Assembly (NCBI GenBank): GCA_023245355.1
Contig: JAHFKN010000002.1
Coordinates: 8,460 to 72,459, forward strand
Origin: Candidatus Gottesmanbacteria bacterium
GTDB taxonomy: Bacteria; Patescibacteriota; Microgenomatia; UBA10105; UBA927
Length of the DNA stretch: 64,000 nt
Reading direction: 5' to 3'
Program-made: the position numbers and the translations under genes
Part shown: positions 1 to 64,000 of the stretch, one piece after another
How the letters are laid out: the number at the start of each line of letters is the position of its first letter
Numbering within the stretch: position 1 is the stretch's first letter
Notes under the pieces: model-generated
Told to the model about the DNA's origin: nothing
Database searches by the model: none
Seen by the model: only the letters and a program-made list of their open reading frames with translations

Positions 1-930
1 ACGCTCACCAGCGGAAAACCGGTGGTTACCGACATTATTCCGTTCGGCAACACCCGAAAAAATGACGTTCTTGGCATTGCATCCTCTCTTGAGCAGGGCT
101 CTGAACATTCCCTGGGAGAAGCAATAGGTACGTATGCAAAAGAACATGCAATCACCCGCAACAAAGTTACGAAGTTCCGGGCCATTGCCGGCCACGGGAT
201 CACCGGCAGCATTCATAAGACGTCCTACTATTTCGGAAACCGGGCGCTTATGAAATCTCAGGATATTTCCGTCGGATCCGCTGAACATGCGATGAGTTCA
301 CTGGAAAAGGAGGGAAAGACGGTCATGTTGCTGTCTGCTAACAAAACCATTCTGGGACTTATCGCTGTTGCCGATACGCTGAAAACCAGCGCAATAAGCA
401 CGGTTACCACGCTTACCCGCCTCGGAATTACCGTCTGGATGATTACCGGTGACAATGAACGTACGGCACATGCAGTAGCAAAAAGCGCCGGAATTACGAA
501 CGTGTTAGCCGGTGTGCTCCCGCAACAAAAGGCAGAAAAAATTACTGAGCTGAAACGCAATAAACGCAGCGTTGTCGCATTTGCCGGCGATGGTATCAAT
601 GATGCCCCGGCACTTGCCGGCGCTGACGTCGGAATTGCTATGGGAACAGGAACAGATGTCGCGATAGAATCAGCCGGAATCACATTACTGAACAAAGACT
701 TAAATAGTGTTGTTTCTGCGATAAAACTATCAAAACAAACACTTGCCATTATCAAACAAAACCTCTTCTGGGCATTTGCGTACAACGTCATACTTATTCC
801 GGTTTCCTCCGGTATTCTCTACCCGTTTACCGGCTGGTTATTAAACCCTGCCATTGCTGCGTTTGCCATGGCAGCAAGCAGCATTTCCGTTGTGGGTAAT
901 TCCCTTCGGCTTAAAGGGGCAAAAATATGA
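1..930 (+). CDS. Heavy-metal translocating P1B-type ATPase, C-terminal portion (5' end outside window)
   Basis: Reading frame is open from position 1. P-type/HAD signature VAFAGDGINDAPALA, then GIAMGTGTDVAIESA, then two C-terminal TM helices. Confidence 0.85.
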   Translation, partial: TLTSGKPVVTDIIPFGNTRKNDVLGIASSLEQGSEHSLGEAIGTYAKEHAITRNKVTKFRAIAGHGITGSIHKTSYYFGNRALMKSQDISVGSAEHAMSSLEKEGKTVMLLSANKTILGLIAVADTLKTSAISTVTTLTRLGITVWMITGDNERTAHAVAKSAGITNVLAGVLPQQKAEKITELKRNKRSVVAFAGDGINDAPALAGADVGIAMGTGTDVAIESAGITLLNKDLNSVVSAIKLSKQTLAIIKQNLFWAFAYNVILIPVSSGILYPFTGWLLNPAIAAFAMAASSISVVGNSLRLKGAKI

Positions 931-1424
931 GTTCTGATACCAAATTTATTTTCGGGGCGATTATCATAAGCGTTCTTATCATCGTTGGGGCAGCGGTAAC
1001 GTTAAGCCGTGATAATTCTCCCAAACGGGAAAATCTGGGAATTGCCTCGATGACTATCGACAAAAAAGAGGAAGATTTCGGCTCTATGAAGGTAAGCGAT
1101 GAAAAAACAGCTACGTTTACGATAACAAATACCAGCGATACGACATTACGGATTTGGGGAGTTTCCACATCGTGTAACTGCACGTATGCAACTGTCACGA
1201 TTGGCGGATCTGAAACGGGAGAATTCAATATGCCGACACACATGAGTAGCGCCATGAAAAATTGGGTAGGTGAGATTCCTGCCAGTCAAACCGCGACACT
1301 CAAAGCAATATACCGCCCGAAAATTATGCCTGTATTGGGCGTAGTATCCCGACAAATTCGATTCTCTACAAATGACCCCAAAAATCCTGAAGTTGAACTA
1401 TCAATAAAAGCGAACGTGTTATGA
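927..1424 (+). CDS. DUF1573-like membrane-anchored protein (SCxCT motif)
   Basis: N-terminal TM helix. Ig-like fold signature DFGSMKV...TNTSDTTLRIWGVSTSCNCTYATV...RFSTNDPKNPEVEL matches the DUF1573 consensus around SCGCT. Start overlaps the ATPase stop (ATGA). Confidence 0.55.
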   Translation: MSSDTKFIFGAIIISVLIIVGAAVTLSRDNSPKRENLGIASMTIDKKEEDFGSMKVSDEKTATFTITNTSDTTLRIWGVSTSCNCTYATVTIGGSETGEFNMPTHMSSAMKNWVGEIPASQTATLKAIYRPKIMPVLGVVSRQIRFSTNDPKNPEVELSIKANVL

Positions 1425-2257
1425 CCCTCGTAACAGGCATTTCTCTTATTACCGCGTTCTTTGGTGGCATGGTGGCACTGTTTGCGCCATGCTGTATTAC
1501 GTTTTTGCTGCCCTCCTACTTGGCAAATATTTTCCGCGAAAAAGGCCGCGTCGTATGGATGACGCTTATTTTCGGACTTGGTATCGCCACTGTATTGGTT
1601 CCCGTAGCCCTGGGAATACGCGCCGTCGGCAATCTGTTTTTGGACTATCACACACAAACGTATATCGTCGGAGGACTGTTTATGATGTTGCTGGGCGTTA
1701 TGGAAATTACCGGGCGGAAAATAACGCTCCCCATGATTCACCTGACCATTGATCTCAACAAGCGTCACGATCCGTGGTCGGTATATGTGCTCGGGATCTT
1801 TTCAGGTATCACGACCTCATGCTGTACGCCGGTTCTGGCAGGCGTACTCACGGTGAGTTTCCTTTCCGTAAACATGCTCTGGGCCGGCCTTGCAGGACTC
1901 TCATATGTCTTCGGCATGGTGACTCCCCTTGTCGTATTAGCGCTTATGTTAGAAAAAGTGAATTGGACGACCCTTCCTCAATTCCGCACCAAAACGGTCA
2001 GAGCATTCGGTAAATCAATTCTGTTGACCGATTATATTGCCGGCATTCTTTATATATTTGTCGGTATTCTGTTCAGCGTCCTGGCGCTGACGGGGCGCAT
2101 TACCATGGGCATGGCACAACCGCTGGAAACCAGCCTGGGGATATTCTGGGGTGTTGCTCGCTTCATACGCTCAATCCCCTACGGTGAATATTTCTTCGGC
2201 GCGCTGCTCATTACGGCGATAGTAATCCTGATTCAAAAAGAAAGGAAACAGTCATGA
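1421..2257 (+). CDS. CcdA/DsbD-family transmembrane thiol-disulfide transporter-like protein
   Basis: Polytopic membrane protein. Paired Cys in the first TM helix (ALFAPCCITFLLP) and a second Cys pair (TTSCCTPVLAG), as in the DsbD/CcdA cytochrome c biogenesis family. Translationally coupled to its neighbours. Confidence 0.55.
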   Translation: MTLVTGISLITAFFGGMVALFAPCCITFLLPSYLANIFREKGRVVWMTLIFGLGIATVLVPVALGIRAVGNLFLDYHTQTYIVGGLFMMLLGVMEITGRKITLPMIHLTIDLNKRHDPWSVYVLGIFSGITTSCCTPVLAGVLTVSFLSVNMLWAGLAGLSYVFGMVTPLVVLALMLEKVNWTTLPQFRTKTVRAFGKSILLTDYIAGILYIFVGILFSVLALTGRITMGMAQPLETSLGIFWGVARFIRSIPYGEYFFGALLITAIVILIQKERKQS

Positions 2258-3447
2258 ACAAACTTTTTTTCCGGTTGCCCAAAACACCCCCCGCTTCATT
2301 AGGGAAAATATATGTGTTTCTTTTTACAACAGGAGTCTTACTGCTGGGGTTCTTTTTAGGACGCAATCAAACGGGGCTCCTTTCTGCCGGTGATACGGTG
2401 TCAGTGCGTCAGCTGAAGAACATGATAGCAAAGGGAAACATAACGCTCATAAACGTTCATACGCCATATGAAGGAGAAATCGAACGGACAAACGCAATCA
2501 TTGCATTTGATAAAATTGTTGAACAAAGCAGTGCGCTCCCGAAAGATAAAAATGCGCCTATTGTCCTCTACTGCAAATCCGGGAGAATGAGCGAAGAAGC
2601 GCTGCTGACAATCCGTAAACTTGGCTACACCAATGTAAAACATCTTTCCGGCGGTATGGAAAAATGGGAACAATCCGGCGGAAAAATTCTGAACCTTTCG
2701 ACGCTTGAAGCCTCTGTTCTGCCGAAAGACGGAATTACCCTCCCCGTTACCTGGAAAGACATAGGACAAAAACTCACTCGGGCCGGTGTCATCAATTATC
2801 CTGAATTTAAAAAGGTTGTATCCATGACACCCGAGCAGGACAAAATACTGACTGAAGGGTCGCAGGATAACATAAACATTAACGCTGCCAATAGCCAGTT
2901 TGTTGTCGACGTTTTGTGGGCACTCGGATTAGCACAAAAAAGCATCGTCTATACGGACGGACCTTTGGGGAAAGAGTATGCGAACCAACAAGGAGATTTT
3001 GCGTCCACCGGGGGCTGGAATTTATCCGTGGGAAATGCAGTTAATTATCTGAATAAATTCGACATCGTATCACTTACTGCCGAACAGCAGATGAAAGTCG
3101 GTGAGATCGCCAAGAACGTATATCGTCCGTGCTGCGGAAACTCCACATGGTTTCCGGATTGTAATCACGGTATGGCGGCTCTTGCCGTCATAGAACTTCT
3201 GGTGTCCGCAAACATTCCGGAAAGCGATATATACCGGTACGTACTGGGTTTTAACAGCTTCTGGTTCCCGGATAATTATCTTACTGTTGCCACGTATTTT
3301 GCCCGGGCGGGCACCTCATGGAGCAATGTTGACGCCAAAGAAGTGCTGGGAGAAAAATTCTCGAGCGGAAAGGGTGCAGGAGAAATTTCTAAAAAAGTCG
3401 GCCCTCTTCCCAATCGCCCGACAACAGGAGGTAGCTGTGGAGCGTAA
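2254..3447 (+). CDS. Membrane-anchored rhodanese-domain protein with an uncharacterised Cys-rich C-terminal domain
   Basis: N-terminal TM helix. Rhodanese active-site loop YCKSGRMSEEA. C-terminal domain of about 250 aa carries CCGNSTWFPDCNHG. Confidence 0.65.
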   Translation: MNKLFFRLPKTPPASLGKIYVFLFTTGVLLLGFFLGRNQTGLLSAGDTVSVRQLKNMIAKGNITLINVHTPYEGEIERTNAIIAFDKIVEQSSALPKDKNAPIVLYCKSGRMSEEALLTIRKLGYTNVKHLSGGMEKWEQSGGKILNLSTLEASVLPKDGITLPVTWKDIGQKLTRAGVINYPEFKKVVSMTPEQDKILTEGSQDNININAANSQFVVDVLWALGLAQKSIVYTDGPLGKEYANQQGDFASTGGWNLSVGNAVNYLNKFDIVSLTAEQQMKVGEIAKNVYRPCCGNSTWFPDCNHGMAALAVIELLVSANIPESDIYRYVLGFNSFWFPDNYLTVATYFARAGTSWSNVDAKEVLGEKFSSGKGAGEISKKVGPLPNRPTTGGSCGA

Positions 3448-3453
3448 AACAAA

Positions 3454-4113
3454 TCAACTCCGGTTGATCTCTTTTTGAAGCTGTGTAAAATCACGGACAA
3501 TAAGCAATCTGCCGCGGGTAGAAAGCAATCCCTTTTTTACCAGTGTTTCTACCTGTAAGCTGGCTGTTTCCCGGGTGGTACCGATCCACGAGGCAATTTC
3601 CCTATGTGTCAGCGGGATTTTCAGCGCAATCCCCTCTTTTGTTTTTTCTCCGAAATTCTCGGCGTAATAGAGAATCAGAAGTATCGTCTTCGTGTATGCG
3701 TCATCAAGTACCAACTGAGCGACGCGGCTCACAAATCCTGAAAGCCCCAACGCCAACCGCTGAGTCGCATAAAACAATGCCTCAGGATGAGTCCTCAAAA
3801 ATTCGACAAACACCTCTTTCGGGGCGCGCGCGACATTTACCGGTGTCATGGCTTCGAAATGATAGATGTTGGGCGTATCATTTAGTATCCAGGTAAGCGG
3901 AAAAAACGATCCGGGCTTATAAATATGGACGATAAACGTCTCGCCCGACGGCGAAAGAAGATATTGCCGTACATAGCCGCTTTGCAGGTAATATACCCCG
4001 AACGGCGCGTCCTCTGCCCGCAAAATAAACTCACCCTTTTTATACGCCATCGGCGGGTAGCTTACAAAAAATGTCTCGATATTTTTTATCGCCTGGGGAT
4101 CAGTTTTTGCCAT
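3454..4113 (-). CDS. Crp/Fnr-family transcriptional regulator
   Basis: cNMP-binding beta-barrel region plus a C-terminal HTH (REIASWIGTTRETASLQVETLVKKGLL). Divergent from the VKOR gene. Confidence 0.8.
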   Translation of the reverse strand: MAKTDPQAIKNIETFFVSYPPMAYKKGEFILRAEDAPFGVYYLQSGYVRQYLLSPSGETFIVHIYKPGSFFPLTWILNDTPNIYHFEAMTPVNVARAPKEVFVEFLRTHPEALFYATQRLALGLSGFVSRVAQLVLDDAYTKTILLILYYAENFGEKTKEGIALKIPLTHREIASWIGTTRETASLQVETLVKKGLLSTRGRLLIVRDFTQLQKEINRS

Positions 4114-4185
4114 ATCTCACAATGAGTATACTCCTCCATGTCACAATTCTTATGTATTATAGATCACATATATTTTACCAAATAT

Positions 4186-4202
4186 ATGTATACTGAATAC
4201 AT
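4186..4202. promoter_or_regulatory. Perfect palindrome ATGTAT-ACTGA-ATACAT overlapping the VKOR start codon
   Basis: 6-bp inverted repeat with a 5-nt spacer. The last three bases are the ATG at 4201. Lies in the divergent Crp/Fnr-VKOR intergenic region. Confidence 0.35.
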
Positions 4203-4644
4203 GCCTAAAACAGCCTCTGATACGAAATCGAGAAATCTTAACCGCATCATATTTTTCCTCTCACTCTTGGGCATCGTCATGGCCATTTATGTACTGCAAA
4301 GTTTCATACGGAAAACCGGCATCGTGTGCGTCACGAGCGGATGTGAACTGGTGCGGAAAAATCCGGCGAGTTATCTCTTCGGCGTTATCCCCGTCCCCGC
4401 GGTCGGCTTAGTAGGATATTCCATCATCGCATTCTTAGCATTCTTACGTACCTCCAAAAGCAAGTCATGGATGCTCAAAGGCATGCTTGGCATGGCGACA
4501 TTCGGAGTCGCATTCGTTTCATGGTTCACGTATACGGAAATCTTTATTATCAAAGGCGTCTGTACATGGTGTGCACTCTCCGCGGTAAACATGGTTGTCA
4601 TCTTCCTGTTGCTCCTCAAAAGTCATACACTACAGAATAGATAA
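4201..4644 (+). CDS. Vitamin K epoxide reductase (VKOR)-family protein
   Basis: Four TM helices, a loop Cys pair (CVTSGCELV) and a TM CxxC (CTWCAL). The ORF track starts at 4138, but MPKTAS at 4201 is the more plausible start. Confidence 0.6.
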   Translation: MPKTASDTKSRNLNRIIFFLSLLGIVMAIYVLQSFIRKTGIVCVTSGCELVRKNPASYLFGVIPVPAVGLVGYSIIAFLAFLRTSKSKSWMLKGMLGMATFGVAFVSWFTYTEIFIIKGVCTWCALSAVNMVVIFLLLLKSHTLQNR

Positions 4645-4664
4645 CCAGAAAAAGGAGGCTGCCT

Positions 4665-5420
4665 ATGTTTGATTTATCCAATAAAGTTGCGCTTGTTACC
4701 GGAGCATCAAGCGGCATGGGAAGAGCTACTGCCATCGCTCTGGCTAACCAGGGAGCTCACGTTGTCGCCGCAGCCCGGCGCATGGAAAAACTCGAAGCAG
4801 TTGTCGCTGAAATACGGTCCCGGGGAAAAGAAGCGCTTGCAGTACAGATGGATGTGACAAAACGCGCGGACGTTGATGCGGCAGTCGCCATGGCTGTCAA
4901 AACATTCGGGAAACTCGATATTCTCGTTAATAACGCCGGGTACTTAGACTACTCCCCTTTCCTGGATATGAAAGAGGAAGCGTGGGATAAAGTCATCGAT
5001 ACGAATCTCAAGGGATATTTTTATGCCGCGCAGGCGGCAGCCCGGGAAATGACAAAAACCAAATGGGGCCGGATTATCAACATTGCATCAATCGGCTCCG
5101 GAGGGGTGGGAGTCGGCTTTCCTATGATATCCCACTACTGTGCAAGTAAAGGCGGCGTCATTGGCCTTACAGAGGCTCTGGCAGGAGAATTAGGAGCAAG
5201 CGGCATCACGGTAAATGCCATCGGGCCCGGAGGTGTTGATACGGAAATGACCAAAGGAACGACGGAAGAAGCAAAAAAAGGTATGACAGCGAGGCTGCCC
5301 ATCAAGCGATTCGGCACACCGGAAGAAATTGCCGCAGCGGTTGTATACTTTGCTTCCGAAGAGGCCGCATACACGACAGGCGCAACCTTGTATGTAGACG
5401 GCGGCTGGCTTGCGACCTGA
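4665..5420 (+). CDS. SDR-family oxidoreductase (FabG-like)
   Basis: TGASSGMGRATA Rossmann motif, NNAG, and catalytic YCASKGG. Confidence 0.85.
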   Translation: MFDLSNKVALVTGASSGMGRATAIALANQGAHVVAAARRMEKLEAVVAEIRSRGKEALAVQMDVTKRADVDAAVAMAVKTFGKLDILVNNAGYLDYSPFLDMKEEAWDKVIDTNLKGYFYAAQAAAREMTKTKWGRIINIASIGSGGVGVGFPMISHYCASKGGVIGLTEALAGELGASGITVNAIGPGGVDTEMTKGTTEEAKKGMTARLPIKRFGTPEEIAAAVVYFASEEAAYTTGATLYVDGGWLAT

Positions 5421-5476
5421 GGAATCCCTGCTCATTCACCTCTTATTCATACGCAGAACTATATTTCAGCGTGGCG

Positions 5477-6148
5477 TTACAGATAGAGCGCGACGGTCAT
5501 ATTCCAGAATATATGGATCAATATAGGAGCCACAAGAGATCCCGTATTATACAGAAGCAGCGCGTTGGCAAAAGCCAAAATAAAATCCGTTACGAAAAAA
5601 AGCAACAATGCTGACCCCTGCAGTTTTAAGGAAAATGCCAGAATCGGTATATGCAGCACGACAAACATAAGGGCGGAAAGTGTCGCTGAGTATATAAGCC
5701 CCTTCTTCCCCTCCATGAGTCTCGAAAAGACAAATCCGCGGCTCAGTACTTCTTCCGAAAAAGCGGTTGCGGCAGAAAGCAGAATCAGCATACCCATGCC
5801 ATACTGTTCAAAAGCGGCAATCGGCATAATCTCAATTTTGCCGTATTTGATGGCATTAGCTGCCAGTCCTTCCAGTGCAAACACGAAGCCGAACCCTAAT
5901 CCGATATACACGCTGGTGAAGAAATTCTTGCCGGATAACCCGATGGAAGCAAGTGAGCGCTTCTCACGGTTTCTCACGTACCAAAGGACGGGAAGCACAA
6001 ATATCATGGGCTTAAAAATAAATTCATCTGCCCATTCGGGTAACTGGAAAAAATACCGGTAGAGCGCCCATGCAAGGACAATCCACCCCCATACCCGATA
6101 TGTAGATTCCACCAAACTTATAGGAGATACCGCAGTTATTTTTTTCAC
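5477..6148 (-). CDS. CPBP (CAAX) family intramembrane metalloprotease
   Basis: Motifs EEVLSRGF, FVVLH and HIFWN in a polytopic membrane protein. Confidence 0.7.
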   Translation of the reverse strand: MKKITAVSPISLVESTYRVWGWIVLAWALYRYFFQLPEWADEFIFKPMIFVLPVLWYVRNREKRSLASIGLSGKNFFTSVYIGLGFGFVFALEGLAANAIKYGKIEIMPIAAFEQYGMGMLILLSAATAFSEEVLSRGFVFSRLMEGKKGLIYSATLSALMFVVLHIPILAFSLKLQGSALLLFFVTDFILAFANALLLYNTGSLVAPILIHIFWNMTVALYL

Positions 6149-6163
6149 TCTATTAGTACGATA

Positions 6164-6685
6164 CTAGCTGGAACTACCTGTTGCAAGCACGACTTTTACG
6201 GGGTGCTTCCTCGGCCTGGTTTGGTCTACAGCCTCGGTCATCGTTACGATAATCATATCGATGATACGTTTGGCTTCCTCAAGCGTTAACCGCCTGACAT
6301 TATGGGGGAAATAATGAAACACCAGATTACGCCCCTGCTTCCATGTCATCCAAACGGCATCTGCCAGCGACGGACTATATTGCTTTGCAATTGCACTGTA
6401 CGCGCTTCTGCTGCCCAAGCGGCGTATAAGATTCGGACTCAGCACCTTTCCGAGACGAAAATGCGTACTCATATACTCCCGTTCGGTGATGATGGAAAGG
6501 TCCCGGAATAGTTCCTTAAGAAATCCCTCATACAGCTTGGCAAACGGAAACACGAGATATGAATAATCGCTCAGATGCTCATTAGGATGATTTTGTCTGT
6601 CTTCTACCAATAATTGCCCGTCTACTGCCAGCTGCCGCTGTGTCAGACTCATATACTGCCACAAAAGAGATCCTTCTTTGATCAT
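6164..6685 (-). CDS. Hypothetical protein (possible HEPN-like Rx4H motif)
   Basis: ORF with coding-like composition. Contains RNLVFH. No confident family assignment. Confidence 0.4.
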   Translation of the reverse strand: MIKEGSLLWQYMSLTQRQLAVDGQLLVEDRQNHPNEHLSDYSYLVFPFAKLYEGFLKELFRDLSIITEREYMSTHFRLGKVLSPNLIRRLGSRSAYSAIAKQYSPSLADAVWMTWKQGRNLVFHYFPHNVRRLTLEEAKRIIDMIIVTMTEAVDQTRPRKHPVKVVLATGSSS

Positions 6686-6688
6686 AAA

Positions 6689-7150
6689 TCAGCGGATAAA
6701 AATGAGTGTTTCAGTAAGAAAAACCACGGCGGATACGATAAGAATAAGCCGCTGTGAAGAAGGAGACACCGGACCCGCAACCATGCGGTACCAGCTGTTT
6801 ACATTGCCAGTAACCTTCCACTCTCCTATCTGCCAGAGCAGCATCTGAAGATACAAAGACAGCACGAGTCCGCTCCCGATTGTTCCGGTAGAACTGGTTA
6901 CCACAAAAAACGCGACTGCGGCAAACAACGCGCCGAATACCACAGACCGAAACGGCGACGGGTTCAGGGCAAAAAATATTTCAGCGGCGTCCAGAAAATA
7001 TATACCAAGTGCCCCTCCTGCAAAAAACCAAAGCGCATCGAGCGACGGATGAAGTACCCATTTTGCCAGCACGATAATCAGCAGATATATAAGCGAAATA
7101 TAGACAAATATCCGTGGTTTTTGCCGAAGCACCGCTTTCACGTTATCCAT
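6689..7150 (-). CDS. Hypothetical polytopic membrane protein
   Basis: Four predicted hydrophobic helices. Tightly spaced with the flanking genes on the minus strand. Confidence 0.4.
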   Translation of the reverse strand: MDNVKAVLRQKPRIFVYISLIYLLIIVLAKWVLHPSLDALWFFAGGALGIYFLDAAEIFFALNPSPFRSVVFGALFAAVAFFVVTSSTGTIGSGLVLSLYLQMLLWQIGEWKVTGNVNSWYRMVAGPVSPSSQRLILIVSAVVFLTETLIFIR

Positions 7151-7178
7151 GTATATATATTCTAATGCAGAAGCCTGC

Positions 7179-7442
7179 CTATTGAGAAGCGGCTTGCCGC
7201 AACTCCTTCATTTTCCACATAAATAATTTACCTTTACTTGTCGCTCTGGCATCCTTCACGAAAGACAGTGCTTTTTCGAGTATCGCCCGGGGCACGGTTT
7301 TTGCCAGGCGTATATACAGCGATTTATGTTTATAATCTCCCAGTGTTTCTGCAAGATAAATGCCGTATGCCTGAAACTCGCGGGATATGTATTTATCCTC
7401 TACGGGATTAAAAGAAGAAAGAATTGTTCCGATTTTTTGCAT
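7179..7442 (-). CDS. Hypothetical small protein
   Basis: 87-aa ORF directly downstream of pth with a 2-nt gap. No recognisable motif. Confidence 0.35.
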   Translation of the reverse strand: MQKIGTILSSFNPVEDKYISREFQAYGIYLAETLGDYKHKSLYIRLAKTVPRAILEKALSFVKDARATSKGKLFMWKMKELRQAASQ

Positions 7443-7444
7443 GG

Positions 7445-8035
7445 TTAATTAAATCTGTTCATGGCCTTATCAATGCCCTTAAACAGGCCGACCCGCACTG
7501 CCTCTACCCCATGCTGGACGAGATGCTTAAACTCTCCCGCCTCACTTCGACCGAACTTTGACAACACAAAGCGGATAACCGATGACTGATGAAGCTGCCG
7601 GTCGGCAACGACCGTTCCGCCGCTTTTGATTTTGCCGATCCCCAAACGGATCCGTACAAATTTATCACTTCCTAATTCCCGGATAACGGAATCTATACCG
7701 TGATGTCCGGCGGAAGCCCCCCCTACCCTGATGCGTATTTTTCCGAGCGGTAAATCAAGGTCATCGTGCACCACCCATATATCTTCCGTTTTCATTTTAT
7801 AAAACGCGGCGACACTTTTCACTGCGACGCCGCTGGCATTCATATATGTTTCCGGCTTAAGAAGGATGACCTCCCCTGCCCGTGCAATACCGGCTTTATG
7901 CTTTGCGGAAGCCTCCCACTTTATGTCCGCGCCTCCCAACTCATGCGCGAGTTTTTCAACAACCATAAATCCTACGTTATGACGGGTATCCTGATATTTT
8001 TCTCCCGGATTTCCGAGGCCGACAATTAATTTCAT
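7445..8035 (-). CDS. pth: Peptidyl-tRNA hydrolase
   Basis: MKLIVGLGNPGEKYQDTRHNVGF N-terminus and overall Pth family similarity. Confidence 0.9.
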   Translation of the reverse strand: MKLIVGLGNPGEKYQDTRHNVGFMVVEKLAHELGGADIKWEASAKHKAGIARAGEVILLKPETYMNASGVAVKSVAAFYKMKTEDIWVVHDDLDLPLGKIRIRVGGASAGHHGIDSVIRELGSDKFVRIRLGIGKIKSGGTVVADRQLHQSSVIRFVLSKFGRSEAGEFKHLVQHGVEAVRVGLFKGIDKAMNRFN

Positions 8036-8078
8036 ATGCGTTTTGATAGCCCTTTCTTACTATCTAACTATATACTAA

Positions 8079-8750
8079 TTATGTGAGCATTGCGATCACT
8101 TCTTCGTCCGTAACCTGCGGGAATGACTGATAGTAATCACTCACTGCCGCCAGTGACTGCGCCTCATGATACACGACAAGTTCGTCAACTTCAGGCGTAA
8201 GCATCATGACTGCTTCTTTTGAGGCTATGGGGGTTGCGACAATAATCGTTCTCGCCTTTTTCTTTTTTGCCCAACGGACTGCCGTTTCCAGAGTCTTTCC
8301 TGTCGCGGCTCCGTCATCAACAAGAACAACGTTTGCTCCCTCTATACCGAACGGTTTATTGCGTTTACGGTACAGGCGTGTCTGCGTACGTATTTCCCGG
8401 GTTAAACGGCCGATCTCACGCATCACGTACGACTCATCGGCGCCGACGCGTTGGGCTACTCCCCATTCCACCAGCAAAACACCATCCTGTGTAACTGCCC
8501 CGAGAGCAAACTCCGGATTCCCGGGTCCTGAAAGTTTCTTTATGACTAACACGTCAACCGGTACGGATAATTTCTTAGCGACGACGGAGGCTGTTACGAC
8601 TCCCCCTCTTGCAAGCCCGAGAATACGCGGGGTCGTCCGCGATTTTTCAGCCAGCTTTTCTGCAAGAAGCATTGCAGCATGTATTCTGTCTTTGAATAAC
8701 ACGTGATTAGCACCCGTCTTTTCCATACCGTCACTCACTCCAGGTGCCAA
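8079..8750 (-). CDS. Predicted phosphoribosyltransferase (type I PRTase fold)
   Basis: PRPP-binding loop VVLVDDGAATGKTL. The start may be the internal MEKTG at 8726. Confidence 0.6.
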   Translation of the reverse strand: MAPGVSDGMEKTGANHVLFKDRIHAAMLLAEKLAEKSRTTPRILGLARGGVVTASVVAKKLSVPVDVLVIKKLSGPGNPEFALGAVTQDGVLLVEWGVAQRVGADESYVMREIGRLTREIRTQTRLYRKRNKPFGIEGANVVLVDDGAATGKTLETAVRWAKKKKARTIIVATPIASKEAVMMLTPEVDELVVYHEAQSLAAVSDYYQSFPQVTDEEVIAMLT

Positions 8751-8776
8751 TCATGTGTTGATCAACACATAATGGA

Positions 8777-9106
8777 TTACTTACCCATTTTTGCCAATTG
8801 CTTTTCAGCAAGGTCTCCGACGTACGGAACTTTGTACATCTCTCCCTGGAACGCTTTCCACATACATACGATCCACAGGATAAATGTCGTAAAGCTCAGC
8901 AACAATCCGAGGAGCCATCCGATTATCGGAAGGAATCCGAGCACTATATTCGCAACAAACACTCCGCCGAACAATATCGTGGACTGCATTGCGTGAAAGC
9001 GCACGAATTTACTCTGCTTTTCCAAAAGCAGCATGATAATACCGGTGACAAATCCCAAGAGATAACTCACCGCTCCCATCAAATTCTCATTTCCTTTATC
9101 TGCCAT
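8777..9106 (-). CDS. DUF4870-like small membrane protein
   Basis: GAVSYLLGFVTGIIMLL...FHAMQS motif plus a further TM helix. Confidence 0.5.
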   Translation of the reverse strand: MADKGNENLMGAVSYLLGFVTGIIMLLLEKQSKFVRFHAMQSTILFGGVFVANIVLGFLPIIGWLLGLLLSFTTFILWIVCMWKAFQGEMYKVPYVGDLAEKQLAKMGK

Positions 9107-9176
9107 TTTATTCTCACCTCCCTTTCTATTTTTACCATACCATGTTTTTTTTCAATGCGTCAATCGCTGCTGATGC

Positions 9177-10556
9177 TTACGGCAGCAACGTCAGTTGTTC
9201 TTTACTCGTGTCGGCTACACCTTTTTCCCCGTCTTTCCATATTTTTACCACGCCGAATACCCCGTCATATCCCGGATCAATTGTCAGCTGTCCTTTTCGC
9301 ACTCTATCGATTCCTGCCGCTATACGCTCCCCTGCAACAGCCGCTATTGCCCGGGTATCGGCCTGAAGCAGTATAAAAAACTCATTTCCGACTTCGTCGG
9401 TCAGACGGGTATACGGTGCCTGAACTTTCGGACTGGCGACGGGAGATCCGATCGACTCAGCGATAATTTCAATAAGGGGTACCATCATGACAAACGGCGG
9501 GCGGTCCGGAAACGTATTACTTTTTGTCATACGCACGTTTGCGCTTCCTTTCCCGGCAGAGGCACCGGGTGATAAACGCAAATCCTCTTCTGTCCGGCCG
9601 GATAATTCTCCGACACGCTGCTCAACCCCCTGTGTCAGTGTTTTGCCGCACACAGGACAGGTGGTCCCGTTTTTGGCCGTTTCTTTCGGCCCCCAGCGGA
9701 TGGAGCACGCGCGGTGTCCGGACCAATGATATTTCCCCTCCTCCGGATAAAACTCTATCGTATACGAAATACGTGCTTTCAGCGTCTTTTCGTCTATGCC
9801 AAGACTCCGTGCGGAAATCGCATCATAAATATGCTGATAACTGAGTGTTTCGGCAGGTCCGTCCAATTCAAACACGGTTGCTTCTCTCCCGAGTTTCGGA
9901 CCGGAATGGGCGTCGGAAAACGACACGATGGCGCGTGAATCCAGCTCGGGTATCTGCCAATTCATCGACGGATTACTGGACAGCCCCGTCTCAACGGCAT
10001 AAATACGCGGCGCATACTGGCCAAATGCTTCTTCCAGGCTGGTGAATCCGCTCATGGATCCGAATACGGAAAACCACGGCGTCCACGCATGAGCCGGGAT
10101 AACCAACGCCTTCGGCTCGATCGAAAATACCAGTTCCGCTACATCGATGGACGTGAGTCCGATGATCGGCCGTCCGTCGCTTAATAAATTACATCCGCGC
10201 CTGGTCATTTCGCGGCTTATTTTCCGTGCAGAATCAATCGACGGAACCCATATCAGGGTATGTACCCGTCTCCCTTTCCCGTTCTGGGAATAAATACAGG
10301 AAACCTCCGTTGCAAGCAAAAACAGTGGTAGCGGGTTGTTGTCACTTGCGGACTTGAGACGGAGCAGGCCGTTTCCCGTCTCCTCCAGATCCCGCTCTAT
10401 TTCCCTAAACCACATCGGGTGCGTCCAGTCTCCCGTCGCAACCACACCGATCCCCTTGCGGCGCGCCCACATGGCAATATTGGGCAACGTCATGGCCGGC
10501 GATACGGCACGGGAAAACCGGGAGTGTATCTGAAGATCGGCAATTATTTCGCTCAT
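9177..10556 (-). CDS. PHP-domain protein, endonuclease Q-like
   Basis: N-terminal ADLQIHSRFS (PHP metal-binding HxH) and C-terminal CPVCG Zn-finger-like element. The architecture resembles EndoQ. Confidence 0.45.
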   Translation of the reverse strand: MSEIIADLQIHSRFSRAVSPAMTLPNIAMWARRKGIGVVATGDWTHPMWFREIERDLEETGNGLLRLKSASDNNPLPLFLLATEVSCIYSQNGKGRRVHTLIWVPSIDSARKISREMTRRGCNLLSDGRPIIGLTSIDVAELVFSIEPKALVIPAHAWTPWFSVFGSMSGFTSLEEAFGQYAPRIYAVETGLSSNPSMNWQIPELDSRAIVSFSDAHSGPKLGREATVFELDGPAETLSYQHIYDAISARSLGIDEKTLKARISYTIEFYPEEGKYHWSGHRACSIRWGPKETAKNGTTCPVCGKTLTQGVEQRVGELSGRTEEDLRLSPGASAGKGSANVRMTKSNTFPDRPPFVMMVPLIEIIAESIGSPVASPKVQAPYTRLTDEVGNEFFILLQADTRAIAAVAGERIAAGIDRVRKGQLTIDPGYDGVFGVVKIWKDGEKGVADTSKEQLTLLP

Positions 10557-11716
10557 GTATGGTTTTTAACAGTGTGTTTATACAGTGTTTCCAATTCCTT
10601 AAGCACCGTAGGTTTATGATGCAGAAGACTTATGTTTCTGCTTTCACTTCCCATGCGCTTCCGGAGCAGCTCATCTGTTGCTATCTTGTCCAGAGTGGAC
10701 GCAAGCGTTTTTACGTCAAGCGTATCCACCAATACACCGTTTTTTCCGTTCACTAATTCGGGCAATGCTCCGGCGCGCGCGGCAATAAGCGGCAGTCCGC
10801 ATGCTAAGGCCTGAAGTGCAACGATACTCTGCGTCTCGACAGGAGACATGATAACAAATGCGTCGGCCAGTTGGTATAAATCAATAATTGTCTGTTTTTT
10901 CACTTCATCCAACCAGGTGATATTCGTCAGCATGAGCGACTCAGCCAGCGCATGGAGACGCTCCTTTTGCCTCCCTACCCCGGCAATGACCAGATGCATC
11001 GGGGTCACAGCCAGTTTCACGCCACGGAGAATAGTTTCGATATTTTTGTCAGCATCCAGCCTTCCGATGTACAAAAATACGGGTATTTGTTTCGGTAAGC
11101 GGTATGTTGTCCGTAATGACGATGCGGGCCCGTTGCGGGGCACAAACATATCCGTATCCACACCGTTTGATACGGGATGAATGGATTCAGCGCGGCCGAT
11201 AAGCCGGGAAAGGTCATCTGCTGCCGTCCGGGTGGGTACCATAATCGCATCGTACATGGCATAAATAATACGGACGTACAGCTTCATAAACGGAACGCTT
11301 ATCCAGCGGATGTATACCGGCGCTACCTTCTCTACCTGCGTCCAGGAAAAATGCTGCGCTCCGACGACGGGCAGCCGGAATACTTTTGCCAGTATAAGCG
11401 CGGTAACTCCCAGTGATCCCGGCTCCTGGATATGAACGATATCAAATTTCTTGCTCCGAAACACGCGCTGGAGCACGGAAAACCCCAGCGGAAACAGCGT
11501 CATGGATTTGTTTACAAACAGTGCATCACTCACTCCCGGAGTGTAGATAATTTCCAAACCCTGCAACGGAGGCGCCGTGTACTCCCCGAGCGGCTTCGGG
11601 CACACCAGGGTGACGCTATGACCCTGAGAGGCCATAAAACGGACAATGGAATCGGTAGATGAAGCGACACCGCTTACCGTCGGAAGATAGACATCGGAAA
11701 CAAACAGGATGTTCAT
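10553..11716 (-). CDS. Glycosyltransferase family 4 (GT-B)
   Basis: MNILFVSDVYLPTVSGVA N-terminus and a C-terminal GT4 EX7E-like region. Confidence 0.8.
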   Translation of the reverse strand: MNILFVSDVYLPTVSGVASSTDSIVRFMASQGHSVTLVCPKPLGEYTAPPLQGLEIIYTPGVSDALFVNKSMTLFPLGFSVLQRVFRSKKFDIVHIQEPGSLGVTALILAKVFRLPVVGAQHFSWTQVEKVAPVYIRWISVPFMKLYVRIIYAMYDAIMVPTRTAADDLSRLIGRAESIHPVSNGVDTDMFVPRNGPASSLRTTYRLPKQIPVFLYIGRLDADKNIETILRGVKLAVTPMHLVIAGVGRQKERLHALAESLMLTNITWLDEVKKQTIIDLYQLADAFVIMSPVETQSIVALQALACGLPLIAARAGALPELVNGKNGVLVDTLDVKTLASTLDKIATDELLRKRMGSESRNISLLHHKPTVLKELETLYKHTVKNHT

Positions 11717-11746
11717 TGGTATACTTCGAGTATACCCGTTAGGTCC

Positions 11747-12565
11747 TCAGTCAAACAACTCATGCATCAACTCGCGTAATTTCCGCTCATAGGTTTTAAG
11801 CATGGTAGAGCGGATCTTCTTTTTTTTGGCATACATATGTCCTCCCATGATATATCCGGGCATATGTTTAAACGGTCGCTTAAACAGCAGGATCGGCAGC
11901 ATCGAAAGGATATACTGATTCATAATTTTCATCTTGCTCTCTCTCCTGATCCGCCGCATCGACCACACATAAAGTGTCTCACGCGCCATGGATAATATGA
12001 CGCCACGCGCGGCTAGCCGCAACCCTAAGTCTACGTCCTCATTAAATGCGTGCGTTTCATCATACCCGTCAACGGAACGGAACACGTCGGCGCGCACGAC
12101 GGTAAGAGGCCCCGGAGCTGCCGGGCGTTTAAACAATACTGCTGCTTCCCAATATATATTGGTTAATAACGTGAAAATAGCATCATTGACCAGATCCGAA
12201 TCTACTTTTGCCCACGTGCTGAACAACTTCGGCTTGCTCTCCTGTATAAAAATCCGGATTCGCTCCATAAAGTATGGCAGCAGAATACTGTCTGCATCCA
12301 CAAACGCCAACCATTCCCCCTTTGCCGCACGCGCCCCCATATTCCGCTGCAGCGGCAAACTGGGCGTTTTACTGACCAGCACATGAAGCGAGGGAATCTT
12401 TGACACATACTTCTTTGCCAATTCGACCGTGCGGTCTTTCGAAGATCCGTCTACGACGATTACCTCAAAATCCTTTACCTGCTGCACGGCAAGAGAATCC
12501 AGCAGTTTCGGCAAAAATTTCTCTTCATTGAGCGTCGGAATAATTACAGATAAAAACGGTTTCAT
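11747..12565 (-). CDS. Glycosyltransferase family 2
   Basis: LSVIIPTLNEEKFLPKLLDSL and DxD-containing region VVDGSSKD. Start placed at MKPFLS; the ORF extends to 12631. Confidence 0.8.
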   Translation of the reverse strand: MKPFLSVIIPTLNEEKFLPKLLDSLAVQQVKDFEVIVVDGSSKDRTVELAKKYVSKIPSLHVLVSKTPSLPLQRNMGARAAKGEWLAFVDADSILLPYFMERIRIFIQESKPKLFSTWAKVDSDLVNDAIFTLLTNIYWEAAVLFKRPAAPGPLTVVRADVFRSVDGYDETHAFNEDVDLGLRLAARGVILSMARETLYVWSMRRIRRESKMKIMNQYILSMLPILLFKRPFKHMPGYIMGGHMYAKKKKIRSTMLKTYERKLRELMHELFD

Positions 12566-12644
12566 ACGGATGTCCCGGGCAGGCCCGGATTCCACTTCCC
12601 GGATTATACGAAGAAAGCCGGTATGGAGCAACTCTGCCGGCTGG

Positions 12645-14372
12645 CTATTTCTTGGTGTGGCTCATCTGATTTTCAAACATCCGGGTCAATTCGGAAACGG
12701 TTGTCGCGTCAGCCGGCCGCTTGTCTTTCCGTATGCGTACCAACCTCGGAAACCGGACTGCATAGCCGGCTCCGTGCGTCGGAGACTTTGTCAGGTCATC
12801 ACCGGCCAATTCGACCACAATCAGAGGACGTGTCCAGACGTCAGGAATAAGCGTTTTATGCACAGCATCGTACTCCTTGGGCACGCCCCTCACCTCTATA
12901 GCATGCAGCTGCTTTTGCAGTGTTTTCCACAACGCGTCGGTAACTCCCGTACCTATCTTGGTAACCGTCTCGAACTGTTCCCCTTTCCTCACTCCGACCA
13001 GAAGCGCACCGATCCCGAAACCGGTACGCTTTCCCTCCCCTAAGTAATATCCCATAACCACTGCGTCAATCGTGTCCGTAAGCTTTCCATCTTTCCCTTC
13101 CTCTTCTTTGAATTTCACCCAGCTGTATCCCCTTCTTCCCGGTTCATACAGGCTGTTCCATTTTTTGACAACAACACCCTCCAGTCCCACCCGCAGCTGT
13201 TCATCATGGTACCGTCTCAACTCGTCGGCTTTATCGGTTACTATCTGCGGGGAAATGGAAAGGAGCCGGCCGGGCTTCACCGTGTGTTCCAGTATGCTGC
13301 GGCGCTCTGAAAGAGGAGTAGATAGAAAATCCTTCCCGTCTTTGTAGAGGATGTCAAAAACAAAAAAGCGTAAAGGAACGCTTTTTCTCGCTTCATCGAT
13401 ATCGTGTTTCCGCTTCCGTGTTGATGTTTCCTGAAACGACGAAATCTTGCCCGTGACAGGATCCAGGCCAACTGCTTCACAGTCTAATATCGCCTCCCGC
13501 GCATCCACCTCTTTTCCGATTTCCGATAATTCAGGAAACATATCCGTTGTCGGCTCTAAATTCCGTGAATACGTGCTGATTTTTACTCCTCCGTTTCGCG
13601 CACGGATCACATGAATTTGCACCCGTACACCGTCATATTTGGGTTCCACGGCGACATTTCCCATCTTTTTAATCATTTCTGCGGCATTGGGAAGACGCTG
13701 ACAAAGTTCAGCCAGTACGGGCGAACCGACGCGTGCACGTACGTGAGAGAGTCCCGCAATCCCTTCTTTTTTTACGGTTTCAGAAATGTACCCTATGTCC
13801 GGCCGGACGTTGTATGCATCCTCAAGCCTGCTGCGCAGAGACTTGTCGCCTGCCAGCATCCAGGAAAGACTGTCGAGTATAGTCATTTCGGAAAACCCGA
13901 GACGGAGCTTGTCGAGCGGTATGCGGACGATATAGCATGCAGCCGTAGCATCGACGCGTTTTAACATATCAGCAAGCAACTGAATCTTTTTCTCCTGTGA
14001 TCCGGTACCATTGGTTTCGGCAATGGCTCTCAATTGTATGTAGGCATCCGTTACTTCCAGTTTCTCCGTTTTTCCCGTATGCAACGCCGAGGCGGTTTTT
14101 CCTAAATCCCCGTGTTCCTTAAATGTTTTGAGGACAACGCTTTGATCTGCTCCGTACGCCAATGCAATGGCCCGGATCATAAATTTATCTGCCATTCCGA
14201 ATTCCGTTTCCTCGTACAGCGGTGCTACCCTCCCCTGAAGCAAATAGCATAATTTACCGATTTCATCTGCCGAGGCACGCCGGAACAAGTCTGCCAGCAA
14301 CTCGGTGATGGTATTCCTGGAGCTGGTTTCGTCTAACTTCTGAAGATAAACCGCAAGCTGGGAGAATAACAT
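12645..14372 (-). CDS. ATP-dependent DNA ligase (Lig I-like)
   Basis: Adenylation motif I KYDGVRVQIH, an N-terminal DNA-binding domain and a C-terminal OB domain. Confidence 0.85.
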   Translation of the reverse strand: MLFSQLAVYLQKLDETSSRNTITELLADLFRRASADEIGKLCYLLQGRVAPLYEETEFGMADKFMIRAIALAYGADQSVVLKTFKEHGDLGKTASALHTGKTEKLEVTDAYIQLRAIAETNGTGSQEKKIQLLADMLKRVDATAACYIVRIPLDKLRLGFSEMTILDSLSWMLAGDKSLRSRLEDAYNVRPDIGYISETVKKEGIAGLSHVRARVGSPVLAELCQRLPNAAEMIKKMGNVAVEPKYDGVRVQIHVIRARNGGVKISTYSRNLEPTTDMFPELSEIGKEVDAREAILDCEAVGLDPVTGKISSFQETSTRKRKHDIDEARKSVPLRFFVFDILYKDGKDFLSTPLSERRSILEHTVKPGRLLSISPQIVTDKADELRRYHDEQLRVGLEGVVVKKWNSLYEPGRRGYSWVKFKEEEGKDGKLTDTIDAVVMGYYLGEGKRTGFGIGALLVGVRKGEQFETVTKIGTGVTDALWKTLQKQLHAIEVRGVPKEYDAVHKTLIPDVWTRPLIVVELAGDDLTKSPTHGAGYAVRFPRLVRIRKDKRPADATTVSELTRMFENQMSHTKK

Positions 14373-14442
14373 TTCGACAAGTATCAGGTATCAGGTTCCC
14401 GGTGTCAAGAAAATAGTTCCTGACACATGACACTCGACACAA

Positions 14443-14628
14443 TCAACGGATAAAAAACCAATATGCACCTGCGATAAGCACCAGTAAAAATATTCCCAAT
14501 CCTATGGCGACAGGGCCGTCTTTTTCTTCTTTAAGCATTTTGCTGATCCCCTGCCCCACGACGGTAAGAGCGAAAAACGTCGGGATAATCATCATTGAGT
14601 ACGTAATTGCGGGACTCGATAAATCCAT
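14443..14628 (-). CDS. Small two-helix membrane protein
   Basis: 61 aa with two hydrophobic helices, downstream of fic. Confidence 0.3.
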   Translation of the reverse strand: MDLSSPAITYSMMIIPTFFALTVVGQGISKMLKEEKDGPVAIGLGIFLLVLIAGAYWFFIR

Positions 14629-14645
14629 ATGTTGCTTCCGGCCGT

Positions 14646-15731
14646 TTATGTCCTGAGGACATACTTCGCGCCTTTTGTAGACCCCTCTTTTTTGACTATA
14701 CCTTTTTTCAGTAAGTCCTTCAATTCACGCAGTACGGTATCCTCCGACACCTGTGGGAATAACTCAAAAAACGCCTTGTTCTGTAAAAATCCCTGCTCCT
14801 GAATAAATTCCATAATCTTGATTTGCCGTTCCGTAAGGGACAACTGCTGACCCCCCAAGGATTTCTTGATTTTAAGATCCGTTGAAAGCGACTTCACCTT
14901 ATCTTTTATGCGGGTCAGTTCAATCGCCAGCCCCTCCGTAAAATATTCCAGCCATGCATTGAGATTTCCCTGACTCTTCCCGACACTCTGCAGCGCATCA
15001 TAATAATTCATCGGTTCCCGGTCATAATACTCCTCAAGGGAGAAAAACCGCTTGATATCGTACCCCTCGCTGAACAATATGAGGGTGGCTACCGCGCGGG
15101 CTACCCTCCCGTTTCCGTCAAGGAACGGATGGATGCGCACGAGCTCATAATGGACCATACCTGCCTTTAACGCAGGGTGGAGGTCGTCAGAACCCACGCT
15201 GTTGACCCAATCGACAAAATCAGCCAGAAGAAACGGCACTTCGACTGCGGGCGGCGGGCGGAACGTCACCTCACCGGTCTGGGCATTTTTCACGACAACC
15301 TGGGTTTTTCTGTATTCGCCTACCTGCCCGTCTGCCAGCATCCGGTGAGCGACCAGTGCATGCAGATGTTTTATGACTTCTTCGGAAATGTTTTTCCCCT
15401 GAAAGTCGCCGATAAACTTTAGAACGTTCCGATAATTCAATACCTCCTGAATATCGCGTTCCCTTCCTACGATAGTATGCCCGGCCAGCACTTTTTCGGC
15501 CTCGGTTTTAGACAGGTCATTCCCCTCTATATGCGTTCCGTGGTGCACGGTGCGCACCAGCGCTTCTTCCCGGAATTTTGCCTCCCATGCGGGAACAAGC
15601 GGACTGTTTTCAATCACTTCTTTGGCCGCTTCGATAATGCCGATCGTTTTGAGGATTTTATTGGTGATCGTAAATTGAGGCTGGTACATAATCAGATTAT
15701 TTCCCGCACTATTCCTGTATAATACCCGCAT
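14646..15731 (-). CDS. Fic-family protein (AMPylation motif) with C-terminal winged-helix
   Basis: Canonical HPFLDGNGRVARA Fic motif. A possible inhibitory element THIEGN lies upstream. Alternative start MYQPQF at 15689. Confidence 0.85.
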   Translation of the reverse strand: MRVLYRNSAGNNLIMYQPQFTITNKILKTIGIIEAAKEVIENSPLVPAWEAKFREEALVRTVHHGTHIEGNDLSKTEAEKVLAGHTIVGRERDIQEVLNYRNVLKFIGDFQGKNISEEVIKHLHALVAHRMLADGQVGEYRKTQVVVKNAQTGEVTFRPPPAVEVPFLLADFVDWVNSVGSDDLHPALKAGMVHYELVRIHPFLDGNGRVARAVATLILFSEGYDIKRFFSLEEYYDREPMNYYDALQSVGKSQGNLNAWLEYFTEGLAIELTRIKDKVKSLSTDLKIKKSLGGQQLSLTERQIKIMEFIQEQGFLQNKAFFELFPQVSEDTVLRELKDLLKKGIVKKEGSTKGAKYVLRT

Positions 15732-15773
15732 TCATATACCATTGCAACAGTAAAACCGGGAAAGTATCCCGTA

Positions 15774-16637
15774 TTACGGGTAAAACAGCCGGCGCAGTGT
15801 TTTGGGTATCTGGGAAGCCAGATCGGATGCGTTGTAGAAAGGGCCGACCGCGGCATACAGATCATCACCTGCAGTTTTATTTATCAGGCTTCCGGCAATT
15901 ACTGCGAGCATCGGATCGTTTTTACAGGCCAGTGCTGCGATAAGACCGGCCAGAACATCCCCGGTCCCCCCTTTCGTCATTCCTTCGTTTCCTCCGTCGA
16001 TTTGCCGGAGTTCACCCGGCATACATACGCGCGCATCACAATCCCCGCCGGAGCTGGCAATATCAACCTGCCCCTTTAACAGGACGACACAGTGATATTG
16101 TTTGGCAAATAGCTTCACACGATCCTCATCCAGCGTTGCCTCTGAAAATCCGGGGTTCAGTACAAGCGCTTTTTCCCATAGCCCGGCAAACTCAAAATGA
16201 TGCGGGGTAAGCACCGCGTTCCTGGGAATATCGGTAAGCCGGAGCATCTGAAGCGCTCCTGCGTCTATAACCCATTGTTTATGAGGATATGTCACAAGCA
16301 GCTTATGCGTAAGTTCATCGGTTTCAGCATCCCGCGTCATACCGGGACCGATCAGGATACAATCATCTTCGGTAATATACGCATCAATCTCGCTTCGGGG
16401 AACGACGATGCCGTTGCGGAACTGTTTTTTGGCCTGCAGCACCAGATCGTTATTTTCCGGAACGGAAGAATAATGTACGAGGTCAACAATCCGTGAAGCG
16501 ACCTCCAGCGCCCACATACTGGCGGCATGAAAAAGATGGCTCCCCCCGACAATAAGCAGTCTGCCGTTCTGCCCTTTGTGCGAGCCTGGTTTCGCAATGA
16601 ATAGCGTGTGTAAATCCTGGCGGGTAACGTGTTTCAT
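15774..16637 (-). CDS. nnrD: ADP-dependent NAD(P)H-hydrate dehydratase (YjeF C-terminal-domain family)
   Basis: Carbohydrate-kinase-like YjeF-C motifs GGSHLFHAA and GTGDVLAG. Confidence 0.75.
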   Translation of the reverse strand: MKHVTRQDLHTLFIAKPGSHKGQNGRLLIVGGSHLFHAASMWALEVASRIVDLVHYSSVPENNDLVLQAKKQFRNGIVVPRSEIDAYITEDDCILIGPGMTRDAETDELTHKLLVTYPHKQWVIDAGALQMLRLTDIPRNAVLTPHHFEFAGLWEKALVLNPGFSEATLDEDRVKLFAKQYHCVVLLKGQVDIASSGGDCDARVCMPGELRQIDGGNEGMTKGGTGDVLAGLIAALACKNDPMLAVIAGSLINKTAGDDLYAAVGPFYNASDLASQIPKTLRRLFYP

Positions 16638-16645
16638 AGTAGCTA

Positions 16646-17710
16646 TTATAATCGAACAATCGCAGCCTCACTCTGTATTTCCTGCGGCAGAGAGGTAAAA
16701 TCTGCGCTCGTAATAATCGTTTGTTGTTTTTTGGTAAGCTCGCCTACCAGCGCCCGGTGTTTTTCATCCAGCTCGGAAAAAATATCATCCAGAAGCAGAA
16801 TGGGCCTGGACCCGGTTGTCTGCTCGATAAACGAAAGTTCTGCCAATTTAAGCCATAATACGGCAAGTCGCTGTTCTCCTCTGCTTCCGAATTTATTTAA
16901 ATCCCTAAAGCTGTCACTCTCCGCTATGTGCGCATGTTCTTCCAAACTTAACATGTGAAAATCATCCCGATGAGGTCCCACAAGCGTTGATTTTGCCGCG
17001 ACCTCTTCTTCTTTGTATTGTAACAGCCTCGCTTCGGAAATCACGCTTTTATCGTATGCGATAAGAAACCGGTGGTTATACAGATCCGTCGCATTTACAA
17101 ACGCTATGTACGCTGCCCGCTTCTCAGTGATATAGGTTCCGGCCCGTATAAGGAGTTGATCCCAAAACAGTAGCTGTGAACGCGAAGCCGTACCTTCATT
17201 AATAAGATCAAGCAGTTTGTTTCGTTGTCTTACCCCGCGCTCATAGGATACGAGGTTTCGCCGGTACTCACGGTCTGCCTGCATAAGGACGGTATCCAGG
17301 TATTTCCGGCGTATACTCGGACTGTCGGTTACGATTTCCAGATCTTCCGGCCAAAACAACACGGCTCTCAACAATCCCACAAAATCGATCATGCGGCGCG
17401 ACACGCCGTTTACCAGATACTTTTTAAGCGGTGCGGGCTGTCCGGAGATTACCCCCGTCGTCAGCATGATTTCAATTTTTTCTCCGTCAAACCGGCCGTG
17501 TATACGCGCGATATCTCCTCCCCATTGGATCACCTCACGGTCTAATCCTGCGCGGAAACTTTTTCCGGTTGCCAGCATCATGATTGCTTCCAGCACATTC
17601 GTTTTTCCGATTGCGTTCGGTCCTACAATGCACGTAGTGCCCTCAGAAAAATTCCAGGTTTTTTTCGCGTAGCTGCGGAAGTTTACCAATGCGAGCGACG
17701 TTAACGTCAT
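16646..17710 (-). CDS. recF: DNA replication and repair protein RecF
   Basis: NFRSY...VGPNAIGKTNVLEAI Walker A and SMC-like signature region. Confidence 0.9.
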   Translation of the reverse strand: MTLTSLALVNFRSYAKKTWNFSEGTTCIVGPNAIGKTNVLEAIMMLATGKSFRAGLDREVIQWGGDIARIHGRFDGEKIEIMLTTGVISGQPAPLKKYLVNGVSRRMIDFVGLLRAVLFWPEDLEIVTDSPSIRRKYLDTVLMQADREYRRNLVSYERGVRQRNKLLDLINEGTASRSQLLFWDQLLIRAGTYITEKRAAYIAFVNATDLYNHRFLIAYDKSVISEARLLQYKEEEVAAKSTLVGPHRDDFHMLSLEEHAHIAESDSFRDLNKFGSRGEQRLAVLWLKLAELSFIEQTTGSRPILLLDDIFSELDEKHRALVGELTKKQQTIITSADFTSLPQEIQSEAAIVRL

Positions 17711-17716
17711 GTGGAT

Positions 17717-18418
17717 TTACGTGATGGTCGTTCCGACAAACGGCTTACCATCCAGCGCGAGTTCGAGATTTTCTAAATTCTTTCCGTTTACAATCTTTAC
17801 CGTTACATCCAGATCCTGGGCGAGCTTACTGGCAATCGGATCAAACGGCGCATTCATTCCGGGTTTCCATGTGTCCCCCACCATATTCCTGTATTCCTCC
17901 CAGGAAATATTCGTAATCGCTTTAGCATCATTGAATTTATTGGGGTCCTTGTCGTATACCTGGTCGACGTTAGTCATATTCACAACCTGCTTAAGTCCGT
18001 AATCCTGACACACCGTAACGGCGCAATAATCCGTACTCCACCCCGGTTTCCATCCCGCGGCAATCGCAACGGGTGACTGAATCTTTAAAATAATTTCGTA
18101 GTGCTTGATCACCCTCGGATCAGCCAGATCCTGAAATATTGCGCGCATAAGCTGTGCATTCAGGCGGGTCGCATGAACCCCAAGCCAATCGGCATCCGTA
18201 TCGCTCAGGTCATGTTTGCGCACAACACGAGCCGCCTTTTGATAATCCCGGGTAATTGCTCCCCCTCCCACTGTTATAAAAAATCTCCTGTTTCGTGAGG
18301 AGACTTGACGGCGGATAAACTCATGAAATTCGGTAAGAAATACGGTATCGATACCGCCATGAGGGATAATAAGGGATCCGCCTAACGAAAGAACGAAGAC
18401 TTCTGGATCTTGTGCCAT
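17717..18418 (-). CDS. Amino-acid-kinase-family protein, archaeal-type UMP kinase-like
   Basis: VFVLSLGGSLI, FITVGGG and VDQVYDKDPNKFNDAK. Start placed at MAQDPE; the ORF extends to 18472. Confidence 0.6.
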   Translation of the reverse strand: MAQDPEVFVLSLGGSLIIPHGGIDTVFLTEFHEFIRRQVSSRNRRFFITVGGGAITRDYQKAARVVRKHDLSDTDADWLGVHATRLNAQLMRAIFQDLADPRVIKHYEIILKIQSPVAIAAGWKPGWSTDYCAVTVCQDYGLKQVVNMTNVDQVYDKDPNKFNDAKAITNISWEEYRNMVGDTWKPGMNAPFDPIASKLAQDLDVTVKIVNGKNLENLELALDGKPFVGTTIT

Positions 18419-18512
18419 CAATATGCTCCTTGTAAATTTCAGCTTGCCGGTGATTTTTATCCTATCACACACTTATACATTCTCAAAGCGGCCCGTCACG
18501 GACTCTTCCGCC

Positions 18513-19616
18513 TTAGCGCGTGTGCTTTTCGATAAATTCCAGCAATGCTTTTTTAAAATGTTCGGCGGAAAATGACCGCGCGCGCGCTTTGCTTGCTTCA
18601 AACCAATCAACGCGCATCCGTTCAAACCGGGCGATAGCCGAAACAAGCGACGGGACATCCGAATCGGTAAAAAATACGCCGGTTTGCCCGTCTACCACGG
18701 TTTCTTTCACTCCCCCCTGATACAACGCGATGACAGGCGTCCCGTGCGCCATGGATTCAATCGGGACCATGCCGAAATCCTCATCCAATGCGGAAAATAT
18801 TGTCGCTTTAGCATTCGCGTATAAACGCGAAAGCTCTTGATCGGACACCGATCCCAGAAATTCTACGGTGGGACCTGCCAGCGCACGTAAATGTTGTTCC
18901 TCAGGACCCGTACCGACTATTTTCAGCGGGAACTTGCGCATATTGGCCGCTTTTACGACAAGATCCGTTTGTTTGGCCCACACTAATCTTCCCACGGAAA
19001 GATAGTACTCTTTCCGTGCATGAGGCCGGATCTGCTGCTCACGTACGGAAGCTATCGGAGGATAAATGACGACGGATTCCCTGCGATAAAACTTTTCGAC
19101 TCTCCGCTTCGTTTCATTTGAATTCGCAATAAAATAATCGACGTGCTGCGCTGTTTTATAGTCGTACTGCCGCATAAAAAAATTAATGAGGGTTGCGTAC
19201 GCGCGGACGAGGGCATATTTTTGAAATGTCCGGCCGGTCGGATATCCGTAAAGATTTCTCGGCGGATGATGGATATAACAAATATGAACGGCCGGTTTAC
19301 GCACCTTTACTCCCCTGCAGATAAACCATCCGCTACTGGAGATGACAACGTCATACCCTGACAGATCAAAACTTTCCCACACCTGGGGAGCCAGAAACCG
19401 AAGCGGTGAATGCAGTGCTTTTACGAGAGGATTTTTTTGTACCCAGCTGGTGCGGATATCCCACCCGCGGAACCGCTCAGCATGCGCTCCCAGCGATTTC
19501 CAGTCCACAAACGAGGTGTAAAGCGGAGCGGCCGGCCAGAGGTCGTGTAGGGCCTCTACAACGCGTTCTGCGCCGCCGTACTCCCGTAGATAGTCATGAA
19601 CAAGGGCGATCTTCAT
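18513..19616 (-). CDS. Glycosyltransferase family 4
   Basis: MKIALVHDYLREYGGAERV, typical of GT4 enzymes. Confidence 0.8.
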   Translation of the reverse strand: MKIALVHDYLREYGGAERVVEALHDLWPAAPLYTSFVDWKSLGAHAERFRGWDIRTSWVQKNPLVKALHSPLRFLAPQVWESFDLSGYDVVISSSGWFICRGVKVRKPAVHICYIHHPPRNLYGYPTGRTFQKYALVRAYATLINFFMRQYDYKTAQHVDYFIANSNETKRRVEKFYRRESVVIYPPIASVREQQIRPHARKEYYLSVGRLVWAKQTDLVVKAANMRKFPLKIVGTGPEEQHLRALAGPTVEFLGSVSDQELSRLYANAKATIFSALDEDFGMVPIESMAHGTPVIALYQGGVKETVVDGQTGVFFTDSDVPSLVSAIARFERMRVDWFEASKARARSFSAEHFKKALLEFIEKHTR

Positions 19617-19621
19617 TGTAG

Positions 19622-20575
19622 TCAGAATAACACCTGTTGCTGCTCCGTTTTTTCCGGCTGTTTTTTTCCTGAAACAGATTCGTGTTTCCCCGTCTTTTTT
19701 ACCAGGGGTTCGTTTGTTAAACGCCGAAGCAGAGACGGAAAATGCAGCGACTCAAGAATCGTTCTCACGGCAGCCGTGTCGAGCGAACTGATGCGTGCTG
19801 CATCCGGATCGAACACAATCGGGGCATCGGTGCGGATGGTAGCCAGGCGTTTCCCCAAAAACGCACTCTCTTTTCCTGCCAGAAGCTTCGCCCGTGTTGC
19901 ATCTCCTGAAACGGCAGGAATATCAGCATAAATACGTTCCACGGATCCAAACTGGGTAAGAAGCTGTACGGCCGTCTTCGGACCGATTCCTGCAACCCCG
20001 GGATAATTATCCGACGCGTCCCCCATCAGGGCCTTTAAATCCGCGATGAGTTTCGGAGGTAATCCCATGCGCTCCGTTGCTTCCTTTTCCCCGTATAATT
20101 TCCCCTCGGACAATCCTTTCGTCGGCATGAACAGTAACACCTTCTCATCGTTCACTAACTGCAAAATATCCCGGTCCCCGGTTATGATCACCACCTGATC
20201 GATTGCGCGGGCATCAACCTGACGGCAGATCGTTCCGATCACGTCGTCTGCCTCAAATCCGTCGCTTTCAAAAATCGGTATCCCGAAGGCTGCAACCGTA
20301 TCGTGCACCAAGGGAATCTGGCTCACAAAGTCATCCTCCATCTTTGGCCGCTGTGTCTGATATGCTGCAAATAATTTTTCACGGAATGTAGGCCCCGGAC
20401 GGTCAAATGCGACCGTCATATGGGTAGGTTTCAAATCCTGAAAAATCTTGAGGACCATCGAAACAAATCCGTACACGATATGAACCGGCCTGCCGTCCGG
20501 TGCCGTAAGCGGAGGAAGCGCATGATATGCGCGGTGCATAACTGCATTGCCGTCAATCAGTACCAATCGGTTCAT
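19622..20575 (-). CDS. 5'-3' exonuclease (FEN/Pol I N-terminal-domain family)
   Basis: PIN-like metal site residues and H3TH region GDASDNYPGVAGIGPKTA. Confidence 0.8.
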   Translation of the reverse strand: MNRLVLIDGNAVMHRAYHALPPLTAPDGRPVHIVYGFVSMVLKIFQDLKPTHMTVAFDRPGPTFREKLFAAYQTQRPKMEDDFVSQIPLVHDTVAAFGIPIFESDGFEADDVIGTICRQVDARAIDQVVIITGDRDILQLVNDEKVLLFMPTKGLSEGKLYGEKEATERMGLPPKLIADLKALMGDASDNYPGVAGIGPKTAVQLLTQFGSVERIYADIPAVSGDATRAKLLAGKESAFLGKRLATIRTDAPIVFDPDAARISSLDTAAVRTILESLHFPSLLRRLTNEPLVKKTGKHESVSGKKQPEKTEQQQVLF

Positions 20576-20581
20576 GGAGTA

Positions 20582-22474
20582 TCAGATGCTCCGCTTTTTT
20601 TCGCTCCCTAAGAGCGCGGAAAAATCATCGCCTTCGAGGGTTTCTTTTTTGATGAGCGCTTCAGCGACTACATCCAGGTCTTTCCGGTATTTTTTAACGA
20701 GCGAAAGTGCCTGCGCGTATGCGACATCGATAAATTTTTTCACTTCACGGTCTATGGCCGACTGCATCTCCTGTGACACCTGCTGCTGTTCATAAAATCC
20801 TTTTCCCCAATCAGTCACGTCGGCAATCGGTCCGAAATTGATGGGGCCCAAATCGCTCATCCCCCACTCGGTCACCATAAACCGGGCGATACGGGTTGCC
20901 TGATCGATATCATTGGCAGCTCCGCTCGTAATCTCCTTAAACACCACCTGCTCTGCCGCCCGGCCGCCCATGGTCATCGCCATCTCCTCAATGAGGCGCG
21001 ATTTTGTTTCATGAAGGCGGTCTTTTTCCGGAGGAGCCATGGTAAACCCGAGTGCCATACCGCGGGAAACGATACTGATGCGGTGTACGGGATCCAGGTG
21101 CGGACTGTAATAATTGACGACTGCGTGCCCGGCCTCATGATATGCAGTCATTTTCCGGTCCAAATCGCTCTGCAGACGCTTTTTTTCCGGACCAAGTTTC
21201 ACTTTGGTTGCAGCTTCCTCGATATCGGCCATATCAATTTCTTTTTTGGCGCCCCGGGCGGCGTGGATAGCAGCTTCGTTCAGCATATTTTCAAGATCAG
21301 CGCCTGAAAATCCTACGGTGCGTTTTGCGACTTTATCCCAATTCACGTTTGTCCCGAACGGCTTGCCTTTGGCATGAATTGCCAGAATATCTTTCCGTCC
21401 TTCAAGATCAGGCAGGTCCAACACCACCCGGCGGTCAAACCGGCCGGGTCTTGTGAGCGCCGGATCCAGGAGATCTCCGCGGTTTGTTGCGGCTACAATC
21501 AATACGGCCGTACTCGGTTCAAACCCGTCCATTTCCACAAGAATCTGATTGAGTGTCTGTTCCCTCTCATCATGTCCGCCCATAACACCCACGCTGCGCA
21601 TGCGGCCGATCGCATCTACTTCATCGATGAAAATAATTGCCGGTGCATTTTTCTTGGCCTGGGCAAAAAGATCCCGCACCCGGGCCGCTCCGACCCCGAC
21701 TAACATCTCCATAAATTCGCTTCCTGCAATCGAGTAAAAAGCGGTTCTCGCCTCTCCCGCCATCGCTTTGGCAAGAAGCGTTTTCCCGGTTCCTGACGGG
21801 CCTACCAGAATGACACCTTTCGGAGTACGCGCGCCTAGTGACGTGTATTTTGTGGGATTTTTCAGAAAGTCGACGACTTCTTCAAGTTCTTTTTTTGCTT
21901 CATCAACTCCGGCGACATCTTTAAACGTCACTTTCGGCAGATCCTTATTCCATACCCTCGCTTTGCTTTGACCGAATGAAAATATATTATCCTGGGCTCC
22001 CCTGGCCTGCCGGAACAGAAAAAGAAAAAATACGACCGTAAGGACAAGCGGGAGCACGTTGGAAATAATTCCCAACCAGATGGCACCCATGCTCAGATCT
22101 TTTATCGTAATTTCGACACTCTTAGGATCAACGCCGGACTTTTCTAACACGCTGATAAGGGAATCCTGCGACTCCTTGGTGGATGTGTATTTCGACCCGT
22201 CCTTATTGATAATGATGAGTTTGGAATCTTCGACGTCGATTGCTTTTATTTTCCCTTCTCTGACATCCGAAACGACAGAGGAAAGCGGCTTCATATCGGA
22301 TTGCCCGGTTTGTCCCAGGTTTGAAATCAGAGAAAACACAAAAAACAGCACAAACAACCCGATGACAACGTTTTTGAAATTGAGCTGCATCTGGATCTGG
22401 AAGACTTTTTTCTGTTTCTTGCCGTTGCCGTTTTTTTTGCCGGCATGTAGGTGTTTTTCTGCCATACGAGCCAC
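20582..22474 (-). CDS. ftsH: ATP-dependent zinc metalloprotease FtsH
   Basis: AAA module [16 protein letters not shown], and zinc site HEAGHAVV. Confidence 0.95.
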
Positions 22475-22516
22475 AAGTATATCACGTTCACTGCTAGAGA
22501 ATCACACCGAAACGGA

Positions 22517-23896
22517 TTACCGGATTTTCGATCCTATCGGCATGCCCTCCGCGGAAATAAACTGCGGCCTATTGTCCGCTCCGTCAACTGCCAGGATCAT
22601 CCCCTGACTCTCTTCCCCCATCATCTTCCGGTACATGAGGTTGGTGATAAACAAAAACTTTTTACCGGAAAAATCTTCAGGCGTGTATCCGAACCCCCGC
22701 ACGCCGGTAAACACAATACGGGGTACGGTTTCGCCGATGTCGACAACCAGACGGATCAGCTTATCACTCCCCTCTTTGTTCTTCGCTTCCGTCACGTGCC
22801 CCACCCGGATTTCCATACGTGCGAATTCATCTATGGAAACACTGGAACCTGATTCCGGTTTCTGATATTGGAAAAATGAATACTGTGTCGTAATGCCGGT
22901 GACGAGTCTCACGTCGGTCATGGTCCGTGTGGCAACCTGCATGGCCGCAGCCTGACCGCGCGAAAGTATGTCTTTCACCATACCCGGATTATTCTTTAAC
23001 TCATCGTATGCGGTTCTCGCAGCGCCGAAAAACGTCATAAGGCTGTCAAACAGATATTCCTTCACCTCAACGTCGGATACTGACCCTGCTCTATAGTCAT
23101 CTTTAAGCGATTTCACCCGTACAGGATCACCGAAGAAATCAAGATACGCAAAAACCATATTTCCTTCAATGTGCCCCGGGTCCGTTGCGTGTCCCCGAGT
23201 CGGGTCCGTATAGGTACCCATCACCTGTTTTCTGATCACGTCTTCGGACTCAAATATGGAAATCACGTTCCCCAGACTCTTACTCATTTTCCGTTTTCCG
23301 TCGGTACCCATGACAACAGCGACTTCATCAGGTATATACCCGTCCGGCAACCGAAACACATCCTTTTTGTAAATTCTGTTAAACCGTCCGGCGATATCAC
23401 GCGTAATTTCAATATGCTGCTTCTGATCTTTCCCGACAGGCACGAGATCCGGTCTGTACAGAAGAATGTCTGCCGCCATAAGCATCGGATAGCTGAACAG
23501 TCCGACATTTATGTCATCTTCCATCACGTCTTTTTGGAGTTTGTCTTTATACGCATGCGCGCGCTTTAAAAGCCCTAACGGCGTTACGTTGTTAAGGACA
23601 GACTGGCACTCCGTATGCATCGGCACGTCGGATTGCCGGAAGAAAACAATGCTGCGGAACTGCTCTTCCGTTAAAAATCCCCTGAGCAAGGCAAGCTCAT
23701 TTAACACCAGCGTTTCGATGTTGTGCTGCAGTTGTTTTTTATCCTGAATGGTCGTCAACCCGTGAAGGTCAGCTACCATCAGGTATGTTTCGTTGGATTT
23801 GGCAAGCTCGATAAACTGCCGTACGGCCCCCAAATAGTTACCTATATGAAGGCTTCCGTCCCCGCTCGGTGTAATGCCTGATAATAATCGTTTCAT
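22517..23896 (-). CDS. trpS: Tryptophan--tRNA ligase with C-terminal Myf/EMAP-like tRNA-binding domain
   Basis: SGITPSGDGSLHIGNYLGA class I motif and KMSKS. About 110 extra C-terminal residues (RVGHVTEAKNKEGSDKLIRLVVDIGE) resemble the OB-fold tRNA-binding domain. Confidence 0.85.
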   Translation of the reverse strand: MKRLLSGITPSGDGSLHIGNYLGAVRQFIELAKSNETYLMVADLHGLTTIQDKKQLQHNIETLVLNELALLRGFLTEEQFRSIVFFRQSDVPMHTECQSVLNNVTPLGLLKRAHAYKDKLQKDVMEDDINVGLFSYPMLMAADILLYRPDLVPVGKDQKQHIEITRDIAGRFNRIYKKDVFRLPDGYIPDEVAVVMGTDGKRKMSKSLGNVISIFESEDVIRKQVMGTYTDPTRGHATDPGHIEGNMVFAYLDFFGDPVRVKSLKDDYRAGSVSDVEVKEYLFDSLMTFFGAARTAYDELKNNPGMVKDILSRGQAAAMQVATRTMTDVRLVTGITTQYSFFQYQKPESGSSVSIDEFARMEIRVGHVTEAKNKEGSDKLIRLVVDIGETVPRIVFTGVRGFGYTPEDFSGKKFLFITNLMYRKMMGEESQGMILAVDGADNRPQFISAEGMPIGSKIR

Positions 23897-23964
23897 ACAT
23901 TTCCTCCTTTGCATTGTATCACGTGATTCCTGCCCGGAAACCGGGCAGGAATCATGTACCGTTT

Positions 23965-25275
23965 TTATGTGTATAGCCCTCCCTGCAGAAATTCTTCATA
24001 TGCCCCGAGATCCAGCAGCCCGTGCCCGGAAAGATTAAACAGTATGACCGTCCTCTTTCCCTCCTTTTTCGCGCGCGCAGCCTCAGAGATTACCTGTGCG
24101 ATAGCGTGCGAGGATTCCGGCGCCGGAATAATCCCTTCTGCTTGCGCAAATATCTCTGCCGCCCGGAAGCACTGCTGCTGACTGAAGGCCGCCGCTTCAA
24201 TAAGCTTCTTATGATACAGGAAGCTGATAAGCGGCGAGTCTCCGTGATACCGCAATCCCCCCGCATGAATTGCAGGCGGAACGAAATCGCTTCCGACCGT
24301 ATACATTTTCATGAGCGGTGTCATACCCGCAGAATCGCCGGAGTCATACCGGTACTCACCGCAAGTTAGCGACGGGCACGCCTTGGGTTCTACCGCCACC
24401 ACGCGGAGCGCGTTTCTTTTTCCGGACAGCTTGTCTGCCAGGAACGGGAAACTGATGCCCGCAAGGTTGCTCCCTCCCCCGCAACAACCGATAACGACAT
24501 CGGGGACAACATCCTCTTTCATAAGCTGCAGCTTTGCTTCCTGTCCGATAATGGTCTGATGAAGCAGCACGTGATTTAACACGCTTCCCAATGCGTAATG
24601 CGCTCCTTCAGTCGTTGCCGCCACTTCCACCGCTTCCGATATCGCCATTCCGAGACTCCCTGTTGTTTTGGAATCCTTCAGAAGAAACGCGGTGCCGGAC
24701 TTCGTTTCCCGTGACGGACTCGCAGTTACTTCTGCTCCATATAAATGCATGACGGTTTTTCGGTACGGCTTCTGCGCGTATGAACTTTTAACCATAAACA
24801 CCTTGCACTTCATATCGAAAAGTTTGCAGGCGAGTGCAAGTGCCGATCCCCACTGTCCCGCCCCTGTTTCGGTCGTTAACATGCGGACGCCCTCTTTTTT
24901 GTTGTAGTACGCCTGCGCGAGCGCCGTATTGAGTTTATGGCTCCCGACCGGAGATACTCCTTCGTATTTGAAGTATATCCGCGCCGGAGTGCCTAATACT
25001 TTTTCCAGCCGCCTCGCCCGTAGTAACGGCGTAGGCCGGTACATTTTGTATAATTCCTGCACCTCCTCCGGAATCGGCACGAATTCTTCAAGCGTTACCT
25101 CCTGCCTGATCAATTCCTGCGGAAACAACCGGGCAAGCGCGTCCGGTCCGATCGGCTGTTTCGTTTTCGGATCCAGCGGAGGCTCCGGCAGTTCATGCAG
25201 ATATTTGTTTAGGTAATAGGAAATATTCAGATACGAATCCGGTATCTCCTGCTTATGATTTATTTGTATGTTCAT
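23965..25275 (-). CDS. trpB2: TrpB2-type tryptophan synthase beta-like PLP enzyme
   Basis: 436 aa with an N-terminal extension typical of TrpB2, PLP lysine region VGSHKLNTA, and a Gly-rich loop GCCGGGSN. Confidence 0.85.
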   Translation of the reverse strand: MNIQINHKQEIPDSYLNISYYLNKYLHELPEPPLDPKTKQPIGPDALARLFPQELIRQEVTLEEFVPIPEEVQELYKMYRPTPLLRARRLEKVLGTPARIYFKYEGVSPVGSHKLNTALAQAYYNKKEGVRMLTTETGAGQWGSALALACKLFDMKCKVFMVKSSYAQKPYRKTVMHLYGAEVTASPSRETKSGTAFLLKDSKTTGSLGMAISEAVEVAATTEGAHYALGSVLNHVLLHQTIIGQEAKLQLMKEDVVPDVVIGCCGGGSNLAGISFPFLADKLSGKRNALRVVAVEPKACPSLTCGEYRYDSGDSAGMTPLMKMYTVGSDFVPPAIHAGGLRYHGDSPLISFLYHKKLIEAAAFSQQQCFRAAEIFAQAEGIIPAPESSHAIAQVISEAARAKKEGKRTVILFNLSGHGLLDLGAYEEFLQGGLYT

Positions 25276-25386
25276 ATGTAATTCCTTTCATAAAATTTTT
25301 GTATTTCACCCGCAGCACAACACATGAGCGTATTGCGCCAATACTCCCTCCCCCGGCTTTTCCAAAACATATACGTATGCATAGTG

Positions 25387-25788
25387 TTACTCCAGTAATT
25401 CCTTTATCCGTATTACCCGCATTATTCTCCCGCCCGCGACAACATGGCGTGTCGTTTTTGACGGAAACAGCTTCCCGGATACCGCCATTTCCACGACATA
25501 GCGTTTCAGTATGCCCGGCAGCATTTCTTTTCTGCGCAGGTACACTCTGATACCGGCATCCTTGTACCGGACATACAACACCGGTACCCGTTTTGCTCCC
25601 AGTTCCCGCAGCACGCGGACGCGGTGGTGACCGTCCAGAATCACGCGTGACGTTCTGTCAACAATCACGGGTTTTCTGATCACCTGCTGTGCACACATGC
25701 GTGCACGTACCGTTTGCAGACGTACCGGATCAGTCTGCTCGTGCGCGATAAGTTTGTTTATATCAACCAGCGTAATATGTGTATTCAT
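25387..25788 (-). CDS. ParB/Srx-like nuclease-domain protein
   Basis: ILDGHHRVRVLRELG motif. Start chosen at MNTHIT, which has a GGAG Shine-Dalgarno. The ORF track extends to 25830 with a TTG start. Confidence 0.6.
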   Translation of the reverse strand: MNTHITLVDINKLIAHEQTDPVRLQTVRARMCAQQVIRKPVIVDRTSRVILDGHHRVRVLRELGAKRVPVLYVRYKDAGIRVYLRRKEMLPGILKRYVVEMAVSGKLFPSKTTRHVVAGGRIMRVIRIKELLE

Positions 25789-25813
25789 ACGTGCTCCGAT
25801 TCTTTTCCCCCAC

Positions 25814-25866
25814 AAAAAAAGCCCCTGCAAATTCCTCAGGATTATCCTGAAAAACTTGCAGGGGCC
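25814..25866 (-). terminator. Intrinsic terminator/attenuator hairpin on minus strand, immediately upstream of the ParB-like gene
   Basis: Minus-strand RNA GGCCCCUGCAAG...CUUGCAGGGGC (10-bp GC-rich stem with an inner CAGGA/UCCUG stem) followed by UUUUUUU. It lies about 25 nt before the ParB-like SD. Confidence 0.6.
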
Positions 25867-26169
25867 TTCTTACGGCGGTGCCACCCTGCTTCATATTACC
25901 CTCTGCCTACAAATAACCCCGATCAGATCGGGGCGTCAGCTGAGGATAACCTCATTCTTGACGAGCTCCGTTTGTGTACGACACTCGTTCCTGTCTGTTG
26001 ACGGTTTCGGCTCCGTACAAAACATCTCTAAAGGAGAGTAGCTTTGTCAGCGCTTCCCTAAAAAACCGGGAATGAGGAAATCCCAATCAATCTCCTCATG
26101 CGCTTTTATGTACTTGTGGCATATAGTATACCATGTACGTCAATTTTTCGTGCGTTTTGGTACCATAGA

Positions 26170-26736
26170 GCTATGTCCGTTTTGTCTATCCGAATCACGC
26201 TTATTATCTGTCACATATTCATCACGCTGTTGTGGGCAATAACCAGCCGGGGCAGAAATACGGCAAATTTCTTCGGATTGTTCCGTCAAACCAAATCAAT
26301 TCCCATTGTTCTGTTTGAATGCTTCGGTTTTGCACAGGTACTCCTGCTCCCCTACCTTGCGTTTTCCATGAAGACGGAGAGCATGCCAACGGTAAAATTA
26401 ATCGGCCTTCTCCTGGCTCTCTTCGGCACATTGCTGGCTTCCTGGGCAAAAATCGTCATGGGGAAAAACTGGGGCCGGCCTGCGCAGCATGACAAAACAA
26501 TACAATCCAGACTCGTTACCGGCGGACCGTTTGCCTACTCCCGAAACCCTATTTATGTCGGATTGCTGTTGTTGTTTCTCGGGCAACAGGCAGCACTGCA
26601 AAGTTATGGAATTTTCCTTATATTCCTGTTTGCGTACGCAGTCAGGCGTGCGGTTTCCCGAGAAGAACAGCTGCTGACAAAATTCTTCGGACAGTCATAT
26701 CGTACCTATATACACAAAGTTCCGCGGTTTTTCTGA
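26170..26736 (+). CDS. Isoprenylcysteine carboxyl methyltransferase (ICMT)/phospholipid methyltransferase-family membrane protein
   Basis: C-terminal GPFAYSRNPIYVG...RREEQLL motif in a polytopic protein. The ORF could start at 26098. Confidence 0.6.
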   Translation, partial: AMSVLSIRITLIICHIFITLLWAITSRGRNTANFFGLFRQTKSIPIVLFECFGFAQVLLLPYLAFSMKTESMPTVKLIGLLLALFGTLLASWAKIVMGKNWGRPAQHDKTIQSRLVTGGPFAYSRNPIYVGLLLLFLGQQAALQSYGIFLIFLFAYAVRRAVSREEQLLTKFFGQSYRTYIHKVPRFF

Positions 26737-26757
26737 CCTGCTACAATACATATCTGT

Positions 26758-27045
26758 ATGGACATCGGTAAATTCTCCTACTACGCACGCAAAATTCACA
26801 GGCTCCTTATGCTATTTATCGTCGTATTAGGCCTTGTCCAGATGGTCACGGGGATGAGCATGAAATATCCGGGTATGATTCCTTTTATTGATCCTACGGC
26901 TGCCAGACTGCTTCACAGTCAGACGGCAACATATTTTTCCGTCGTGTTCGGCCTCCAGATGATTACCGGGCTCGTTATGTACCTTGCTCCCACGCTTATT
27001 AAGACATTCCGCAAACCTCCGAAGAACACTGACCTTCCGAATTAA
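26758..27045 (+). CDS. Small membrane protein
   Basis: 95 aa with hydrophobic helices. Confidence 0.3.
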   Translation: MDIGKFSYYARKIHRLLMLFIVVLGLVQMVTGMSMKYPGMIPFIDPTAARLLHSQTATYFSVVFGLQMITGLVMYLAPTLIKTFRKPPKNTDLPN

Positions 27046-27067
27046 CTTTGCGCAGCCTCCTTTGAAC

Positions 27068-27076
27068 TGATATAAT
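27068..27076 (+). promoter_or_regulatory. Extended -10 promoter element (TGaTATAAT) upstream of tRNA
   Basis: cTGaTATAAT lies 22 nt upstream of the mature tRNA 5' end. Confidence 0.4.
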
Positions 27077-27098
27077 CCCCTTGTACTCATATACGTAC

Positions 27099-27171
27099 CG
27101 CGGGGTAGTGTAAAGTTGCACAGGAGGCTCATAATCTCCTAGGCTGGGTGCGATTCCCAGCCCCGCAACCA
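27099..27171 (+). tRNA. tRNA-Met (anticodon CAT), initiator-like C1-A72 mismatch, encoded CCA
   Basis: Acceptor CGCGGGG/CCCCGCA, anticodon loop CUCAUAA, T-stem CUGGG/CCCAG, ends ACCA. The 5'/3' ends resemble E. coli tRNA-fMet, but the anticodon stem lacks the three consecutive G-C pairs and the T-loop is TGCGATT. Confidence 0.7.
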
Positions 27172-27174
27172 AAG

Positions 27175-27209
27175 AAAATCAGACTCCAACAGTGAGTCTG
27201 ATTTTGTAT
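27175..27209. terminator. Bidirectional intrinsic terminator
   Basis: Perfect 12-bp inverted repeat AAAATCAGACTC / GAGTCTGATTTT with a 7-nt loop. A-run before and T-run after. Sits between the tRNA (+) and the sulfatase-like gene (-). Confidence 0.7.
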
Positions 27210-27242
27210 TCGGCCGTTATATAAAACTCATCCGGAATTCCG

Positions 27243-28778
27243 TTAAAAATATCCCCGTTCGATAAGTTTTTCCCGTGTACCAGGCGCGTACTTAAATCCT
27301 TCAAACGGTTGATATCCGTTCAGATCCAAAACAATACGGGAATTCAGTATTCCGAAGTAATACCGGGCTATATCAGGTTTACGCATAATAATATCCGTAA
27401 ACTCCCCCGGATCACGTTTCAGATCATACAATGCCACACGCCTGGCCCGGCTATCAACCATGAGTTTATACGACGGGTCTTGGATGGCATAAAAATATCC
27501 GTTATTCATGGATATGGCGTAATCAGCAACGCGTGCCGATGAATCTTCCAAAGATAAACGGAGTGATTTCCCCTGAATACCGGTAGGTACTACCCCAAGC
27601 GTTATATCGGAAAGCGTCGGAAACAGATCGAGATTTTCCGTCACTGCGGAAGTAACGTTCCCTGCGTATCCCGGAATCCGGATAGCAAGCGGCACATGAT
27701 ACGCCTCGTTATACACACCATTATAGTGTCCGAACATCGCATGTTCACCAAACGCCTCCCCATGAGATGAGGTAAGCACAATAACGGTTCGTGAAGCTAT
27801 GTCAGGACGAAGAAGATACTCGGTCAATGACTTCATCTTTGCATCAAGCGCAAACACCTTCGATTCATACATCATCGTAAGATAAAGAGCGTCATCAGGA
27901 CTATGGAAATCTATATACTGCAGATAGGCGTCGCGCTTTGTCCAAAACGGATTTGGCAACCGCTCAACATCCCGATTCCGTTCAAGGAATTTAAAATACG
28001 CGATTATCTCACCCGGATCTTGCCTCCTGAACATGTTTGCGTTCTCGCGCACTGCTGTTTCGGAAAATATTTCTGTTGCGTGACGCCGGACATATTGTTC
28101 CCATATGGGCACAAATTCCGGATACGTATTCGGCAGCCCTTTCGGGCTCTTGAGAGATCGTAACGGCGTTTCTCCCGGCAACAACAGGTACGGCAAATGC
28201 ATGGTAGAAATATATCCATGGAAAAAATACGGCCGGCGGGATTGTTCCAGCTTACTGATTATTGCCGGCCATTCAGACTGCAGGTCCGCATTGTATGAGG
28301 TGAAATCGTACCCCGGGTGACCGTGGCTATCCTCGGAAAACGTATTGTAATCGCGTACGTACCCCGCATATGCGGTCTGATACCTGTGATTCTGAAAATA
28401 CTGCGCCATGGTTGGGACTGACGCGCTGAGAATATCCTGACTCCACCCGACCAAAGACCGGTTCGGATATAACGACGTGATCATGGAATATTCGCTGGGG
28501 GCAGTCCAGGGAGCCTGACTGAATGCGTTCGTAAAATACACACTTTGCCGGACCAGGGTACAGAGATTGGGTGTTATTGTATTCCCCTCCCCTAAACACC
28601 GTATGGCATCCGACCGTAATCCATCAATATCAATGATTACTACGTTACAGTTTCGGCATGAGGAATTTCCCCGCGTACGACGGACTACACCAAGTATCGC
28701 TGCGCAAACACCCACGATCAACAACGCGTATATACATATCCTCAATAGGTTCACTGTCGGTGTATGTTTCATATGCAA
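27243..28778 (-). CDS. Sulfatase/alkaline-phosphatase-superfamily membrane-anchored protein
   Basis: N-terminal TM, VVIIDIDGLRSDAI metal-site region and LTSSHGEAFGEH. Confidence 0.6.
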   Translation of the reverse strand: MHMKHTPTVNLLRICIYALLIVGVCAAILGVVRRTRGNSSCRNCNVVIIDIDGLRSDAIRCLGEGNTITPNLCTLVRQSVYFTNAFSQAPWTAPSEYSMITSLYPNRSLVGWSQDILSASVPTMAQYFQNHRYQTAYAGYVRDYNTFSEDSHGHPGYDFTSYNADLQSEWPAIISKLEQSRRPYFFHGYISTMHLPYLLLPGETPLRSLKSPKGLPNTYPEFVPIWEQYVRRHATEIFSETAVRENANMFRRQDPGEIIAYFKFLERNRDVERLPNPFWTKRDAYLQYIDFHSPDDALYLTMMYESKVFALDAKMKSLTEYLLRPDIASRTVIVLTSSHGEAFGEHAMFGHYNGVYNEAYHVPLAIRIPGYAGNVTSAVTENLDLFPTLSDITLGVVPTGIQGKSLRLSLEDSSARVADYAISMNNGYFYAIQDPSYKLMVDSRARRVALYDLKRDPGEFTDIIMRKPDIARYYFGILNSRIVLDLNGYQPFEGFKYAPGTREKLIERGYF

Positions 28779-28781
28779 TTG

Positions 28782-29780
28782 TTATTGAGGAATCAGCACG
28801 GTTCCGAATGCATTCATAAAATCCTTTACCATGCGTGTGGTAGCGTTTCCGTTCGGATGAACACCGTCAACGGCATATTCCTTTCCATAATCCACAACAA
28901 TCGCGGAAGAACTCGCGGTTTTTCCGTCTGTCTGATAGTCACGGACAGCCATCTGATAATTTATTTCGAAGAGCTCGGCATGATGTGCCGTAACGTATTG
29001 TTTCATCTCCTGATAAATACGTTTTGACAATGCATCTTTTGCATTACTTTTCTGACTCATGACCTCCCCTACCCGACGCACCAGCAAACGGAGCCTTGGT
29101 TCATCGTAGGTTTCAAAACGTTCAGGCGGATGCATGAGCACCAGCTGATTATTGACGAGAGAAAAAACAGGTTTCGTTCCGGTAAGTTTACTGCAGGGGA
29201 AAAACGCACGCCTATCCCGGTTCACATTCCGGTAATCCTGATCTTCGTGAATATCCACGATGACATAGCGGGGGTTATATTTGGGTATAAGCTGCTGCAG
29301 GCGCAGGTATACCTGATCTAGTCCGTATCCCTGTACCGCAAAATTCAGCACGTTATACGTGTCGTGCAGCTGTACGGCAAGTTTATGCCCGAATGTTTCG
29401 TCAAAATCCAACCCATGACCGAACAAAAACGAATCTCCCACAATCAGGATAAAGGGCTTTTTATAATCGGGTTCATCAGCGACTGATTGCGCCCGGTATC
29501 CTTCTTTGCTGAATGTGTACGTTTTATTATCCCAATGATTCACGGAGCGCGAGGGTGCATAACTCCACCCAAGCTGCGGATCATATCTGCCGATCTGATA
29601 TTCGGCAACCTCATCCATTTTCCTGCAGCCGATATACGGATAATTGAGTAGCCGCAGCAGTACTTCAAATGTCCCCACGGAGCAAAGAAAAATCACAAAT
29701 CCTAACAAGAAGCGTTTTACGGGCATATTTTTGAAGCTGCGGTTGCTTTTTTCCAGCATATCATAGATATATAAAACCAT
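28782..29780 (-). CDS. SGNH/GDSL-like hydrolase, membrane-anchored
   Basis: N-terminal TM and FILIVGDSFLFGHGL (GDS block). Alternative start at 29726. Confidence 0.5.
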   Translation of the reverse strand: MVLYIYDMLEKSNRSFKNMPVKRFLLGFVIFLCSVGTFEVLLRLLNYPYIGCRKMDEVAEYQIGRYDPQLGWSYAPSRSVNHWDNKTYTFSKEGYRAQSVADEPDYKKPFILIVGDSFLFGHGLDFDETFGHKLAVQLHDTYNVLNFAVQGYGLDQVYLRLQQLIPKYNPRYVIVDIHEDQDYRNVNRDRRAFFPCSKLTGTKPVFSLVNNQLVLMHPPERFETYDEPRLRLLVRRVGEVMSQKSNAKDALSKRIYQEMKQYVTAHHAELFEINYQMAVRDYQTDGKTASSSAIVVDYGKEYAVDGVHPNGNATTRMVKDFMNAFGTVLIPQ

Positions 29781-30024
29781 GTGGTACGTTTACGTCCTTC
29801 TTTGTTCCGATTTATCGCTGTATACGGGCAGTACAAACAATATCGAAAAGCGTTTTCACAATCATCTACACGGCAAAGGCGGTGCGTATACCCGTTCGCA
29901 TACACCGGTAAAAATTCTCCATACCGAATCTGTTGCAACCAAATCAGAGGCACTCAAACGCGAAGCCTATATCAAACGTCTGACGCGGAAAATGAAAATA
30001 CGGGAGCTGAACCTCTCACTGTAA
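29779..30024 (+). CDS. GIY-YIG nuclease-family small protein (UPF0213-like)
   Basis: VYVLLC...LYTGSTNNIEKRFHNH...KILHTE: GIY-YIG core in an 81-aa stand-alone protein. Confidence 0.75.
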   Translation: MWYVYVLLCSDLSLYTGSTNNIEKRFHNHLHGKGGAYTRSHTPVKILHTESVATKSEALKREAYIKRLTRKMKIRELNLSL

Positions 30025-30063
30025 AAAAATCACCCCGGGGAAACCGGGGTGATTTTGCTTTTT
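30023..30063. terminator. Bidirectional intrinsic terminator
   Basis: AAAAAAA-ATCACCCCGG-ggaaa-CCGGGGTGAT-TTTgcTTTTT between convergent GIY-YIG (+) and RRM (-) genes. Confidence 0.7.
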
Positions 30064-30080
30064 GAATTCAAAAAATCCTC

Positions 30081-30515
30081 TTACCAATCTCTTCCTCCGC
30101 GGTCATCTCCGCCGCCTCGTCTGTCGTAGCCGCCACGACCTCCGCGGTCATCGCGCCTACCACCTCCAAATCCACCTCTTCCTCCGCCTCCCCGATTACC
30201 ACCGCCGTATCCACCGCCTCCGCCACCCCTATATCCACCGCCACTTCCACCGCGATTTTCACGGGGAGCCATAGGTTTGGCTTCGTTGACGACGATTGAA
30301 CGACCATCGAGTTGCGTTCCGTTCAAATCCTGGATAGCTTTCGCTGCGTCATCGGGATTGCTCATTTCAACAAATCCGAATCCGCGGGATTTACCGGTAA
30401 ACTTATCGGTAATCACCTGAGCACTCGCGACAGGACCTACCTGCGCAAAATGATTCTTAAGCGTATCTTCTGTCGTATCCCAGGAAAGTCCCCCAACAAA
30501 TAATTTAGCTGCCAT
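30081..30515 (-). CDS. RRM-domain glycine-rich RNA-binding protein
   Basis: RNP2 KLFVGGL, RNP1 RGFGFVEM, and a C-terminal GGGYRGG/RGG low-complexity tail. Confidence 0.85.
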   Translation of the reverse strand: MAAKLFVGGLSWDTTEDTLKNHFAQVGPVASAQVITDKFTGKSRGFGFVEMSNPDDAAKAIQDLNGTQLDGRSIVVNEAKPMAPRENRGGSGGGYRGGGGGGYGGGNRGGGGRGGFGGGRRDDRGGRGGYDRRGGGDDRGGRDW

Positions 30516-30638
30516 TTCTTAAATTCACCTCCCACCTAACACCAATCTATCACGTACCTATTCAACACAAGGGGAACAGTATACGAACAGAATGGCTGAA
30601 TAGCTCTATTGTATCACGTAAACACCATATTGTGCGGG

Positions 30639-30666
30639 TTGCCTTATCGGTTCAATTTGATAAAAT
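30639..30666 (+). promoter_or_regulatory. Putative sigma70-like promoter for tRNA (TTGCCT-16-TAAAAT)
   Basis: -35/-10-like hexamers with 16-nt spacing; the -10 ends 12 nt before the tRNA 5' end. Confidence 0.35.
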
Positions 30667-30678
30667 GTGAAAACAGTT

Positions 30679-30750
30679 GCCAGCGTAGCTCAGTGGCAGA
30701 GCAGTGCCTTCATAAGGCATGTGTCGCAGGTCCGAATCCCGCCGCTGGCA
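30679..30750 (+). tRNA. tRNA with CAT anticodon (elongator Met or Ile2/lysidine type; no encoded CCA)
   Basis: Acceptor GCCAGCG/CGCTGGC, D-arm GCTC-AGTGGCA-GAGC, anticodon arm GTGCC-TTCATAA-GGCAT, T-arm GCAGG-TCCGAAT-CCCGC with one A-C mismatch, discriminator A. Confidence 0.7.
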
Positions 30751-30767
30751 CAAAATAAAAATCCCCG

Positions 30768-31115
30768 CTAATAGAAGAGCCGTACCCATTTTTTCCAATT
30801 CGGTCCCGCCTCATCACTCCCGCTTTTTTGGGCCTTAGGCTCACGGTCAGGCAATATGACCATCATTTCCCCTTCCCGCACCATACCAAGCTTATCCCGT
30901 GCCACCCGCTCAACATAGTCCTCTCCTTTGATATCCGTGAGTGAATCCTGAAGTCGTTTATTCGTCTCCTGTAACCCGGTAAGCTCCCGCTCGCGCTCAC
31001 GTACAACCCCCTTGCGCGCCCAAAGGTTTATGATAGTGCCCCCCGCACTTACGCACAAAACGAGGCTGACTCCCCAGATAATAATCGTGCGTAATTGAAG
31101 CTGATTTTTGGTCAT
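30768..31115 (-). CDS. FtsB/DivIC-like septum formation initiator
   Basis: N-terminal TM, coiled coil, and YVERVARDKLGMVREGE C-terminal motif. Confidence 0.6.
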   Translation of the reverse strand: MTKNQLQLRTIIIWGVSLVLCVSAGGTIINLWARKGVVRERERELTGLQETNKRLQDSLTDIKGEDYVERVARDKLGMVREGEMMVILPDREPKAQKSGSDEAGPNWKKWVRLFY

Positions 31116-31223
31116 ACTGTTGCGCTTAGGTCTAGTATATGATATTATAGGCTTTAAGAAAAACAGGCTATATCACGTTCCTCAATTCCCTGCTCCAATT
31201 GAAGCGAATGTAGCCCTACACAC

Positions 31224-32084
31224 ATGACGCTCGATCTTAAAACTGCCCACAGACAATTTGTAGAACACCTCGAAAGCAGGCGGCGTGCCCACGCCACTAT
31301 CGTAGCATACAGCAAAGATATCGAGCAGCTTGTCGCATTCCTGACAAACGCCGGAAAAAAGGACATTCTTACCGTTTCACGCGAAGAACTCGAAGCATTT
31401 TTGAAAAAACTTGCAGCCGACAGCTACACACCTAAATCCATTTCCCGAAAAATCAATTCCATGAAGACATTTTACCGGTTTCTCAAAACCACGGGAGTTA
31501 TGACTATTGATCCCGCAAGCGATATTGAACACCCCAAATATGACGTCAAACCCCCGAGAATTTTATCAAAACTCGAATACCGCGCGCTTCGGGACGCATG
31601 CCGCGGAGATGTGCGGACACACGCGATCGTTGAATTATTCCTGCAGACGGGTCTTCGGATCGGTGAACTTGCCAATCTGAGCCTGAATGACATGCATGAA
31701 ACGGAGCTTCATGTTGCCGCCCAGGAAGGGCACATCGAGCGCATGGTGCCGCTTAACCGGGCCGGACGCGAAGCACTGGACGCATGGCTAAAAGTGCGGG
31801 CAGCGGGAGCCAAATCACCGGCGCTGTTTATCACGAAAACCGGCCGTCCGTTACTGATCCGCAACATACGGACTGCTATTGACCGGTATTTCAAGGTCGC
31901 AGGAATAGAGGATGCCAAAGTAAACGATTTACGGCACACATTTATCGCCCACCATCTCATGTCCGGCACACCGATTACCACCATAAGTAAACTGGTCGGC
32001 CACAAGCGGCTTTCTACCACGGAAAAATATCTCGAATTTATCAAGGATAAACCCGTCGACCACGTTAAGCTGGAAGAGCTCTGA
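31224..32084 (+). CDS. Tyrosine recombinase (XerC/XerD-family integrase)
   Basis: C-terminal catalytic region LRHTFIAHHLMSGTPITTISKLVGHKRLSTTEKYL (R..H..R..Y) and an N-terminal SAM-like domain. Confidence 0.8.
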   Translation: MTLDLKTAHRQFVEHLESRRRAHATIVAYSKDIEQLVAFLTNAGKKDILTVSREELEAFLKKLAADSYTPKSISRKINSMKTFYRFLKTTGVMTIDPASDIEHPKYDVKPPRILSKLEYRALRDACRGDVRTHAIVELFLQTGLRIGELANLSLNDMHETELHVAAQEGHIERMVPLNRAGREALDAWLKVRAAGAKSPALFITKTGRPLLIRNIRTAIDRYFKVAGIEDAKVNDLRHTFIAHHLMSGTPITTISKLVGHKRLSTTEKYLEFIKDKPVDHVKLEEL

Positions 32085-32181
32085 TTCTTGCCGGCACGCT
32101 CCCGTAAGACAAACGATTTCCCCCGTTATGATTCCCCGCGATCGCTTGCCGTGGCGCTCCCTACTACGCTACAATTGCCCT

Positions 32182-34359
32182 ATGGATAAGAACTTCGTCC
32201 CAAAAACCGTTGAAGAAACCGTGTATAAGACATGGGAGTCAGGCGGATATTTTACCCCGGTAATAGACCCAGGTAAAAAGCCGTTCTCCGTGCTGCTCCC
32301 TCCTCCGAATGCCAATGCGGATCTGCATGTGGGGCACGCAATGTATGTCATCGAAGACATTATGATCCGTTTCCACCGTATGAAAGGTGACCCGACACTT
32401 TGGCTTCCGGGAGCTGATCATGCGGGATTTGAGACACAGTATGTCTATGAAAAACATCTCGCCAAACAAGGGAAAAGCCGGTTTGATTTTGACCGCGAAA
32501 CACTCTATCGGGATATCTGGAATTTCGTTCATGAAAACCGCGGAAAAATGGAAAACCAACTGCGGAGACTGGGGTTCTCGCTCGACTGGAGCCGCAATAT
32601 TTTTACGCTTAATCCCAACGTTATTAAAACGGTGTATGCCTCATTCAAACAACTCTCAGACGAAGGATTGGTATACCGTGATTCCCGATTAGTAAACTAC
32701 TGCACGAAGGACGGCACCGGATTTTCAGATCTTGAAGTGCTGTATGTAGAGCGGAACGATCCGATGTATTACATGAAATACGGGCCGTTTACTATCGCGA
32801 CGGCGCGGCCGGAAACCAAGTTCCGGGACACCGCATTGGCCGTGAATCCCAAGGATAAACGGTACAAAAAATATATCGGGCAGACCCTTCAGATTATGGG
32901 ATTATTAGGTCCCGTTTCCATGACCGTCATTCCGGATGCTGAGGTAGATCCTGAATTCGGAACGGGTATTATGAAAGTAACACCCGCTCATGATCCGCAT
33001 GATTTCGAACTCGGAAAGAAATTTAACCTTCCGGTCACTCCGATTATAGATTTCCGCGGAAAAATGGACTTTTCCTGGTTTTTAAACCAGCCCGATATTG
33101 ATCCGAAATACCGTGAACGCGCGGAAAAATACCACGGCAAAAAAGTCGCAGTCGTACGCCCGCTTATGGTAGAAGATCTCAAAGCAGACGGCCTGCTTGT
33201 AAAAATTGACGAGGCATATTCACACCGCGTCGGGACCTGCTGGAAATGCGGTACAGTGATCGAACCGCTCCCGCTTGAACAGTGGTACGTAAAGGTCGAG
33301 CCGTTGGCCAAAAAAGCTATCGAGGCCATCAAAAAGAAAAAGGTCACGTTTGTGCCGAAGCGTTTTGAAAAAACAGCAAAACAATGGCTTACCAATTTCC
33401 ATGATTGGAACATCAGCCGCCAGAATGTCTGGGGTATCCGTATTCCGGCATGGAAATGCACTGCGTGCGCATCCTGGACGATCACAGACGGTTCTGTGCC
33501 CTCTTCCTGTTATTCCTGCGGGTCGGACGCAATAATACAAGACACGGACACGTTTGATACCTGGTTTTCTTCCGGACAATGGCCGTTTGCCACACTGAAG
33601 GCAACAAAGCAGGGTGACTTTGATTACTTCTATCCGACATCCGTCATGGAAACCGGATATGACATTCTCCCCTGGTGGGTTTGCCGCATGCTCATGCTGG
33701 GCATTCATTTGACCGGCAAAGTACCGTTTGAGACGGTATATCTCCATGGTCTCGTCCGTGACGGAAAAGGCCAGAAGATGAGCAAATCTAAAGGCAACGT
33801 CATTAATCCGCTGGAAATGATCGACAAATACGGAGCCGATGCACTCAGGATGGCACTCGTGTTCGGCACGGGCGCGGGGAATGACCAGTCACTGGCTGAA
33901 GATAAAATCCGCGGCATGAGGAACTTTTCGAATAAACTTTGGAATATCGCCCGGTTTTTATCTTTGTATCTTGATAAATTCGGAATTTCTGAGTTTAATC
34001 AGCTTCCGCCCTACGCAGGAAACCGAAGAAAACATGACGACCAAATGACATCGGCGGTAACTGAACTTACCAAAAAAGTTACGAAGCATATGGAGAAATA
34101 TCAGTTCTCAGACGCGGCAAATGCAATTTACGAATTTGCATGGCATACCTTTGCAGATCAATATATCGAACAAAGCAAGCCGCTTCTTGAAGCCGGAGAC
34201 AAACAGACACTCGCCACCCTTATTAATGTCTTCTATGCCATACTTACACTTCTCCACCCGTTCATGCCGTTTATTACGGAAGAAATCTGGAGCAAGCTTC
34301 CGAAAGCATCAGAGGATCCTCTTATTATTTCCTCCTGGCCGGGCAGTAAACAGAGCTAG
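32182..34359 (+). CDS. valS: Valine--tRNA ligase (short form lacking C-terminal coiled-coil)
   Basis: PPPNANADLHVGHA HIGH region, KMSKS (GQKMSKSKGNV), and an editing domain. Start placed at MDKNF; the ORF opens at 32128. Confidence 0.85.
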   Translation: MDKNFVPKTVEETVYKTWESGGYFTPVIDPGKKPFSVLLPPPNANADLHVGHAMYVIEDIMIRFHRMKGDPTLWLPGADHAGFETQYVYEKHLAKQGKSRFDFDRETLYRDIWNFVHENRGKMENQLRRLGFSLDWSRNIFTLNPNVIKTVYASFKQLSDEGLVYRDSRLVNYCTKDGTGFSDLEVLYVERNDPMYYMKYGPFTIATARPETKFRDTALAVNPKDKRYKKYIGQTLQIMGLLGPVSMTVIPDAEVDPEFGTGIMKVTPAHDPHDFELGKKFNLPVTPIIDFRGKMDFSWFLNQPDIDPKYRERAEKYHGKKVAVVRPLMVEDLKADGLLVKIDEAYSHRVGTCWKCGTVIEPLPLEQWYVKVEPLAKKAIEAIKKKKVTFVPKRFEKTAKQWLTNFHDWNISRQNVWGIRIPAWKCTACASWTITDGSVPSSCYSCGSDAIIQDTDTFDTWFSSGQWPFATLKATKQGDFDYFYPTSVMETGYDILPWWVCRMLMLGIHLTGKVPFETVYLHGLVRDGKGQKMSKSKGNVINPLEMIDKYGADALRMALVFGTGAGNDQSLAEDKIRGMRNFSNKLWNIARFLSLYLDKFGISEFNQLPPYAGNRRKHDDQMTSAVTELTKKVTKHMEKYQFSDAANAIYEFAWHTFADQYIEQSKPLLEAGDKQTLATLINVFYAILTLLHPFMPFITEEIWSKLPKASEDPLIISSWPGSKQS

Positions 34360-35375
34360 CTTCCGGATGTGGTAGCAACGGGCGTAGAGGTCGGAATGCC
34401 GATGGTCGGCTGTGCAGCCGGAGTGCCGGTTGATGCGCCTTTAGCAGTAAATGATTTGATAACCTCATCAAAAAGCGCGTCATCTTTTACAAAATCAGAC
34501 GTGATCCCTGCGGGTGCGAAATGGTTAAATTCTATCGCAAGTGTTTCTGAAACCGGCATAAGTATGCCGCGCATCGCCGTAAATGTGTACCCTCCTCCGG
34601 TTCTTCCGTTAAAATTCCCCGTATATTCATAGGCATACGCGCCGCCGAATACCCCCTGTTTCATGGTAAATTCACGCCCTGCCGCATCAGTAAGAATCGC
34701 TCCCCTGAAATCAGGCAACAACTGACCTTTTCCGCGGGCGGCCACGGTAAACCGGGTACCTCCCGGCAAATTGGTTCCCTGCGATGCACAACTCTGACTG
34801 TCGCAAGTAGGCGCCTTTACCCCGGTTGGTAATTTATACGACAACCCGGGTATCGGTTTTTTCGTCGCTCCGCTTATGACATCATATGTTTGCCAGTCGG
34901 ATACCGGTGCTATTGCGGATGAACTGGATTCAGGAGCAGAAGCGGGGCTGATATTTGCCGAGGGCGCTAACGTCGGCACAACCAATTCGTCGCTGACCGA
35001 AGAAGTGAAAAATGACCGCAACTGACTGCTCAACCACACACCAAGACCGAATAAGAGAATAATAAATAAAGCCGTGCCAATCCGGTTGCTCCCTGATTTT
35101 TTGAGTACCTGAGGGGGTAAAACAGTGACGCCGGGAGAATGTTCCGCCGTTGCCTCCGGCGGGCCCTGGAATACACGTGCAGCCTCCGATACCACCTCAT
35201 CGCGCGCCTCATCATCTGTCTTTGGTACATCCCCGTTTTCCCTCGCTACCTCGCCTGACGCGGGATCAATGATGGGTGTCTCCTCAATCGGAAGCGGCGA
35301 TTTATCTGCGTCTGTTTTCAGCGGTTCATCCGGCATACTACTTTGTATTGTTTCATTGTTGATGACGTGTTTCAA
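34356..35375 (-). CDS. Hypothetical Pro/Ser/Thr-rich membrane-anchored protein
   Basis: Disordered N-terminal region, one TM (IGTALFIILLFGLGVWL), and a C-terminal ~200-aa domain. Confidence 0.4.
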   Translation of the reverse strand: MKHVINNETIQSSMPDEPLKTDADKSPLPIEETPIIDPASGEVARENGDVPKTDDEARDEVVSEAARVFQGPPEATAEHSPGVTVLPPQVLKKSGSNRIGTALFIILLFGLGVWLSSQLRSFFTSSVSDELVVPTLAPSANISPASAPESSSSAIAPVSDWQTYDVISGATKKPIPGLSYKLPTGVKAPTCDSQSCASQGTNLPGGTRFTVAARGKGQLLPDFRGAILTDAAGREFTMKQGVFGGAYAYEYTGNFNGRTGGGYTFTAMRGILMPVSETLAIEFNHFAPAGITSDFVKDDALFDEVIKSFTAKGASTGTPAAQPTIGIPTSTPVATTSGS

Positions 35376-35420
35376 GATATCTGTATACGTACGCGCAAAA
35401 AAATAGCGCTGTTACAGCAT

Positions 35421-36620
35421 CTATTTCCTGACAAACAGGATGGCGTTGGGAATATTTCTTCCGGGTCCGACTTTGTACCCGCCGCTCCACAATGCCGTCG
35501 ACCCTCCGTTATCCAGATTTAATGCATTATCAAACCCTAAAGCCTTTAACACATGGGCTACCTCAGCGACAGTCGCGCTGTGAACGACGCCGATATACGC
35601 AATCGTCCCTTTGTTTCCGACAAAGCTTCTGTTTCCGCGGCTCCCCCTTTTCGGATCATCATCTCCGCCGAATACGATATTGCCGCCCGACAAAAGAAGC
35701 GGCTGCATTGCCAAAACGCTATCAGGACTCGTGTCCCTACCCCAATCAAGTGATCGTCCCACAAACCGCATGGATCCGGAAAGAAATATGACGGCGGGCA
35801 CCGTACTGTACACGTTATTATCTGAGTTGAAATACACTTTATTTTTATTCATAAGCAGCGTATCAAAAGAATTTTTTTTGTCCGCACAGCTCGGGTAATC
35901 CGCGGGACAGAAATATGACGCATTAATACCGGCAAACGCGCCGCTCCTGGAAACGTAGTCAGCAAGCGGCAACGCCGGACAGTCTTTTGTACACGTACTG
36001 TCAGAGGCGGTATCTACAATAATCCGGGTGCTTCCCATGTCAGCCGCCACGATATCGACTAAATATGTTCCGGTATCTGCTTTAACCGACTGCCTGCTGA
36101 AGCCCCCGGAGGGAGGCGCATTATTTTCCGGCACATTAGCCGGAATGACAAAACTTGCCGCAATCTTTTCCCTGAGAGCAAGAATATCTTTGGTAATTCC
36201 TGTCAGCTGGGCTGAAGCCGTCGACCATTGCCGTTTTGATAACAGCGACAAACTTCCGGCTAACTGCTCGTCTAATTTCCCGGTATCCTTTGTCAGGGCG
36301 CGGAGATCAATGAGTTCCTCATACGTTTTTACTGCCTGATCATAGGTGCGCTGTATATCGGAAATCTCACGGGAGAGCGTTTCATTTTTCACAAACTGAT
36401 CTTCACTGCGGATAATCTGCAGCTCATGCTCTAAACGGGTAATTTCTACTTCCGCCTGAGATTTCTCAGCCTGCAGTATCTTATTCTGACCCTGAAAAAC
36501 GGCGGTGGAAAAAAGGGCAAGACCGATGACCATAAGCACCGTCACTAGGATGAACAGGGGTATCTTGGGAATTCTGAGATGGGTGGGTGGTTTTACCCAT
36601 TGGGGCAAATGAACGCTCAT
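35421..36620 (-). CDS. Membrane-anchored coiled-coil protein with phosphodiester glycosidase (DUF2233/NAGPA-like) domain
   Basis: C-terminal VGNKGTIAYIGVV...NALNLDNGGSTALW. Confidence 0.55.
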   Translation of the reverse strand: MSVHLPQWVKPPTHLRIPKIPLFILVTVLMVIGLALFSTAVFQGQNKILQAEKSQAEVEITRLEHELQIIRSEDQFVKNETLSREISDIQRTYDQAVKTYEELIDLRALTKDTGKLDEQLAGSLSLLSKRQWSTASAQLTGITKDILALREKIAASFVIPANVPENNAPPSGGFSRQSVKADTGTYLVDIVAADMGSTRIIVDTASDSTCTKDCPALPLADYVSRSGAFAGINASYFCPADYPSCADKKNSFDTLLMNKNKVYFNSDNNVYSTVPAVIFLSGSMRFVGRSLDWGRDTSPDSVLAMQPLLLSGGNIVFGGDDDPKRGSRGNRSFVGNKGTIAYIGVVHSATVAEVAHVLKALGFDNALNLDNGGSTALWSGGYKVGPGRNIPNAILFVRK

Positions 36621-36641
36621 GCATCCAGTATACAGAATGCA

Positions 36642-37205
36642 TCAGCCTCTTTCCAAATACGTGGCGGTCTCCGGATCAATGCCGATAGTGTCGCCTTCTT
36701 TAATAAATAACGGCACGGTGATAACCGCACCTGTTTCAACAACGACTGTTTTCGTGGCTCCCGTTGCAGTGTTCCCTTTTGCCCCATCGTCCGCTTCCGT
36801 TACCTTAAGCCATACTTTTTTGGGGAAACGGACTCCTACGGCATCTTCCCCGTATACCAACACCTGATAGGTATCATTCGGTTTTAAGTATTTGATAAAT
36901 CCCTCAAGCAAACTTTCGGAAATGTTGTATTGTTCGTAATTAAAATTATCCATAAACACATACGCTTCGCCTTCTTTGTATAAGTATTGCATCTCTCTGG
37001 TTTCAATCGGAAGCTCCTCCACAGACTCTCCGGATTTGTAGGTAAATTCTATAACTTTCCCGGATTTAAGACTCTTGAGTTTTGCCCGGACGAACGCACT
37101 CCCCTTCCCGGGATTCACGAACTGAAAGTCCGCTATCTGGTTCGGCTCTCCGCGGAACTCGATAAAGTTCCCTTTTTTGAAATTTGCAGTTGTAATAGTC
37201 GCCAT
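36642..37205 (-). CDS. efp: Elongation factor P
   Basis: Full-length EF-P with the modification loop NPGKGSAF, which has a conserved Lys. Confidence 0.95.
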   Translation of the reverse strand: MATITTANFKKGNFIEFRGEPNQIADFQFVNPGKGSAFVRAKLKSLKSGKVIEFTYKSGESVEELPIETREMQYLYKEGEAYVFMDNFNYEQYNISESLLEGFIKYLKPNDTYQVLVYGEDAVGVRFPKKVWLKVTEADDGAKGNTATGATKTVVVETGAVITVPLFIKEGDTIGIDPETATYLERG

Positions 37206-37271
37206 ACGGTAAAATAAAAACCCCTCTGTGCGGGAGTTCTATTATCCCACGGGCACGGGTAAATGGCAAGA

Positions 37272-37730
37272 TTAGAGGGTAAATTTTATGACCTTCCTCG
37301 CATACGCACCGCCGCGCCTCTCATAAAAACGGTGTGCATCCGTAAGCGGCAAACTGGACGTTAACTCAATCGTGCAAATGCCCTGCTTTTTCGCGTATGT
37401 TTTAATAAACTCCAGAAGCTGAGAGCCGATTCCCATTTTTCGGAACGCTTTATCCACGACGAAATCATCGATGTGAGCAAACGGTTTGCCGGTGATGAAA
37501 TCCGTGAGGATAAAAAAGGTTGCTACTCCGAGAATATCCGCTTGTTCCTCCGCGACAAATACTCTCCTATCATCGCGCTTCATCGCTTCATCGTAATTAC
37601 GCTTTCCGAGTTCGTGGGCGCGGACATTATCGGGATCAAAGTGAACGCGTTCATTTACCACTTCCCCCAGCTGATTTAAAAGCCGCAGCACTTGTGTGCG
37701 GTCAGAAGGTTTCGCAAGCCGGATGATCAT
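37272..37730 (-). CDS. GNAT-family N-acetyltransferase
   Basis: Acetyl-CoA motif region FRKMGIGSQLLEFIKTYAKKQG. Start at MIIRLAKP; the ORF extends to 37835. Confidence 0.7.
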   Translation of the reverse strand: MIIRLAKPSDRTQVLRLLNQLGEVVNERVHFDPDNVRAHELGKRNYDEAMKRDDRRVFVAEEQADILGVATFFILTDFITGKPFAHIDDFVVDKAFRKMGIGSQLLEFIKTYAKKQGICTIELTSSLPLTDAHRFYERRGGAYARKVIKFTL

Positions 37731-38821
37731 AAAGAGAACAATTCTTCTCCCGGAAACAGCAACGTCTCTTGTATTGTCTTCGCGTTCGCAAATAACATGA
37801 TAAGGCGGTCCACACCTACTGCAATACCGCTGCACTCAGGCAACCCTACTTTGAGGGCATCGATAAAATCATGATCATAGTCATACATCGTCTTTCCGAG
37901 CCGGGCAATTTCTTTGAGTTCATTTTCGAATCTCCCCTGTTGCTCTTCCCAATCAGTCAATTCACTGTAACAATCCCCGAGCTCCAACCCCTCAATATAG
38001 AACTCAAAGCGTTCTGCAAACCGGGGATCTGATTGTTTTTTCCGTGCGAGCGCCCCCATGACCCCCGGAAACTCATATAGCACCGTCGGCTTACCGCGTC
38101 CCAGGTGCGGCTCTACTTCATTTAAAAATATCTGGTTGTACAACTCTTCCCAGGTTGTTTGCTTTTCTACCGTATATCCTTTTTTTTCTGCGATATTGCG
38201 GGCTTTTTTCATATCAAAAAACTCATCGAAGTTCACCCCTGCCCACTTCGCAAATGCTTCGGCCACGGTCATCCGCTCCCACGGAGCCGCAAGATGTATG
38301 TCTTTCCCCTGGTATACAAGCACTTTCGGCTGAAGTTCTTCCGACTGCTCATCTATACGCTGCAGATAGGTATTAATAAACAGGAATAATTCTTCACAGT
38401 CCTTCATAATTTCATGGTAATCGACACCTACCCTATACCACTCCAGAATCGTAAATTCCGGATTATGCAATGAACTTTGTGTCTCCATATTGCGGAAACT
38501 TTTAGTAAGAGCAAAACAGTTTCCCATGCCCGCCACCATGAGTTTTTTGAGCGGCACTTCCGGTGAGGTGGATAAATATGCTTCCCTGGGTTTCCTGTTA
38601 CGGTCAAACAGCGTTGTTTCAAATACATCAAGATAGCTTTCTGCGGGCGGGTGTGCAATCAGGATCGGCGTTTCTACTTCATGAAACTGTCTGTCTTCAA
38701 AAAATAGCCGTATCGCGCGCAGCACCTTCTCACGGACAAAATACCGCTGCCAAAGCCGGGGATTTTTTTTGAGTAGTCGCCACGTGGTCATAGATATATG
38801 GTCCAAAACGTACACACACAA
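37727..38821 (-). CDS. epmA: EF-P lysyltransferase EpmA (class II LysRS paralog without anticodon-binding domain)
   Basis: Class II motifs FHEVETPIL, FRNMETQSSLHNPEFTILEWY and GLPECSGIAVGVDRLIML. The C-terminal block AERFEFYIEGLELGDCYSELTDWEEQQGRFE closely parallels E. coli EpmA. Confidence 0.8.
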   Translation of the reverse strand: MCVYVLDHISMTTWRLLKKNPRLWQRYFVREKVLRAIRLFFEDRQFHEVETPILIAHPPAESYLDVFETTLFDRNRKPREAYLSTSPEVPLKKLMVAGMGNCFALTKSFRNMETQSSLHNPEFTILEWYRVGVDYHEIMKDCEELFLFINTYLQRIDEQSEELQPKVLVYQGKDIHLAAPWERMTVAEAFAKWAGVNFDEFFDMKKARNIAEKKGYTVEKQTTWEELYNQIFLNEVEPHLGRGKPTVLYEFPGVMGALARKKQSDPRFAERFEFYIEGLELGDCYSELTDWEEQQGRFENELKEIARLGKTMYDYDHDFIDALKVGLPECSGIAVGVDRLIMLFANAKTIQETLLFPGEELFSL

Positions 38822-38843
38822 GCGATACTCCGGGCCACCACCT

Positions 38844-39095
38844 CTATTTCTTCCGACGCATCAAATGATTCGCCGGCGTGGTAAAAATTTTTGCCACAAA
38901 CATAAGGTAGATAAATTCCAGAATGCCGAGCGTATGAACCAGAAGAAAAACGATAAACCATATGTTGTGACCGCGTCGTGCACTATGCCATAACGCCATC
39001 GCGGACCACACGAGTGACCATAACGCGAGAATTCCTATCCCTACTCCTAAAAAGGATTCTACATTTACTCTGCCGTTACCCAAATACCATGGCAT
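38844..39095 (-). CDS. Small two-helix membrane protein
   Basis: 83 aa with hydrophobic helices. Confidence 0.3.
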   Translation of the reverse strand: MPWYLGNGRVNVESFLGVGIGILALWSLVWSAMALWHSARRGHNIWFIVFLLVHTLGILEFIYLMFVAKIFTTPANHLMRRKK

Positions 39096-39101
39096 ATTTT
39101 T

Positions 39102-39794
39102 TTAGAGGAACTTCATGACGTTCGATTTTTGGCGAAGTTCCAAAAACCAGGATTGCAATTTTTCACTGACTGTATTGCCGATAATCGCTTTCTTCGCTTC
39201 CTCGCGGAGCGTTGCCGGCTCGGTAGCAGTAAGCAATGCGCGGTTTGTCGCAATATAATTATCGATATCCGTTTCTGTAATTGTCAGGTCGCGGCTCAAT
39301 AACTTTTCAACAGTGAGCTGCATTTTTAACTGCTGATTAAAATCATTTTCCGTTAATCCCTGAAACTTCAGAAAATCCTGCAGGTTTACTTCTGTTCCCA
39401 AACTTGAAAGAATTTCTTTCTGTTTATCCTGTATATCCGCATTTGTGATGACGACACCGGATTTTTTGGCTTCATTGGCGATTAACACCTCGCCGATCAT
39501 GCCTTCCAATGTCTGCTGTCCGTATCTGGTCCGCAACGTATGATTTAACTGCCAGCTGAAAATCGGCTTTCCGTTTACGATTGCCGCCAACACCAAGCCT
39601 TTATTTGCAGCAGCAAGCACCATAAATAACACCGCAAGACCAATAAGAACCCAGCGCCACGGAAACACCGGACGGCGTGTTATAACAGGAACTGACGACT
39701 CAAATTGCGGAGGGACGGGAACGGAAGATTTTTTTACTGATGCTTTTTTTGCCATAATGTAAGATGAATAATTTGTATAATGTGTACCTCTCAT
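39102..39794 (-). CDS. SurA N-terminal-domain-like membrane-anchored chaperone/PPIase-associated protein
   Basis: TM anchor followed by a SurA_N-like region. Alternative start MAKKAS at 39755. Confidence 0.45.
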   Translation of the reverse strand: MRGTHYTNYSSYIMAKKASVKKSSVPVPPQFESSVPVITRRPVFPWRWVLIGLAVLFMVLAAANKGLVLAAIVNGKPIFSWQLNHTLRTRYGQQTLEGMIGEVLIANEAKKSGVVITNADIQDKQKEILSSLGTEVNLQDFLKFQGLTENDFNQQLKMQLTVEKLLSRDLTITETDIDNYIATNRALLTATEPATLREEAKKAIIGNTVSEKLQSWFLELRQKSNVMKFL

Positions 39795-39803
39795 TAGAGG
39801 TAC
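39784..39803. promoter_or_regulatory. Perfect 8-bp inverted repeat GTACCTCT-catt-AGAGGTAC at the 5' end of the SurA-like gene
   Basis: Seen directly. Adjacent tTGtATAATg extended -10-like element at 39771-39779. Confidence 0.3.
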
Positions 39804-39931
39804 TCAGGGAGAATATCATACATGCCACAGGTGTTCAAGATGTGCATTGCGGCTCCTCAATATACGGCCCTTCCTCCAGACAACGCTTGTCTTCCTTATG
39901 TAACCCATACTATACTTCCCAATAGGTATAA

Positions 39932-40444
39932 ATGAGCAAACAACACTCTCCGGAACCGGCTGATAAAAATGAAGGTCCTTTGCCTCCGGGATTCCCGCAC
40001 TATACCCGATTATTTTCCGCATTACCCCGACTCCCACGGCTGAGCATTACCGGGAAAATATTGATATGGTCGGTTTTGACCATTGCCATATACACAAACC
40101 TGACGATAACGGATTTCGCTGCAGCAAAACAACTTAATGCCTTCTTAGGACAGCGCATGACGTTTTTTGCCTCCGGAAAAACCTCACAGGCTATATTAGG
40201 AGCATCACAAACACAGCCAAACGGTAATAACCAGATACATACCACAGCGGACACCAGGTATGCGTACTGGATGGAAATTATCCGCGCACACCCGGATTAT
40301 CGTGACGGGTATTTTATGGTAGCCACCCTCGCCTATCAACGCGGAAATATACGGGAAGCGCGGGAATATCTGAATAAAGTCCGTGAAATTGACCCTAATT
40401 ATCCGGGCATTCCGCAGTTGGCTGAACTGCTTTCTGAAGAATAA
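39932..40444 (+). CDS. TPR-like repeat membrane-anchored protein
   Basis: One TM and C-terminal TPR-like helices (YFMVATLAYQRGNIREAREYLNKVREIDPNYPG). Confidence 0.45.
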   Translation: MSKQHSPEPADKNEGPLPPGFPHYTRLFSALPRLPRLSITGKILIWSVLTIAIYTNLTITDFAAAKQLNAFLGQRMTFFASGKTSQAILGASQTQPNGNNQIHTTADTRYAYWMEIIRAHPDYRDGYFMVATLAYQRGNIREAREYLNKVREIDPNYPGIPQLAELLSEE

Positions 40445-40447
40445 TAA

Positions 40448-41155
40448 TTATTTTGCTTCCGGTTTAGCAGCGTCCTCCGGCTTTTTCTCAGAAGATGCTT
40501 CCTCTGTCTTGGCACCCTCTTCACCCGCAGTCGCGCCTTCTTCTGCGGCGGTCGCGGTTTGTGCTGCGGCCTCCTGCGCTGCCTGCTCTTCAGCTGCTTT
40601 ACTTACCAGTGCACCGACTTTCACGACACCGACTGTGCTGTCAGAAAGTACCGTAACTCCCGACGGAATACTCAAATCCGAAACTTTTAATTCCTGATCT
40701 ACCTCAGCAAGTACCGATACATCCACTTCGATCTTTTCCGGTAAATCAGTCGGAAGTGCCTCCACTTCAATTTCGGAAACAAGACTTAACAATACTCCTT
40801 GCTTTTGTACCACGACCGGTGATTCACCGACAAATACCAATGGCACGTTTGCATGAACCTTCTCTTTAAGGTCAACCTGGTGAAATTCTACGTGAAGTAT
40901 GGAGTCCTTCACCGGATGCCGCTGTACATGATGGACCAGTACCGGCTTCGTACTTCCGTCCAACACAAGCTCAATAAGTCCGGTTAATCCAGTTTCAGCA
41001 AACACCTTCGCAAAATCCATAGAAGAGACGAGAAGATTTTCGCTTTCTAATTTTTTGCCGTACACGGTCGCCGGAAGCTGTCCCTGCTGTCGCAGCTTCT
41101 TCACTTTTCTACCCAACATTTCGCGCTTTTGTGCTTTCAACGTATGTTTCTTCAT
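40448..41155 (-). CDS. rplY: 50S ribosomal protein L25 (Ctc form with C-terminal acidic/Ala-rich extension)
   Basis: KREMLGRKVKKLRQQGQLPATVYGK N-terminus typical of L25/Ctc. Confidence 0.85.
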   Translation of the reverse strand: MKKHTLKAQKREMLGRKVKKLRQQGQLPATVYGKKLESENLLVSSMDFAKVFAETGLTGLIELVLDGSTKPVLVHHVQRHPVKDSILHVEFHQVDLKEKVHANVPLVFVGESPVVVQKQGVLLSLVSEIEVEALPTDLPEKIEVDVSVLAEVDQELKVSDLSIPSGVTVLSDSTVGVVKVGALVSKAAEEQAAQEAAAQTATAAEEGATAGEEGAKTEEASSEKKPEDAAKPEAK

Positions 41156-43680
41156 AAGTTTTTTTGAAATATCACGCGGAACTTCGCGTCTTTAGTAAGA
41201 GTTGTATTGTACTCAAGGACAGACCCTTTTGCAATACCGCCCTCTCCTGACGAGCTCCATGACCCCGGATACCGCAAAACGACATGCCAAGGTATTTCTG
41301 ATACTCCTGACTGCTTTCTCATTGTCAGCTGATAAATGGCGGACGTGTCAAATGCGAGGGCGCCATAGCGTTTCCATGACAATGAAAGCTGACTTGTCTG
41401 CCGCGGACGGACAGTTATGGGGATATGCACAATGCTGTATGTTTTTCCTGATTCCTCAAACCAATATGGTGCGGGCGGCGGGACGGCATTTGTCACATCG
41501 CGTGCCGGCACGAGTGCCCCGTCTAGACTTACTTCACGGACTTCCGCGCCGAGAGGAATCAGCAATCTCATATATACCTGGTATGCCCCGCTCCCGTCCG
41601 GCAACACGGGTGCACCGTTTGAAATCTTAAGGGTTAGTGCGTGTTCCAGAGTTCCGTCGGGATCGATAGTTATTTGTGACAACACCTCCCGTGTTACGAA
41701 AAAGTTTGTTTTATTCACACCGAGGTTTGCTTCAATAATTGCCAACCCGTCACCCTTACACGGAATTTGCTGTGCAACGACATCACATGATTCAAGCGTC
41801 ACTTCCCCACCCCAGTTCCACTGTGTGACGAGCGCCTGCAATTGCTGATCCACAAAATAAAACTGTATGTCACGTGACTGAATGGATTCCGTCATGACAT
41901 GAAGCAGTGCTCCTGCGGACAATGACCGGTCCGTTGTGATTCGCGTAAGCAGTGCATTTGTGAGTGCACCCAAAAAATCTTTCTTCTGCGTGCTGCCCGG
42001 AAAAAAATCCGTTTGGGTATACAGCAGCGATTTCGCAAAAAAATTGCCGGCGGATATCCGCTCGTTAAAATCAAGCAGCTCTATCGGCCCTGTCACGGAC
42101 AGCAATTTTGTCACCATCGGAAGACTTATCGCAATCACGCCATCAACTTTTACACCCATTTCCTTTTCATAAAACCATGCTGCTTTCTCGCCGCTTACCG
42201 AAAAATTCGGATCCCAGTTACTGTCGCGGAGATACCAGTGCTCATTCCCGAGTATCTCCCTGATAGCCAAAGGCGGATCTACATGCCCTTTTAATTGACC
42301 GTCAGCCGTATACACATCCTGGACATCCAGCGATTCAACACGTCCGTCCAAAAATGTCACCAGCAGAAGACTGCCGATAAATCCTCCTGTCGGCCGCAAT
42401 TCCATGCTGTTTTGGAGCAAAACCAGATACGTCTGTTTTTTCCGGAAGCCGCCGATACGCGGGTATAACGCAAGAAGTTTTTCTGTGTATCCCACTATTT
42501 CCCTTACTCTGCTTAATTCCGTAATTCCTTTGTTTGCCATTCTTGACACGGTCGCAGTATTAAACGGAAATCGCCTGCTCATAAGTAATGAGTCAAGTTG
42601 CGCAGCTACCAACGCGAGATGCTGCGATACCCGGGATACCTCACTGGTTAATGCCGTCACTTCTACGAGCCCTGCTCGCTGTTGTTTATCCTCCGGAAAA
42701 AATATTCCTCCCGCAACGATTCTGCTTGTCCGGAAAATCGTCAGTACTCCGGACTCGACTTTAGACACGTCATCTAATATAGAGAGTAACCGCTCCTGGT
42801 CCTGTACCATTCCTCCCTGACCCAGTAACACAAAAACCGGGGATCCCAGATGCAGCAATACCTGCGCCGTCTGTACATAAGAATTGCCGTACCCTAATAA
42901 TGTACCGGTCCACCTCGACTCGCCTTTCGTTAAAGTTTTCCCTGCCGCTGCCAACAGTCCGATTCCGGCCCCGACTGAAAGTATATACAACAGAACCGGC
43001 ACAAGCAGCGTTAACAGACCTAGGATTACCCACTGAAATCCCTTTACTCGTGTGCGCGTTGCTTTGACTAAGCCGTATTGTTTCTTGGAAGCAAATATCA
43101 CCTGCATGGCATCCGCGATACGTTTCTTGTCACTTCTGTTTTGTGACTCCGCTTCTGCTGTGTACTCACGTGGTGGTTCCGTTATGATTACACTCTTCTT
43201 TTTTAAGGGACTGAGTTCTTTTCGGCTGCTTTTGATTTGCGCACGCTCAGTGAAGAAGAACGTGAATATCGACCGCACCTCAGTTGCGGATATTGTGTGA
43301 GGGTCAATAAAGTAAAATTTAATTTTCTGCTGACGGACCGAAGACAGGTCGTTCTCATCGCCTTCGTAAATTACCGCAAGTTTTTTTGAGGCTGTCCAAT
43401 CTGCCTGTTCGAAAAAAGATTTCACGAAGTCGGCGTCACCGACACAAATAACGTAGTGAGGAACGGCCGCAGTATCCCGATTGATGACCGTGCGGCACCC
43501 GTGCGACTCCAAATATTCCCGCAGGGGTTCTACATAAAGCGCATTCTGCGCCTCAATCCGGGCTATCGGAGAAGCCAATTCTCCGGAGGTATTTGATTCA
43601 TGCATTGAAGAGGTCATAAAAGGAGTAATCCGCCGTGTTTGTATTATGACAAAACAAGGTACCGAAAACAACACAAACAA
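41152..43680 (-). CDS. Large membrane-anchored hypothetical protein, DUF4012-like
   Basis: Single TM after a ~200-aa cytoplasmic region. ELRPTGGFIGS motif. Large extracytoplasmic domain. Confidence 0.45.
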   Translation of the reverse strand: MFVLFSVPCFVIIQTRRITPFMTSSMHESNTSGELASPIARIEAQNALYVEPLREYLESHGCRTVINRDTAAVPHYVICVGDADFVKSFFEQADWTASKKLAVIYEGDENDLSSVRQQKIKFYFIDPHTISATEVRSIFTFFFTERAQIKSSRKELSPLKKKSVIITEPPREYTAEAESQNRSDKKRIADAMQVIFASKKQYGLVKATRTRVKGFQWVILGLLTLLVPVLLYILSVGAGIGLLAAAGKTLTKGESRWTGTLLGYGNSYVQTAQVLLHLGSPVFVLLGQGGMVQDQERLLSILDDVSKVESGVLTIFRTSRIVAGGIFFPEDKQQRAGLVEVTALTSEVSRVSQHLALVAAQLDSLLMSRRFPFNTATVSRMANKGITELSRVREIVGYTEKLLALYPRIGGFRKKQTYLVLLQNSMELRPTGGFIGSLLLVTFLDGRVESLDVQDVYTADGQLKGHVDPPLAIREILGNEHWYLRDSNWDPNFSVSGEKAAWFYEKEMGVKVDGVIAISLPMVTKLLSVTGPIELLDFNERISAGNFFAKSLLYTQTDFFPGSTQKKDFLGALTNALLTRITTDRSLSAGALLHVMTESIQSRDIQFYFVDQQLQALVTQWNWGGEVTLESCDVVAQQIPCKGDGLAIIEANLGVNKTNFFVTREVLSQITIDPDGTLEHALTLKISNGAPVLPDGSGAYQVYMRLLIPLGAEVREVSLDGALVPARDVTNAVPPPAPYWFEESGKTYSIVHIPITVRPRQTSQLSLSWKRYGALAFDTSAIYQLTMRKQSGVSEIPWHVVLRYPGSWSSSGEGGIAKGSVLEYNTTLTKDAKFRVIFQKNL

Positions 43681-43725
43681 ATTGAGCCTTTTAGGTATCG
43701 GGAGAAGTATCGGACATGAGCAAAC

Positions 43726-44163
43726 TCAGGAATCGAGCGCGTGGTTAACGAAATAGTCCGCGCGCCTGTTTTGCTCCCTGGGGACGGCGGCGTATCTGAT
43801 GACTGCAGGAAGACTCGACTCAAGAATCCTGACTGACGTAAGCAACTCCCGAAGATGCGGCTCTTTCACTTTATACAGTCCGTTTATCTGATGCACGACA
43901 AGCGTTGAGTCCAGATAGAACATCACTTCGTCCGACTCCCCCGGCCGCGACGGTTCATCGAGCGCAATCAGATACTTCAGGGCTTCTATCACGGCAGTGT
44001 ACTCGGCGGTATTATTGGTAGTCTCGCCTATTTTTTTTCCAAATTCAGAGACAACTCGCGTTTTATGATCCTTCCCGCTCTCCACTGATTCGATTACTAC
44101 TCCGACTGCCGCAGGTCCGGGATTACCACGTGCGCCTCCGTCGGTATGAATAATGAATTTCAT
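43726..44163 (-). CDS. rnhA: Ribonuclease HI
   Basis: HTDGGARGNPGPAAVG, TNNTAEYTAVIEAL and LDSTLVVHQ catalytic blocks. Confidence 0.85.
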   Translation of the reverse strand: MKFIIHTDGGARGNPGPAAVGVVIESVESGKDHKTRVVSEFGKKIGETTNNTAEYTAVIEALKYLIALDEPSRPGESDEVMFYLDSTLVVHQINGLYKVKEPHLRELLTSVRILESSLPAVIRYAAVPREQNRRADYFVNHALDS

Positions 44164-45452
44164 TTTGTGTTTCCTGAAGAATTAAAATCTATTTTTTTGA
44201 AAACAACAACTGCTGAAGATAATAACACAAACACTTCGGAGAGTACGGTGATCCATGCCGCGGCCGTCATACCGAACCGGGGTATGAATATGCTGTTACT
44301 TATTATGTTTCCTATCATTGCCGCTCCGTGAATAAGCAGAAGAACTCCCTGTAATTTGCGTGCGATAAGAAACCACATAAATAATGCAGACGTGAAAAAA
44401 ATCGGTAATCCCAAAATAAGAATCCTGAGAGGTACCTGTGCGCCGGCAAAATCCGGCCTGACAAGAGCGACAAACGGAGCGGCTACCCAGAACAGTATTC
44501 CTAACACCAGGGAACTGCCGAACAAAAACTGAAGTGAGCGGGTAAAAATTTTTTTCTGGCTGTTATATGAGAGAAGCAGCGGATATACGGCGTTCATAAA
44601 AAAAATCGGGAGAACCAGAGGCAACTCAAAAATTTTGTATGCCAGGCCGTAAATACCTACTTCACTGGTCGAACGTGTCAGGGTAAGCACAACACTGTCC
44701 GAGTGAAAATATATAAGATTAAAAATTAGCGCCAGCCCCAGGGGAGTACCGGTACGCATATATGACGCAAACTCCGGAAGTGAAATTGCAGGCCTGATAG
44801 TACCCAGACGGTTCCGCACCAAGCCAAGCGCGATAATTGCAGTAGCCAGACTACCGGCAAACACGGATATGACTCCCAGGTACGGCCCGGATACGGAAGT
44901 CCACAAAGACAGCATCACGGCAACGACGAGCATAGTAATGGATCCGGTATTTAATGCAATTGTGGAAAGATCGTAACGGAGCATCTGCTGAAAAAATGCG
45001 TTCGTCGTAGTTGTAACTGCCTGCGCAATAATAACCGGGACCAGCATGACAATACCGACCCGCACAAGCATCGTATACCCCTGGCCGCTCCCGGAGGGGA
45101 TAAGGGAGAGAATAATAAGTGCTACGCAAACGAGCAATATACTTATTACCAGACGCAGGCCCAACAACAATTGCCACGCCTTGCCTGCGGTTTTGATTTC
45201 ATCTTTATCAACACCGATGATCCGCTGAAGATACACGGCATTTAGCCCAAAATCGGCGATCAGGTAAAAAAAGCTGACGTATGTTGTGATTTTTACGAAA
45301 TCACCGTATCCTTCCGGACCATACCGCTTGGCGATTAATAAACTAACGATGACAATCGTGACGGAACTTACGGCTCTTCCGATAAGCTGACTCACCGTGT
45401 TACCGGCCACGATTCGCCTCAGTGAACCTTTGGGAAACAAATCCGTAAACAT
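44160..45452 (-). CDS. Polysaccharide/oligosaccharide flippase (Wzx/MOP superfamily)
   Basis: 430 aa with about 12 TM helices and a MOP-family architecture. Confidence 0.65.
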   Translation of the reverse strand: MFTDLFPKGSLRRIVAGNTVSQLIGRAVSSVTIVIVSLLIAKRYGPEGYGDFVKITTYVSFFYLIADFGLNAVYLQRIIGVDKDEIKTAGKAWQLLLGLRLVISILLVCVALIILSLIPSGSGQGYTMLVRVGIVMLVPVIIAQAVTTTTNAFFQQMLRYDLSTIALNTGSITMLVVAVMLSLWTSVSGPYLGVISVFAGSLATAIIALGLVRNRLGTIRPAISLPEFASYMRTGTPLGLALIFNLIYFHSDSVVLTLTRSTSEVGIYGLAYKIFELPLVLPIFFMNAVYPLLLSYNSQKKIFTRSLQFLFGSSLVLGILFWVAAPFVALVRPDFAGAQVPLRILILGLPIFFTSALFMWFLIARKLQGVLLLIHGAAMIGNIISNSIFIPRFGMTAAAWITVLSEVFVLLSSAVVVFKKIDFNSSGNTK

Positions 45453-45470
45453 GGAGCCATTGTAGCACGT

Positions 45471-46796
45471 TCACCGATTTTCGCTTGTGAACGCAAATGA
45501 AAAAAGGACGACAATCCACAGCTGTCCCTGCTGAAGCGTAAGAGGGTAGTGATCTGCAAAGCCGGCCATAAGCACCCCGCACAATGAAAGAAAAAATATG
45601 TGTGCTGAGGAAAACGGCTGTACATGAATATGACGGATCAGATTCTTTACGCGTATCCAGATAGCAGCGAAAAACAGGCATAAACCAAGCAACCCTGTTT
45701 CGGATAAAAGAAGAAGGTATATATTGTGAACTGGCTGCAGAAAATTAATCTGCCTGCCCGCCGTACTTTGCGGCAATGCAACCAAAAAATTACCGAGCCC
45801 GATACCAACGACGGGCGACTGCCGCCATAATGAAATAGCGACATTGCTCAGAGTAATTCTGCGGACGACACTTTCATCGGACAAGGACGGCTGAAATATA
45901 CCTGTCATGGTAATAAGGCTGATGACAAAAAAACTTATCACGATGAGGAAAACCGTAAACGGTACGTTTCCGCTGTGCGATCGGCTGGAAAAACTCCGAA
46001 GGAGGATACCCATAATTCCGATAAGAATTGCGGCCCCGATACTCCATGCACTCCTGCTCAATGTCAGCGCCAATGCAATGTATCCCAAAATGAGTACAAC
46101 CCAATAATAATACCTGTGCATCGTGTGTTGCTTTGTCTGAAAACTCATAATCAGTGCGTAGATGATAAAGGGGAGTGAGGTTGCCAAAAATCCCCCCAAC
46201 ACATTCGGGTGAGGAAACGTCCCATATGGCCGGAGTAACAGTTCACAGGTCGAAATAAACGGGGAACAAAAGTTAAACCGGGAAATACCCGGAGTATCCA
46301 AAGCAAATGCACGTTCTCCGAGAAACCAAAACAATCCGCCGGCTGAGTGTTGGAGGATAAACTGAGTGATCGCCAGACCGGATGAATACAGTATCCCTAC
46401 GGACAGTGCGTCAATCATCTCTTTGATGACCGGTCTTGTGCGCACGATATACCAGCCAAGTCCTGCAAATTCCAATATTTTCATCCACTTGTAGAGAGCC
46501 ACTTCCTGATTGGCCGAATGCAATACGTTTACCGTAACCGCACCCAGAATAGCCAGTGCGATAATAACCAGTCGCCCGGGAATACGAATCACAGGGTGGT
46601 TTCGGTTTTTCGCTGCACTCTGTATCCACCAAGCCGCCAACAGGGCAATAAGCACGAGGTCAGTCAGGAATATTGTAGGGGAGAGGTAATCAATTTTTCT
46701 TCCGAGCAGGTATGCCCATGCAGGCCAAAAATGAAATCCAAGCTGAGTCGGGAGAAGAATAAGCAAAAACAAAAATAGCCGCCGGTGAATAGCCAT
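45471..46796 (-). CDS. O-antigen ligase/polymerase-family (Wzy_C) membrane protein
   Basis: 441-aa polytopic protein with a large periplasmic loop near the C-terminal third, as in the WaaL/Wzy family. Confidence 0.6.
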   Translation of the reverse strand: MAIHRRLFLFLLILLPTQLGFHFWPAWAYLLGRKIDYLSPTIFLTDLVLIALLAAWWIQSAAKNRNHPVIRIPGRLVIIALAILGAVTVNVLHSANQEVALYKWMKILEFAGLGWYIVRTRPVIKEMIDALSVGILYSSGLAITQFILQHSAGGLFWFLGERAFALDTPGISRFNFCSPFISTCELLLRPYGTFPHPNVLGGFLATSLPFIIYALIMSFQTKQHTMHRYYYWVVLILGYIALALTLSRSAWSIGAAILIGIMGILLRSFSSRSHSGNVPFTVFLIVISFFVISLITMTGIFQPSLSDESVVRRITLSNVAISLWRQSPVVGIGLGNFLVALPQSTAGRQINFLQPVHNIYLLLLSETGLLGLCLFFAAIWIRVKNLIRHIHVQPFSSAHIFFLSLCGVLMAGFADHYPLTLQQGQLWIVVLFSFAFTSENR

Positions 46797-46826
46797 TAGC
46801 GCTATTATACCTCTCTGTGAAGCTGA

Positions 46827-47276
46827 TTATTTCGGTTTTACCAGAAGCGTGCGCTCATCACCCTCGCCTACGGATTCGGTTTCAATGCGTTCATCGCCTG
46901 AAAGTGTCAGGTGAATGATGCGGCGTTCTGACGGAGTCAGGCGCGCAAGCTCAACCGGACGACCCAATGCCAATGCCCGATCCGCGGCGCGTTGGGCCAT
47001 ATGCATAAGCGTTTCCTCACGCTTTTCCCGGTAATCACCGACATTTACATATGCTTTTACCCATCTGCCGAGCGATTTGGAAACGAGTATGCCTAAGATA
47101 AGCTGCAGACTCTCCAATGTCTTCCCGTGATGACCGATCAGCAATCCTGTTTCTTCCGTTTCGATACCGACCCGGAACGCGCCCGTTTCATCGGTTGTCA
47201 CGGCGACCGATCCTGCAATTTCCAGCTTAGCGAGCAAATCTTCTGCAATATGTTGAACTGTTTGTGTATCTTCCAT
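46827..47276 (-). CDS. jag: Jag/KhpB-like KH-R3H RNA-binding protein
   Basis: Lies downstream of yidC. KH-like GHHGKTLESL and R3H-like RRIIHLTL. Confidence 0.65.
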   Translation of the reverse strand: MEDTQTVQHIAEDLLAKLEIAGSVAVTTDETGAFRVGIETEETGLLIGHHGKTLESLQLILGILVSKSLGRWVKAYVNVGDYREKREETLMHMAQRAADRALALGRPVELARLTPSERRIIHLTLSGDERIETESVGEGDERTLLVKPK

Positions 47277-47287
47277 AGGTATATATA

Positions 47288-48082
47288 TTATTTCTCAGCG
47301 TTAATGCGGAGTTGTTGCATAATACCAAAAAGTCCGAATACGTTCCAGTAGAGCGCCAGCCCTAACGGAAACTGGTACGCAAACATCCCGAACATGACGG
47401 GAGTTATCATCGCCATCTGCTTCTGCATTTCCGCAGCCGTATCCTCGGGCTTCTTTTCATCTTTCCCGGGTGTTGCCAATTGTTTACCACCCTGTGCCGG
47501 GGCAACCTGCGGCATCATGAGTTTACTTTGCCACCACTGTAATCCTGCCGTAATCACGGGAATGAGCAATAACCACCAGCCGCGTGACTGCCATTCGCTT
47601 GGTTTCACCCCAAGATTCGTACCGAAAAATGACAAATCCAGCTGGGAGAGACGCAGAGCAGGGAAGTATAAAACTGCATTCAGATCAGTCACTAATTTTG
47701 TGATGTTGCCGTTCTGCAGTACCTGGTAGAAAACATTGTACAGTGCAATCAGCACCGGCATCTGGATAAGAAGAGGGAGACATCCGGCTGCAGGATTCAC
47801 CCCGTGTTCCTTATACAAATCAAGCTGTGCCTGTTGTAACGCCTTTTTATCATCTTTGTGCTTTACATTCAGGGCATCTAAATGAGGCTTTAACCGCTGC
47901 ATCTTTTTCGCGGATTTCATTTGAGCCGCCATAAGCGGGTAGAGAAGCAACCGGATAATAATCGTAAGCGCGATGACGGCAAACCCTAACGGACCGGGAA
48001 TATGCAGCCACTCAAACAACTTATAAAAAGCCACCAACAAATTGATAATCGGGTTAACAAAAAGGATATTCCAATAGTTCAT
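47288..48082 (-). CDS. yidC: Membrane protein insertase YidC (short Oxa1-like form)
   Basis: Conserved first TM region LIRLLLYPL...QMPVLIALY. Five TM core. Confidence 0.85.
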   Translation of the reverse strand: MNYWNILFVNPIINLLVAFYKLFEWLHIPGPLGFAVIALTIIIRLLLYPLMAAQMKSAKKMQRLKPHLDALNVKHKDDKKALQQAQLDLYKEHGVNPAAGCLPLLIQMPVLIALYNVFYQVLQNGNITKLVTDLNAVLYFPALRLSQLDLSFFGTNLGVKPSEWQSRGWWLLLIPVITAGLQWWQSKLMMPQVAPAQGGKQLATPGKDEKKPEDTAAEMQKQMAMITPVMFGMFAYQFPLGLALYWNVFGLFGIMQQLRINAEK

Positions 48083-48111
48083 ATATTTTGTTCTCCTTGT
48101 AACAAATCTAC

Positions 48112-48345
48112 CTAAACGGGATCGTGTCCGCCTTTAGACCAAGGATGACAACGGAGAATTCGTCTCAGTCCCAAAATCGATCCTCTGATTATACCATAGC
48201 GATCGATTGCTTGATATGTATACTCGCTGCATGTCGGTTGAAATCTGCATGCGCTGTCGACCAGCCACAGGGATTTGAGCAATCCCGTATCAGGGGAGAG
48301 ATATTTTTGGTAAAACCGTATAGCGGAAAGAATACGGCGCTTCAT
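48112..48345 (-). CDS. yidD: Membrane protein insertion efficiency factor YidD
   Basis: [10 protein letters not shown]...[13 protein letters not shown]. Confidence 0.8.
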
Positions 48346-48686
48346 ACTGATGCTCCGGTCAATAACTGCTTTTCCGCCAGGAGATTCCGTACAAGTGCAT
48401 GAACCGCGTCCTCGTGATCCGGCACTGCTGACCGCACCACAAACACTCCGGATGTTTGTTCTTTGATAAACGGCAGTAATTGCTGTATTGCTTCCCGTAT
48501 CAGCCGCTTCATGCGGTTCCGTTTCGCGGCTCGCTTATCCACCTTTGCGGAAACGATAACGGCAAACCGGGGGTGTGTTTGTTTTTTTTGGTATATAAGG
48601 TCGATACATGTACCGCGGATACGCGTTCCGCCGCGCAACAACGGAGGTATTTCTACGGAAGGAAGCCTATTGTAAGAAGAAAGCAT
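48342..48686 (-). CDS. rnpA: Ribonuclease P protein component
   Basis: [13 protein letters not shown] motif. Position lies between rpmH and yidD. Confidence 0.8.
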
Positions 48687-48692
48687 GCGCTG

Positions 48693-48830
48693 TTAGACGG
48701 TAAGTTTTTTCCGTCCGGTTGCCCTGCGTCGTTTCAACACGAGACGGCCTTTGACACTTTTCATGCGCTCACGGAATCCGTGCACGCGCTTTCTTTTCAA
48801 TTTTTTCGGCTGGTAGGTGCGTTTCGGCAT
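48693..48830 (-). CDS. rpmH: 50S ribosomal protein L34
   Basis: [45 protein letters not shown]. Start trimmed from the ORF track. Confidence 0.9.
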
Positions 48831-48892
48831 GGTGTAAGTATATCCAAAATCAGCACTGAACACAATACTACGCAAATTATGGGAACCCTGCG

Positions 48893-50140
48893 TTACTCAC
48901 CGATTTTTTTCACCCATGCCTTAAATTGCTCACCCCGGTCAGCATAATCCCGGAACATATTGTAACTTGCACTTGCAGGGGATAGGAGACATATGTTCCC
49001 TTTCTTAGTATTGGCATATGCTACATGAACCGCTTTTTCCATCGATTCCACATGGTATACCTGAGTTTGTTTTTTGGTGCGTTCCGATAAAGCATCCCAA
49101 ATCCGCTTCCCCGTATCAGGAAACAGAATAAGCGTTCCCACCGGATGGGTATCCAAATAGGCACCAAGCACGGAATAATCCAAATGTCTGTCGTAACCGC
49201 CGGCAATCAATGTAGAAACCTCCGGTCCTAACGCCGCTAAGGCATGAATCGTAGCCTGCGGAATCGTTGCCAATGAATCATTGTAAAACCGGATGCCATG
49301 ATATTCACCGGAAAACTCGAGCCGATGGGGAAGAGGCGTAAATGTTGCAAGCTGTCTGTCGATTATCTCCTGAGAAACACCGGTTACCCGTGCAACCATA
49401 ACTGCCGCGGCAATGTTCTCTGCATTCCCTAATATGTGAGAAGCAGAAACGCCGGACTCATTCACATGAAACGGTTTGTGTACGGCTTTTCCCATTCGTG
49501 CTACCGCAGCTACTTCCGGGTGATCCGGGTTATATACCATGACATCTGACCCCGTCTGATACCTGATAATATTTGATTTTGCCGATACATACGACGCAAA
49601 ATCCCGGTAGTAATCCATATGCTCTGACACGATGCCCAACAGGACGGCGATATGCGGACTATACCGCACATCGGAAAGCTGATGACTGGAAAGTTCGATA
49701 ACAAATACCGTATCGGGATTCTCACTGTCTAACTCATCTAACATGGGGGTCCCGATATTACCTACCAACCGCACGTCCGCATAGTGCTTAGTAAGTATGT
49801 GTGCAATAAGACTGCTTGTCGTGCTTTTCCCCTTGGTTCCGGTAACTCCGACGGTCATTCCTTTTACAAGAGAAAAAAAGATATTCGTAGCCGACGTAAC
49901 ATGCCCGCCTTTTTGAACATACTCCTGCATCTTTCCGGAATACGGGGACACACCGGGACTCCGTATAACGGAATCGTAGTCACCAAGATGCTCAAGATAT
50001 GCGTCCCCGTCTGTTTTTTTGTCCGCTATAGCAATATGAAGTGACGGATAATGCTTTTTGAGCCACGCATGAACGCTTTTTCCCTCCCGTCCGTACCCGA
50101 GAATTAAAACGGAATTACCCCGAATTTCATTTGTACGCAT
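48893..50140 (-). CDS. murD: UDP-N-acetylmuramoylalanine--D-glutamate ligase
   Basis: [12 protein letters not shown]-terminal Rossmann, Mur ligase P-loop [21 protein letters not shown]. Start placed at MRTNEI. Confidence 0.7.
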
Positions 50141-51545
50141 ATAAGTTGCCCGATGCAGATGCTGACTGCCATGTACTGCGAAGCAAAGACACGTGATCAG
50201 GAGGCAGGTTATACGTATCGCCCCAATCATCCATGACCAGTCTACGAAGTTCCGTAACATCCTGGGGGGACAGTCCTAAATCACTTTTTATTTTCAGCAG
50301 CCCTTCGGGAACTTCACTCTTCTCTTTGAGATATTTCCCGATGGTCAGTATCACGGCAAGTTTTGCTTCATCGCGCGTTCCGACGCATTCAAACGGCTTG
50401 ACGGGTGTCAAACCGACTAATGAGCGGATGTGCTCTATAATCTGAGGATTCGCAAATAAATCAGCGCCGAAACTTATCATCATCTGCTCACGCGACAGGT
50501 ACGGGGACAGACAAAGATAGGTGAATGCGCATTTGGCACACGTCCCGCACCAGACACCGGTCTTACTCCCGACGTTACAACTTCTGAATGTGGTGAAAAA
50601 CCGGGGGTACATCGAAAAAATCAATCCTATCTGCAAATCATTGAGCGGCCGGAGTATGCTGAAATAATTGGCGGCGCCATCAAAAAAATTTGTGCAATAC
50701 TGCCGGAACATCGACTCGAACTGGAAGCTTTTGGAGTACTGATGATTCACCTCCATGCCGCGATACACGACATTTCCCTCATTTGCGCTCTTTTCATTGG
50801 AAACAATGACATGTTCATTGCCATAAAGAACCGCAACCAATATACCTAAGAATGCCAGATACGCCGAAAAGGGTGTGTGCCCGTTTAAGTACCCCGAACG
50901 GTTCAGTTCCATCAGCATCGGATCGATAACCCGATTGATAACCAGCGGAGGCGGAAATCCCGCTTCACGGATATTATCCAGAGCTGCCTGCGTGGGATTC
51001 AGAACCATGGTTTGGAGCGTTCTATCGCTCTGTTTCATCATTCCTAATGTCACTGCAGAATCTTTCCCGCCACCAACGAGGACCAAATCATTTGCAGGCA
51101 TACCGCTGCCCGGTTTCCGTTCCCGCATATTCCCGGCGGCATTGTTGGGAACAGACGCCCCGGGGGAGCATGTAATCCGGAGAAAATCCTTTACCGTAAA
51201 ATCTATCTGATTCTGGTAATAAAATTCTCCCAAACCGTGGATAAATATATCGTACCAGAATCTGATTTGCTCGCCGTTAAGAACTCCTGCCTCAATCACT
51301 AGCTCCTTGGGACACGCAAGCTTCCAATAGCTTATCGCCTCGACAAGACCGAGATGAAACACATACGGCATGAATCTTTCTTCGTCGATGCTTCCGGGAT
51401 AGGGGATGGTAACCACCGAACGGAGTCTGACGTCAGGCTCCAGGAGGAATTCGTACGTCAATTCGATTACATCGCCTCGCTGCAAAACGCCCGCGCGCTT
51501 GTATATCAGTCTGGGATGCTTGAGCCGAAGCTGTTCAAACGTCAT
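50127..51545 (-). CDS. PP-loop ATPase with QueC-like C-terminal Zn motif (N-acetyl-sugar amidotransferase-like)
   Basis: LVGGGKDSAVT PP-loop in the middle of the protein. C-terminal CNVGSKTGVWCGTCAKC. Confidence 0.5.
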   Translation of the reverse strand: MTFEQLRLKHPRLIYKRAGVLQRGDVIELTYEFLLEPDVRLRSVVTIPYPGSIDEERFMPYVFHLGLVEAISYWKLACPKELVIEAGVLNGEQIRFWYDIFIHGLGEFYYQNQIDFTVKDFLRITCSPGASVPNNAAGNMRERKPGSGMPANDLVLVGGGKDSAVTLGMMKQSDRTLQTMVLNPTQAALDNIREAGFPPPLVINRVIDPMLMELNRSGYLNGHTPFSAYLAFLGILVAVLYGNEHVIVSNEKSANEGNVVYRGMEVNHQYSKSFQFESMFRQYCTNFFDGAANYFSILRPLNDLQIGLIFSMYPRFFTTFRSCNVGSKTGVWCGTCAKCAFTYLCLSPYLSREQMMISFGADLFANPQIIEHIRSLVGLTPVKPFECVGTRDEAKLAVILTIGKYLKEKSEVPEGLLKIKSDLGLSPQDVTELRRLVMDDWGDTYNLPPDHVSLLRSTWQSASASGNLYAYK

Positions 51546-51564
51546 GGCCCTTATTGTACCAAAA

Positions 51565-53172
51565 TTACGGGGCGACCTCCTGCCAGATGACCGATAAGTC
51601 TTTCATCGTGTCCGGCATGGTCAGAAGAAGCTGCGGATCATACGTAAAAAGCTCTGCAGACGCATTTATGTTGCCGCCGTATGCATCCAGATCCCGCTGA
51701 AGAAGAAAATTGTCAGCGACGAATACGCCGTTTCCGACAAAACGCGCGGTGAGCGCATTGATGCTGGTGCCCGTCTGAATTAGCCCTGACTCATCCGCCT
51801 TGGTGGCTATATAGACTCCCTCTACAACCGGCGTCGTTGATGACCATGTTGTTCCGACGGTGTCTGCGACCGTGATGGTTCCGTTCACGATAAATGCGAT
51901 GAACCCGTTGCCGGTGATATTTATCCTCCCTCCGATTGTAAGATTCCCGTCCACAAGAATCACGACACGTTCATTGGCCCCGATATTCCAGTTCCCGCTC
52001 GTCGTCATGTTACCGACCACATAATACGGACTATCACAGCTTGCCGCCGTACAATTAGACGCCGGCTTGGTAACCGCAGTAAGATTATCAAACGGAGCTG
52101 ATGTTGTCGGCGTAGTGGGAGACCCGAACCGCCTCAGGAAATAATCATAGTAATTCACGGATGTCCTGCCCGCATTCACCTGCCAATTAGTACTGGAAAC
52201 GAGCGTCGCACCTTCGGAAAACGGATCGGAATCGAAATCATACAGCGTCCCGTACGACAATACCCCCGGATATCCGTTTGCTGAATCGGTAACGAACGTC
52301 CGCGGAAGGACTGCGGGAACGAATGACCGGACATTGCCCGACGCATATACATCTCCGCCCTCCGCTTGTACCCATGCCGTTCCCAATGTATATCCTATGT
52401 CCCACCGGAGCGTTTGGTTTGCGGCCAATGTACGCGACAACCCTTGACCCGTCAGTCCCGTCGTTACATTGGTCCAACACGCCCGTGCGTATGCCCAGTC
52501 TGCTGTGGGGGGAATAATATCCATCGTATAGGAACCGGTCACAATATTGGCAAATTGCTCATACACTGCTCCGACCTGAAACTGCGGAATAGGCTGACTT
52601 GCTGACGACGGAGTAAATCCGATAGACGTACCGGTAATATCTAAGTCTGTTGTCGGCACTGCGCGGATAGCTGCACATGACGTATCCGCAGGATCCACCC
52701 GCACTGCCCGCGCCTGAATCGTTCCGACCGGAACGGAGGTGGCCGTCGGTGCAGGAGGCACGGTAGGCTCTGACGGAGGTGTGTTTGTGGCTCCGCCACC
52801 CGGACCCGTAGGGGTACAACAATACTGTGTTTGCCCTAATTGCGGATTATTATTACACACACGGAATTGCCAACAAGCGTCACATGCACCCCACGAACCC
52901 CACCCGGTCGTACAGGAGGATTGATTCGTTGAACAGGTAAAACCACAGAATCCGGTATTATGATTACAAAACGGAGTACACGTCGTCGCTATCCCCGGAA
53001 TACCGTTATCGGCACACAATCCATTCGTACATACGTCACCGCAGGTGCCCGAAGAACAAAGCGGCATCGTCGGGAAGGGAGTACCTCCATACACACCGCC
53101 CTGTGCAGACACTGAAGATCGAAGACACGTCAACACCAACACGACAAGGACAATCCGCTGAAAAAGCCTCAT
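51565..53172 (-). CDS. Secreted Cys-rich protein with Pro/Thr linker and beta-rich C-terminal domain
   Basis: Signal peptide MRLFQRIVLVVLVLTCLRSSVSA. About 30 Cys in the first 120 mature residues, then a PT-rich linker, then repetitive N/T/G-rich beta-strand-like sequence. Confidence 0.5.
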   Translation of the reverse strand: MRLFQRIVLVVLVLTCLRSSVSAQGGVYGGTPFPTMPLCSSGTCGDVCTNGLCADNGIPGIATTCTPFCNHNTGFCGFTCSTNQSSCTTGWGSWGACDACWQFRVCNNNPQLGQTQYCCTPTGPGGGATNTPPSEPTVPPAPTATSVPVGTIQARAVRVDPADTSCAAIRAVPTTDLDITGTSIGFTPSSASQPIPQFQVGAVYEQFANIVTGSYTMDIIPPTADWAYARACWTNVTTGLTGQGLSRTLAANQTLRWDIGYTLGTAWVQAEGGDVYASGNVRSFVPAVLPRTFVTDSANGYPGVLSYGTLYDFDSDPFSEGATLVSSTNWQVNAGRTSVNYYDYFLRRFGSPTTPTTSAPFDNLTAVTKPASNCTAASCDSPYYVVGNMTTSGNWNIGANERVVILVDGNLTIGGRINITGNGFIAFIVNGTITVADTVGTTWSSTTPVVEGVYIATKADESGLIQTGTSINALTARFVGNGVFVADNFLLQRDLDAYGGNINASAELFTYDPQLLLTMPDTMKDLSVIWQEVAP

Positions 53173-53225
53173 AAGATCAGCCTATCAAAACCGGGACTCG
53201 CTTTCAATACGGGGAGCAAAACGAT

Positions 53226-55553
53226 CTAGCGAATGGTAATCAATGAGGGATATATTAATGTTTGTGCCTCATCTGGGAAAAAATACGTAGTCCATGCAGG
53301 ATCATTTTTATCCTGGAACCGGAAACTCAATGACGATGATGCCGGGGAAAGCATTTTAAATATACCGTCTAACCAATACTTATAATATCTTTCCTCAACA
53401 GCAGGCTTGTTTTTGTTATTAGGAGCTAACAGGGAACCAAAATCTCTATCAACCTGTTTTGATAACGCTTCTAACGACGGTTGAGTGACGTTAAGCGTCA
53501 CAATGGGACCTAGCGTATCGAAAAATCCTTCTTGTGCCCTTACGATAGGTAGTACTTCCAGCCTTGTTCCAGGAGTCGCAGCCTGAGCAAGAAGACGATC
53601 GTATGCATTTCTATTTCCCTCATCTCCCATAATTTCAGGACCACTTGCCGCAAACATTATCTTCCATTCGTCCCCTTTAGGATTACGCGGATTGGCTGGG
53701 TCTAACCACTTCGTTGGAAAAAATTCATATTGAGTTCCATTTGGACTAATCATTGCAAACCACGCATCTATGATCTGAACCGGACTATTTGCTTTGGTTC
53801 TTCCTGGGAATCCCATCGCCTGATTCCGTAAATACGCAAAGCTGGACAACTCACCCGTGTTTGCATTCATCAAAAATTGTTGGAACGCAATTTCCGGTCC
53901 CGGCGTATCTTTCCACCAGGAAACGGCTTCCTCAGAAAATGCTTCAGGAAACTCTACTATTGTCACCCGCAGAGGAATTTCCGCTTTATCATAGGGGATA
54001 ATCACCGGCTTGTGGATATCCGGACTAATCTCCACGGCAAACCATGCTTTTTCCTCCTGTATCCAGTACAGTTTTTTGCCGTCTACTGTCGTCATGACCG
54101 GCGTATTACCATATTCATTTTTGCTGGCGAGATCTTCATGCAGCGTATTCGGATCAACCTGCATAGTTTCCGTCGTCGGCTGTCCCTGAGCATTTAATAC
54201 CTGTACGCTCGTACTGAATTTACCCTCCGCCTCAGCGGTGATAGACGCTTCGAGTCCGCTATGGATTTTCATCGCAGCCGCCTGCTCAGGCGCAAGCCTG
54301 AGAGACTCAATCGAAAACTGTTGCACGATCGCAGGATTTTCCACAAACTGTGCGTCACTTCCCGGCGCGTAGATTACGACGGGCATATGCTCTGCATCGG
54401 CGACACCCCATACGGGATATTCCCCTTTATATCCGCCGATGATACTGTCAGCGGAATACCCGCTCGGAAGGGCAACCCAGATATATTTGGGCGCTTCAGT
54501 CGGGGCAAAATCAAACCATTCCGCATTAGGGTGGTAGGAAACGTTGTCCGCTCCCGCTGCGATGACGGCTACCTCAGTGACTCCGCCGTTTACTCTCGTA
54601 AGCAGCACAAAGTTTTTGCTGTAGTCAGCTGACCAGAATACCTTGGCGCCCTGTTCTCCTGTTACTTTTGCCCCAATTGCCTCTACATTCTTGCTGAACG
54701 CATCCAGCGCATATTCAGGCAACTTCAACGGATTTGCCGCTGTCAGCTGATCCGGTGTCGCACCGGCAGAAAATGAAACCTGGTCAAATATACCGGCATC
54801 ATGGAAATCAGGGTGCGAAGCCAGATCAATCGGCGGAGGAGGAGTTTCCGTCTGAAAGCCGGGCGGGGGAGTCAGAGTTTCCGTGGCTATTGCAGGTGCC
54901 GTTATGGCAGGAGCCGGCCGGGTTTCCGTCACAATGACGGGTGAAGTTGCTGATGGAACAGCGCAGCCGGCTATAAGAGCTGACAAGCTCGCTAGCAGCA
55001 GTGCTCTGCGTTTATTAAACTTTCCGAACGGGATAAGCGCTGCATATGCAACCTCATCAAACGTGCCAAACGGCAATTGCGGCTCGTTTCTGGGGGTTTC
55101 CGTCTGAGCTGTAATGGTGGCCATCTGCACGCGGGTATTGAGCGCTTCAACTGCACGGTTTTCTCTGGCGGCACTGCCGGCCTGCGCTACCCATTGCTCA
55201 CTTTGTCGGGCTTTATGATTTGTTTTGGTCGCTTGGCGCTCTCTGTGGGAATTCGTCCGTGAAACGGGCGCCTGGTCAAAGCCGCCCTGCGGCTGTCCGA
55301 ATGAACTTGAAGGAATTGCTGCTATAGACTTGCCGTGATACACAACCTCGACATGGGAATGCCTGTCTGCGTGGCTGCCGAATCCTAAATCACCGGTAAA
55401 TGTCTGAGAAATAGCCGGCCTGTTGGAAAATATTTCAGCGACTTTTGAATTGTTTACTTCAATAGCGCGCCCTGCGCCCCAAATTGTCGCACCGAGCAAG
55501 ATACCATGCCGTACAGCCCTTCCAAGAGGATACCTCTCTTTATGTTGCTGCAT
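53226..55553 (-). CDS. Large hypothetical lipoprotein/secreted protein
   Basis: Internal lipoprotein-type signal (KFNKRRALLLASLSALIAGC) about 190 aa into the ORF. The true start may be the internal MATITAQ at 55124. Confidence 0.5.
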   Translation of the reverse strand: MQQHKERYPLGRAVRHGILLGATIWGAGRAIEVNNSKVAEIFSNRPAISQTFTGDLGFGSHADRHSHVEVVYHGKSIAAIPSSSFGQPQGGFDQAPVSRTNSHRERQATKTNHKARQSEQWVAQAGSAARENRAVEALNTRVQMATITAQTETPRNEPQLPFGTFDEVAYAALIPFGKFNKRRALLLASLSALIAGCAVPSATSPVIVTETRPAPAITAPAIATETLTPPPGFQTETPPPPIDLASHPDFHDAGIFDQVSFSAGATPDQLTAANPLKLPEYALDAFSKNVEAIGAKVTGEQGAKVFWSADYSKNFVLLTRVNGGVTEVAVIAAGADNVSYHPNAEWFDFAPTEAPKYIWVALPSGYSADSIIGGYKGEYPVWGVADAEHMPVVIYAPGSDAQFVENPAIVQQFSIESLRLAPEQAAAMKIHSGLEASITAEAEGKFSTSVQVLNAQGQPTTETMQVDPNTLHEDLASKNEYGNTPVMTTVDGKKLYWIQEEKAWFAVEISPDIHKPVIIPYDKAEIPLRVTIVEFPEAFSEEAVSWWKDTPGPEIAFQQFLMNANTGELSSFAYLRNQAMGFPGRTKANSPVQIIDAWFAMISPNGTQYEFFPTKWLDPANPRNPKGDEWKIMFAASGPEIMGDEGNRNAYDRLLAQAATPGTRLEVLPIVRAQEGFFDTLGPIVTLNVTQPSLEALSKQVDRDFGSLLAPNNKNKPAVEERYYKYWLDGIFKMLSPASSSLSFRFQDKNDPAWTTYFFPDEAQTLIYPSLITIR

Positions 55554-55605
55554 AACTATAACCTATAGTAACATTCTTTATTCAATATTGTCAAGTCTGA
55601 TTAGC

Positions 55606-55633
55606 TATAAAAAACCCGGTTATGAACCGGGTG
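55606..55633 (-). terminator. Putative intrinsic terminator (minus strand) downstream of PglC-like gene
   Basis: Minus-strand CCCGGTT-cat-AACCGGG hairpin followed by UUUUUUAU. Confidence 0.45.
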
Positions 55634-55740
55634 GACACGACATGTCAGTCACAAAATATCGATATATCGGCGTTGGTGTTCTTGCTGCCTCATTATATAT
55701 AGTATAGGCGGGAGAGCAAACATTCTGTCAAGCGGCAGGT

Positions 55741-56343
55741 TCAACCCAACAGTTCTTTCCATAACAAACCGAGGATAAAGAATATAAAACGGAAAACTAA
55801 ACGGGCGTCTCCCTGCACGGATTTTTGCTTCGCGTAGGCCACATCGCTTTTCATCCACCGGGTAAAGTTTTTATGATATTTGCCTGTCAATATAGCGGGG
55901 GAGATAACACCGGGAAGAATTGCGTGGCGGGCCTGCATCCACGGCTGCAGTGCTTTTGCTTCGGAAACCGGTAACGGCCTGGGCCCTATAAACGCCATCT
56001 CGCCGCGGAAAATATTATAAAGCTGCGGCAGTTCATCCAATCCCGTGTGACTCAAAAATTTTCCGATCCCGGCAAACCGGGGATCATTATGGATCTTAAA
56101 TACCGGGCCATCAGACTCATTTTTTCGGAGCAGGCGGCGCCTCTCATTCTCAGCACCCGTACGCATCGTCCGGAATTTATATATAAAAAACGGTACGCCA
56201 TATCGGCCGATCCGCTGCTGTACATACAGAAACGGCATCCCATCAAACACGACAATCAGCGCTCCGATCAGTGCAAAAACCGGCAGACACAAAATAATGA
56301 ATACAAGCCCCGCAACGCGAATTAACATACGGAATAATTCCAC
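55741..56343 (-). CDS. Small PglC/WbaP-like phosphoglycosyl transferase (Bac_transf family)
   Basis: One TM plus a catalytic domain: GPRPLPVSE...PGVISPAILTG and DELPQLYNIFRGEMAFIGPRP. Confidence 0.8.
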   Translation of the reverse strand: MELFRMLIRVAGLVFIILCLPVFALIGALIVVFDGMPFLYVQQRIGRYGVPFFIYKFRTMRTGAENERRRLLRKNESDGPVFKIHNDPRFAGIGKFLSHTGLDELPQLYNIFRGEMAFIGPRPLPVSEAKALQPWMQARHAILPGVISPAILTGKYHKNFTRWMKSDVAYAKQKSVQGDARLVFRFIFFILGLLWKELLG

Positions 56344-56443
56344 ACACTATGATATTTTAGGATTGGTCTATTATAATACTCCGCATAAGACATGACACCC
56401 GGCATACAAATACCGCCGGTAAACCCGCCCGGCATATACGTAT

Positions 56444-57445
56444 ATGATCTACTACTCAAATTCGCCGCTTGAAACGCCGCATATGACGTTCATCGGCCGG
56501 TGGTCTCCGTTTCACAACGGACATAAAGCAATCATCACCAAAAAAATTACGGAAAATCCGCTCCTTCCCGTGCTCATTCTCGTGCGCCACACGCTCACGG
56601 ATCAATATACGGCATCGGCACGGGCTATGTATATCAAACAGTGGATGACAGATCAACATATCAAGGGAACCATCATGATCATCCCGAACGTAGAAGGCGT
56701 GTATTGGGGACGGGGAGTCGGCTACAAAACTGAGCCAGTATCCGTAGATGAAGCCATCACATCCATATCCGGAACGGACATCCGCCGCAGAATGCAGGAC
56801 AAAAAATCTTCCTGGCATAATCTGGTTGCCGTCCCGGAATCTGCGTATTTATTGACCCCCGCCGTTTCATCCATCGTAGAACAGGGACTTGTCGTGTGGC
56901 TGACGGGGTGCCCTTCAAGCGGAAAAACAACGATCGCACGTGCATTTATACACCACGTTGCAGCAACCTACCCGCATCTTAAAACACAGCTTCTTGACGG
57001 AGATGACATGCGTGCTACTCCGGTTGCTGCCGGGGTAGGATTCAGCAAAAAAGACCGGGCAGATCATATCCTGCGGATGGCGTATATCGCAAAAATGTTT
57101 GCCGATCACGGCATTTTGGTCGTATGCGCTTTCGTTTCTCCCGATCGCCGCATACGTATGAAAGCCAAAAAAATCATCGGAAAAAACCGGTATATAGAAG
57201 TGTATGTCCGGGCTTCCAAATCTACCCGGATGAAGCGGGACACCAAGGGCATGTATAAACAAGCAGCGAAAGGCGCTTTACAAAACTTCACCGGATACAA
57301 CGCATTCTATGAAGCCCCTAAAAAACCGGACGTTCTCTGTGATACGGACACGCAGGATGTTTCTTCCTGCGTTACCGCCGTTTCATCCCGTGTGTTTTCC
57401 CGGTCAACTTCGCATACCTCTGATTCGGCCGGCCGGAATAAGTGA
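56444..57445 (+). CDS. Bifunctional cytidylyltransferase-like nucleotidyltransferase / adenylyl-sulfate (APS) kinase fusion
   Basis: N-terminal FIGRWSPFHNGH (HxGH) and ISGTDIRRRM (ISxTxIR). C-terminal VVWLTGCPSSGKTTIA, LDGDDMR, GFSKKDRADHILRMAYIAKMF, VVCAFVSPDRRIR, typical of CysC. Confidence 0.75.
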   Translation: MIYYSNSPLETPHMTFIGRWSPFHNGHKAIITKKITENPLLPVLILVRHTLTDQYTASARAMYIKQWMTDQHIKGTIMIIPNVEGVYWGRGVGYKTEPVSVDEAITSISGTDIRRRMQDKKSSWHNLVAVPESAYLLTPAVSSIVEQGLVVWLTGCPSSGKTTIARAFIHHVAATYPHLKTQLLDGDDMRATPVAAGVGFSKKDRADHILRMAYIAKMFADHGILVVCAFVSPDRRIRMKAKKIIGKNRYIEVYVRASKSTRMKRDTKGMYKQAAKGALQNFTGYNAFYEAPKKPDVLCDTDTQDVSSCVTAVSSRVFSRSTSHTSDSAGRNK

Positions 57446-58360
57446 ATACACTGCGTACCCCAGCAAATATCCCAGCCTGACACCTGACCTGTATACGGCA
57501 GCCAGTACGGAAAAAGGTCTTTTGCCGTACAAATTACCGGAATGCGCACTGTTGCCAGCCGCATGGTTCAGACCGCGTGTCAGAAGATAATACGATAGCG
57601 TAAATTCCCGGTCAGAAAAATACAGACGCTGGAACAGTGCCGCCGCTCTTCCATAGCTGTATGCCGCCTTCATTTCTTCCGTAAAAACTACCTGATGCGT
57701 CGTGTGCATCACTTTTACCGACGGGGCAAACAGCAGGGGAATATGACGCGCAATACACCGGTATGCCAGATCATCCTGCTCCCCGATAAACGGGAAAACT
57801 TCAGCGTTAAACGGGCCGTCGAGTTTGGAAAACACGGACCGGTAAGAAAACATATTTCCGGCTAACAGTGTCACGAGGCGGGTGCCCGGCGCTGAGTTCT
57901 GCCCCATGCCGGATGCCGCCGCGTCGCGGGCGAATGTTTCGCGTTTAAGGTCTTCCAATTCGCCCCGGCGGGTATACCGCTGTGTTGCGTGCCCCTGATA
58001 CACCCCGCGGGGATACTTTTTTTTGTCATTTAGGAGAGTGAGCTTAATATGCAAAACCCAGTCGGAAGCCACAAAGCTGTCGTCATCGAGGAATGCCACA
58101 CCCTCTTTTGTCGCATGCCGGAACCCCGTATTCCGGGCCCAGGAAGCGCCTTTTCTGGGTTCGTTAAGATACATGACGGATTTGTTCATATTGGCTCCTG
58201 CCGCGTCATATCTTTCGGCTGAATTTATCACGATGATGACTTCATCGCGTTCGGTAATCTGAGGCAGAAGATGAGAAAGGCAAACGGATAATGATTCCGG
58301 CCGCTTATTGGTAGGAATAATCACGGAAACTGACATTGTCTCTGTACGAAGACGCTGCAT
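57404..58360 (-). CDS. Glycosyltransferase family 2
   Basis: MSVSVIIPTNKRPESLSVCL and the DDD region FLDDDSF. The 3' end overlaps the convergent APS-kinase gene by 42 nt. Confidence 0.75.
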   Translation of the reverse strand: MQRLRTETMSVSVIIPTNKRPESLSVCLSHLLPQITERDEVIIVINSAERYDAAGANMNKSVMYLNEPRKGASWARNTGFRHATKEGVAFLDDDSFVASDWVLHIKLTLLNDKKKYPRGVYQGHATQRYTRRGELEDLKRETFARDAAASGMGQNSAPGTRLVTLLAGNMFSYRSVFSKLDGPFNAEVFPFIGEQDDLAYRCIARHIPLLFAPSVKVMHTTHQVVFTEEMKAAYSYGRAAALFQRLYFSDREFTLSYYLLTRGLNHAAGNSAHSGNLYGKRPFSVLAAVYRSGVRLGYLLGYAVYSLIPAGRIRGMRS

Positions 58361-58380
58361 GGTTTGATTATGAACGCAAA

Positions 58381-58647
58381 TTAGCTATTCACGCGAATCA
58401 GAAGACCGTCACGGATATATTGTGTGACAAAGTCGCGCACGTCATGCTCAGCCTGAGAGACGGGAATTCCGTACTTAGTAGCAATTTGACTGATAAGCCG
58501 GTCTATAACAACGGGTTTTTTTGTCCGCTGCCAGATGTCACCGGCGGTCTGGTTCAGCTGACGGAGATATTTCCTGTTTTTTTCCAGAAGAACCCATGAG
58601 GAACCGATGCGGCGGCTGACAACGTGGGGACTCTGTTGAACGATCAT
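58381..58647 (-). CDS. PqqD-family protein (RiPP recognition element-like)
   Basis: WVLLEKNRKYLRQLNQTAGDIWQ...RLISQIATKYGIPVSQAEHDVRDFVTQYIRDGLL matches the PqqD/RRE winged-helix pattern. Confidence 0.7.
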   Translation of the reverse strand: MIVQQSPHVVSRRIGSSWVLLEKNRKYLRQLNQTAGDIWQRTKKPVVIDRLISQIATKYGIPVSQAEHDVRDFVTQYIRDGLLIRVNS

Positions 58648-58659
58648 GAACGCTGTAGA

Positions 58660-58749
58660 TTATGTCTCAACCAACATTACGGTTATCTTGCTTCGGGTAT
58701 CAGAAGGCTTCTGATATTTGACCACTTTCACCTGAGATTTTTTCTTCAT
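58660..58749 (-). CDS. Candidate 29-aa Lys-rich small peptide ORF (MKKKSQVKVVKYQKPSDTRSKITVMLVET)
   Basis: Not in the supplied ORF track because it is under 60 aa. ATG is preceded by GAGGGGG about 10 nt upstream. Stop lies 12 nt before the PqqD start. It sits between the S26-like peptidase and PqqD on the same strand. Confidence 0.25.
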   Translation of the reverse strand: MKKKSQVKVVKYQKPSDTRSKITVMLVET

Positions 58750-58844
58750 AACACAAATACCCCCTCTTCATAAGAGAGCGTAACAAAACCATCACGGAAT
58801 TGTCAAGCTAATACGCACATATTTCTCGTTGCGTTTTGGCCGGT

Positions 58845-59279
58845 TCAGATCAGGACTTTTCCGATAAAATTGCCCTGTCTCACCCTGTATGTATCGGGTG
58901 TCATAAACTTGTCACCCTTGGTTACGACTGCCTTTTGTCCCTTTACCAGTAACACTTTTATAACCCTGTGAACGATTATTTTCCGCCGCTTGCGGACTAC
59001 GTACGCGATAATGTCGTTTGTCTGTATAACATCAAACGGAACGCGGAAAATCCTGACTTCCTGAGTCACGCGTATAGCAGGCTCCATGCTGTCTGAAGCT
59101 GCCGTTGCCGTAAACGACTGGCCCATGGGCAGCAGTTTTGCCAATTGGATGATACTGTCCTGCGAATGCTGTAAGATGATATCGCGCTTGACTGGCGTCC
59201 CGTGCATATACAATCGTATCGTATCAAATAGCCGCTCACCATGAATACCTCGCAGGATCCCGTATACATACTGCTGCAT
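58845..59279 (-). CDS. S24/S26-family (signal-peptidase-like) serine peptidase, apparently soluble
   Basis: SDSMEP (GDSMxP Ser box), RVIK Lys box region, and TKGDKFMTPDTY resembling the GDNRxxSxDSR box. No N-terminal TM. The start probably lies internal (59207 or 59126) because 59279 overlaps the divergent sulfotransferase start. Confidence 0.55.
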   Translation of the reverse strand: MQQYVYGILRGIHGERLFDTIRLYMHGTPVKRDIILQHSQDSIIQLAKLLPMGQSFTATAASDSMEPAIRVTQEVRIFRVPFDVIQTNDIIAYVVRKRRKIIVHRVIKVLLVKGQKAVVTKGDKFMTPDTYRVRQGNFIGKVLI

Positions 59280-60053
59280 ATTCCCAAATGCGCAGGATTT
59301 TCCATGTCATCCCATATGCTTACGTTTTTTCATGCCGACAAATACTGCGGCCTCTACACGTCTATGGGTCCGCTTCTAGAGAACAGATCCATGATAGAGG
59401 CATATCTGACACACCTCCCGGGCAAAAAACTCAATTCACTCCGCGTTATAGCCGGGCACGGCGCATATTACGGTATTCATACCTATCTGCAAAGACCGGT
59501 GCGGTACGTGGTATTTTTGCGTCATCCGTTTCACCGGTCGCGTTCGCACTATGCGCATATGGCACAAAATACGCATGCCGGCCTGCCGGCGGACATCCCG
59601 GTACTGGATAAGGGCGGGGTACAAATTCCGTTTGCGGAATGGATGAGACTTCGAAGCATCACTCATGATTTTATGACACGGTTTTTGTATGAAAAATTCT
59701 TTCCGTCTGCAATACGCGGAGAAGTGACCGACCAGCATCTTACAAACGTGCTGGGAGTATTGAATACGTTTTATTTTGTGGGGCTGACAGAGCACCAGAC
59801 GCATCATCGGTTTTTATATGATTGCTTGGGGCTGCCGGTATATGCGCCGCGCGAAAATGTCACGGATACACGCTTTGTACCTCCCGCCGTACCGGACAGC
59901 TCCATCAGCCGGTATCTTCTGCAGGACAGCCGATTATATAATTATGCCCGGGCAATGCCGCGCCCTGCATTATCACGGGTGAAGCGGGCAGACCTATTGA
60001 TGAAATACATAAGAGACCGCGCGCGGTTTAGCATCCGGGGCAACAGGATATGA
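59241..60053 (+). CDS. Sulfotransferase-family protein (PAPS-dependent)
   Basis: 5'-PSB motif ILLHIPKCAGFS and 3'-PB motif FLRHPFHRSRSHY. Confidence 0.7.
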   Translation: MNTSQDPVYILLHIPKCAGFSMSSHMLTFFHADKYCGLYTSMGPLLENRSMIEAYLTHLPGKKLNSLRVIAGHGAYYGIHTYLQRPVRYVVFLRHPFHRSRSHYAHMAQNTHAGLPADIPVLDKGGVQIPFAEWMRLRSITHDFMTRFLYEKFFPSAIRGEVTDQHLTNVLGVLNTFYFVGLTEHQTHHRFLYDCLGLPVYAPRENVTDTRFVPPAVPDSSISRYLLQDSRLYNYARAMPRPALSRVKRADLLMKYIRDRARFSIRGNRI

Positions 60054-60967
60054 AACCTACTCATACCGGTTTTTATAAACATCTTGTCCGTCAGCACGAA
60101 GACATTTCTCTTATACGGAGCACGGAAACAATGATCCGGTCACTCCGGAAGGACGTATTCCGCCTGCCTGACGCGGGAGGGTCTGCAGTACTCCTCCTGT
60201 CCGGCGGCCTGGATTCCGTGATTGCGTGGGAAATGCTGCTGGGGCAGTATCGCCTTCACGTATATCCGCTGGTAGTGTCACACGGTTTGTTGGATCCTCA
60301 AGACGAAGTAGTCCGGAAATTCCGTACGGTATTCCGGAAAAAATATGCTGACAGGTACCACGAACCGTATATCGTCCGCGCCCCGGCTTCACACGGAAAC
60401 TTTCATACAAAAATTCTCAACGACGCGCCTCCTGACATGCTTCTTAAATATTTTGACCCGGCCAATCAGACGGTAAAAGTTCCGTTTTGGGGAGCGAATG
60501 TGTTTACGGCATATCGGGGATATATGTATCTTCAATATCTGACGTTTACGCTGCCATCCCCGGTAACAACCATCATATACGGCGCGACGGCAGATGACGG
60601 ATTGTTTATACCCAGCCAGACGTACGCATTCATGCGGCTTACCATGCTCATGCTGATGAAATTTTCCGGCAATCCCGCTCTGCAATTCGGATCTGTTTTT
60701 TATGAGGAATCTTTACGTAATTTCATGACCAAGGCGGACGTGCTTTTATACGGACACCGTGCCGCGTTACCGCTTTTTAAAACATACAGCTGCGACAGGC
60801 GGGGGATATTCCATTGCGGCACGTGCCTGTCCTGCAGGAGCAGGCAATACTGTTTTGACCGGGCAGGGGTTACCGATCAAACCCTGTATACGGACGGCGA
60901 GTCACTTAAGAAACGGCTGAAACAAGTATGGCAACAAACGATAAAAATCATAAAACCCGAACTATGA
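60050..60967 (+). CDS. QueC/ExsB-family PP-loop ATPase (sugar amidotransferase WbpG/PseA-like)
   Basis: LLLSGGLDSVIA PP-loop. C-terminal Zn motif YSCDRRGIFHCGTCLSCRSRQYCF. Confidence 0.7.
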   Translation: MKPTHTGFYKHLVRQHEDISLIRSTETMIRSLRKDVFRLPDAGGSAVLLLSGGLDSVIAWEMLLGQYRLHVYPLVVSHGLLDPQDEVVRKFRTVFRKKYADRYHEPYIVRAPASHGNFHTKILNDAPPDMLLKYFDPANQTVKVPFWGANVFTAYRGYMYLQYLTFTLPSPVTTIIYGATADDGLFIPSQTYAFMRLTMLMLMKFSGNPALQFGSVFYEESLRNFMTKADVLLYGHRAALPLFKTYSCDRRGIFHCGTCLSCRSRQYCFDRAGVTDQTLYTDGESLKKRLKQVWQQTIKIIKPEL

Positions 60968-61710
60968 GCATACTCAAATCCCTACTCCGCAAACCGTACT
61001 GGTTTATTCATGACGCTGCCGGCGCACTCCGGGAGTGGTTCCTCGACTTTATTCCCGTATATCCGACGTATCATCAGTCGCTGCTCAAACGGGCTCTCAG
61101 CCGTACCCTTATACAACAATACAGCGCAGACGAAGGACAGAACGTAAATTTCACCCAGTATTTTCTGGGGTTCGGACTCATACATTATGCAATCATCCGT
61201 AATTACAAACCGGACAACATGTTGTGTATCGGCTCACGAAAGGGTTTCGTTCCGGCCGTCCTTGCTCTTGCATGCCGCGACAACGGGAAGGGTCATGTCG
61301 ATTTTGTGGATGCGGGATATGACGAGGACAAGCCGGATAAACACTGGGGCGGGGTCGGTTTTTGGAAAAAGCATGATCCGCAATCACATTTTGCCAAACT
61401 CGGTGTAGCTGAATTCATTTCGACATATATCATGACAACGGATGCGTTTTCCCGCTCGCACGTTAAAAAACAATACCAATACATATATATCGACGGCGAT
61501 CATTCGTACGCCGGCGTACTACACGACTACACCGTTTTCTGGCCGCGTCTGCAAAAAGGGGGAATGATGGTCTTTCACGATATTGTTGCCCGGGGCTATC
61601 TTGATAAGGGATTATTCGGCGTCCGGAAGTTGTGGAACAAACTAAAAACAAAACACGCAATTCAGTTTCCGTACCCGAAGGAATCCGGATTAGGAATCCT
61701 GCAAAAATAA
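60964..61710 (+). CDS. TylF/CmcI-family class I SAM-dependent O-methyltransferase
   Basis: IYIDGDHSYAGVLHD...GGMMVFHD. Alternative start at 60928. Confidence 0.6.
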   Translation: MSILKSLLRKPYWFIHDAAGALREWFLDFIPVYPTYHQSLLKRALSRTLIQQYSADEGQNVNFTQYFLGFGLIHYAIIRNYKPDNMLCIGSRKGFVPAVLALACRDNGKGHVDFVDAGYDEDKPDKHWGGVGFWKKHDPQSHFAKLGVAEFISTYIMTTDAFSRSHVKKQYQYIYIDGDHSYAGVLHDYTVFWPRLQKGGMMVFHDIVARGYLDKGLFGVRKLWNKLKTKHAIQFPYPKESGLGILQK

Positions 61711-61727
61711 TACCAGAAATATCCTTT

Positions 61728-63050
61728 ATGAAAAACATATTTGTACGCATGCGTAATCTCTGGCGGTATCCCTCATGGCTGTACCGAATGTCAGCGGAAA
61801 AATTTCCTGACGTTTCTTCAGGTAAACTGCGGGTGCTCGCGCGACTTCATGCCGTCAAAAACGAGCTCGGGGAACGCTCAGTAGTAAACAATCTCGGAGC
61901 ACTCTACACCCTGCCGCATCCGCTGGCCGCAAAAACATATGCATCATTTCTGAATCAGAATCCCAACCACCTCGGTCACTGGGCAGACAGACTGCCGCAG
62001 GAAGGCGCGACCATACAACTGGAATATGAAGTAATCCGCGCCATGATTGATCTGTACAGGGCAAATGGGAAAAACCTCACCGGGTATATAACATCTGGCG
62101 CGACCGAGGGAAATATATTCTCTGTCTGGCTCGGTAAAACATATCTGTCTCAATTTTCACCGCCCGAAAAAATCCGTTTATTGATGACAAGCCTGACTCA
62201 TTATTCCGTGAGGAAAGCGGCGGATATCTGCGGCGTGACGTCTGATACCATAGGATTACACACAACGACATGGGCGATGGACCCAGACAGCTTTCTTGAA
62301 ACTGTCCGGCGCCTGCACAAGAAGGGGATTACGGGCATATTATTGCCGCTTACACTCGGATATACATCGACAGGCACGTCCGACGACATCGCCGTCATAT
62401 CGCAGGCAGTAACCCGGCTTCAGAAAGAACTGCCCCGTCTCAGGATATTTGTCTGGATTGATGCGGCCACACAGGGATTAGTCACGCCGTTTCTATCGGA
62501 TTTTCGGCCGTTTCGTTATCCCCATATACAAACGGTCGTAGTGGATTTTCATAAATACGGACTTGTCCCGTATTCAGCGGGGACACTTCTCTACAGACGC
62601 GCCATGCAAACCCTGATTGAACGCCCCATAGAGTACCTGCGCGAAACCGATGCAACACTTTCCGGTTCCCGCCCGGGAGTCACGGCCGCGTCGATTTGGT
62701 CCATGATTCATATCATGGGAAAACAAGGCTACCGGCGCATCATAACGACACAGATGAGCAATAAAAAATATTTTATCCGTGAACTGTTACGTGTGCTGCC
62801 GGAGACAGAGGTTATTACCGGTGCAGACGGCATAAGCTGCGGTATACTATTCCGATCACTTCCCGCCGGAAGACTCCCGAAACACATAGAAGAGAAGTAC
62901 TGGTTTCATGCGGGAACGTCCTCAATCTTTTTTTACCCTGACGGATACAAAAACCTTATACTATACAAGTGTTTTTTCCTCCCTCACATGACAAAAAAAA
63001 TCATTGCCGAATTCATACGGGACCTGGAAAAATCGTCCGGACAACCGTAA
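61728..63050 (+). CDS. Group II PLP-dependent decarboxylase
   Basis: PLP-lysine region VVDFHKYGLVPYSAGTLLYR and the fold-type I body. Start at MKNIFV; the ORF opens at 61632, overlapping the upstream gene. Confidence 0.7.
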   Translation: MKNIFVRMRNLWRYPSWLYRMSAEKFPDVSSGKLRVLARLHAVKNELGERSVVNNLGALYTLPHPLAAKTYASFLNQNPNHLGHWADRLPQEGATIQLEYEVIRAMIDLYRANGKNLTGYITSGATEGNIFSVWLGKTYLSQFSPPEKIRLLMTSLTHYSVRKAADICGVTSDTIGLHTTTWAMDPDSFLETVRRLHKKGITGILLPLTLGYTSTGTSDDIAVISQAVTRLQKELPRLRIFVWIDAATQGLVTPFLSDFRPFRYPHIQTVVVDFHKYGLVPYSAGTLLYRRAMQTLIERPIEYLRETDATLSGSRPGVTAASIWSMIHIMGKQGYRRIITTQMSNKKYFIRELLRVLPETEVITGADGISCGILFRSLPAGRLPKHIEEKYWFHAGTSSIFFYPDGYKNLILYKCFFLPHMTKKIIAEFIRDLEKSSGQP

Positions 63051-63071
63051 CGCCCGGAGGAAACGGCATAT

Positions 63072-63872
63072 ATGCTCATATGCGGCATGTCGTATAATAC
63101 CCCCATGAATCATGAACTCCGCCACTATATTGAATTACTAACCAGCATGACTCACAAGGAACTGACCGCCCGGTATAAGCATACGGTGTTCGGATTTCTC
63201 TGGATCTTTATCAATCCGCTGCTGCAGATGATTGTTATCGGATTTATCTTTCCGTTTTTTATTAAAGAAGCAATTCCGCATTATTATCTGTATCTGTTTA
63301 TAGGACTTCTGACATGGAATTTTTTCTCGTTATCTTTATCCAAGTCGTGTGCTTCAATCGTCAACGAACGGTCACTTATCAAAAAAGCGGCATTTCCCCG
63401 GTCGGTCATTCCGATATCCATAATTTTTTCTAACCTGACTAACTATCTTATCGCGTTTGGCTTGTTTCTCATACCAATTCTTCTGGTAAACACACTTACC
63501 ATATATTCCGTATTTTCATTTTTCGGCGGACTCATCATGCTTGTCACGTTTATTATAGGAATCAGCCTGCTTACAAGTGCCCTGAATGTCCGCTTCCGCG
63601 ATATAAACTTTTTTGTGCAGGCTATGCTTATTATTTGGTTCTATGCAACTCCCATCATCTATTCCCTGTCCCAGATACCCGACCGGCTATCCTGGATATG
63701 GCGGCTTAACCCCCTGACCTCGATCCTGCAGCTGATGCAGCACGCGCTCATCGGATCTGCATTACCGGACATTACCATGCTTACGTCAAACAGCCTTATC
63801 ATTGCAGCCATCACTATTTTCGGCATCCTGATTTTCCGCGAAGAAAGCAAAAATTTTGACGACTGGCTATGA
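63072..63872 (+). CDS. ABC-2 type polysaccharide/teichoic-acid exporter permease (Wzm/TagG-like)
   Basis: ELTARYKHTVFGFLWIFINPLLQM N-terminal signature and six TM helices. Confidence 0.75.
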   Translation: MLICGMSYNTPMNHELRHYIELLTSMTHKELTARYKHTVFGFLWIFINPLLQMIVIGFIFPFFIKEAIPHYYLYLFIGLLTWNFFSLSLSKSCASIVNERSLIKKAAFPRSVIPISIIFSNLTNYLIAFGLFLIPILLVNTLTIYSVFSFFGGLIMLVTFIIGISLLTSALNVRFRDINFFVQAMLIIWFYATPIIYSLSQIPDRLSWIWRLNPLTSILQLMQHALIGSALPDITMLTSNSLIIAAITIFGILIFREESKNFDDWL

Positions 63873-64000
63873 AACAACCCGCTGCAATTGCCATACAACT
63901 TACTGATATCAGGAAAAAATATCAAATTCATCACGAGAAACCAACGCTCGTGGAAAAATTTATCAAAGATCATAACGAAACGTTCTGGGCACTGAAAAAA
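63869..64000 (+). CDS. ABC transporter ATP-binding protein (Wzt/TagH-like), 5' part only
   Basis: Start overlaps the permease stop. Begins QLTDIRKKYQIHHEK, typical of Wzt/TagH N-termini. Runs off the window. Confidence 0.5.
   Translation, partial: MKQPAAIAIQLTDIRKKYQIHHEKPTLVEKFIKDHNETFWALKK

Follow-up and report, generated by a model that had tools for sequence, protein, structure and literature searches.

A conserved YxxP mini-peptide, an RRE and a QueC-like ATPase form a likely peptide modification and export cassette in Candidatus Gottesmanbacteria

Between the genes for an S26-type peptidase and a PqqD-family protein in the window (the whole 64,000-nucleotide stretch of a Candidatus Gottesmanbacteria contig analyzed here) lies an open reading frame of only 29 codons. 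This raises the question of whether the frame encodes a peptide and, if it does, what its neighbors do to that peptide. A previous sequence-only reading had described four minus-strand genes in series, flanked by a sulfotransferase and a PAPS-producing kinase. All four (GT2, PqqD, the 29-codon ORF and the S26 peptidase) were found where that reading had placed them, and both flanking genes were recovered by Pfam, the sulfotransferase just under the cut-off. The features of the locus are these:

56444-57445, plus strand: APS kinase with a fused N-terminal nucleotidyltransferase-like domain (APS_kinase, 147.7 bits; TIGR00455, 162 bits)
57404-58360, minus strand: GT2 glycosyltransferase (Pfam Glycos_transf_2, E=5e-15)
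58381-58647, minus strand: PqqD-family RiPP recognition element (RRE), 88 aa (Pfam PqqD, 44.1 bits, cut-off 23.4)
58660-58749, minus strand: predicted precursor or scaffold peptide gene, 29 aa, MKKKSQVKVVKYQKPSDTRSKITVMLVET (conservation, codon substitution pattern, family profile)
58760-58806, minus strand: promoter-like and ribosome-binding region of the peptide gene (read from the sequence; putative function)
58845-59279, minus strand: anchorless SipW/Sec11-type (S26B) serine peptidase, ORF of 144 aa (NCBIfam TIGR02228)
59241-60053, plus strand: sulfotransferase-like protein (Pfam Sulfotransfer_2, 21.8 bits, cut-off 22)
60050-60967, plus strand: QueC-like PP-loop ATPase, 305 aa (SGGLDS, zinc motif, subfamily membership)
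60928-61710, plus strand: SAM-dependent methyltransferase (Pfam Methyltransf_24, E=6.8e-18)
61632-63050, plus strand: group II PLP-dependent amino-acid decarboxylase (Pfam Pyridoxal_deC)
63087-63872, plus strand: ABC-2 type exporter permease (Pfam ABC2_membrane, on record for the same contig)

The sulfotransferase is the first gene of a divergent operon. The gene for the permease's partner ATPase begins near 63869 and is cut short by the end of the window; ABC_tran is on record for the contig.

The 29-codon ORF stops 12 nt before the PqqD start, and a Shine-Dalgarno-like AGAGGGGG (58767-58760) lies 10 nt upstream of its ATG. Promoter-like elements precede it: TTGACA (58806-58801), a spacer of 18 nt and TACGCT (58782-58777). 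TTGACA and TACG(C/A)T are kept in three related loci, L005, L011 and L010, and the intergenic DNA around them diverges. The consensus promoter scan reported no promoter for the peptide gene because the -10 hexamer is weak, and no Pfam or NCBIfam model matches the 29-aa peptide. When homologous loci were checked for a short ORF, as had been suggested, the gene proved to be conserved in the same three, and it is kept in loci whose PqqD is 90%, 83% and 54% identical. Between the window and L010, 35 of its 87 nt differ, 19 of the differences falling at third positions; of the 24 codons affected, 13 still encode the same amino acid. Scored with a profile made from the peptide family, six loci left out of its building reached 19.5-33 bits; the maximum in 64 control loci (820 kb) was 10.2 bits. 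With a profile built from distant loci only, the 29-codon ORF was the top small ORF in the 64-kb window, though marginally (11.1 bits, E~0.1). The family, marked by a K-Y-x-x-P motif, adjoins PqqD in some 20 related loci, whereas the 64 control loci contain no such case. These comparisons identify the ORF as a real, conserved peptide gene, far above chance, and bear out the proposal that the small ORF paired with an RRE-type PqqD encodes a peptide. A second, overlapping frame of 23 codons, raised earlier as an alternative, does exist (inside a 31-aa GTG ORF, 58700-58795), but is not conserved in the diverged L010.

The same data bear on the idea that the small ORF is no substrate at all but regulates PqqD-GT2 expression as an upstream ORF or leader, or that the conserved stretch is an RNA element. 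Its 12-nt distance upstream of PqqD would suit such a role, as would a small hairpin (58779-58759) overlapping its Shine-Dalgarno region. However, amino acids have been kept while synonymous sites turned over, and there is no Rfam match. Moreover, neither the position of the gene nor the gene that follows it is fixed: in L017 and L091-L093 it lies on the opposite strand, downstream of the QueC-like gene, and in L014 it shares the minus strand with PqqD. We consider a regulatory role extremely unlikely.

Comparison shows that the ORF does belong to a family of Lys-rich, 20-32-aa peptides that begin MKK and carry the K-Y-x-x-P motif near the N terminus. In the window peptide, the YxxP motif, of the type bound by RREs, is at Y12-P15, and the last residue, T29, comes exactly 17 residues after the Tyr. 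This spacing is also exactly 17 in the L010, L016 and second-module peptides; the Thr is followed by no residue in the window, one in L010, one in L016 and three in the second-module peptides. In the family peptides from L013, L014, L020, L091 and L092, the expected position is occupied by neither Thr nor Ser.

What might bind such a motif? The best NCBIfam match of PqqD is lasso_PqqD_Bac, under its cut-off, and its best solved relatives are the lasso RRE PbaB1 (9X90_B, 1.4e-8), the LPP RRE LppB (9X8Z_B, 2e-4) and TbiB1. The window protein thus most resembles RREs that recognize [Y/W]xxP leaders (PMC13381572). Its AlphaFold model has low confidence (pLDDT 59), and a fold search from that model was not significant. 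From its sequence relatives, we classify PqqD as a lasso/LPP-type RRE. The LPP family, described in May 2026, is found in capsule loci, and there the SipW-like peptidase LppS cuts YxxP leaders in an RRE-dependent manner (PMC13381572). The earlier statement that no described RiPP class pairs an S26-type peptidase with an RRE is therefore outdated. The Tyr-to-Thr spacing of 17 mirrors the LPP leader end, FET|xxS, where LppS cuts after T-1 (PMC13381572).

The window peptidase scores 63.9 bits against NCBIfam TIGR02228, 'signal peptidase I' (cut-off 51.85), and SEC11A and SEC11C are its best solved relatives. Its true start is probably M25, at 59207, because the longer ORF overlaps the start of the divergent sulfotransferase and relatives are 120 aa long. 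S64, H104 and D123 are predicted to be catalytic, and the SxSMxP, [IV][IV]HR and TKGD motifs are conserved in eight of eight homologues. As had been proposed, the enzyme that accompanies the peptide and RRE is anchorless: it has no transmembrane segment, the maximal Kyte-Doolittle value over a 19-residue window being 1.31, with the peak in the catalytic core. Among the loci fetched, 11 (at least 8 of them distinct) have this domain fused to the ATPase of the ABC exporter. It is plausible that this is a dedicated peptidase. The RiPP grammar seen earlier in the whole holds up, with the peptide, the RRE and an S26 peptidase domain conserved across related loci.

Gene co-occurrence was counted over 19 related loci with varied genomic contexts and gene orders. 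The lasso/LPP-type RRE, the QueC-like PP-loop ATPase and an S26 (SipW-like) domain are constant companions of the family peptides. An ABC-2 exporter and a methyltransferase of the Methyltransf_24 type are usually found with them too, and a PLP decarboxylase often is. The most conserved partner of peptide and RRE is the QueC-like ATPase, present with them in nearly every related locus of sufficient length. It had been overlooked in the window, where it lies 790 nt away on the other strand, and the view that none of the usual class-defining enzymes is present missed this conserved and often RRE-fused partner. The protein carries SGGLDS and a C-x7-C-x2-C-x2-C zinc motif. Comparison with the QueC and Cap9 motif definitions of PMC13329287 showed that the 7-deazaguanine-binding motifs of QueC are absent, and the retention of the ATP and zinc motifs without them implies that the substrate has changed. 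Its subfamily is a distinct one and numbers 237 cluster representatives at E<=1e-30. Among the best 150 of these 237, 44 have a C-terminal PqqD domain and one, P0142, is fused to an S26 domain; QueC-like-PqqD fusions were seen in L022, L021 and P0031, and L021 also has an NTP_transf_5-S24 fusion. The window's own QueC-like protein has no fused RRE. The literature searched contained no link between QueC-like ATPases and such peptide pathways. Overall, these features make the QueC-like ATPase a candidate signature enzyme acting on the peptide.

The closest solved relatives of this ATPase are Cap9 (9NTO_B, 7.7e-13), QatC and QueC. Since the first two are defence proteins and there are weak QatC and QueC matches in NCBIfam and PADLOC, the locus might be read as an anti-phage module of the QueC family, akin to Qat or type IV CBASS. 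However, the PADLOC matches span the zinc-motif region only, no other module protein matches PADLOC, and Pfam and NCBIfam reveal no CD-NTase, Cap10, QatA, QatB or QatD partner. An exporter, a methyltransferase and a decarboxylase also suit biosynthesis better, and we give defence hardly any credence.

A Methyltransf_24 gene is present in 15 of the 19 related loci, often in two copies, and the methyltransferase is a predicted core tailoring enzyme. The PLP decarboxylase, whose best solved relatives are histidine, serine and tyrosine/aspartate decarboxylases, occurs in 10 of 19 and is a candidate amine supplier. Co-occurrence thus indicates a conserved core that adds the QueC-like ATPase, the methyltransferase, the ABC-2 exporter and often the decarboxylase to the peptide, RRE and peptidase, and the module boundaries drawn previously were too narrow. 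The GT2, predicted to be co-transcribed with peptide and PqqD, is different. Its best NCBIfam match is mycofactocin MftF (70.3 bits, far under the cut-off of 280). It directly follows PqqD in L005, L010 and L011, with GT2-like ORFs elsewhere in L018, L020 and L021. Sulfotransferase and APS kinase, which would supply it with PAPS, occur only in the window clade (L005, L011). GT2 and the sulfation genes are missing from most of the 19 loci, and L013-L017 and L088-L093 have none of the three. By this distribution they are clade-specific accessories outside the conserved core. The suggestion of a glycosylated or sulfated peptide therefore does not extend to the family, and survives as a clade-specific possibility.

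A further reading is that peptide and PqqD serve a polysaccharide pathway, the peptide being a primer or carrier for a methyl-capped glycan exported by a Wzm/Wzt-like ABC-2 system and the QueC-like enzyme a sugar amidotransferase. Indeed, the window cassette lies among a Bac_transf gene, the GT2, the sulfotransferase, the PAPS kinase and the ABC-2 transporter, LPP clusters likewise sit in capsule loci (PMC13381572), and some PF06508 members (WbpG-like) are sugar amidotransferases. But the core occurs with no glycan genes, and no glycosyltransferase, nearby in L016, where it adjoins a Fic gene, and in L013, where its position between IF3 and PheT implies that the cassette is autonomous. The GT2 is missing from most related loci, the QueC-like motif order is that of QueC/Cap9 rather than the reversed WbpG type, and the protein is fused to RREs, which bind peptides. 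These points weaken the earlier suggestion of a carrier for glycan assembly, and we judge the polysaccharide reading very unlikely.

Instead, we think it likely that the cassette, on both sides of the divergent promoter region, performs an RRE-dependent, RiPP-type peptide modification; its genes point most probably to a tiny ribosomal peptide that is modified, cleaved and exported. We infer the chemical steps as follows. PqqD would bind the YxxP stretch as an added beta-strand and present the C-terminal end of the peptide to the QueC-like enzyme and the peptidase. With ATP, the QueC-like enzyme would adenylate a carboxylate, most likely the C-terminal alpha-carboxylate, and hand it to a nitrogen nucleophile, either ammonia (giving an amide or nitrile) or an amine from the neighboring decarboxylase. 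The methyltransferase would tailor the appended group, as would, in the window clade, GT2 and, with PAPS from the kinase, the sulfotransferase. Finally, the S26 peptidase would cleave beside the conserved Thr, coupled to ABC-2 export. The QueC-like-PqqD, QueC-like-S26, ABC ATPase-S26 and NTP_transf_5-S24 fusions join the components physically. Because the decarboxylase is absent from 9 of 19 loci and GT2 and sulfation genes from most, no amine donor or tailoring route is universal. Peptide tails are variable and that of L015 (...KVVLVS) lacks an acidic side chain, which leaves the C terminus as the sole carboxylate common to all.

Related logic is known. In fosfazinomycin biosynthesis (September 2026) a YxxP mini-peptide is likewise modified at its C terminus: an RRE-fused PP-loop enzyme, Asn-synthetase-like, attaches hydrazine at the C-terminal carboxylate of a 22-mer, and a methyltransferase acts afterwards (PMC13622209). 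PesC forms a C-terminal nitrile (PMC13060819).

Two QueC-family enzymes, Cap9 and QatC, have proteins as their substrates and are described as modifying the N termini, with the opposite polarity: a small-molecule carboxylate is activated and a protein amine is the nucleophile (PMC13279940). The same parts might work in this way here, the acceptor being a Lys side chain or a new N terminus exposed by S26. The close relationship to Cap9 and QatC and the Lys-rich peptides would fit, and an aromatic acid could come from genes beside the L014 and L017 cassettes (DAHP synthase, dehydroquinate synthase, dehydroquinase and two AMP-binding enzymes). Such genes, however, occur in two loci only, which bring their own adenylating enzymes, and the motifs by which QueC and Cap9 bind their carboxylate substrate (CDG) are absent. 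No Lys after YxxP is kept in all peptides, the common one being absent from the window and L013, and the MKK start differs from the Gly motif of Cap9/QatC substrates. We regard this polarity as unlikely.

The window peptide, ending exactly at the conserved Thr, resembles a leader with no encoded core; whatever the QueC-like enzyme attaches may itself be the 'core'.

The genes under study are the following.

57404-58360, minus strand: GT2 glycosyltransferase (Pfam Glycos_transf_2, E=5e-15).
58381-58647, minus strand: PqqD-family protein (Pfam PqqD, 44.1 bits against a cut-off of 23.4).
58660-58749, minus strand: unannotated 29-codon ORF, MKKKSQVKVVKYQKPSDTRSKITVMLVET, with its stop 12 nt before PqqD.
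58845-59279, minus strand: S26 peptidase (NCBIfam archaeal/SipW-type signal peptidase I, TIGR02228, 63.9 bits against a cut-off of 51.85).
60050-60967, across the divergent promoter: QueC-like PP-loop ATPase, 305 aa.
56444-57445: APS kinase with a fused nucleotidyltransferase-like N-terminal domain.

The four minus-strand genes lie where the sequence-only reading had placed them, and the flanks are as it described, a sulfotransferase-like gene (a borderline Pfam match, 21.8 bits against 22) and the APS kinase. The 140-aa N-terminal domain of the latter resembles NMN adenylyltransferase and carries a motif of the HxGH type (FHNGH). The domain may replace ATP sulfurylase in compact form, in which case the fusion would be a PAPS synthase. 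Two large minus-strand ORFs at 51565-55553 (535 and 775 aa) have no Pfam match on record. The 535-aa ORF begins like a signal peptide and is rich in Cys near its N-terminus, and both ORFs are kept beside the cassette in L001, the same contig in another assembly, and in the 94%-identical relative L005.

Its pattern of conservation leads us to conclude that the 29-codon ORF is a real gene. The gene caller missed it in every copy of the contig, including L001, L002 and L009 from other assemblies; AGAGGGGG lies 10 nt 5' of its ATG. A short ORF is kept in related loci at PqqD identities of 90%, 83% and 54%. In the two closer relatives it is intact, with one conservative replacement (V9A), and the DNA directly upstream is far more diverged than the ORF itself. 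In L010, the most diverged of the three, a 30-aa ORF, MKKQTRKAAVKYQKPADVRTKITVVLAETY, lies 17 nt upstream of PqqD. Compared codon by codon, the window and L010 ORFs differ at 35 of 87 nt; of the 24 codons that changed, 13 did so synonymously, third positions account for 19 of the differences, and the remaining two frames hold stops or unrelated sequence. This comparison disposes of the overlapping 23-codon frame that had been put forward as an alternative, which is not conserved in L010. An RNA element was rejected on the strength of amino-acid-level conservation and of an Rfam search of the ORF region that returned nothing at E<=1. A TTGACA-18 nt-TACG(C/A)T element is kept upstream of the ORF in all compared relatives. 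A small hairpin, GCTCTCTTATGAAGAGGGGGT (58759-58779, minus strand), shares bases with the Shine-Dalgarno-like sequence ahead of the peptide gene. It is kept in L005 and might either control translation or act as a weak terminator behind the peptidase gene.

Homologue searches were nearly empty with the peptidase (2 matches) and PqqD (4 matches) as queries. Loci were gathered from genome and metagenome collections around the QueC-like protein as anchor, and their six-frame ORFs were scored with the window's proteins. A 20-27-codon ORF adjoins the PqqD or QueC-like gene in every sufficiently long locus. A rival explanation, that the ORF is a regulatory uORF, finds support in its place 12 nt before PqqD in the window; its varying position and orientation across these loci speak against it. 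The peptide family, found in about 20 loci (MKKYEAPRDKKITLKVVLAETP, MKKYIKPRVKVIDLKVVLAPSGE, MKHYTAPAHKPIALKVVLVS, MKKYEAPKDKKIALKVVLAT and MQKYKKPQLKIIDLKAILVEIE are examples), starts MKK or MQK and shares an N-proximal K-Y-x-x-P, a hydrophobic, beta-strand-like K-I-x-L-K-V-V-L and a short variable tail, with at most 14 residues after the YxxP motif. A profile seeded with ten family peptides gave 19.5-33 bits on six loci outside the seed set; the top score among 22,459 small control ORFs, drawn from the surroundings of ordinary QueC genes at 64 loci, was 10.2 bits. With the window clade removed from the profile, the window ORF still ranks first in the 64-kb window, marginally (11.1 bits). A PDB search with two peptides, queries too short for the purpose, found nothing. 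Because the L015 peptide has no acidic residue, the C-terminus is the only carboxylate common to all family members.

Shorter ORFs lie directly upstream of the main peptide gene in three related loci (L088 6816-6854, L089 1505-1543 and L090 6756-6860). They repeat only the C-terminal half of the main peptide (MLALKVVLVET and MDYKIALKVVLVIPE) and could be either second precursors that were truncated or duplicates that have decayed.

The same partners recur around the peptide. Co-occurrence was counted in 19 related loci, leaving out L019 and L023, which hold nothing but the QueC-like gene. PqqD accompanies the QueC-like gene in 18 of the 19; an S26 domain, scored with the window's S26 protein, and Methyltransf_24, often in two copies, are each found in 15, the ABC-2 exporter ATPase in 14, the ABC-2 permease in 13 and a PLP decarboxylase in 10. 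These relatives are mostly Patescibacteria-type MAGs, labeled Paceibacterota or Patescibacteria, with some labeled uncultured Gammaproteobacteria or Pseudomonadales. Among solved structures, the decarboxylase is nearest to enzymes acting on His, Ser, Tyr and Asp; for the methyltransferase, a sequence search gave no solved relative.

The glycan-sulfation setting originally proposed for the module stood only in part: the flanking genes are present, but the sulfotransferase and APS kinase occur only in the window's own clade (L005 and L011). A GT2 gene directly follows PqqD only in L005, L010 and L011, with GT2-like ORFs elsewhere in L018, L020 and L021. In L013 an eight-gene cassette sits between the IF3 and PheT genes, and in L016 the cassette adjoins a Fic gene, without glycan genes. 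These two settings imply that the cassette is autonomous and that the window's glycan and sulfation context is an add-on. A glycan-carrier role for the peptide, a rival that the window's own neighbors would suit, must be set against this autonomy.

Domain fusions tie the partners together further. The last 100 residues of the ABC ATPase are the S26 domain in L013, L014, L016-L018 and L088-L093. These make 11 fetched loci, of which at least 8 are distinct; the pairs L088/L089 and L091/L093 look like copies. A PqqD domain is fused to the C-terminus of the QueC-like protein in L022 and L021 and in the QueC-like protein P0031. With a family-specific profile, this domain was found in 44 of the 150 best QueC-like representatives, and Pfam confirmed the fused PqqD in 6 of 10 long members tested. 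Another of the best 150, P0142, ends in an S26 domain instead of PqqD, and in L021 a PF14907 nucleotidyltransferase is fused to an S24-like peptidase. The fusions are strong evidence, drawn from domain architecture, that the RRE, QueC-like enzyme, peptidase and exporter act on one substrate. Taken across loci, the comparison shows the peptide, RRE, QueC-like enzyme, S26 peptidase, methyltransferase and exporter to be one conserved, repeatedly fused unit at the level of gene content. That this is a real RRE-dependent peptide-modification cassette we consider highly probable.

Several loci carry additional genes. L022 9672-12692 and L021 12335-13603 encode an S24-like peptidase that stands alone, a member of the sulfatase family and PF14907 nucleotidyltransferases; PF14907 was seen only in these two loci, whose QueC-like proteins are fused to the RRE and whose candidate peptides are longer (48-51 aa), with a [KR]Y[KQ]xP motif. 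Behind the cassette in L017 (6164-11756) and L014 (9710-16351) come DAHP synthase, 3-dehydroquinate synthase, a type I dehydroquinase and two AMP-binding enzymes, which suggests that a shikimate-derived acid is attached there. One member of the QueC-like subfamily, P0251 (481 aa), has a fused Ham1/ITPase domain instead of the RRE.

The view that PqqD is an RRE-type protein was upheld by its Pfam score of 44.1 bits and by its nearest solved relatives, the RREs PbaB1 (9X90), LppB (9X8Z) and TbiB1, all of which bind [Y/W]xxP leaders. A structural model gave the beta-beta-beta-alpha-alpha-alpha order expected of an RRE at low confidence (pLDDT 59), and a fold search with that model returned nothing significant. 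The assignment therefore rests on the Pfam score and solved relatives, not on the model. A PQQ or mycofactocin assignment was rejected: no radical-SAM domain (PqqE or MftC) was found among the genes scanned with Pfam, and the NCBIfam scores fall under their cut-offs (TIGR03859 PqqD, 22.8 bits against 46; MftF, 70.3 against 280).

The S26 peptidase has SEC11A and SEC11C as its closest solved relatives. The catalytic Ser/His/Asp motifs of S26B (SxSMxP, here SDSMEP; [IV][IV]HR, here VHRV; TKGD) are kept in 8 of 8 aligned homologues. Its true start is probably M25 (59207); the longer ORF runs into the start of the divergent sulfotransferase gene, and close relatives are 120 aa. S26B signal peptidases have an N-terminal membrane anchor, by which the active site comes to lie outside the membrane; the window enzyme lacks it, and its relatives have the domain joined to an ABC ATPase, a cytoplasmic protein. 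The claim that the enzyme has no anchor was correct: no 19-residue stretch exceeds a Kyte-Doolittle value of 1.31, and there is no hydrophobic segment. The S26 and PqqD genes lie 197 nt apart, with the peptide gene in between. Fusion of a leader peptidase domain to an ABC exporter recalls the PCATs, whose TMD-NBD half-transporters begin with a C39 cysteine protease that cleaves behind a double Gly. In contrast, the protease in the relatives here is an S26 Ser/His enzyme that ends a separate ATPase of ABC-2 type, and the window peptidase is a separate protein. Either kind of fusion implies that cleavage can be coupled to export.

The QueC-like protein has an SGGLDS loop at residues 51-56, a 45-residue N-terminal extension and a zinc motif (C248, C256, C259 and C262) that is invariant in alignment A3. 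It scores 22 bits against TIGR00364, whose cut-off is 150.3. The motifs YxQxHxxE, VPxRN and YPDC, which define the deazaguanine site of QueC (PMC13329287), are present in the six canonical QueC proteins aligned and in 0 of 10 aligned subfamily members. A search with its profile found about 26 proteins at E<=1e-27, then a drop to canonical QueC at about 1e-8, marking a sharply set-off subfamily; among 1.84 billion cluster representatives (50% identity clusters), 237 scored E<=1e-30. A 2026 survey of PF06508 makes no mention of peptides, RiPPs or PqqD (PMC13329287), and full-text literature searches found no paper linking QueC-like enzymes to RREs. In the literature searched, the family appears not to have been tied to ribosomal peptides before.

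The structural model of the protein (pLDDT 87) matches QueC, YcfA and Cap9, and its best PDB sequence matches are Cap9 and QatC. Cap9, from type IV CBASS, and QatC are QueC-family enzymes that act on polypeptide substrates (PMC13279940, PMC13329287). The window protein has the same QueC fold, SGGxDS loop and zinc-binding Cys4, and in both cases a family that acted on a free metabolite has been redirected to polypeptides. However, Cap9 keeps CDG-binding motifs and QatC has its own set, neither of which is present here, and their partners are CD-NTase/Cap10 or QatABD rather than an RRE, mini-peptide and exporter. No CD-NTase, Cap10, QatA, QatB or QatD domain was found among the neighbor genes. 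A defence system, which these matches might bring to mind, was rejected when PADLOC gave only weak zinc-motif matches. The same matches bear on a rival in which the chemistry has a Cap9-like, reversed polarity: Cap9 and QatC substrates have an N-terminal Gly motif, whereas the peptides here start MKK or MQK and the modified end is probably the C-terminus.

The closest published parallel for the peptidase and RRE is the linear polyphosphorylated peptide (LPP) family of Bacillota, comprising LppA, LppB, LppS, LppK, LppN and LppD (PMC13381572, May 2026). There the SipW-like LppS, with the discrete RRE LppB, cleaves the leader YxxPxVLxHQxIxFET|xxS, and Ser3 is polyphosphorylated by an HprK-like kinase; the clusters lie in capsule loci (PMC13381572). 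Publication of the LppS/LppB pair makes out of date the earlier statement that an S26 peptidase with an RRE is undescribed. The two systems share a SipW-like S26B peptidase with a discrete lasso-type RRE, a YxxP precursor, a leader end of hydrophobic-E/A-T, a setting in polysaccharide loci and, in L021 and L022, a PF14907 NTP transferase. Unlike LPP clusters, the window module lacks both a kinase and an NTP transferase; it carries instead the QueC-like ATPase, Methyltransf_24 and PLP decarboxylase, and its exporter is of ABC-2 type rather than MsbA-like. The hosts differ too, Bacillota on one side and mostly Patescibacteria-type MAGs on the other. The window peptide, 29 aa with YxxP and the C-terminal end VET, stops at Thr, whereas LPP precursors run to 35-200 aa with a core, and its Tyr stands at -18 rather than -16. 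It ends exactly at the cut position of related LPP leaders. In the window, L010, L016 and second-module peptides, a Tyr lies exactly 17 residues before a Thr, which is followed by 0, 1, 1 and 3 residues, respectively.

That second module lies about 4.2-6.4 kb beyond the window's right end, at L009 7040-9261 (the same as L002 1-493).

L009 7040-7138: second-module peptide, MKQITAPVKKSYKKPAKTSEKIELTAFATVAS, 32 aa, ending FAT|VAS.

Its neighbors are a second PqqD (98 aa), an HprK-like P-loop protein (271 aa) and a GT2, with a second sulfotransferase-like gene on the other side of the peptide. We rejected the label 'ScmC' for the 271-aa protein, a weak match (19 bits against a cut-off of 125), and regard it rather as a candidate P-loop kinase of HprK-like type; its gene lies some 4.5 kb beyond the end of the window. 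The peptide end FAT|VAS resembles the LPP leader end FET|xxS, in which Ser3 is phosphorylated, and L009 7040-8282 includes the HprK-like kinase candidate. The second module looks like a minimal LPP system, and the window's own peptide like an LPP-type leader without a core. In L005, a called 34-aa gene (392-496, minus strand), MKSTAKKEIKADKKQYKKPEVKVEKFVASFYAEH, has the same YKKP motif and lies beside YdjC and PMT_2 genes; it may be the counterpart of the second module in that genome.

Paeninodin-type lasso systems also combine a B1-type RRE with a [Y/W]xxP leader motif, and have an accessory HprK-like kinase, PF14907 nucleotidyltransferase and sulfotransferase. However, a lasso core needs about 13 or more residues with Asp/Glu at 7-9, and the family peptides are far too short to thread. 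The Asn-synthetase-like cyclase (PF00733) and transglutaminase-like B2 peptidase are absent from the ten genes scanned. The lasso assignment, like PQQ and mycofactocin, was rejected because its defining enzymes are absent.

A second parallel concerns the chemistry. In the late assembly of fosfazinomycin (FzmZ, FzmA, FzmH, FzmT and FzmU), FzmA, which has a fused RRE, puts hydrazine on the C-terminal carboxylate of a 22-mer YxxP peptide; a methyltransferase acts next and the product is released by proteolysis (PMC13622209, September 2026 preprint). Common to both are a 21-22-mer ribosomal peptide with an N-terminal YxxP, here a putative scaffold, a PP-loop-superfamily ATP-dependent enzyme with a fused C-terminal RRE, and a SAM methyltransferase together with a discrete RRE; some loci add a nucleotidyltransferase. 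The fosfazinomycin enzyme is Asn-synthetase-like (PF00733), whereas ours belongs to the QueC family (PF06508); our cassette has no phosphonate or hydrazine genes, and it has the dedicated S26 peptidase and ABC exporter that fosfazinomycin lacks. Action at the C-terminus is, for our enzyme, a prediction. Other Asn-synthetase-like enzymes, TsrC, ScdTA and PesC (nitrilobacillins), also ATP-activate a peptide C-terminal carboxylate, PesC yielding a C-terminal nitrile, and QueC itself takes a carboxylate to an amide and then a nitrile (PMC13060819). These enzymes represent another family of the same superfamily, and their MNIO or HExxH partners are not found here. The cassette is kin to LPP through its peptidase, RRE and leader, and fosfazinomycin-like in its logic.

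These parallels suggest how the cassette might work. The RRE would bind the YxxP strand of the peptide, and the QueC-like enzyme would adenylate the C-terminal carboxylate and hand it to ammonia or to a decarboxylase-derived amine. The methyltransferase would tailor the appended group, joined in the window clade by the GT2 and sulfotransferase, and S26 would cut at the conserved Thr, coupled to export. For C-terminal-carboxylate chemistry specifically, we put the chance slightly below even. A bolder version, which we regard as unlikely, takes the 29-aa peptide as a leader-only scaffold and the QueC-like protein as a new class of RRE-dependent C-terminal ligase: a decarboxylase-derived amine would be joined to the terminal Thr, methylated and, in the window clade, glycosylated and sulfated while held on the scaffold; S26 would then cut behind the Thr, setting free a small molecule for export and regenerating the scaffold. 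On this leader-only version, the cassette would be a peptide-templated small-molecule pathway found across Patescibacteria-type genomes.

RRE-guided mini-peptide modification, if the reading of the cassette holds, would be a fourth function of the QueC fold, after preQ0 synthesis, protein deazaguanylation, and sugar and cofactor enzymes, in a sizeable family (237 clusters at 50% identity) that is apparently unrecognised in the literature searched. SipW-like leader peptidases would then extend from Bacillota to mostly uncultivated small-genome bacteria, which are thought to be poor in secondary metabolism, and the S26-ABC fusions would be a new coupling of leader removal to export. An enzyme that derivatises a peptide C-terminus would be of practical interest for peptide amides, nitriles and conjugates. 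The substrate escapes gene callers and RiPP miners that skip ORFs of fewer than 30 codons.

Elsewhere in the window, two tRNA-Met (CAT) genes, its only tRNAs, lie 3.5 kb apart at 27099-27171 and 30679-30751.

Follow-up and report, generated by a model that had tools for sequence, protein, structure and literature searches.

How does a genomic island that encodes an APS kinase and a sulfotransferase obtain its APS when no ATP sulfurylase is in view? This question is raised by a locus in the 64-kb window (the whole stretch of DNA analysed, 64,000 nucleotides), where a single gene joins a small nucleotidyltransferase (NT) domain to an APS kinase domain. The initial annotation proposed that the small domain might be a minimal sulfate adenylyltransferase, making the fusion protein a minimal PAPS synthase, and we evaluated this idea using profile searches, structure prediction and comparative genomics.

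A fusion gene with a regular APS kinase domain

The fusion gene, a candidate minimal PAPS synthase, was found exactly as first described, with an open reading frame of 333 aa at 56444..57445 on the forward strand. Public data contain an identical 333-aa protein (P0001) together with about 80 clusters of full-length orthologues. Residues 146-314 (56879..57385, forward strand) match PF01583 (E = 3.6e-43; 147.7 bits versus a cutoff of 21.1) and score above the equivalog cutoff of TIGR00455 (162.4 versus 138.7 bits). APS kinases of known structure can be aligned over the full length of this half (for example, 2yvu, E = 1.2e-39, query residues 12-181), which retains intact motifs throughout, including the P-loop (GCPSSGKT, residues 155-162), LDGD, GFS..DR, SP, RD.KG.Y and FTG..YE.P. 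Homology shows the C-terminal domain to be a regular APS kinase, predicted to make PAPS by phosphorylating APS at its 3'-OH, and the original assignment to canonical CysC stands.

The NT domain is a truncated relative of archaeal-type NMNAT

The NT domain occupies residues 12-146 (56477..56881, forward strand) and is therefore ~135 aa long, not ~170 aa as first estimated. Both nucleotidyltransferase motifs that had been claimed, HxGH and ISxTxIR, are present: HNGH at residues 24-27 (56513..56524, forward strand) within GRWSPFHNGH, and ISGTDIRRR at residues 108-116, whose SGTDIR (SxTxxR) nucleotide-binding core at residues 109-114 (56768..56785, forward strand) aligns with SGTEIRRRM of NMNAT. 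Conservation counts over 375 domain instances, expressed relative to ungapped copies, revealed near-invariance of H24 (362/364), H27 (364/364), S109 (365/367) and R114 (364/366), and equally of a family-specific G-R-G-V-G-Y loop at residues 89-94 (56708..56725, forward strand; G89 368/370, R90 366/368, G93 368/370). Overall, invariance of the HxGH, GR and SxTxxR residues is 99% or higher, and the retention of all catalytic residues across the 375 copies argues that the domain is enzymatically active and not a relic.

When the family profile was compared with the PDB, the nearest relative was archaeal NMNAT (1f9a, E = 1.5e-14) followed by PPAT, and the GRxxPxHxGH and SxTxxR motifs of archaeal-type NMNAT both occur in the NT domain. 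An AF2 model of the domain (pLDDT 90.8, with coil at residues 82-102) likewise returned 1f9a (TM 0.66) as its sole Foldseek match below 1e-3. Residues 77-109 of 1f9a correspond to only 8 profile positions, with the GR-VGY loop in their place, which amounts to a net loss of ~25 residues after strand 3 relative to NMNAT. The stretch between strand 3 and strand 5 of NMNAT presumably shapes the NMN pocket, and we take the lost segment to be where NMN binds; the G-R-G-V-G-Y loop may instead form a binding site for an anionic substrate.

The route by which sulfate chemistry had first been suggested, through the superfamily shared with ATP sulfurylase, did not hold up. The Sat-type match to PF01747 reached 16.0 bits versus a cutoff of 24.3 and covered residues 22-70 only, although rare NT-domain relatives narrowly exceed this cutoff (for example, P0261 at 26.0). 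No Sat chain in the PDB was recovered by the NT family profile at E ≤ 10, neither the GRDHAG motif nor a PUA_2 domain was found in the fusion protein and the HNGH motif is of the GRxxPxHxGH NMNAT type, not the Sat type. Comparison with a real Sat by hhalign gave 27% probability and left GR-VGY unaligned with the GRDHAG of Sat, so a sulfate site in the NT domain is a conjecture. The match to the cytidylyltransferase model PF01467 was also below its cutoff (16.7 versus 21 bits). By sequence and by fold, the NT domain is a truncated archaeal-type NMNAT relative and not an ATP sulfurylase.

Canonical sulfurylases are scarce at loci with the NT domain

The window is clear of Sat, CysD and CysN, in agreement with the initial reading: real Sat, E. 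coli CysD and E. coli CysN produced no tblastn match across the 64 kb, and Pfam scans found PF01747, PF14306, PF01507 and GTP_EFTU absent from all its other ORFs. Sat probes likewise had no match in a total of 2.2 Mb, made up of the window and 254 loci. CysDN was detected at one of the 254 loci (L018), where cysDN sits next door and where the NT domain is one of only two copies with R90 replaced by His. Weighing against a minimal PAPS synthase are the cysDN genes at L018, the sat/cysN genes encoded by some Patescibacteria (PMC12239599) and the island itself, in which no sulfate transporter was seen.

The NT domain is linked to APS kinase and to PAPS-cycle genes

We surveyed the genomic context of the NT domain at 107 species-genome loci and 113 viral-contig loci, together ~220 bacterial, archaeal and viral loci from many phyla. 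Linkage to APS kinase was observed at 94 of the 107 species-genome loci (61 fused, 31 adjacent and 2 near) and at 104 of the 113 viral loci, or about 90% overall. Both fusion orders exist (NT-APSK and APSK-NT), and the NT domain is often a separate gene, with stand-alone copies adjoining stand-alone APS kinase genes. Phages, CPR and DPANN are among the carriers of the module, and a small cassette that is self-sufficient would suit them.

Other recurrent neighbors also belong to PAPS metabolism. In a census of 300 neighboring ORFs, Sulfotransfer_3 (22) and Sulfotransfer_1 (12, with possible overlap between the two) were exceeded only by APS kinase (30). Sulfotransferases were present at 43 of the 113 viral loci, and 10 of 10 sampled passed Pfam cutoffs. 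An archaeal locus has a CysQ-like gene (Inositol_P) that overlaps its fusion gene, and one family member is fused to a DHHA1 domain; PAP phosphatase activity is proven for DHH/DHHA1 enzymes (PMC10322725).

Viral copies have features of their own. In most of them, and in cultured phages (DLP6 gp227 and Salvo gp32), the partner is a shortened APSK-like kinase without the lid, and DNA methylases are often immediate neighbors and the commonest non-kinase ones. In phage loci the flanking positions are mostly taken by a sulfotransferase, a DNA methylase and a gene resembling APS kinase, and not by glycan genes. Because the kinase is shortened and the neighbors are often DNA methylases, at least this subfamily might do something else.

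A probable divergent sulfotransferase in a glycan island

The sulfotransferase said to follow the fusion gene corresponds to a 270-aa ORF at 59241..60053 on the forward strand, which probably encodes a divergent PAPS-dependent sulfotransferase (PF03567 / PF00685 / PF13469) and is a likely consumer of PAPS. It is conserved in a syntenic locus (L015) and scores 21.8 bits against Sulfotransfer_2 versus a cutoff of 22, while an orthologue at 83% identity (P0267) passes at 24.0 and another (P0268) passes Sulfotransfer_1 at 23.3. Its sole PDB profile match, to heparan-sulfate 6-O-sulfotransferase, is weak (E = 0.43), and the alignment runs through the 5'-PSB and 3'-PB regions. These PAPS-binding motifs, HIPKCAGFS for the 5'-PSB (PKxxG-S/T) and LRHPFHRSRSHY for the 3'-PB (RxPxxRxxS), are conserved in four orthologues and align to the HS6ST motifs. 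An AF2 model of the protein, built from 4 sequences only, had a pLDDT of 35.9.

Genes for glycan synthesis and export surround this pair. On the reverse strand, a polyprenyl-phosphate phosphoglycosyl transferase of the Bac_transf family, assigned to glycan initiation (55741..56343; PF02397, E = 3.9e-44), lies beside the fusion gene, as it does at loci L001, L003 and L015. A GT2 glycosyltransferase (57404..58360, reverse strand; PF00535, E = 5.4e-15) is convergent with the fusion gene and overlaps it by 42 nt, an arrangement identical in L015, and is followed by a PqqD-like small protein whose position is also kept there (58381..58647, reverse strand; PF05402, E = 2.6e-11) and by an archaeal-type signal peptidase I-like protein (58845..59279, reverse strand; TIGR02228, 63.9 bits versus 51.85). 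Downstream of the sulfotransferase, here and in L015, is a QueC-like PP-loop ATPase (60050..60967, forward strand; PF06508, E = 4.6e-8), possibly a carboxylate-activating enzyme of glycan modification. The remaining forward-strand genes encode a Methyltransf_24 methyltransferase (60928..61710; PF13578, E = 6.8e-18) also found in L001 and L015, an MfnA/HDC-like PLP-dependent decarboxylase (61632..63050; PF00282, E = 5.9e-17; TIGR03812, E = 1.2e-40 and below cutoff) and a Wzm-type ABC-2 permease for glycan export (63072..63872; PF01061, E = 8.2e-18). Overall, the whole island is syntenic in L015 at ~63% identity, and the fusion gene is flanked by Wzm and Wzt in L001, L003 and L015.

A probable minimal PAPS synthase and its alternatives

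We consider it probable, with moderate confidence, that an NMNAT-derived mini sulfate adenylyltransferase and an APS kinase here form a minimal PAPS synthase that feeds sulfation of an exported glycan. The fusion and neighborhood evidence from ~220 loci suggests that the NT domain catalyzes the initial reaction of sulfate activation, as an enzyme of very small size. This hypothesis is considerably strengthened by the linkage to APS kinase in both fusion orders, by the PAPS-cycle partners (sulfotransferases, the CysQ-like gene and DHHA1) and by the scarcity of Sat (0/254) and CysDN (1/254); what fell away from the original proposal is Sat-like ancestry, and the sulfate adenylylation proposed for the NT domain concerns mechanism, not family membership. 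No earlier description of such a minimal PAPS synthase was found in the literature.

In the proposed mechanism, a domain descended from archaeal-type NMNAT, which kept the ATP-binding and catalytic GRxxPxHxGH and SxTxxR motifs and acquired the invariant G-R-x-V-G-Y loop in place of the lost residues, would adenylylate sulfate (ATP + sulfate -> APS + PPi). The APS kinase domain would then convert APS to PAPS at the 3'-OH, and fusion would pull the unfavorable first step forward because APS is consumed at once. The neighboring sulfotransferase would use this PAPS to sulfate a glycan that may be started on polyprenyl phosphate by Bac_transf, extended by GT2 and decorated further via the QueC-like, methyltransferase and decarboxylase genes. 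A Wzm/Wzt ABC transporter would then export this glycan from a cell that appears to belong to the Patescibacteria (CPR).

An unlikely alternative is that the NT domain adenylylates another small acceptor and the kinase phosphorylates the 3'-OH of the ADP-linked product, following the logic of PPAT and dephospho-CoA kinase to yield a different 3'-phospho-adenylyl donor or cofactor. The order of nearest relatives (NMNAT, then PPAT) fits this reading, hhalign against Sat revealed no sulfate site and NadR, which is among the profile and Foldseek matches, offers an earlier example of an NMNAT joined with a P-loop kinase; the shortened kinase and methylase neighbors of the viral and cultured-phage copies point the same way. 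However, the kinase in the window exceeds the APS kinase equivalog cutoff with all motifs kept, the recurrent partners belong to the PAPS cycle and the net deletion of roughly 25 residues leaves room for a small acceptor only.

It is very unlikely that the NT domain is the NMN/NaMN adenylyltransferase of the organism, serving NAD synthesis and fused to APS kinase without pathway meaning. Its best sequence and fold matches are indeed archaeal NMNAT, NadM and NadR, but the NCBIfam NMNAT models match weakly and far under their cutoffs (TIGR01527 / NF002243; 39.9 versus 127 and 35.4 versus 181), the 1f9a segment 77-109 is nearly gone and linkage to APS kinase at about 90% of loci, in both orders, would be unexpected for a NAD enzyme. 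Slighter still is the chance of a non-catalytic regulatory or scaffolding appendage, for which inactive sulfurylase-like domains on the APS kinases of Thiobacillus denitrificans and Entamoeba histolytica offer a model (PMC13213808; 3cr8, itself among the PDB matches of the APS kinase half); those domains are full-size Sat folds, unlike the NT domain, which is often encoded by a separate gene and has near-invariant catalytic motifs. Finally, a TagD/CCT-like cytidylyltransferase that would supply the glycan with a CDP- or ADP-alcohol, the alternative raised initially, is scarcely tenable despite the HxGH fold, the weak PF01467 match and the location in a glycan island, as no TagD/CCT chain was recovered by profile search of the PDB at E ≤ 10 or in the Foldseek top 50, and the conserved partners, phage loci included, are APS kinase and sulfotransferases, not glycan genes.

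Comparison with known systems

The CysDN complex performs the same first reaction as that proposed for the NT domain, and in E. coli cysC adjoins cysDN, but in that complex the GTPase CysN drives CysD, a PP-loop ATPase, whereas neither CysD homology nor a GTPase partner was found at the fusion locus. The APS kinases of T. denitrificans (3cr8) and E. histolytica (EhAPSK; PMC13213808) likewise carry an extra nucleotidyltransferase-fold domain, although these are Sat folds of full length that no longer bind substrate, in contrast to the small, NMNAT-like NT domain with its catalytic residues kept.

Archaeal-type NMNATs (1f9a from M. jannaschii and 1ej2 from M. thermautotrophicum; NadM and NadR) share with the NT domain the aligned GRxxPFHxGH and SGTxxRRRM motifs. 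They differ in being ~25 residues longer after strand 3, where the NT domain has its invariant GR-VGY loop, and in the genome the NT domain is accompanied by APS kinase and sulfotransferases instead of NAD genes. The design of an HxGH adenylyltransferase joined to a P-loop kinase of one and the same short pathway is shared with NadR (NMNAT and ribosylnicotinamide kinase) and eukaryotic CoA synthase (PPAT and dephospho-CoA kinase), but their kinases are RNK or CoaE, while that of the fusion protein is placed in the APS kinase family by a curated cutoff.

The bifunctional PAPS synthases (metazoan PAPSS1/2, APSK-Sat; Aquifex and Roseobacter-type Sat-APSK, such as 2gks and WP_011655495) also combine APS kinase with a HIGH-motif nucleotidyltransferase-fold domain, occur in both fusion orders (PAPSS versus fungal/bacterial Sat-APSK) and carry out the chemistry proposed for the fusion protein, from sulfate through APS to PAPS. 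Unlike them, the fusion protein fails PF01747, has neither QxRN nor GRDHAG and is closest to NMNAT. Its partner domain is ~135 aa compared with ~390 aa (PUA_2 plus the Sat catalytic domain), giving NT/APSK fusions of ~300-330 aa where PAPS synthases span 550-630 aa.

A nucleotidyltransferase domain fused to APS kinase

The ORF at 56444-57445 on the forward strand encodes a 333-aa protein, identical to one on record (P0001), in which a small nucleotidyltransferase (NT) domain (residues 12-146) precedes an APS kinase (residues 146-314). The fusion recognized in the initial annotation was borne out by this ORF and by its kinase half, which scored above the curated cutoff of TIGR00455 (162.4 versus 138.7 bits), matched PF01583 at E = 3.6e-43, aligned over its whole length with APS kinases of known structure (2yvu, E = 1.2e-39; also 2gks and PAPSS1) and kept all signature motifs. 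Homology shows a C-terminal domain that would turn APS into PAPS. Approximately 80 clusters of 300-330-aa proteins cover >90% of the protein at 50-65% identity and, where named at all, these relatives (one from a Patescibacteria group bacterium) are called only 'adenylyl-sulfate kinase', after the kinase half. Several proteins with the kinase-NT arrangement (P0085, P0090, P0096, P0099, P0101 and P0110) have a hydrophobic, signal-peptide-like or anchor-like N terminus, which is unusual for a cytosolic enzyme that uses ATP.

The NT domain is an NMNAT relative with a putatively remodelled acceptor site

The NT domain (residues ~12-146) carries the motifs GRWSPFHNGH and ISGTDIRRRM. Searching the PDB with a 49-sequence family profile identified archaeal-type NMNATs as its nearest relatives (1f9a, E = 1.5e-14; NadM, 7e-9), followed by NadR, with PPAT at 3e-4. 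A confident AF2 model (pLDDT 90.8) agreed with this kinship; the archaeal NMNAT 1f9a was the sole solved structure below E = 1e-3 in a fold search (TM 0.66), and Foldseek of viral structures (BFVD) gave no match under the same threshold. The domain is not a member of the Sat family, with a score of 16.0 against the Sat model PF01747 (cutoff, 24.3), no ATP sulfurylase among PDB matches to the profile even at E ≤ 10 and an hhalign probability of 27% with a real Sat catalytic domain, confined to the shared ISGTxxRRR region. A conserved G-R-x-V-G-Y loop (GR-VGY; residues 89-94) was also considered as the counterpart of the GRDHAG loop of Sat, but the two were not aligned by hhalign (27%) and the comparison was dropped as evidence.

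In the HMMER alignment, residues 77-109 of 1f9a, a stretch that we take to contribute the NMN/nicotinamide pocket of NMNAT, correspond to only eight profile positions, and G89-R90-x-V92-G93-Y94 occupies their place. Across 375 copies, the loop (R90, 366/368; G89, 368/370) shows no more variation than the catalytic residues (H27, 364/364; R19, 362/363; S109, 365/367; R114, 364/366). Because the catalytic residues are kept and the 1f9a segment is replaced by an invariant loop, the NT domain appears to be an adenylyltransferase whose catalytic machinery is intact but whose acceptor site has been rebuilt, is smaller and contains a new invariant arginine.

Sulfate is the acceptor that we favour. 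The same site could serve another small acceptor, which is the strongest competing reading. That the domain is a true NMNAT would agree with its nearest structural relatives and is less probable, given that it misses curated NMNAT cutoffs widely (39.9 versus 127) and has the pocket segment replaced; by sequence, it is not an ordinary NMNAT. A regulatory appendage fits poorly with catalytic residues that are almost never substituted. The cytidylyltransferase alternative raised in the initial annotation is disfavoured, as neither TagD nor CCT was among the PDB matches to the profile at E ≤ 10.

Linkage to APS kinase across genomes and viruses

Fusions of the NT domain with APS kinase occur in either order. 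An exhaustive profile search returned 924 representative clusters at E ≤ 1e-10, the best 145 of which were approximately half stand-alone domains (120-160 aa), the remainder being APS kinase fusions on either side. Where both genes stand alone, they overlap or abut. We also searched with a DNA pattern for F-I-G-R-W-x-P-x-H-x-G-H (~40 bits; about one chance match expected by our own calculation), which had matches in at least 119 species genomes and, among viral contigs, in at least 120. Among the matches listed, APS kinase was linked in 94 of 107 genome loci with a callable ORF (61 fused, 31 adjacent and 2 near) and in 104 of 113 viral loci, mostly as a neighbouring gene. Hosts among these matches included bacteria (Patescibacteria, Omnitrophota, Planctomycetota, Marinimicrobia, Acidobacteriota, Chlamydiae and Bacteroidota) and archaea (DPANN, Methanosarcinales and the cultured haloarchaea Natrialba asiatica, Haladaptatus, Natrinema and Halalkalicoccus). 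DUF2061 (PF09834), a small membrane protein, recurs as a third partner, encoded by its own gene following the NT gene (L011, 6422-6646), fused to APS kinase (L012, 4037-4780) or fused to the NT domain (P0177).

In viruses, the NT domain (IMG/VR contigs L005/L006, L009 and L138-L257; at least 120 contigs) is mostly a separate gene beside one for a short (~145 aa) APS-kinase-like protein. Among immediate neighbours other than the kinase, N6/N4 DNA methylases were commonest (21/150), and no sulfotransferase family was in the top 25 of this immediate-neighbour census; a wider local search found sulfotransferases two to three genes away in 43 of 113 viral loci among the matches listed, and all ten of those sampled passed Pfam cutoffs. 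The majority viral subfamily and copies from cultured phages pair the NT domain with a shortened, lid-less APS-kinase-like kinase, and this subfamily may differ in function from the window type. The cultured-phage copies, annotated as 'kinase' or hypothetical, include ~245-aa fusions of a lid-less APS-kinase-like P-loop and the NT domain in Stenotrophomonas phage DLP6 (gp227; L013, 4995-5726; local E = 1e-32) and Xylella phage Salvo (gp32 'kinase'; L014, 4001-4747; local E = 7e-27), and such phages offer tractable test systems. Matches of the same length and coverage were obtained by tblastn in phages Sano and Bacata, Xanthomonas phages AhaSv and Seregon, Stenotrophomonas phage Suzuki and Clavibacter phage 33. 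In Salvo, a gene annotated 'cysteine dioxygenase' lies ~3.5 kb upstream of gp32.

Canonical sulfurylases are rarely found beside the module

Scanning every remaining ORF of the 64-kb window with Pfam did not find Sat, CysD or CysN, nor did tblastn with real Sat, CysD and CysN sequences match the window, in agreement with the initial observation that no ATP sulfurylase was in view. Sat probes, one a real Roseobacter Sat and the other a segment of yeast MET3, were validated by matching annotated sat genes at 63% identity and had no match in the window or in the 254 loci (2.2 Mb in total, ~8-20 kb around each module match listed). Over the same loci, CysD and CysN occurred in only one, an Acidobacteriota MAG (L018, 5895-6881), where cysD and cysN adjoin the fusion gene. 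This copy (YGHDVGY) and P0199 are the only two copies in which R90 is His, and the NT domain of L018 may be degenerating where a canonical sulfurylase is present. Some Patescibacteria do encode sat/cysN (PMC12239599).

Sulfotransferases and the surrounding island

The ORF at 59241-60053 encodes a probable, divergent 270-aa sulfotransferase that scored 21.8 bits against Sulfotransfer_2, just below the cutoff of 22; its orthologues pass (P0267, 24.0; P0268, 23.3 against Sulfotransfer_1). Its 5'-PSB and 3'-PB motifs are conserved and aligned, though weakly, to heparan-sulfate 6-O-sulfotransferase (E = 0.43); plain phmmer against the PDB gave no match, and the AF2 model was unusable (pLDDT 36). 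The fusion gene's neighbours encode a Bac_transf phosphoglycosyl transferase, GT2, PqqD-like and archaeal-type signal-peptidase-like proteins, a QueC-like PP-loop ATPase, Methyltransf_24, a PLP decarboxylase and a Wzm permease. Fusion genes amid Wzm/Wzt, Bac_transf, glycosyltransferase and sulfotransferase genes were found at three Patescibacteria loci, one of which (L015) shows gene-by-gene synteny with the window.

Sulfotransferases also accompany the module elsewhere: back-to-back with a kinase-NT gene on a T4-like phage contig, overlapping the fusion gene on a large viral-looking contig, immediately upstream in Natrialba asiatica and, on an archaeal contig, together with a second APS kinase and a CysQ-like Inositol_P gene that overlaps the fusion gene. 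A Pfam census of 300 flanking ORFs counted 30 APS kinases, 22 Sulfotransfer_3 and 12 Sulfotransfer_1 matches (the last two may overlap, as one protein can match both models), with Inositol_P also present. One NT-family member carries a fused DHHA1 domain, and PAP phosphatase activity has been demonstrated for DHH/DHHA1 enzymes, B. subtilis NrnA among them (PMC10322725).

Other flanking genes recurred. Arginine-deiminase/DDAH-superfamily (amidinotransferase-like) genes were unexpectedly common (11 of 300 flanking ORFs in the L017-L135 census), and radical-SAM/B12-binding proteins accounted for five ORFs of the same census. In cultured haloarchaea, a conserved, often plasmid-borne cluster combines a sulfotransferase, kinase-NT, YqcI/YcgG-family and ThiS-like genes (L078, 3084-6976, Natrialba asiatica DSM 12278; also L058, L075 and L092) and is possibly a small-molecule sulfation cluster. 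On a Gottesmanbacteria chromosome (L003, 7449-9955), an NMT1-type ABC importer of the nitrate/sulfonate/taurine family (binding protein, ATPase and permease) immediately precedes the fusion gene and might import the sulfur source.

Within the window, the QueC-like PP-loop ATPase, Methyltransf_24 and PLP-dependent decarboxylase genes (60050-63050, forward strand) lie downstream of the sulfotransferase; L015 keeps the first two, with a spermine-synthase-like gene instead of the decarboxylase, and the set suggests that an amine may be made and then ligated to a glycan carboxylate. The genome region that holds the sulfation island also has a gene for a 511-aa sulfatase-family protein (27243-28778, reverse strand; PF00884, E = 8.6e-23) with an SGSH_C-like C terminus. 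Also on the reverse strand are a MurD-like ligase (48893-50260) and a MurL-like protein (50127-51545; 59% identical to an L001 gene annotated MurL_N/MurL_epimerase_C), a pair likewise upstream of the fusion gene in L001/L002, and two large predicted proteins without a Pfam match, of 535 aa (51565-53172; signal peptide and Cys-rich N-terminal region) and 775 aa (53226-55553), at whose position L001, L003 and L015 have unannotated genes of similar size. Other window genes encode an ATP-dependent DNA ligase, DUF4012 and a bacterial RRM_1 RNA-binding protein with a long Gly/Arg-rich tail (30081-30515, reverse strand). Together with MurD/MurL and the most similar loci, these genes suggest that the window belongs to a Patescibacteria genome.

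A candidate third class of ATP sulfurylase

Read from sequence, the module probably works by the NT domain forming APS and the kinase making PAPS, for sulfation of an exported glycan. The NT domain would adenylylate sulfate, supplying APS, by means of an NMNAT-type ATP site and a putative small anion site formed from the GR-VGY loop, and the PAPS would be consumed by the adjacent sulfotransferase acting on a polyprenol-linked glycan that Wzm/Wzt would export. Sulfate adenylylation is strongly unfavourable and needs pull by APS kinase and pyrophosphatase; an APS kinase that is fused to the NT domain, or tightly coupled to it in an operon, suits this need.

If correct, this would be a third structural solution to sulfate activation, in ~135 residues, and the smallest PAPS synthase. 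Genomes with the module, which would at present be scored as unable to activate sulfate because the genes are named only 'adenylyl-sulfate kinase', would be re-read; sulfation by reduced-genome organisms and phages would be accounted for, with hints of unrecognised sulfated surface glycans in Patescibacteria and of phages that encode a sulfation function of their own. With its ~300 aa, so compact a PAPS synthase could also serve enzymatic or in-cell PAPS regeneration in biotechnology. A full-text literature search found no account of the NT domain, its APS kinase fusion or DUF2061.

To our knowledge, enzymes activate sulfate in two ways, Sat and CysDN. We lean slightly towards regarding the ~135-aa NMNAT-derived domain as a third, independently evolved class that, with APS kinase as an either-order fusion or gene pair, would form the smallest known PAPS-synthesis cassette and an autonomous source of activated sulfate for sulfotransferases of CPR/DPANN ultra-small cells, many marine and soil phyla, haloarchaea and numerous phages. 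For comparison, the partner of canonical cysC is an adjacent cysDN in E. coli and a fused Sat on a Roseobacter plasmid.
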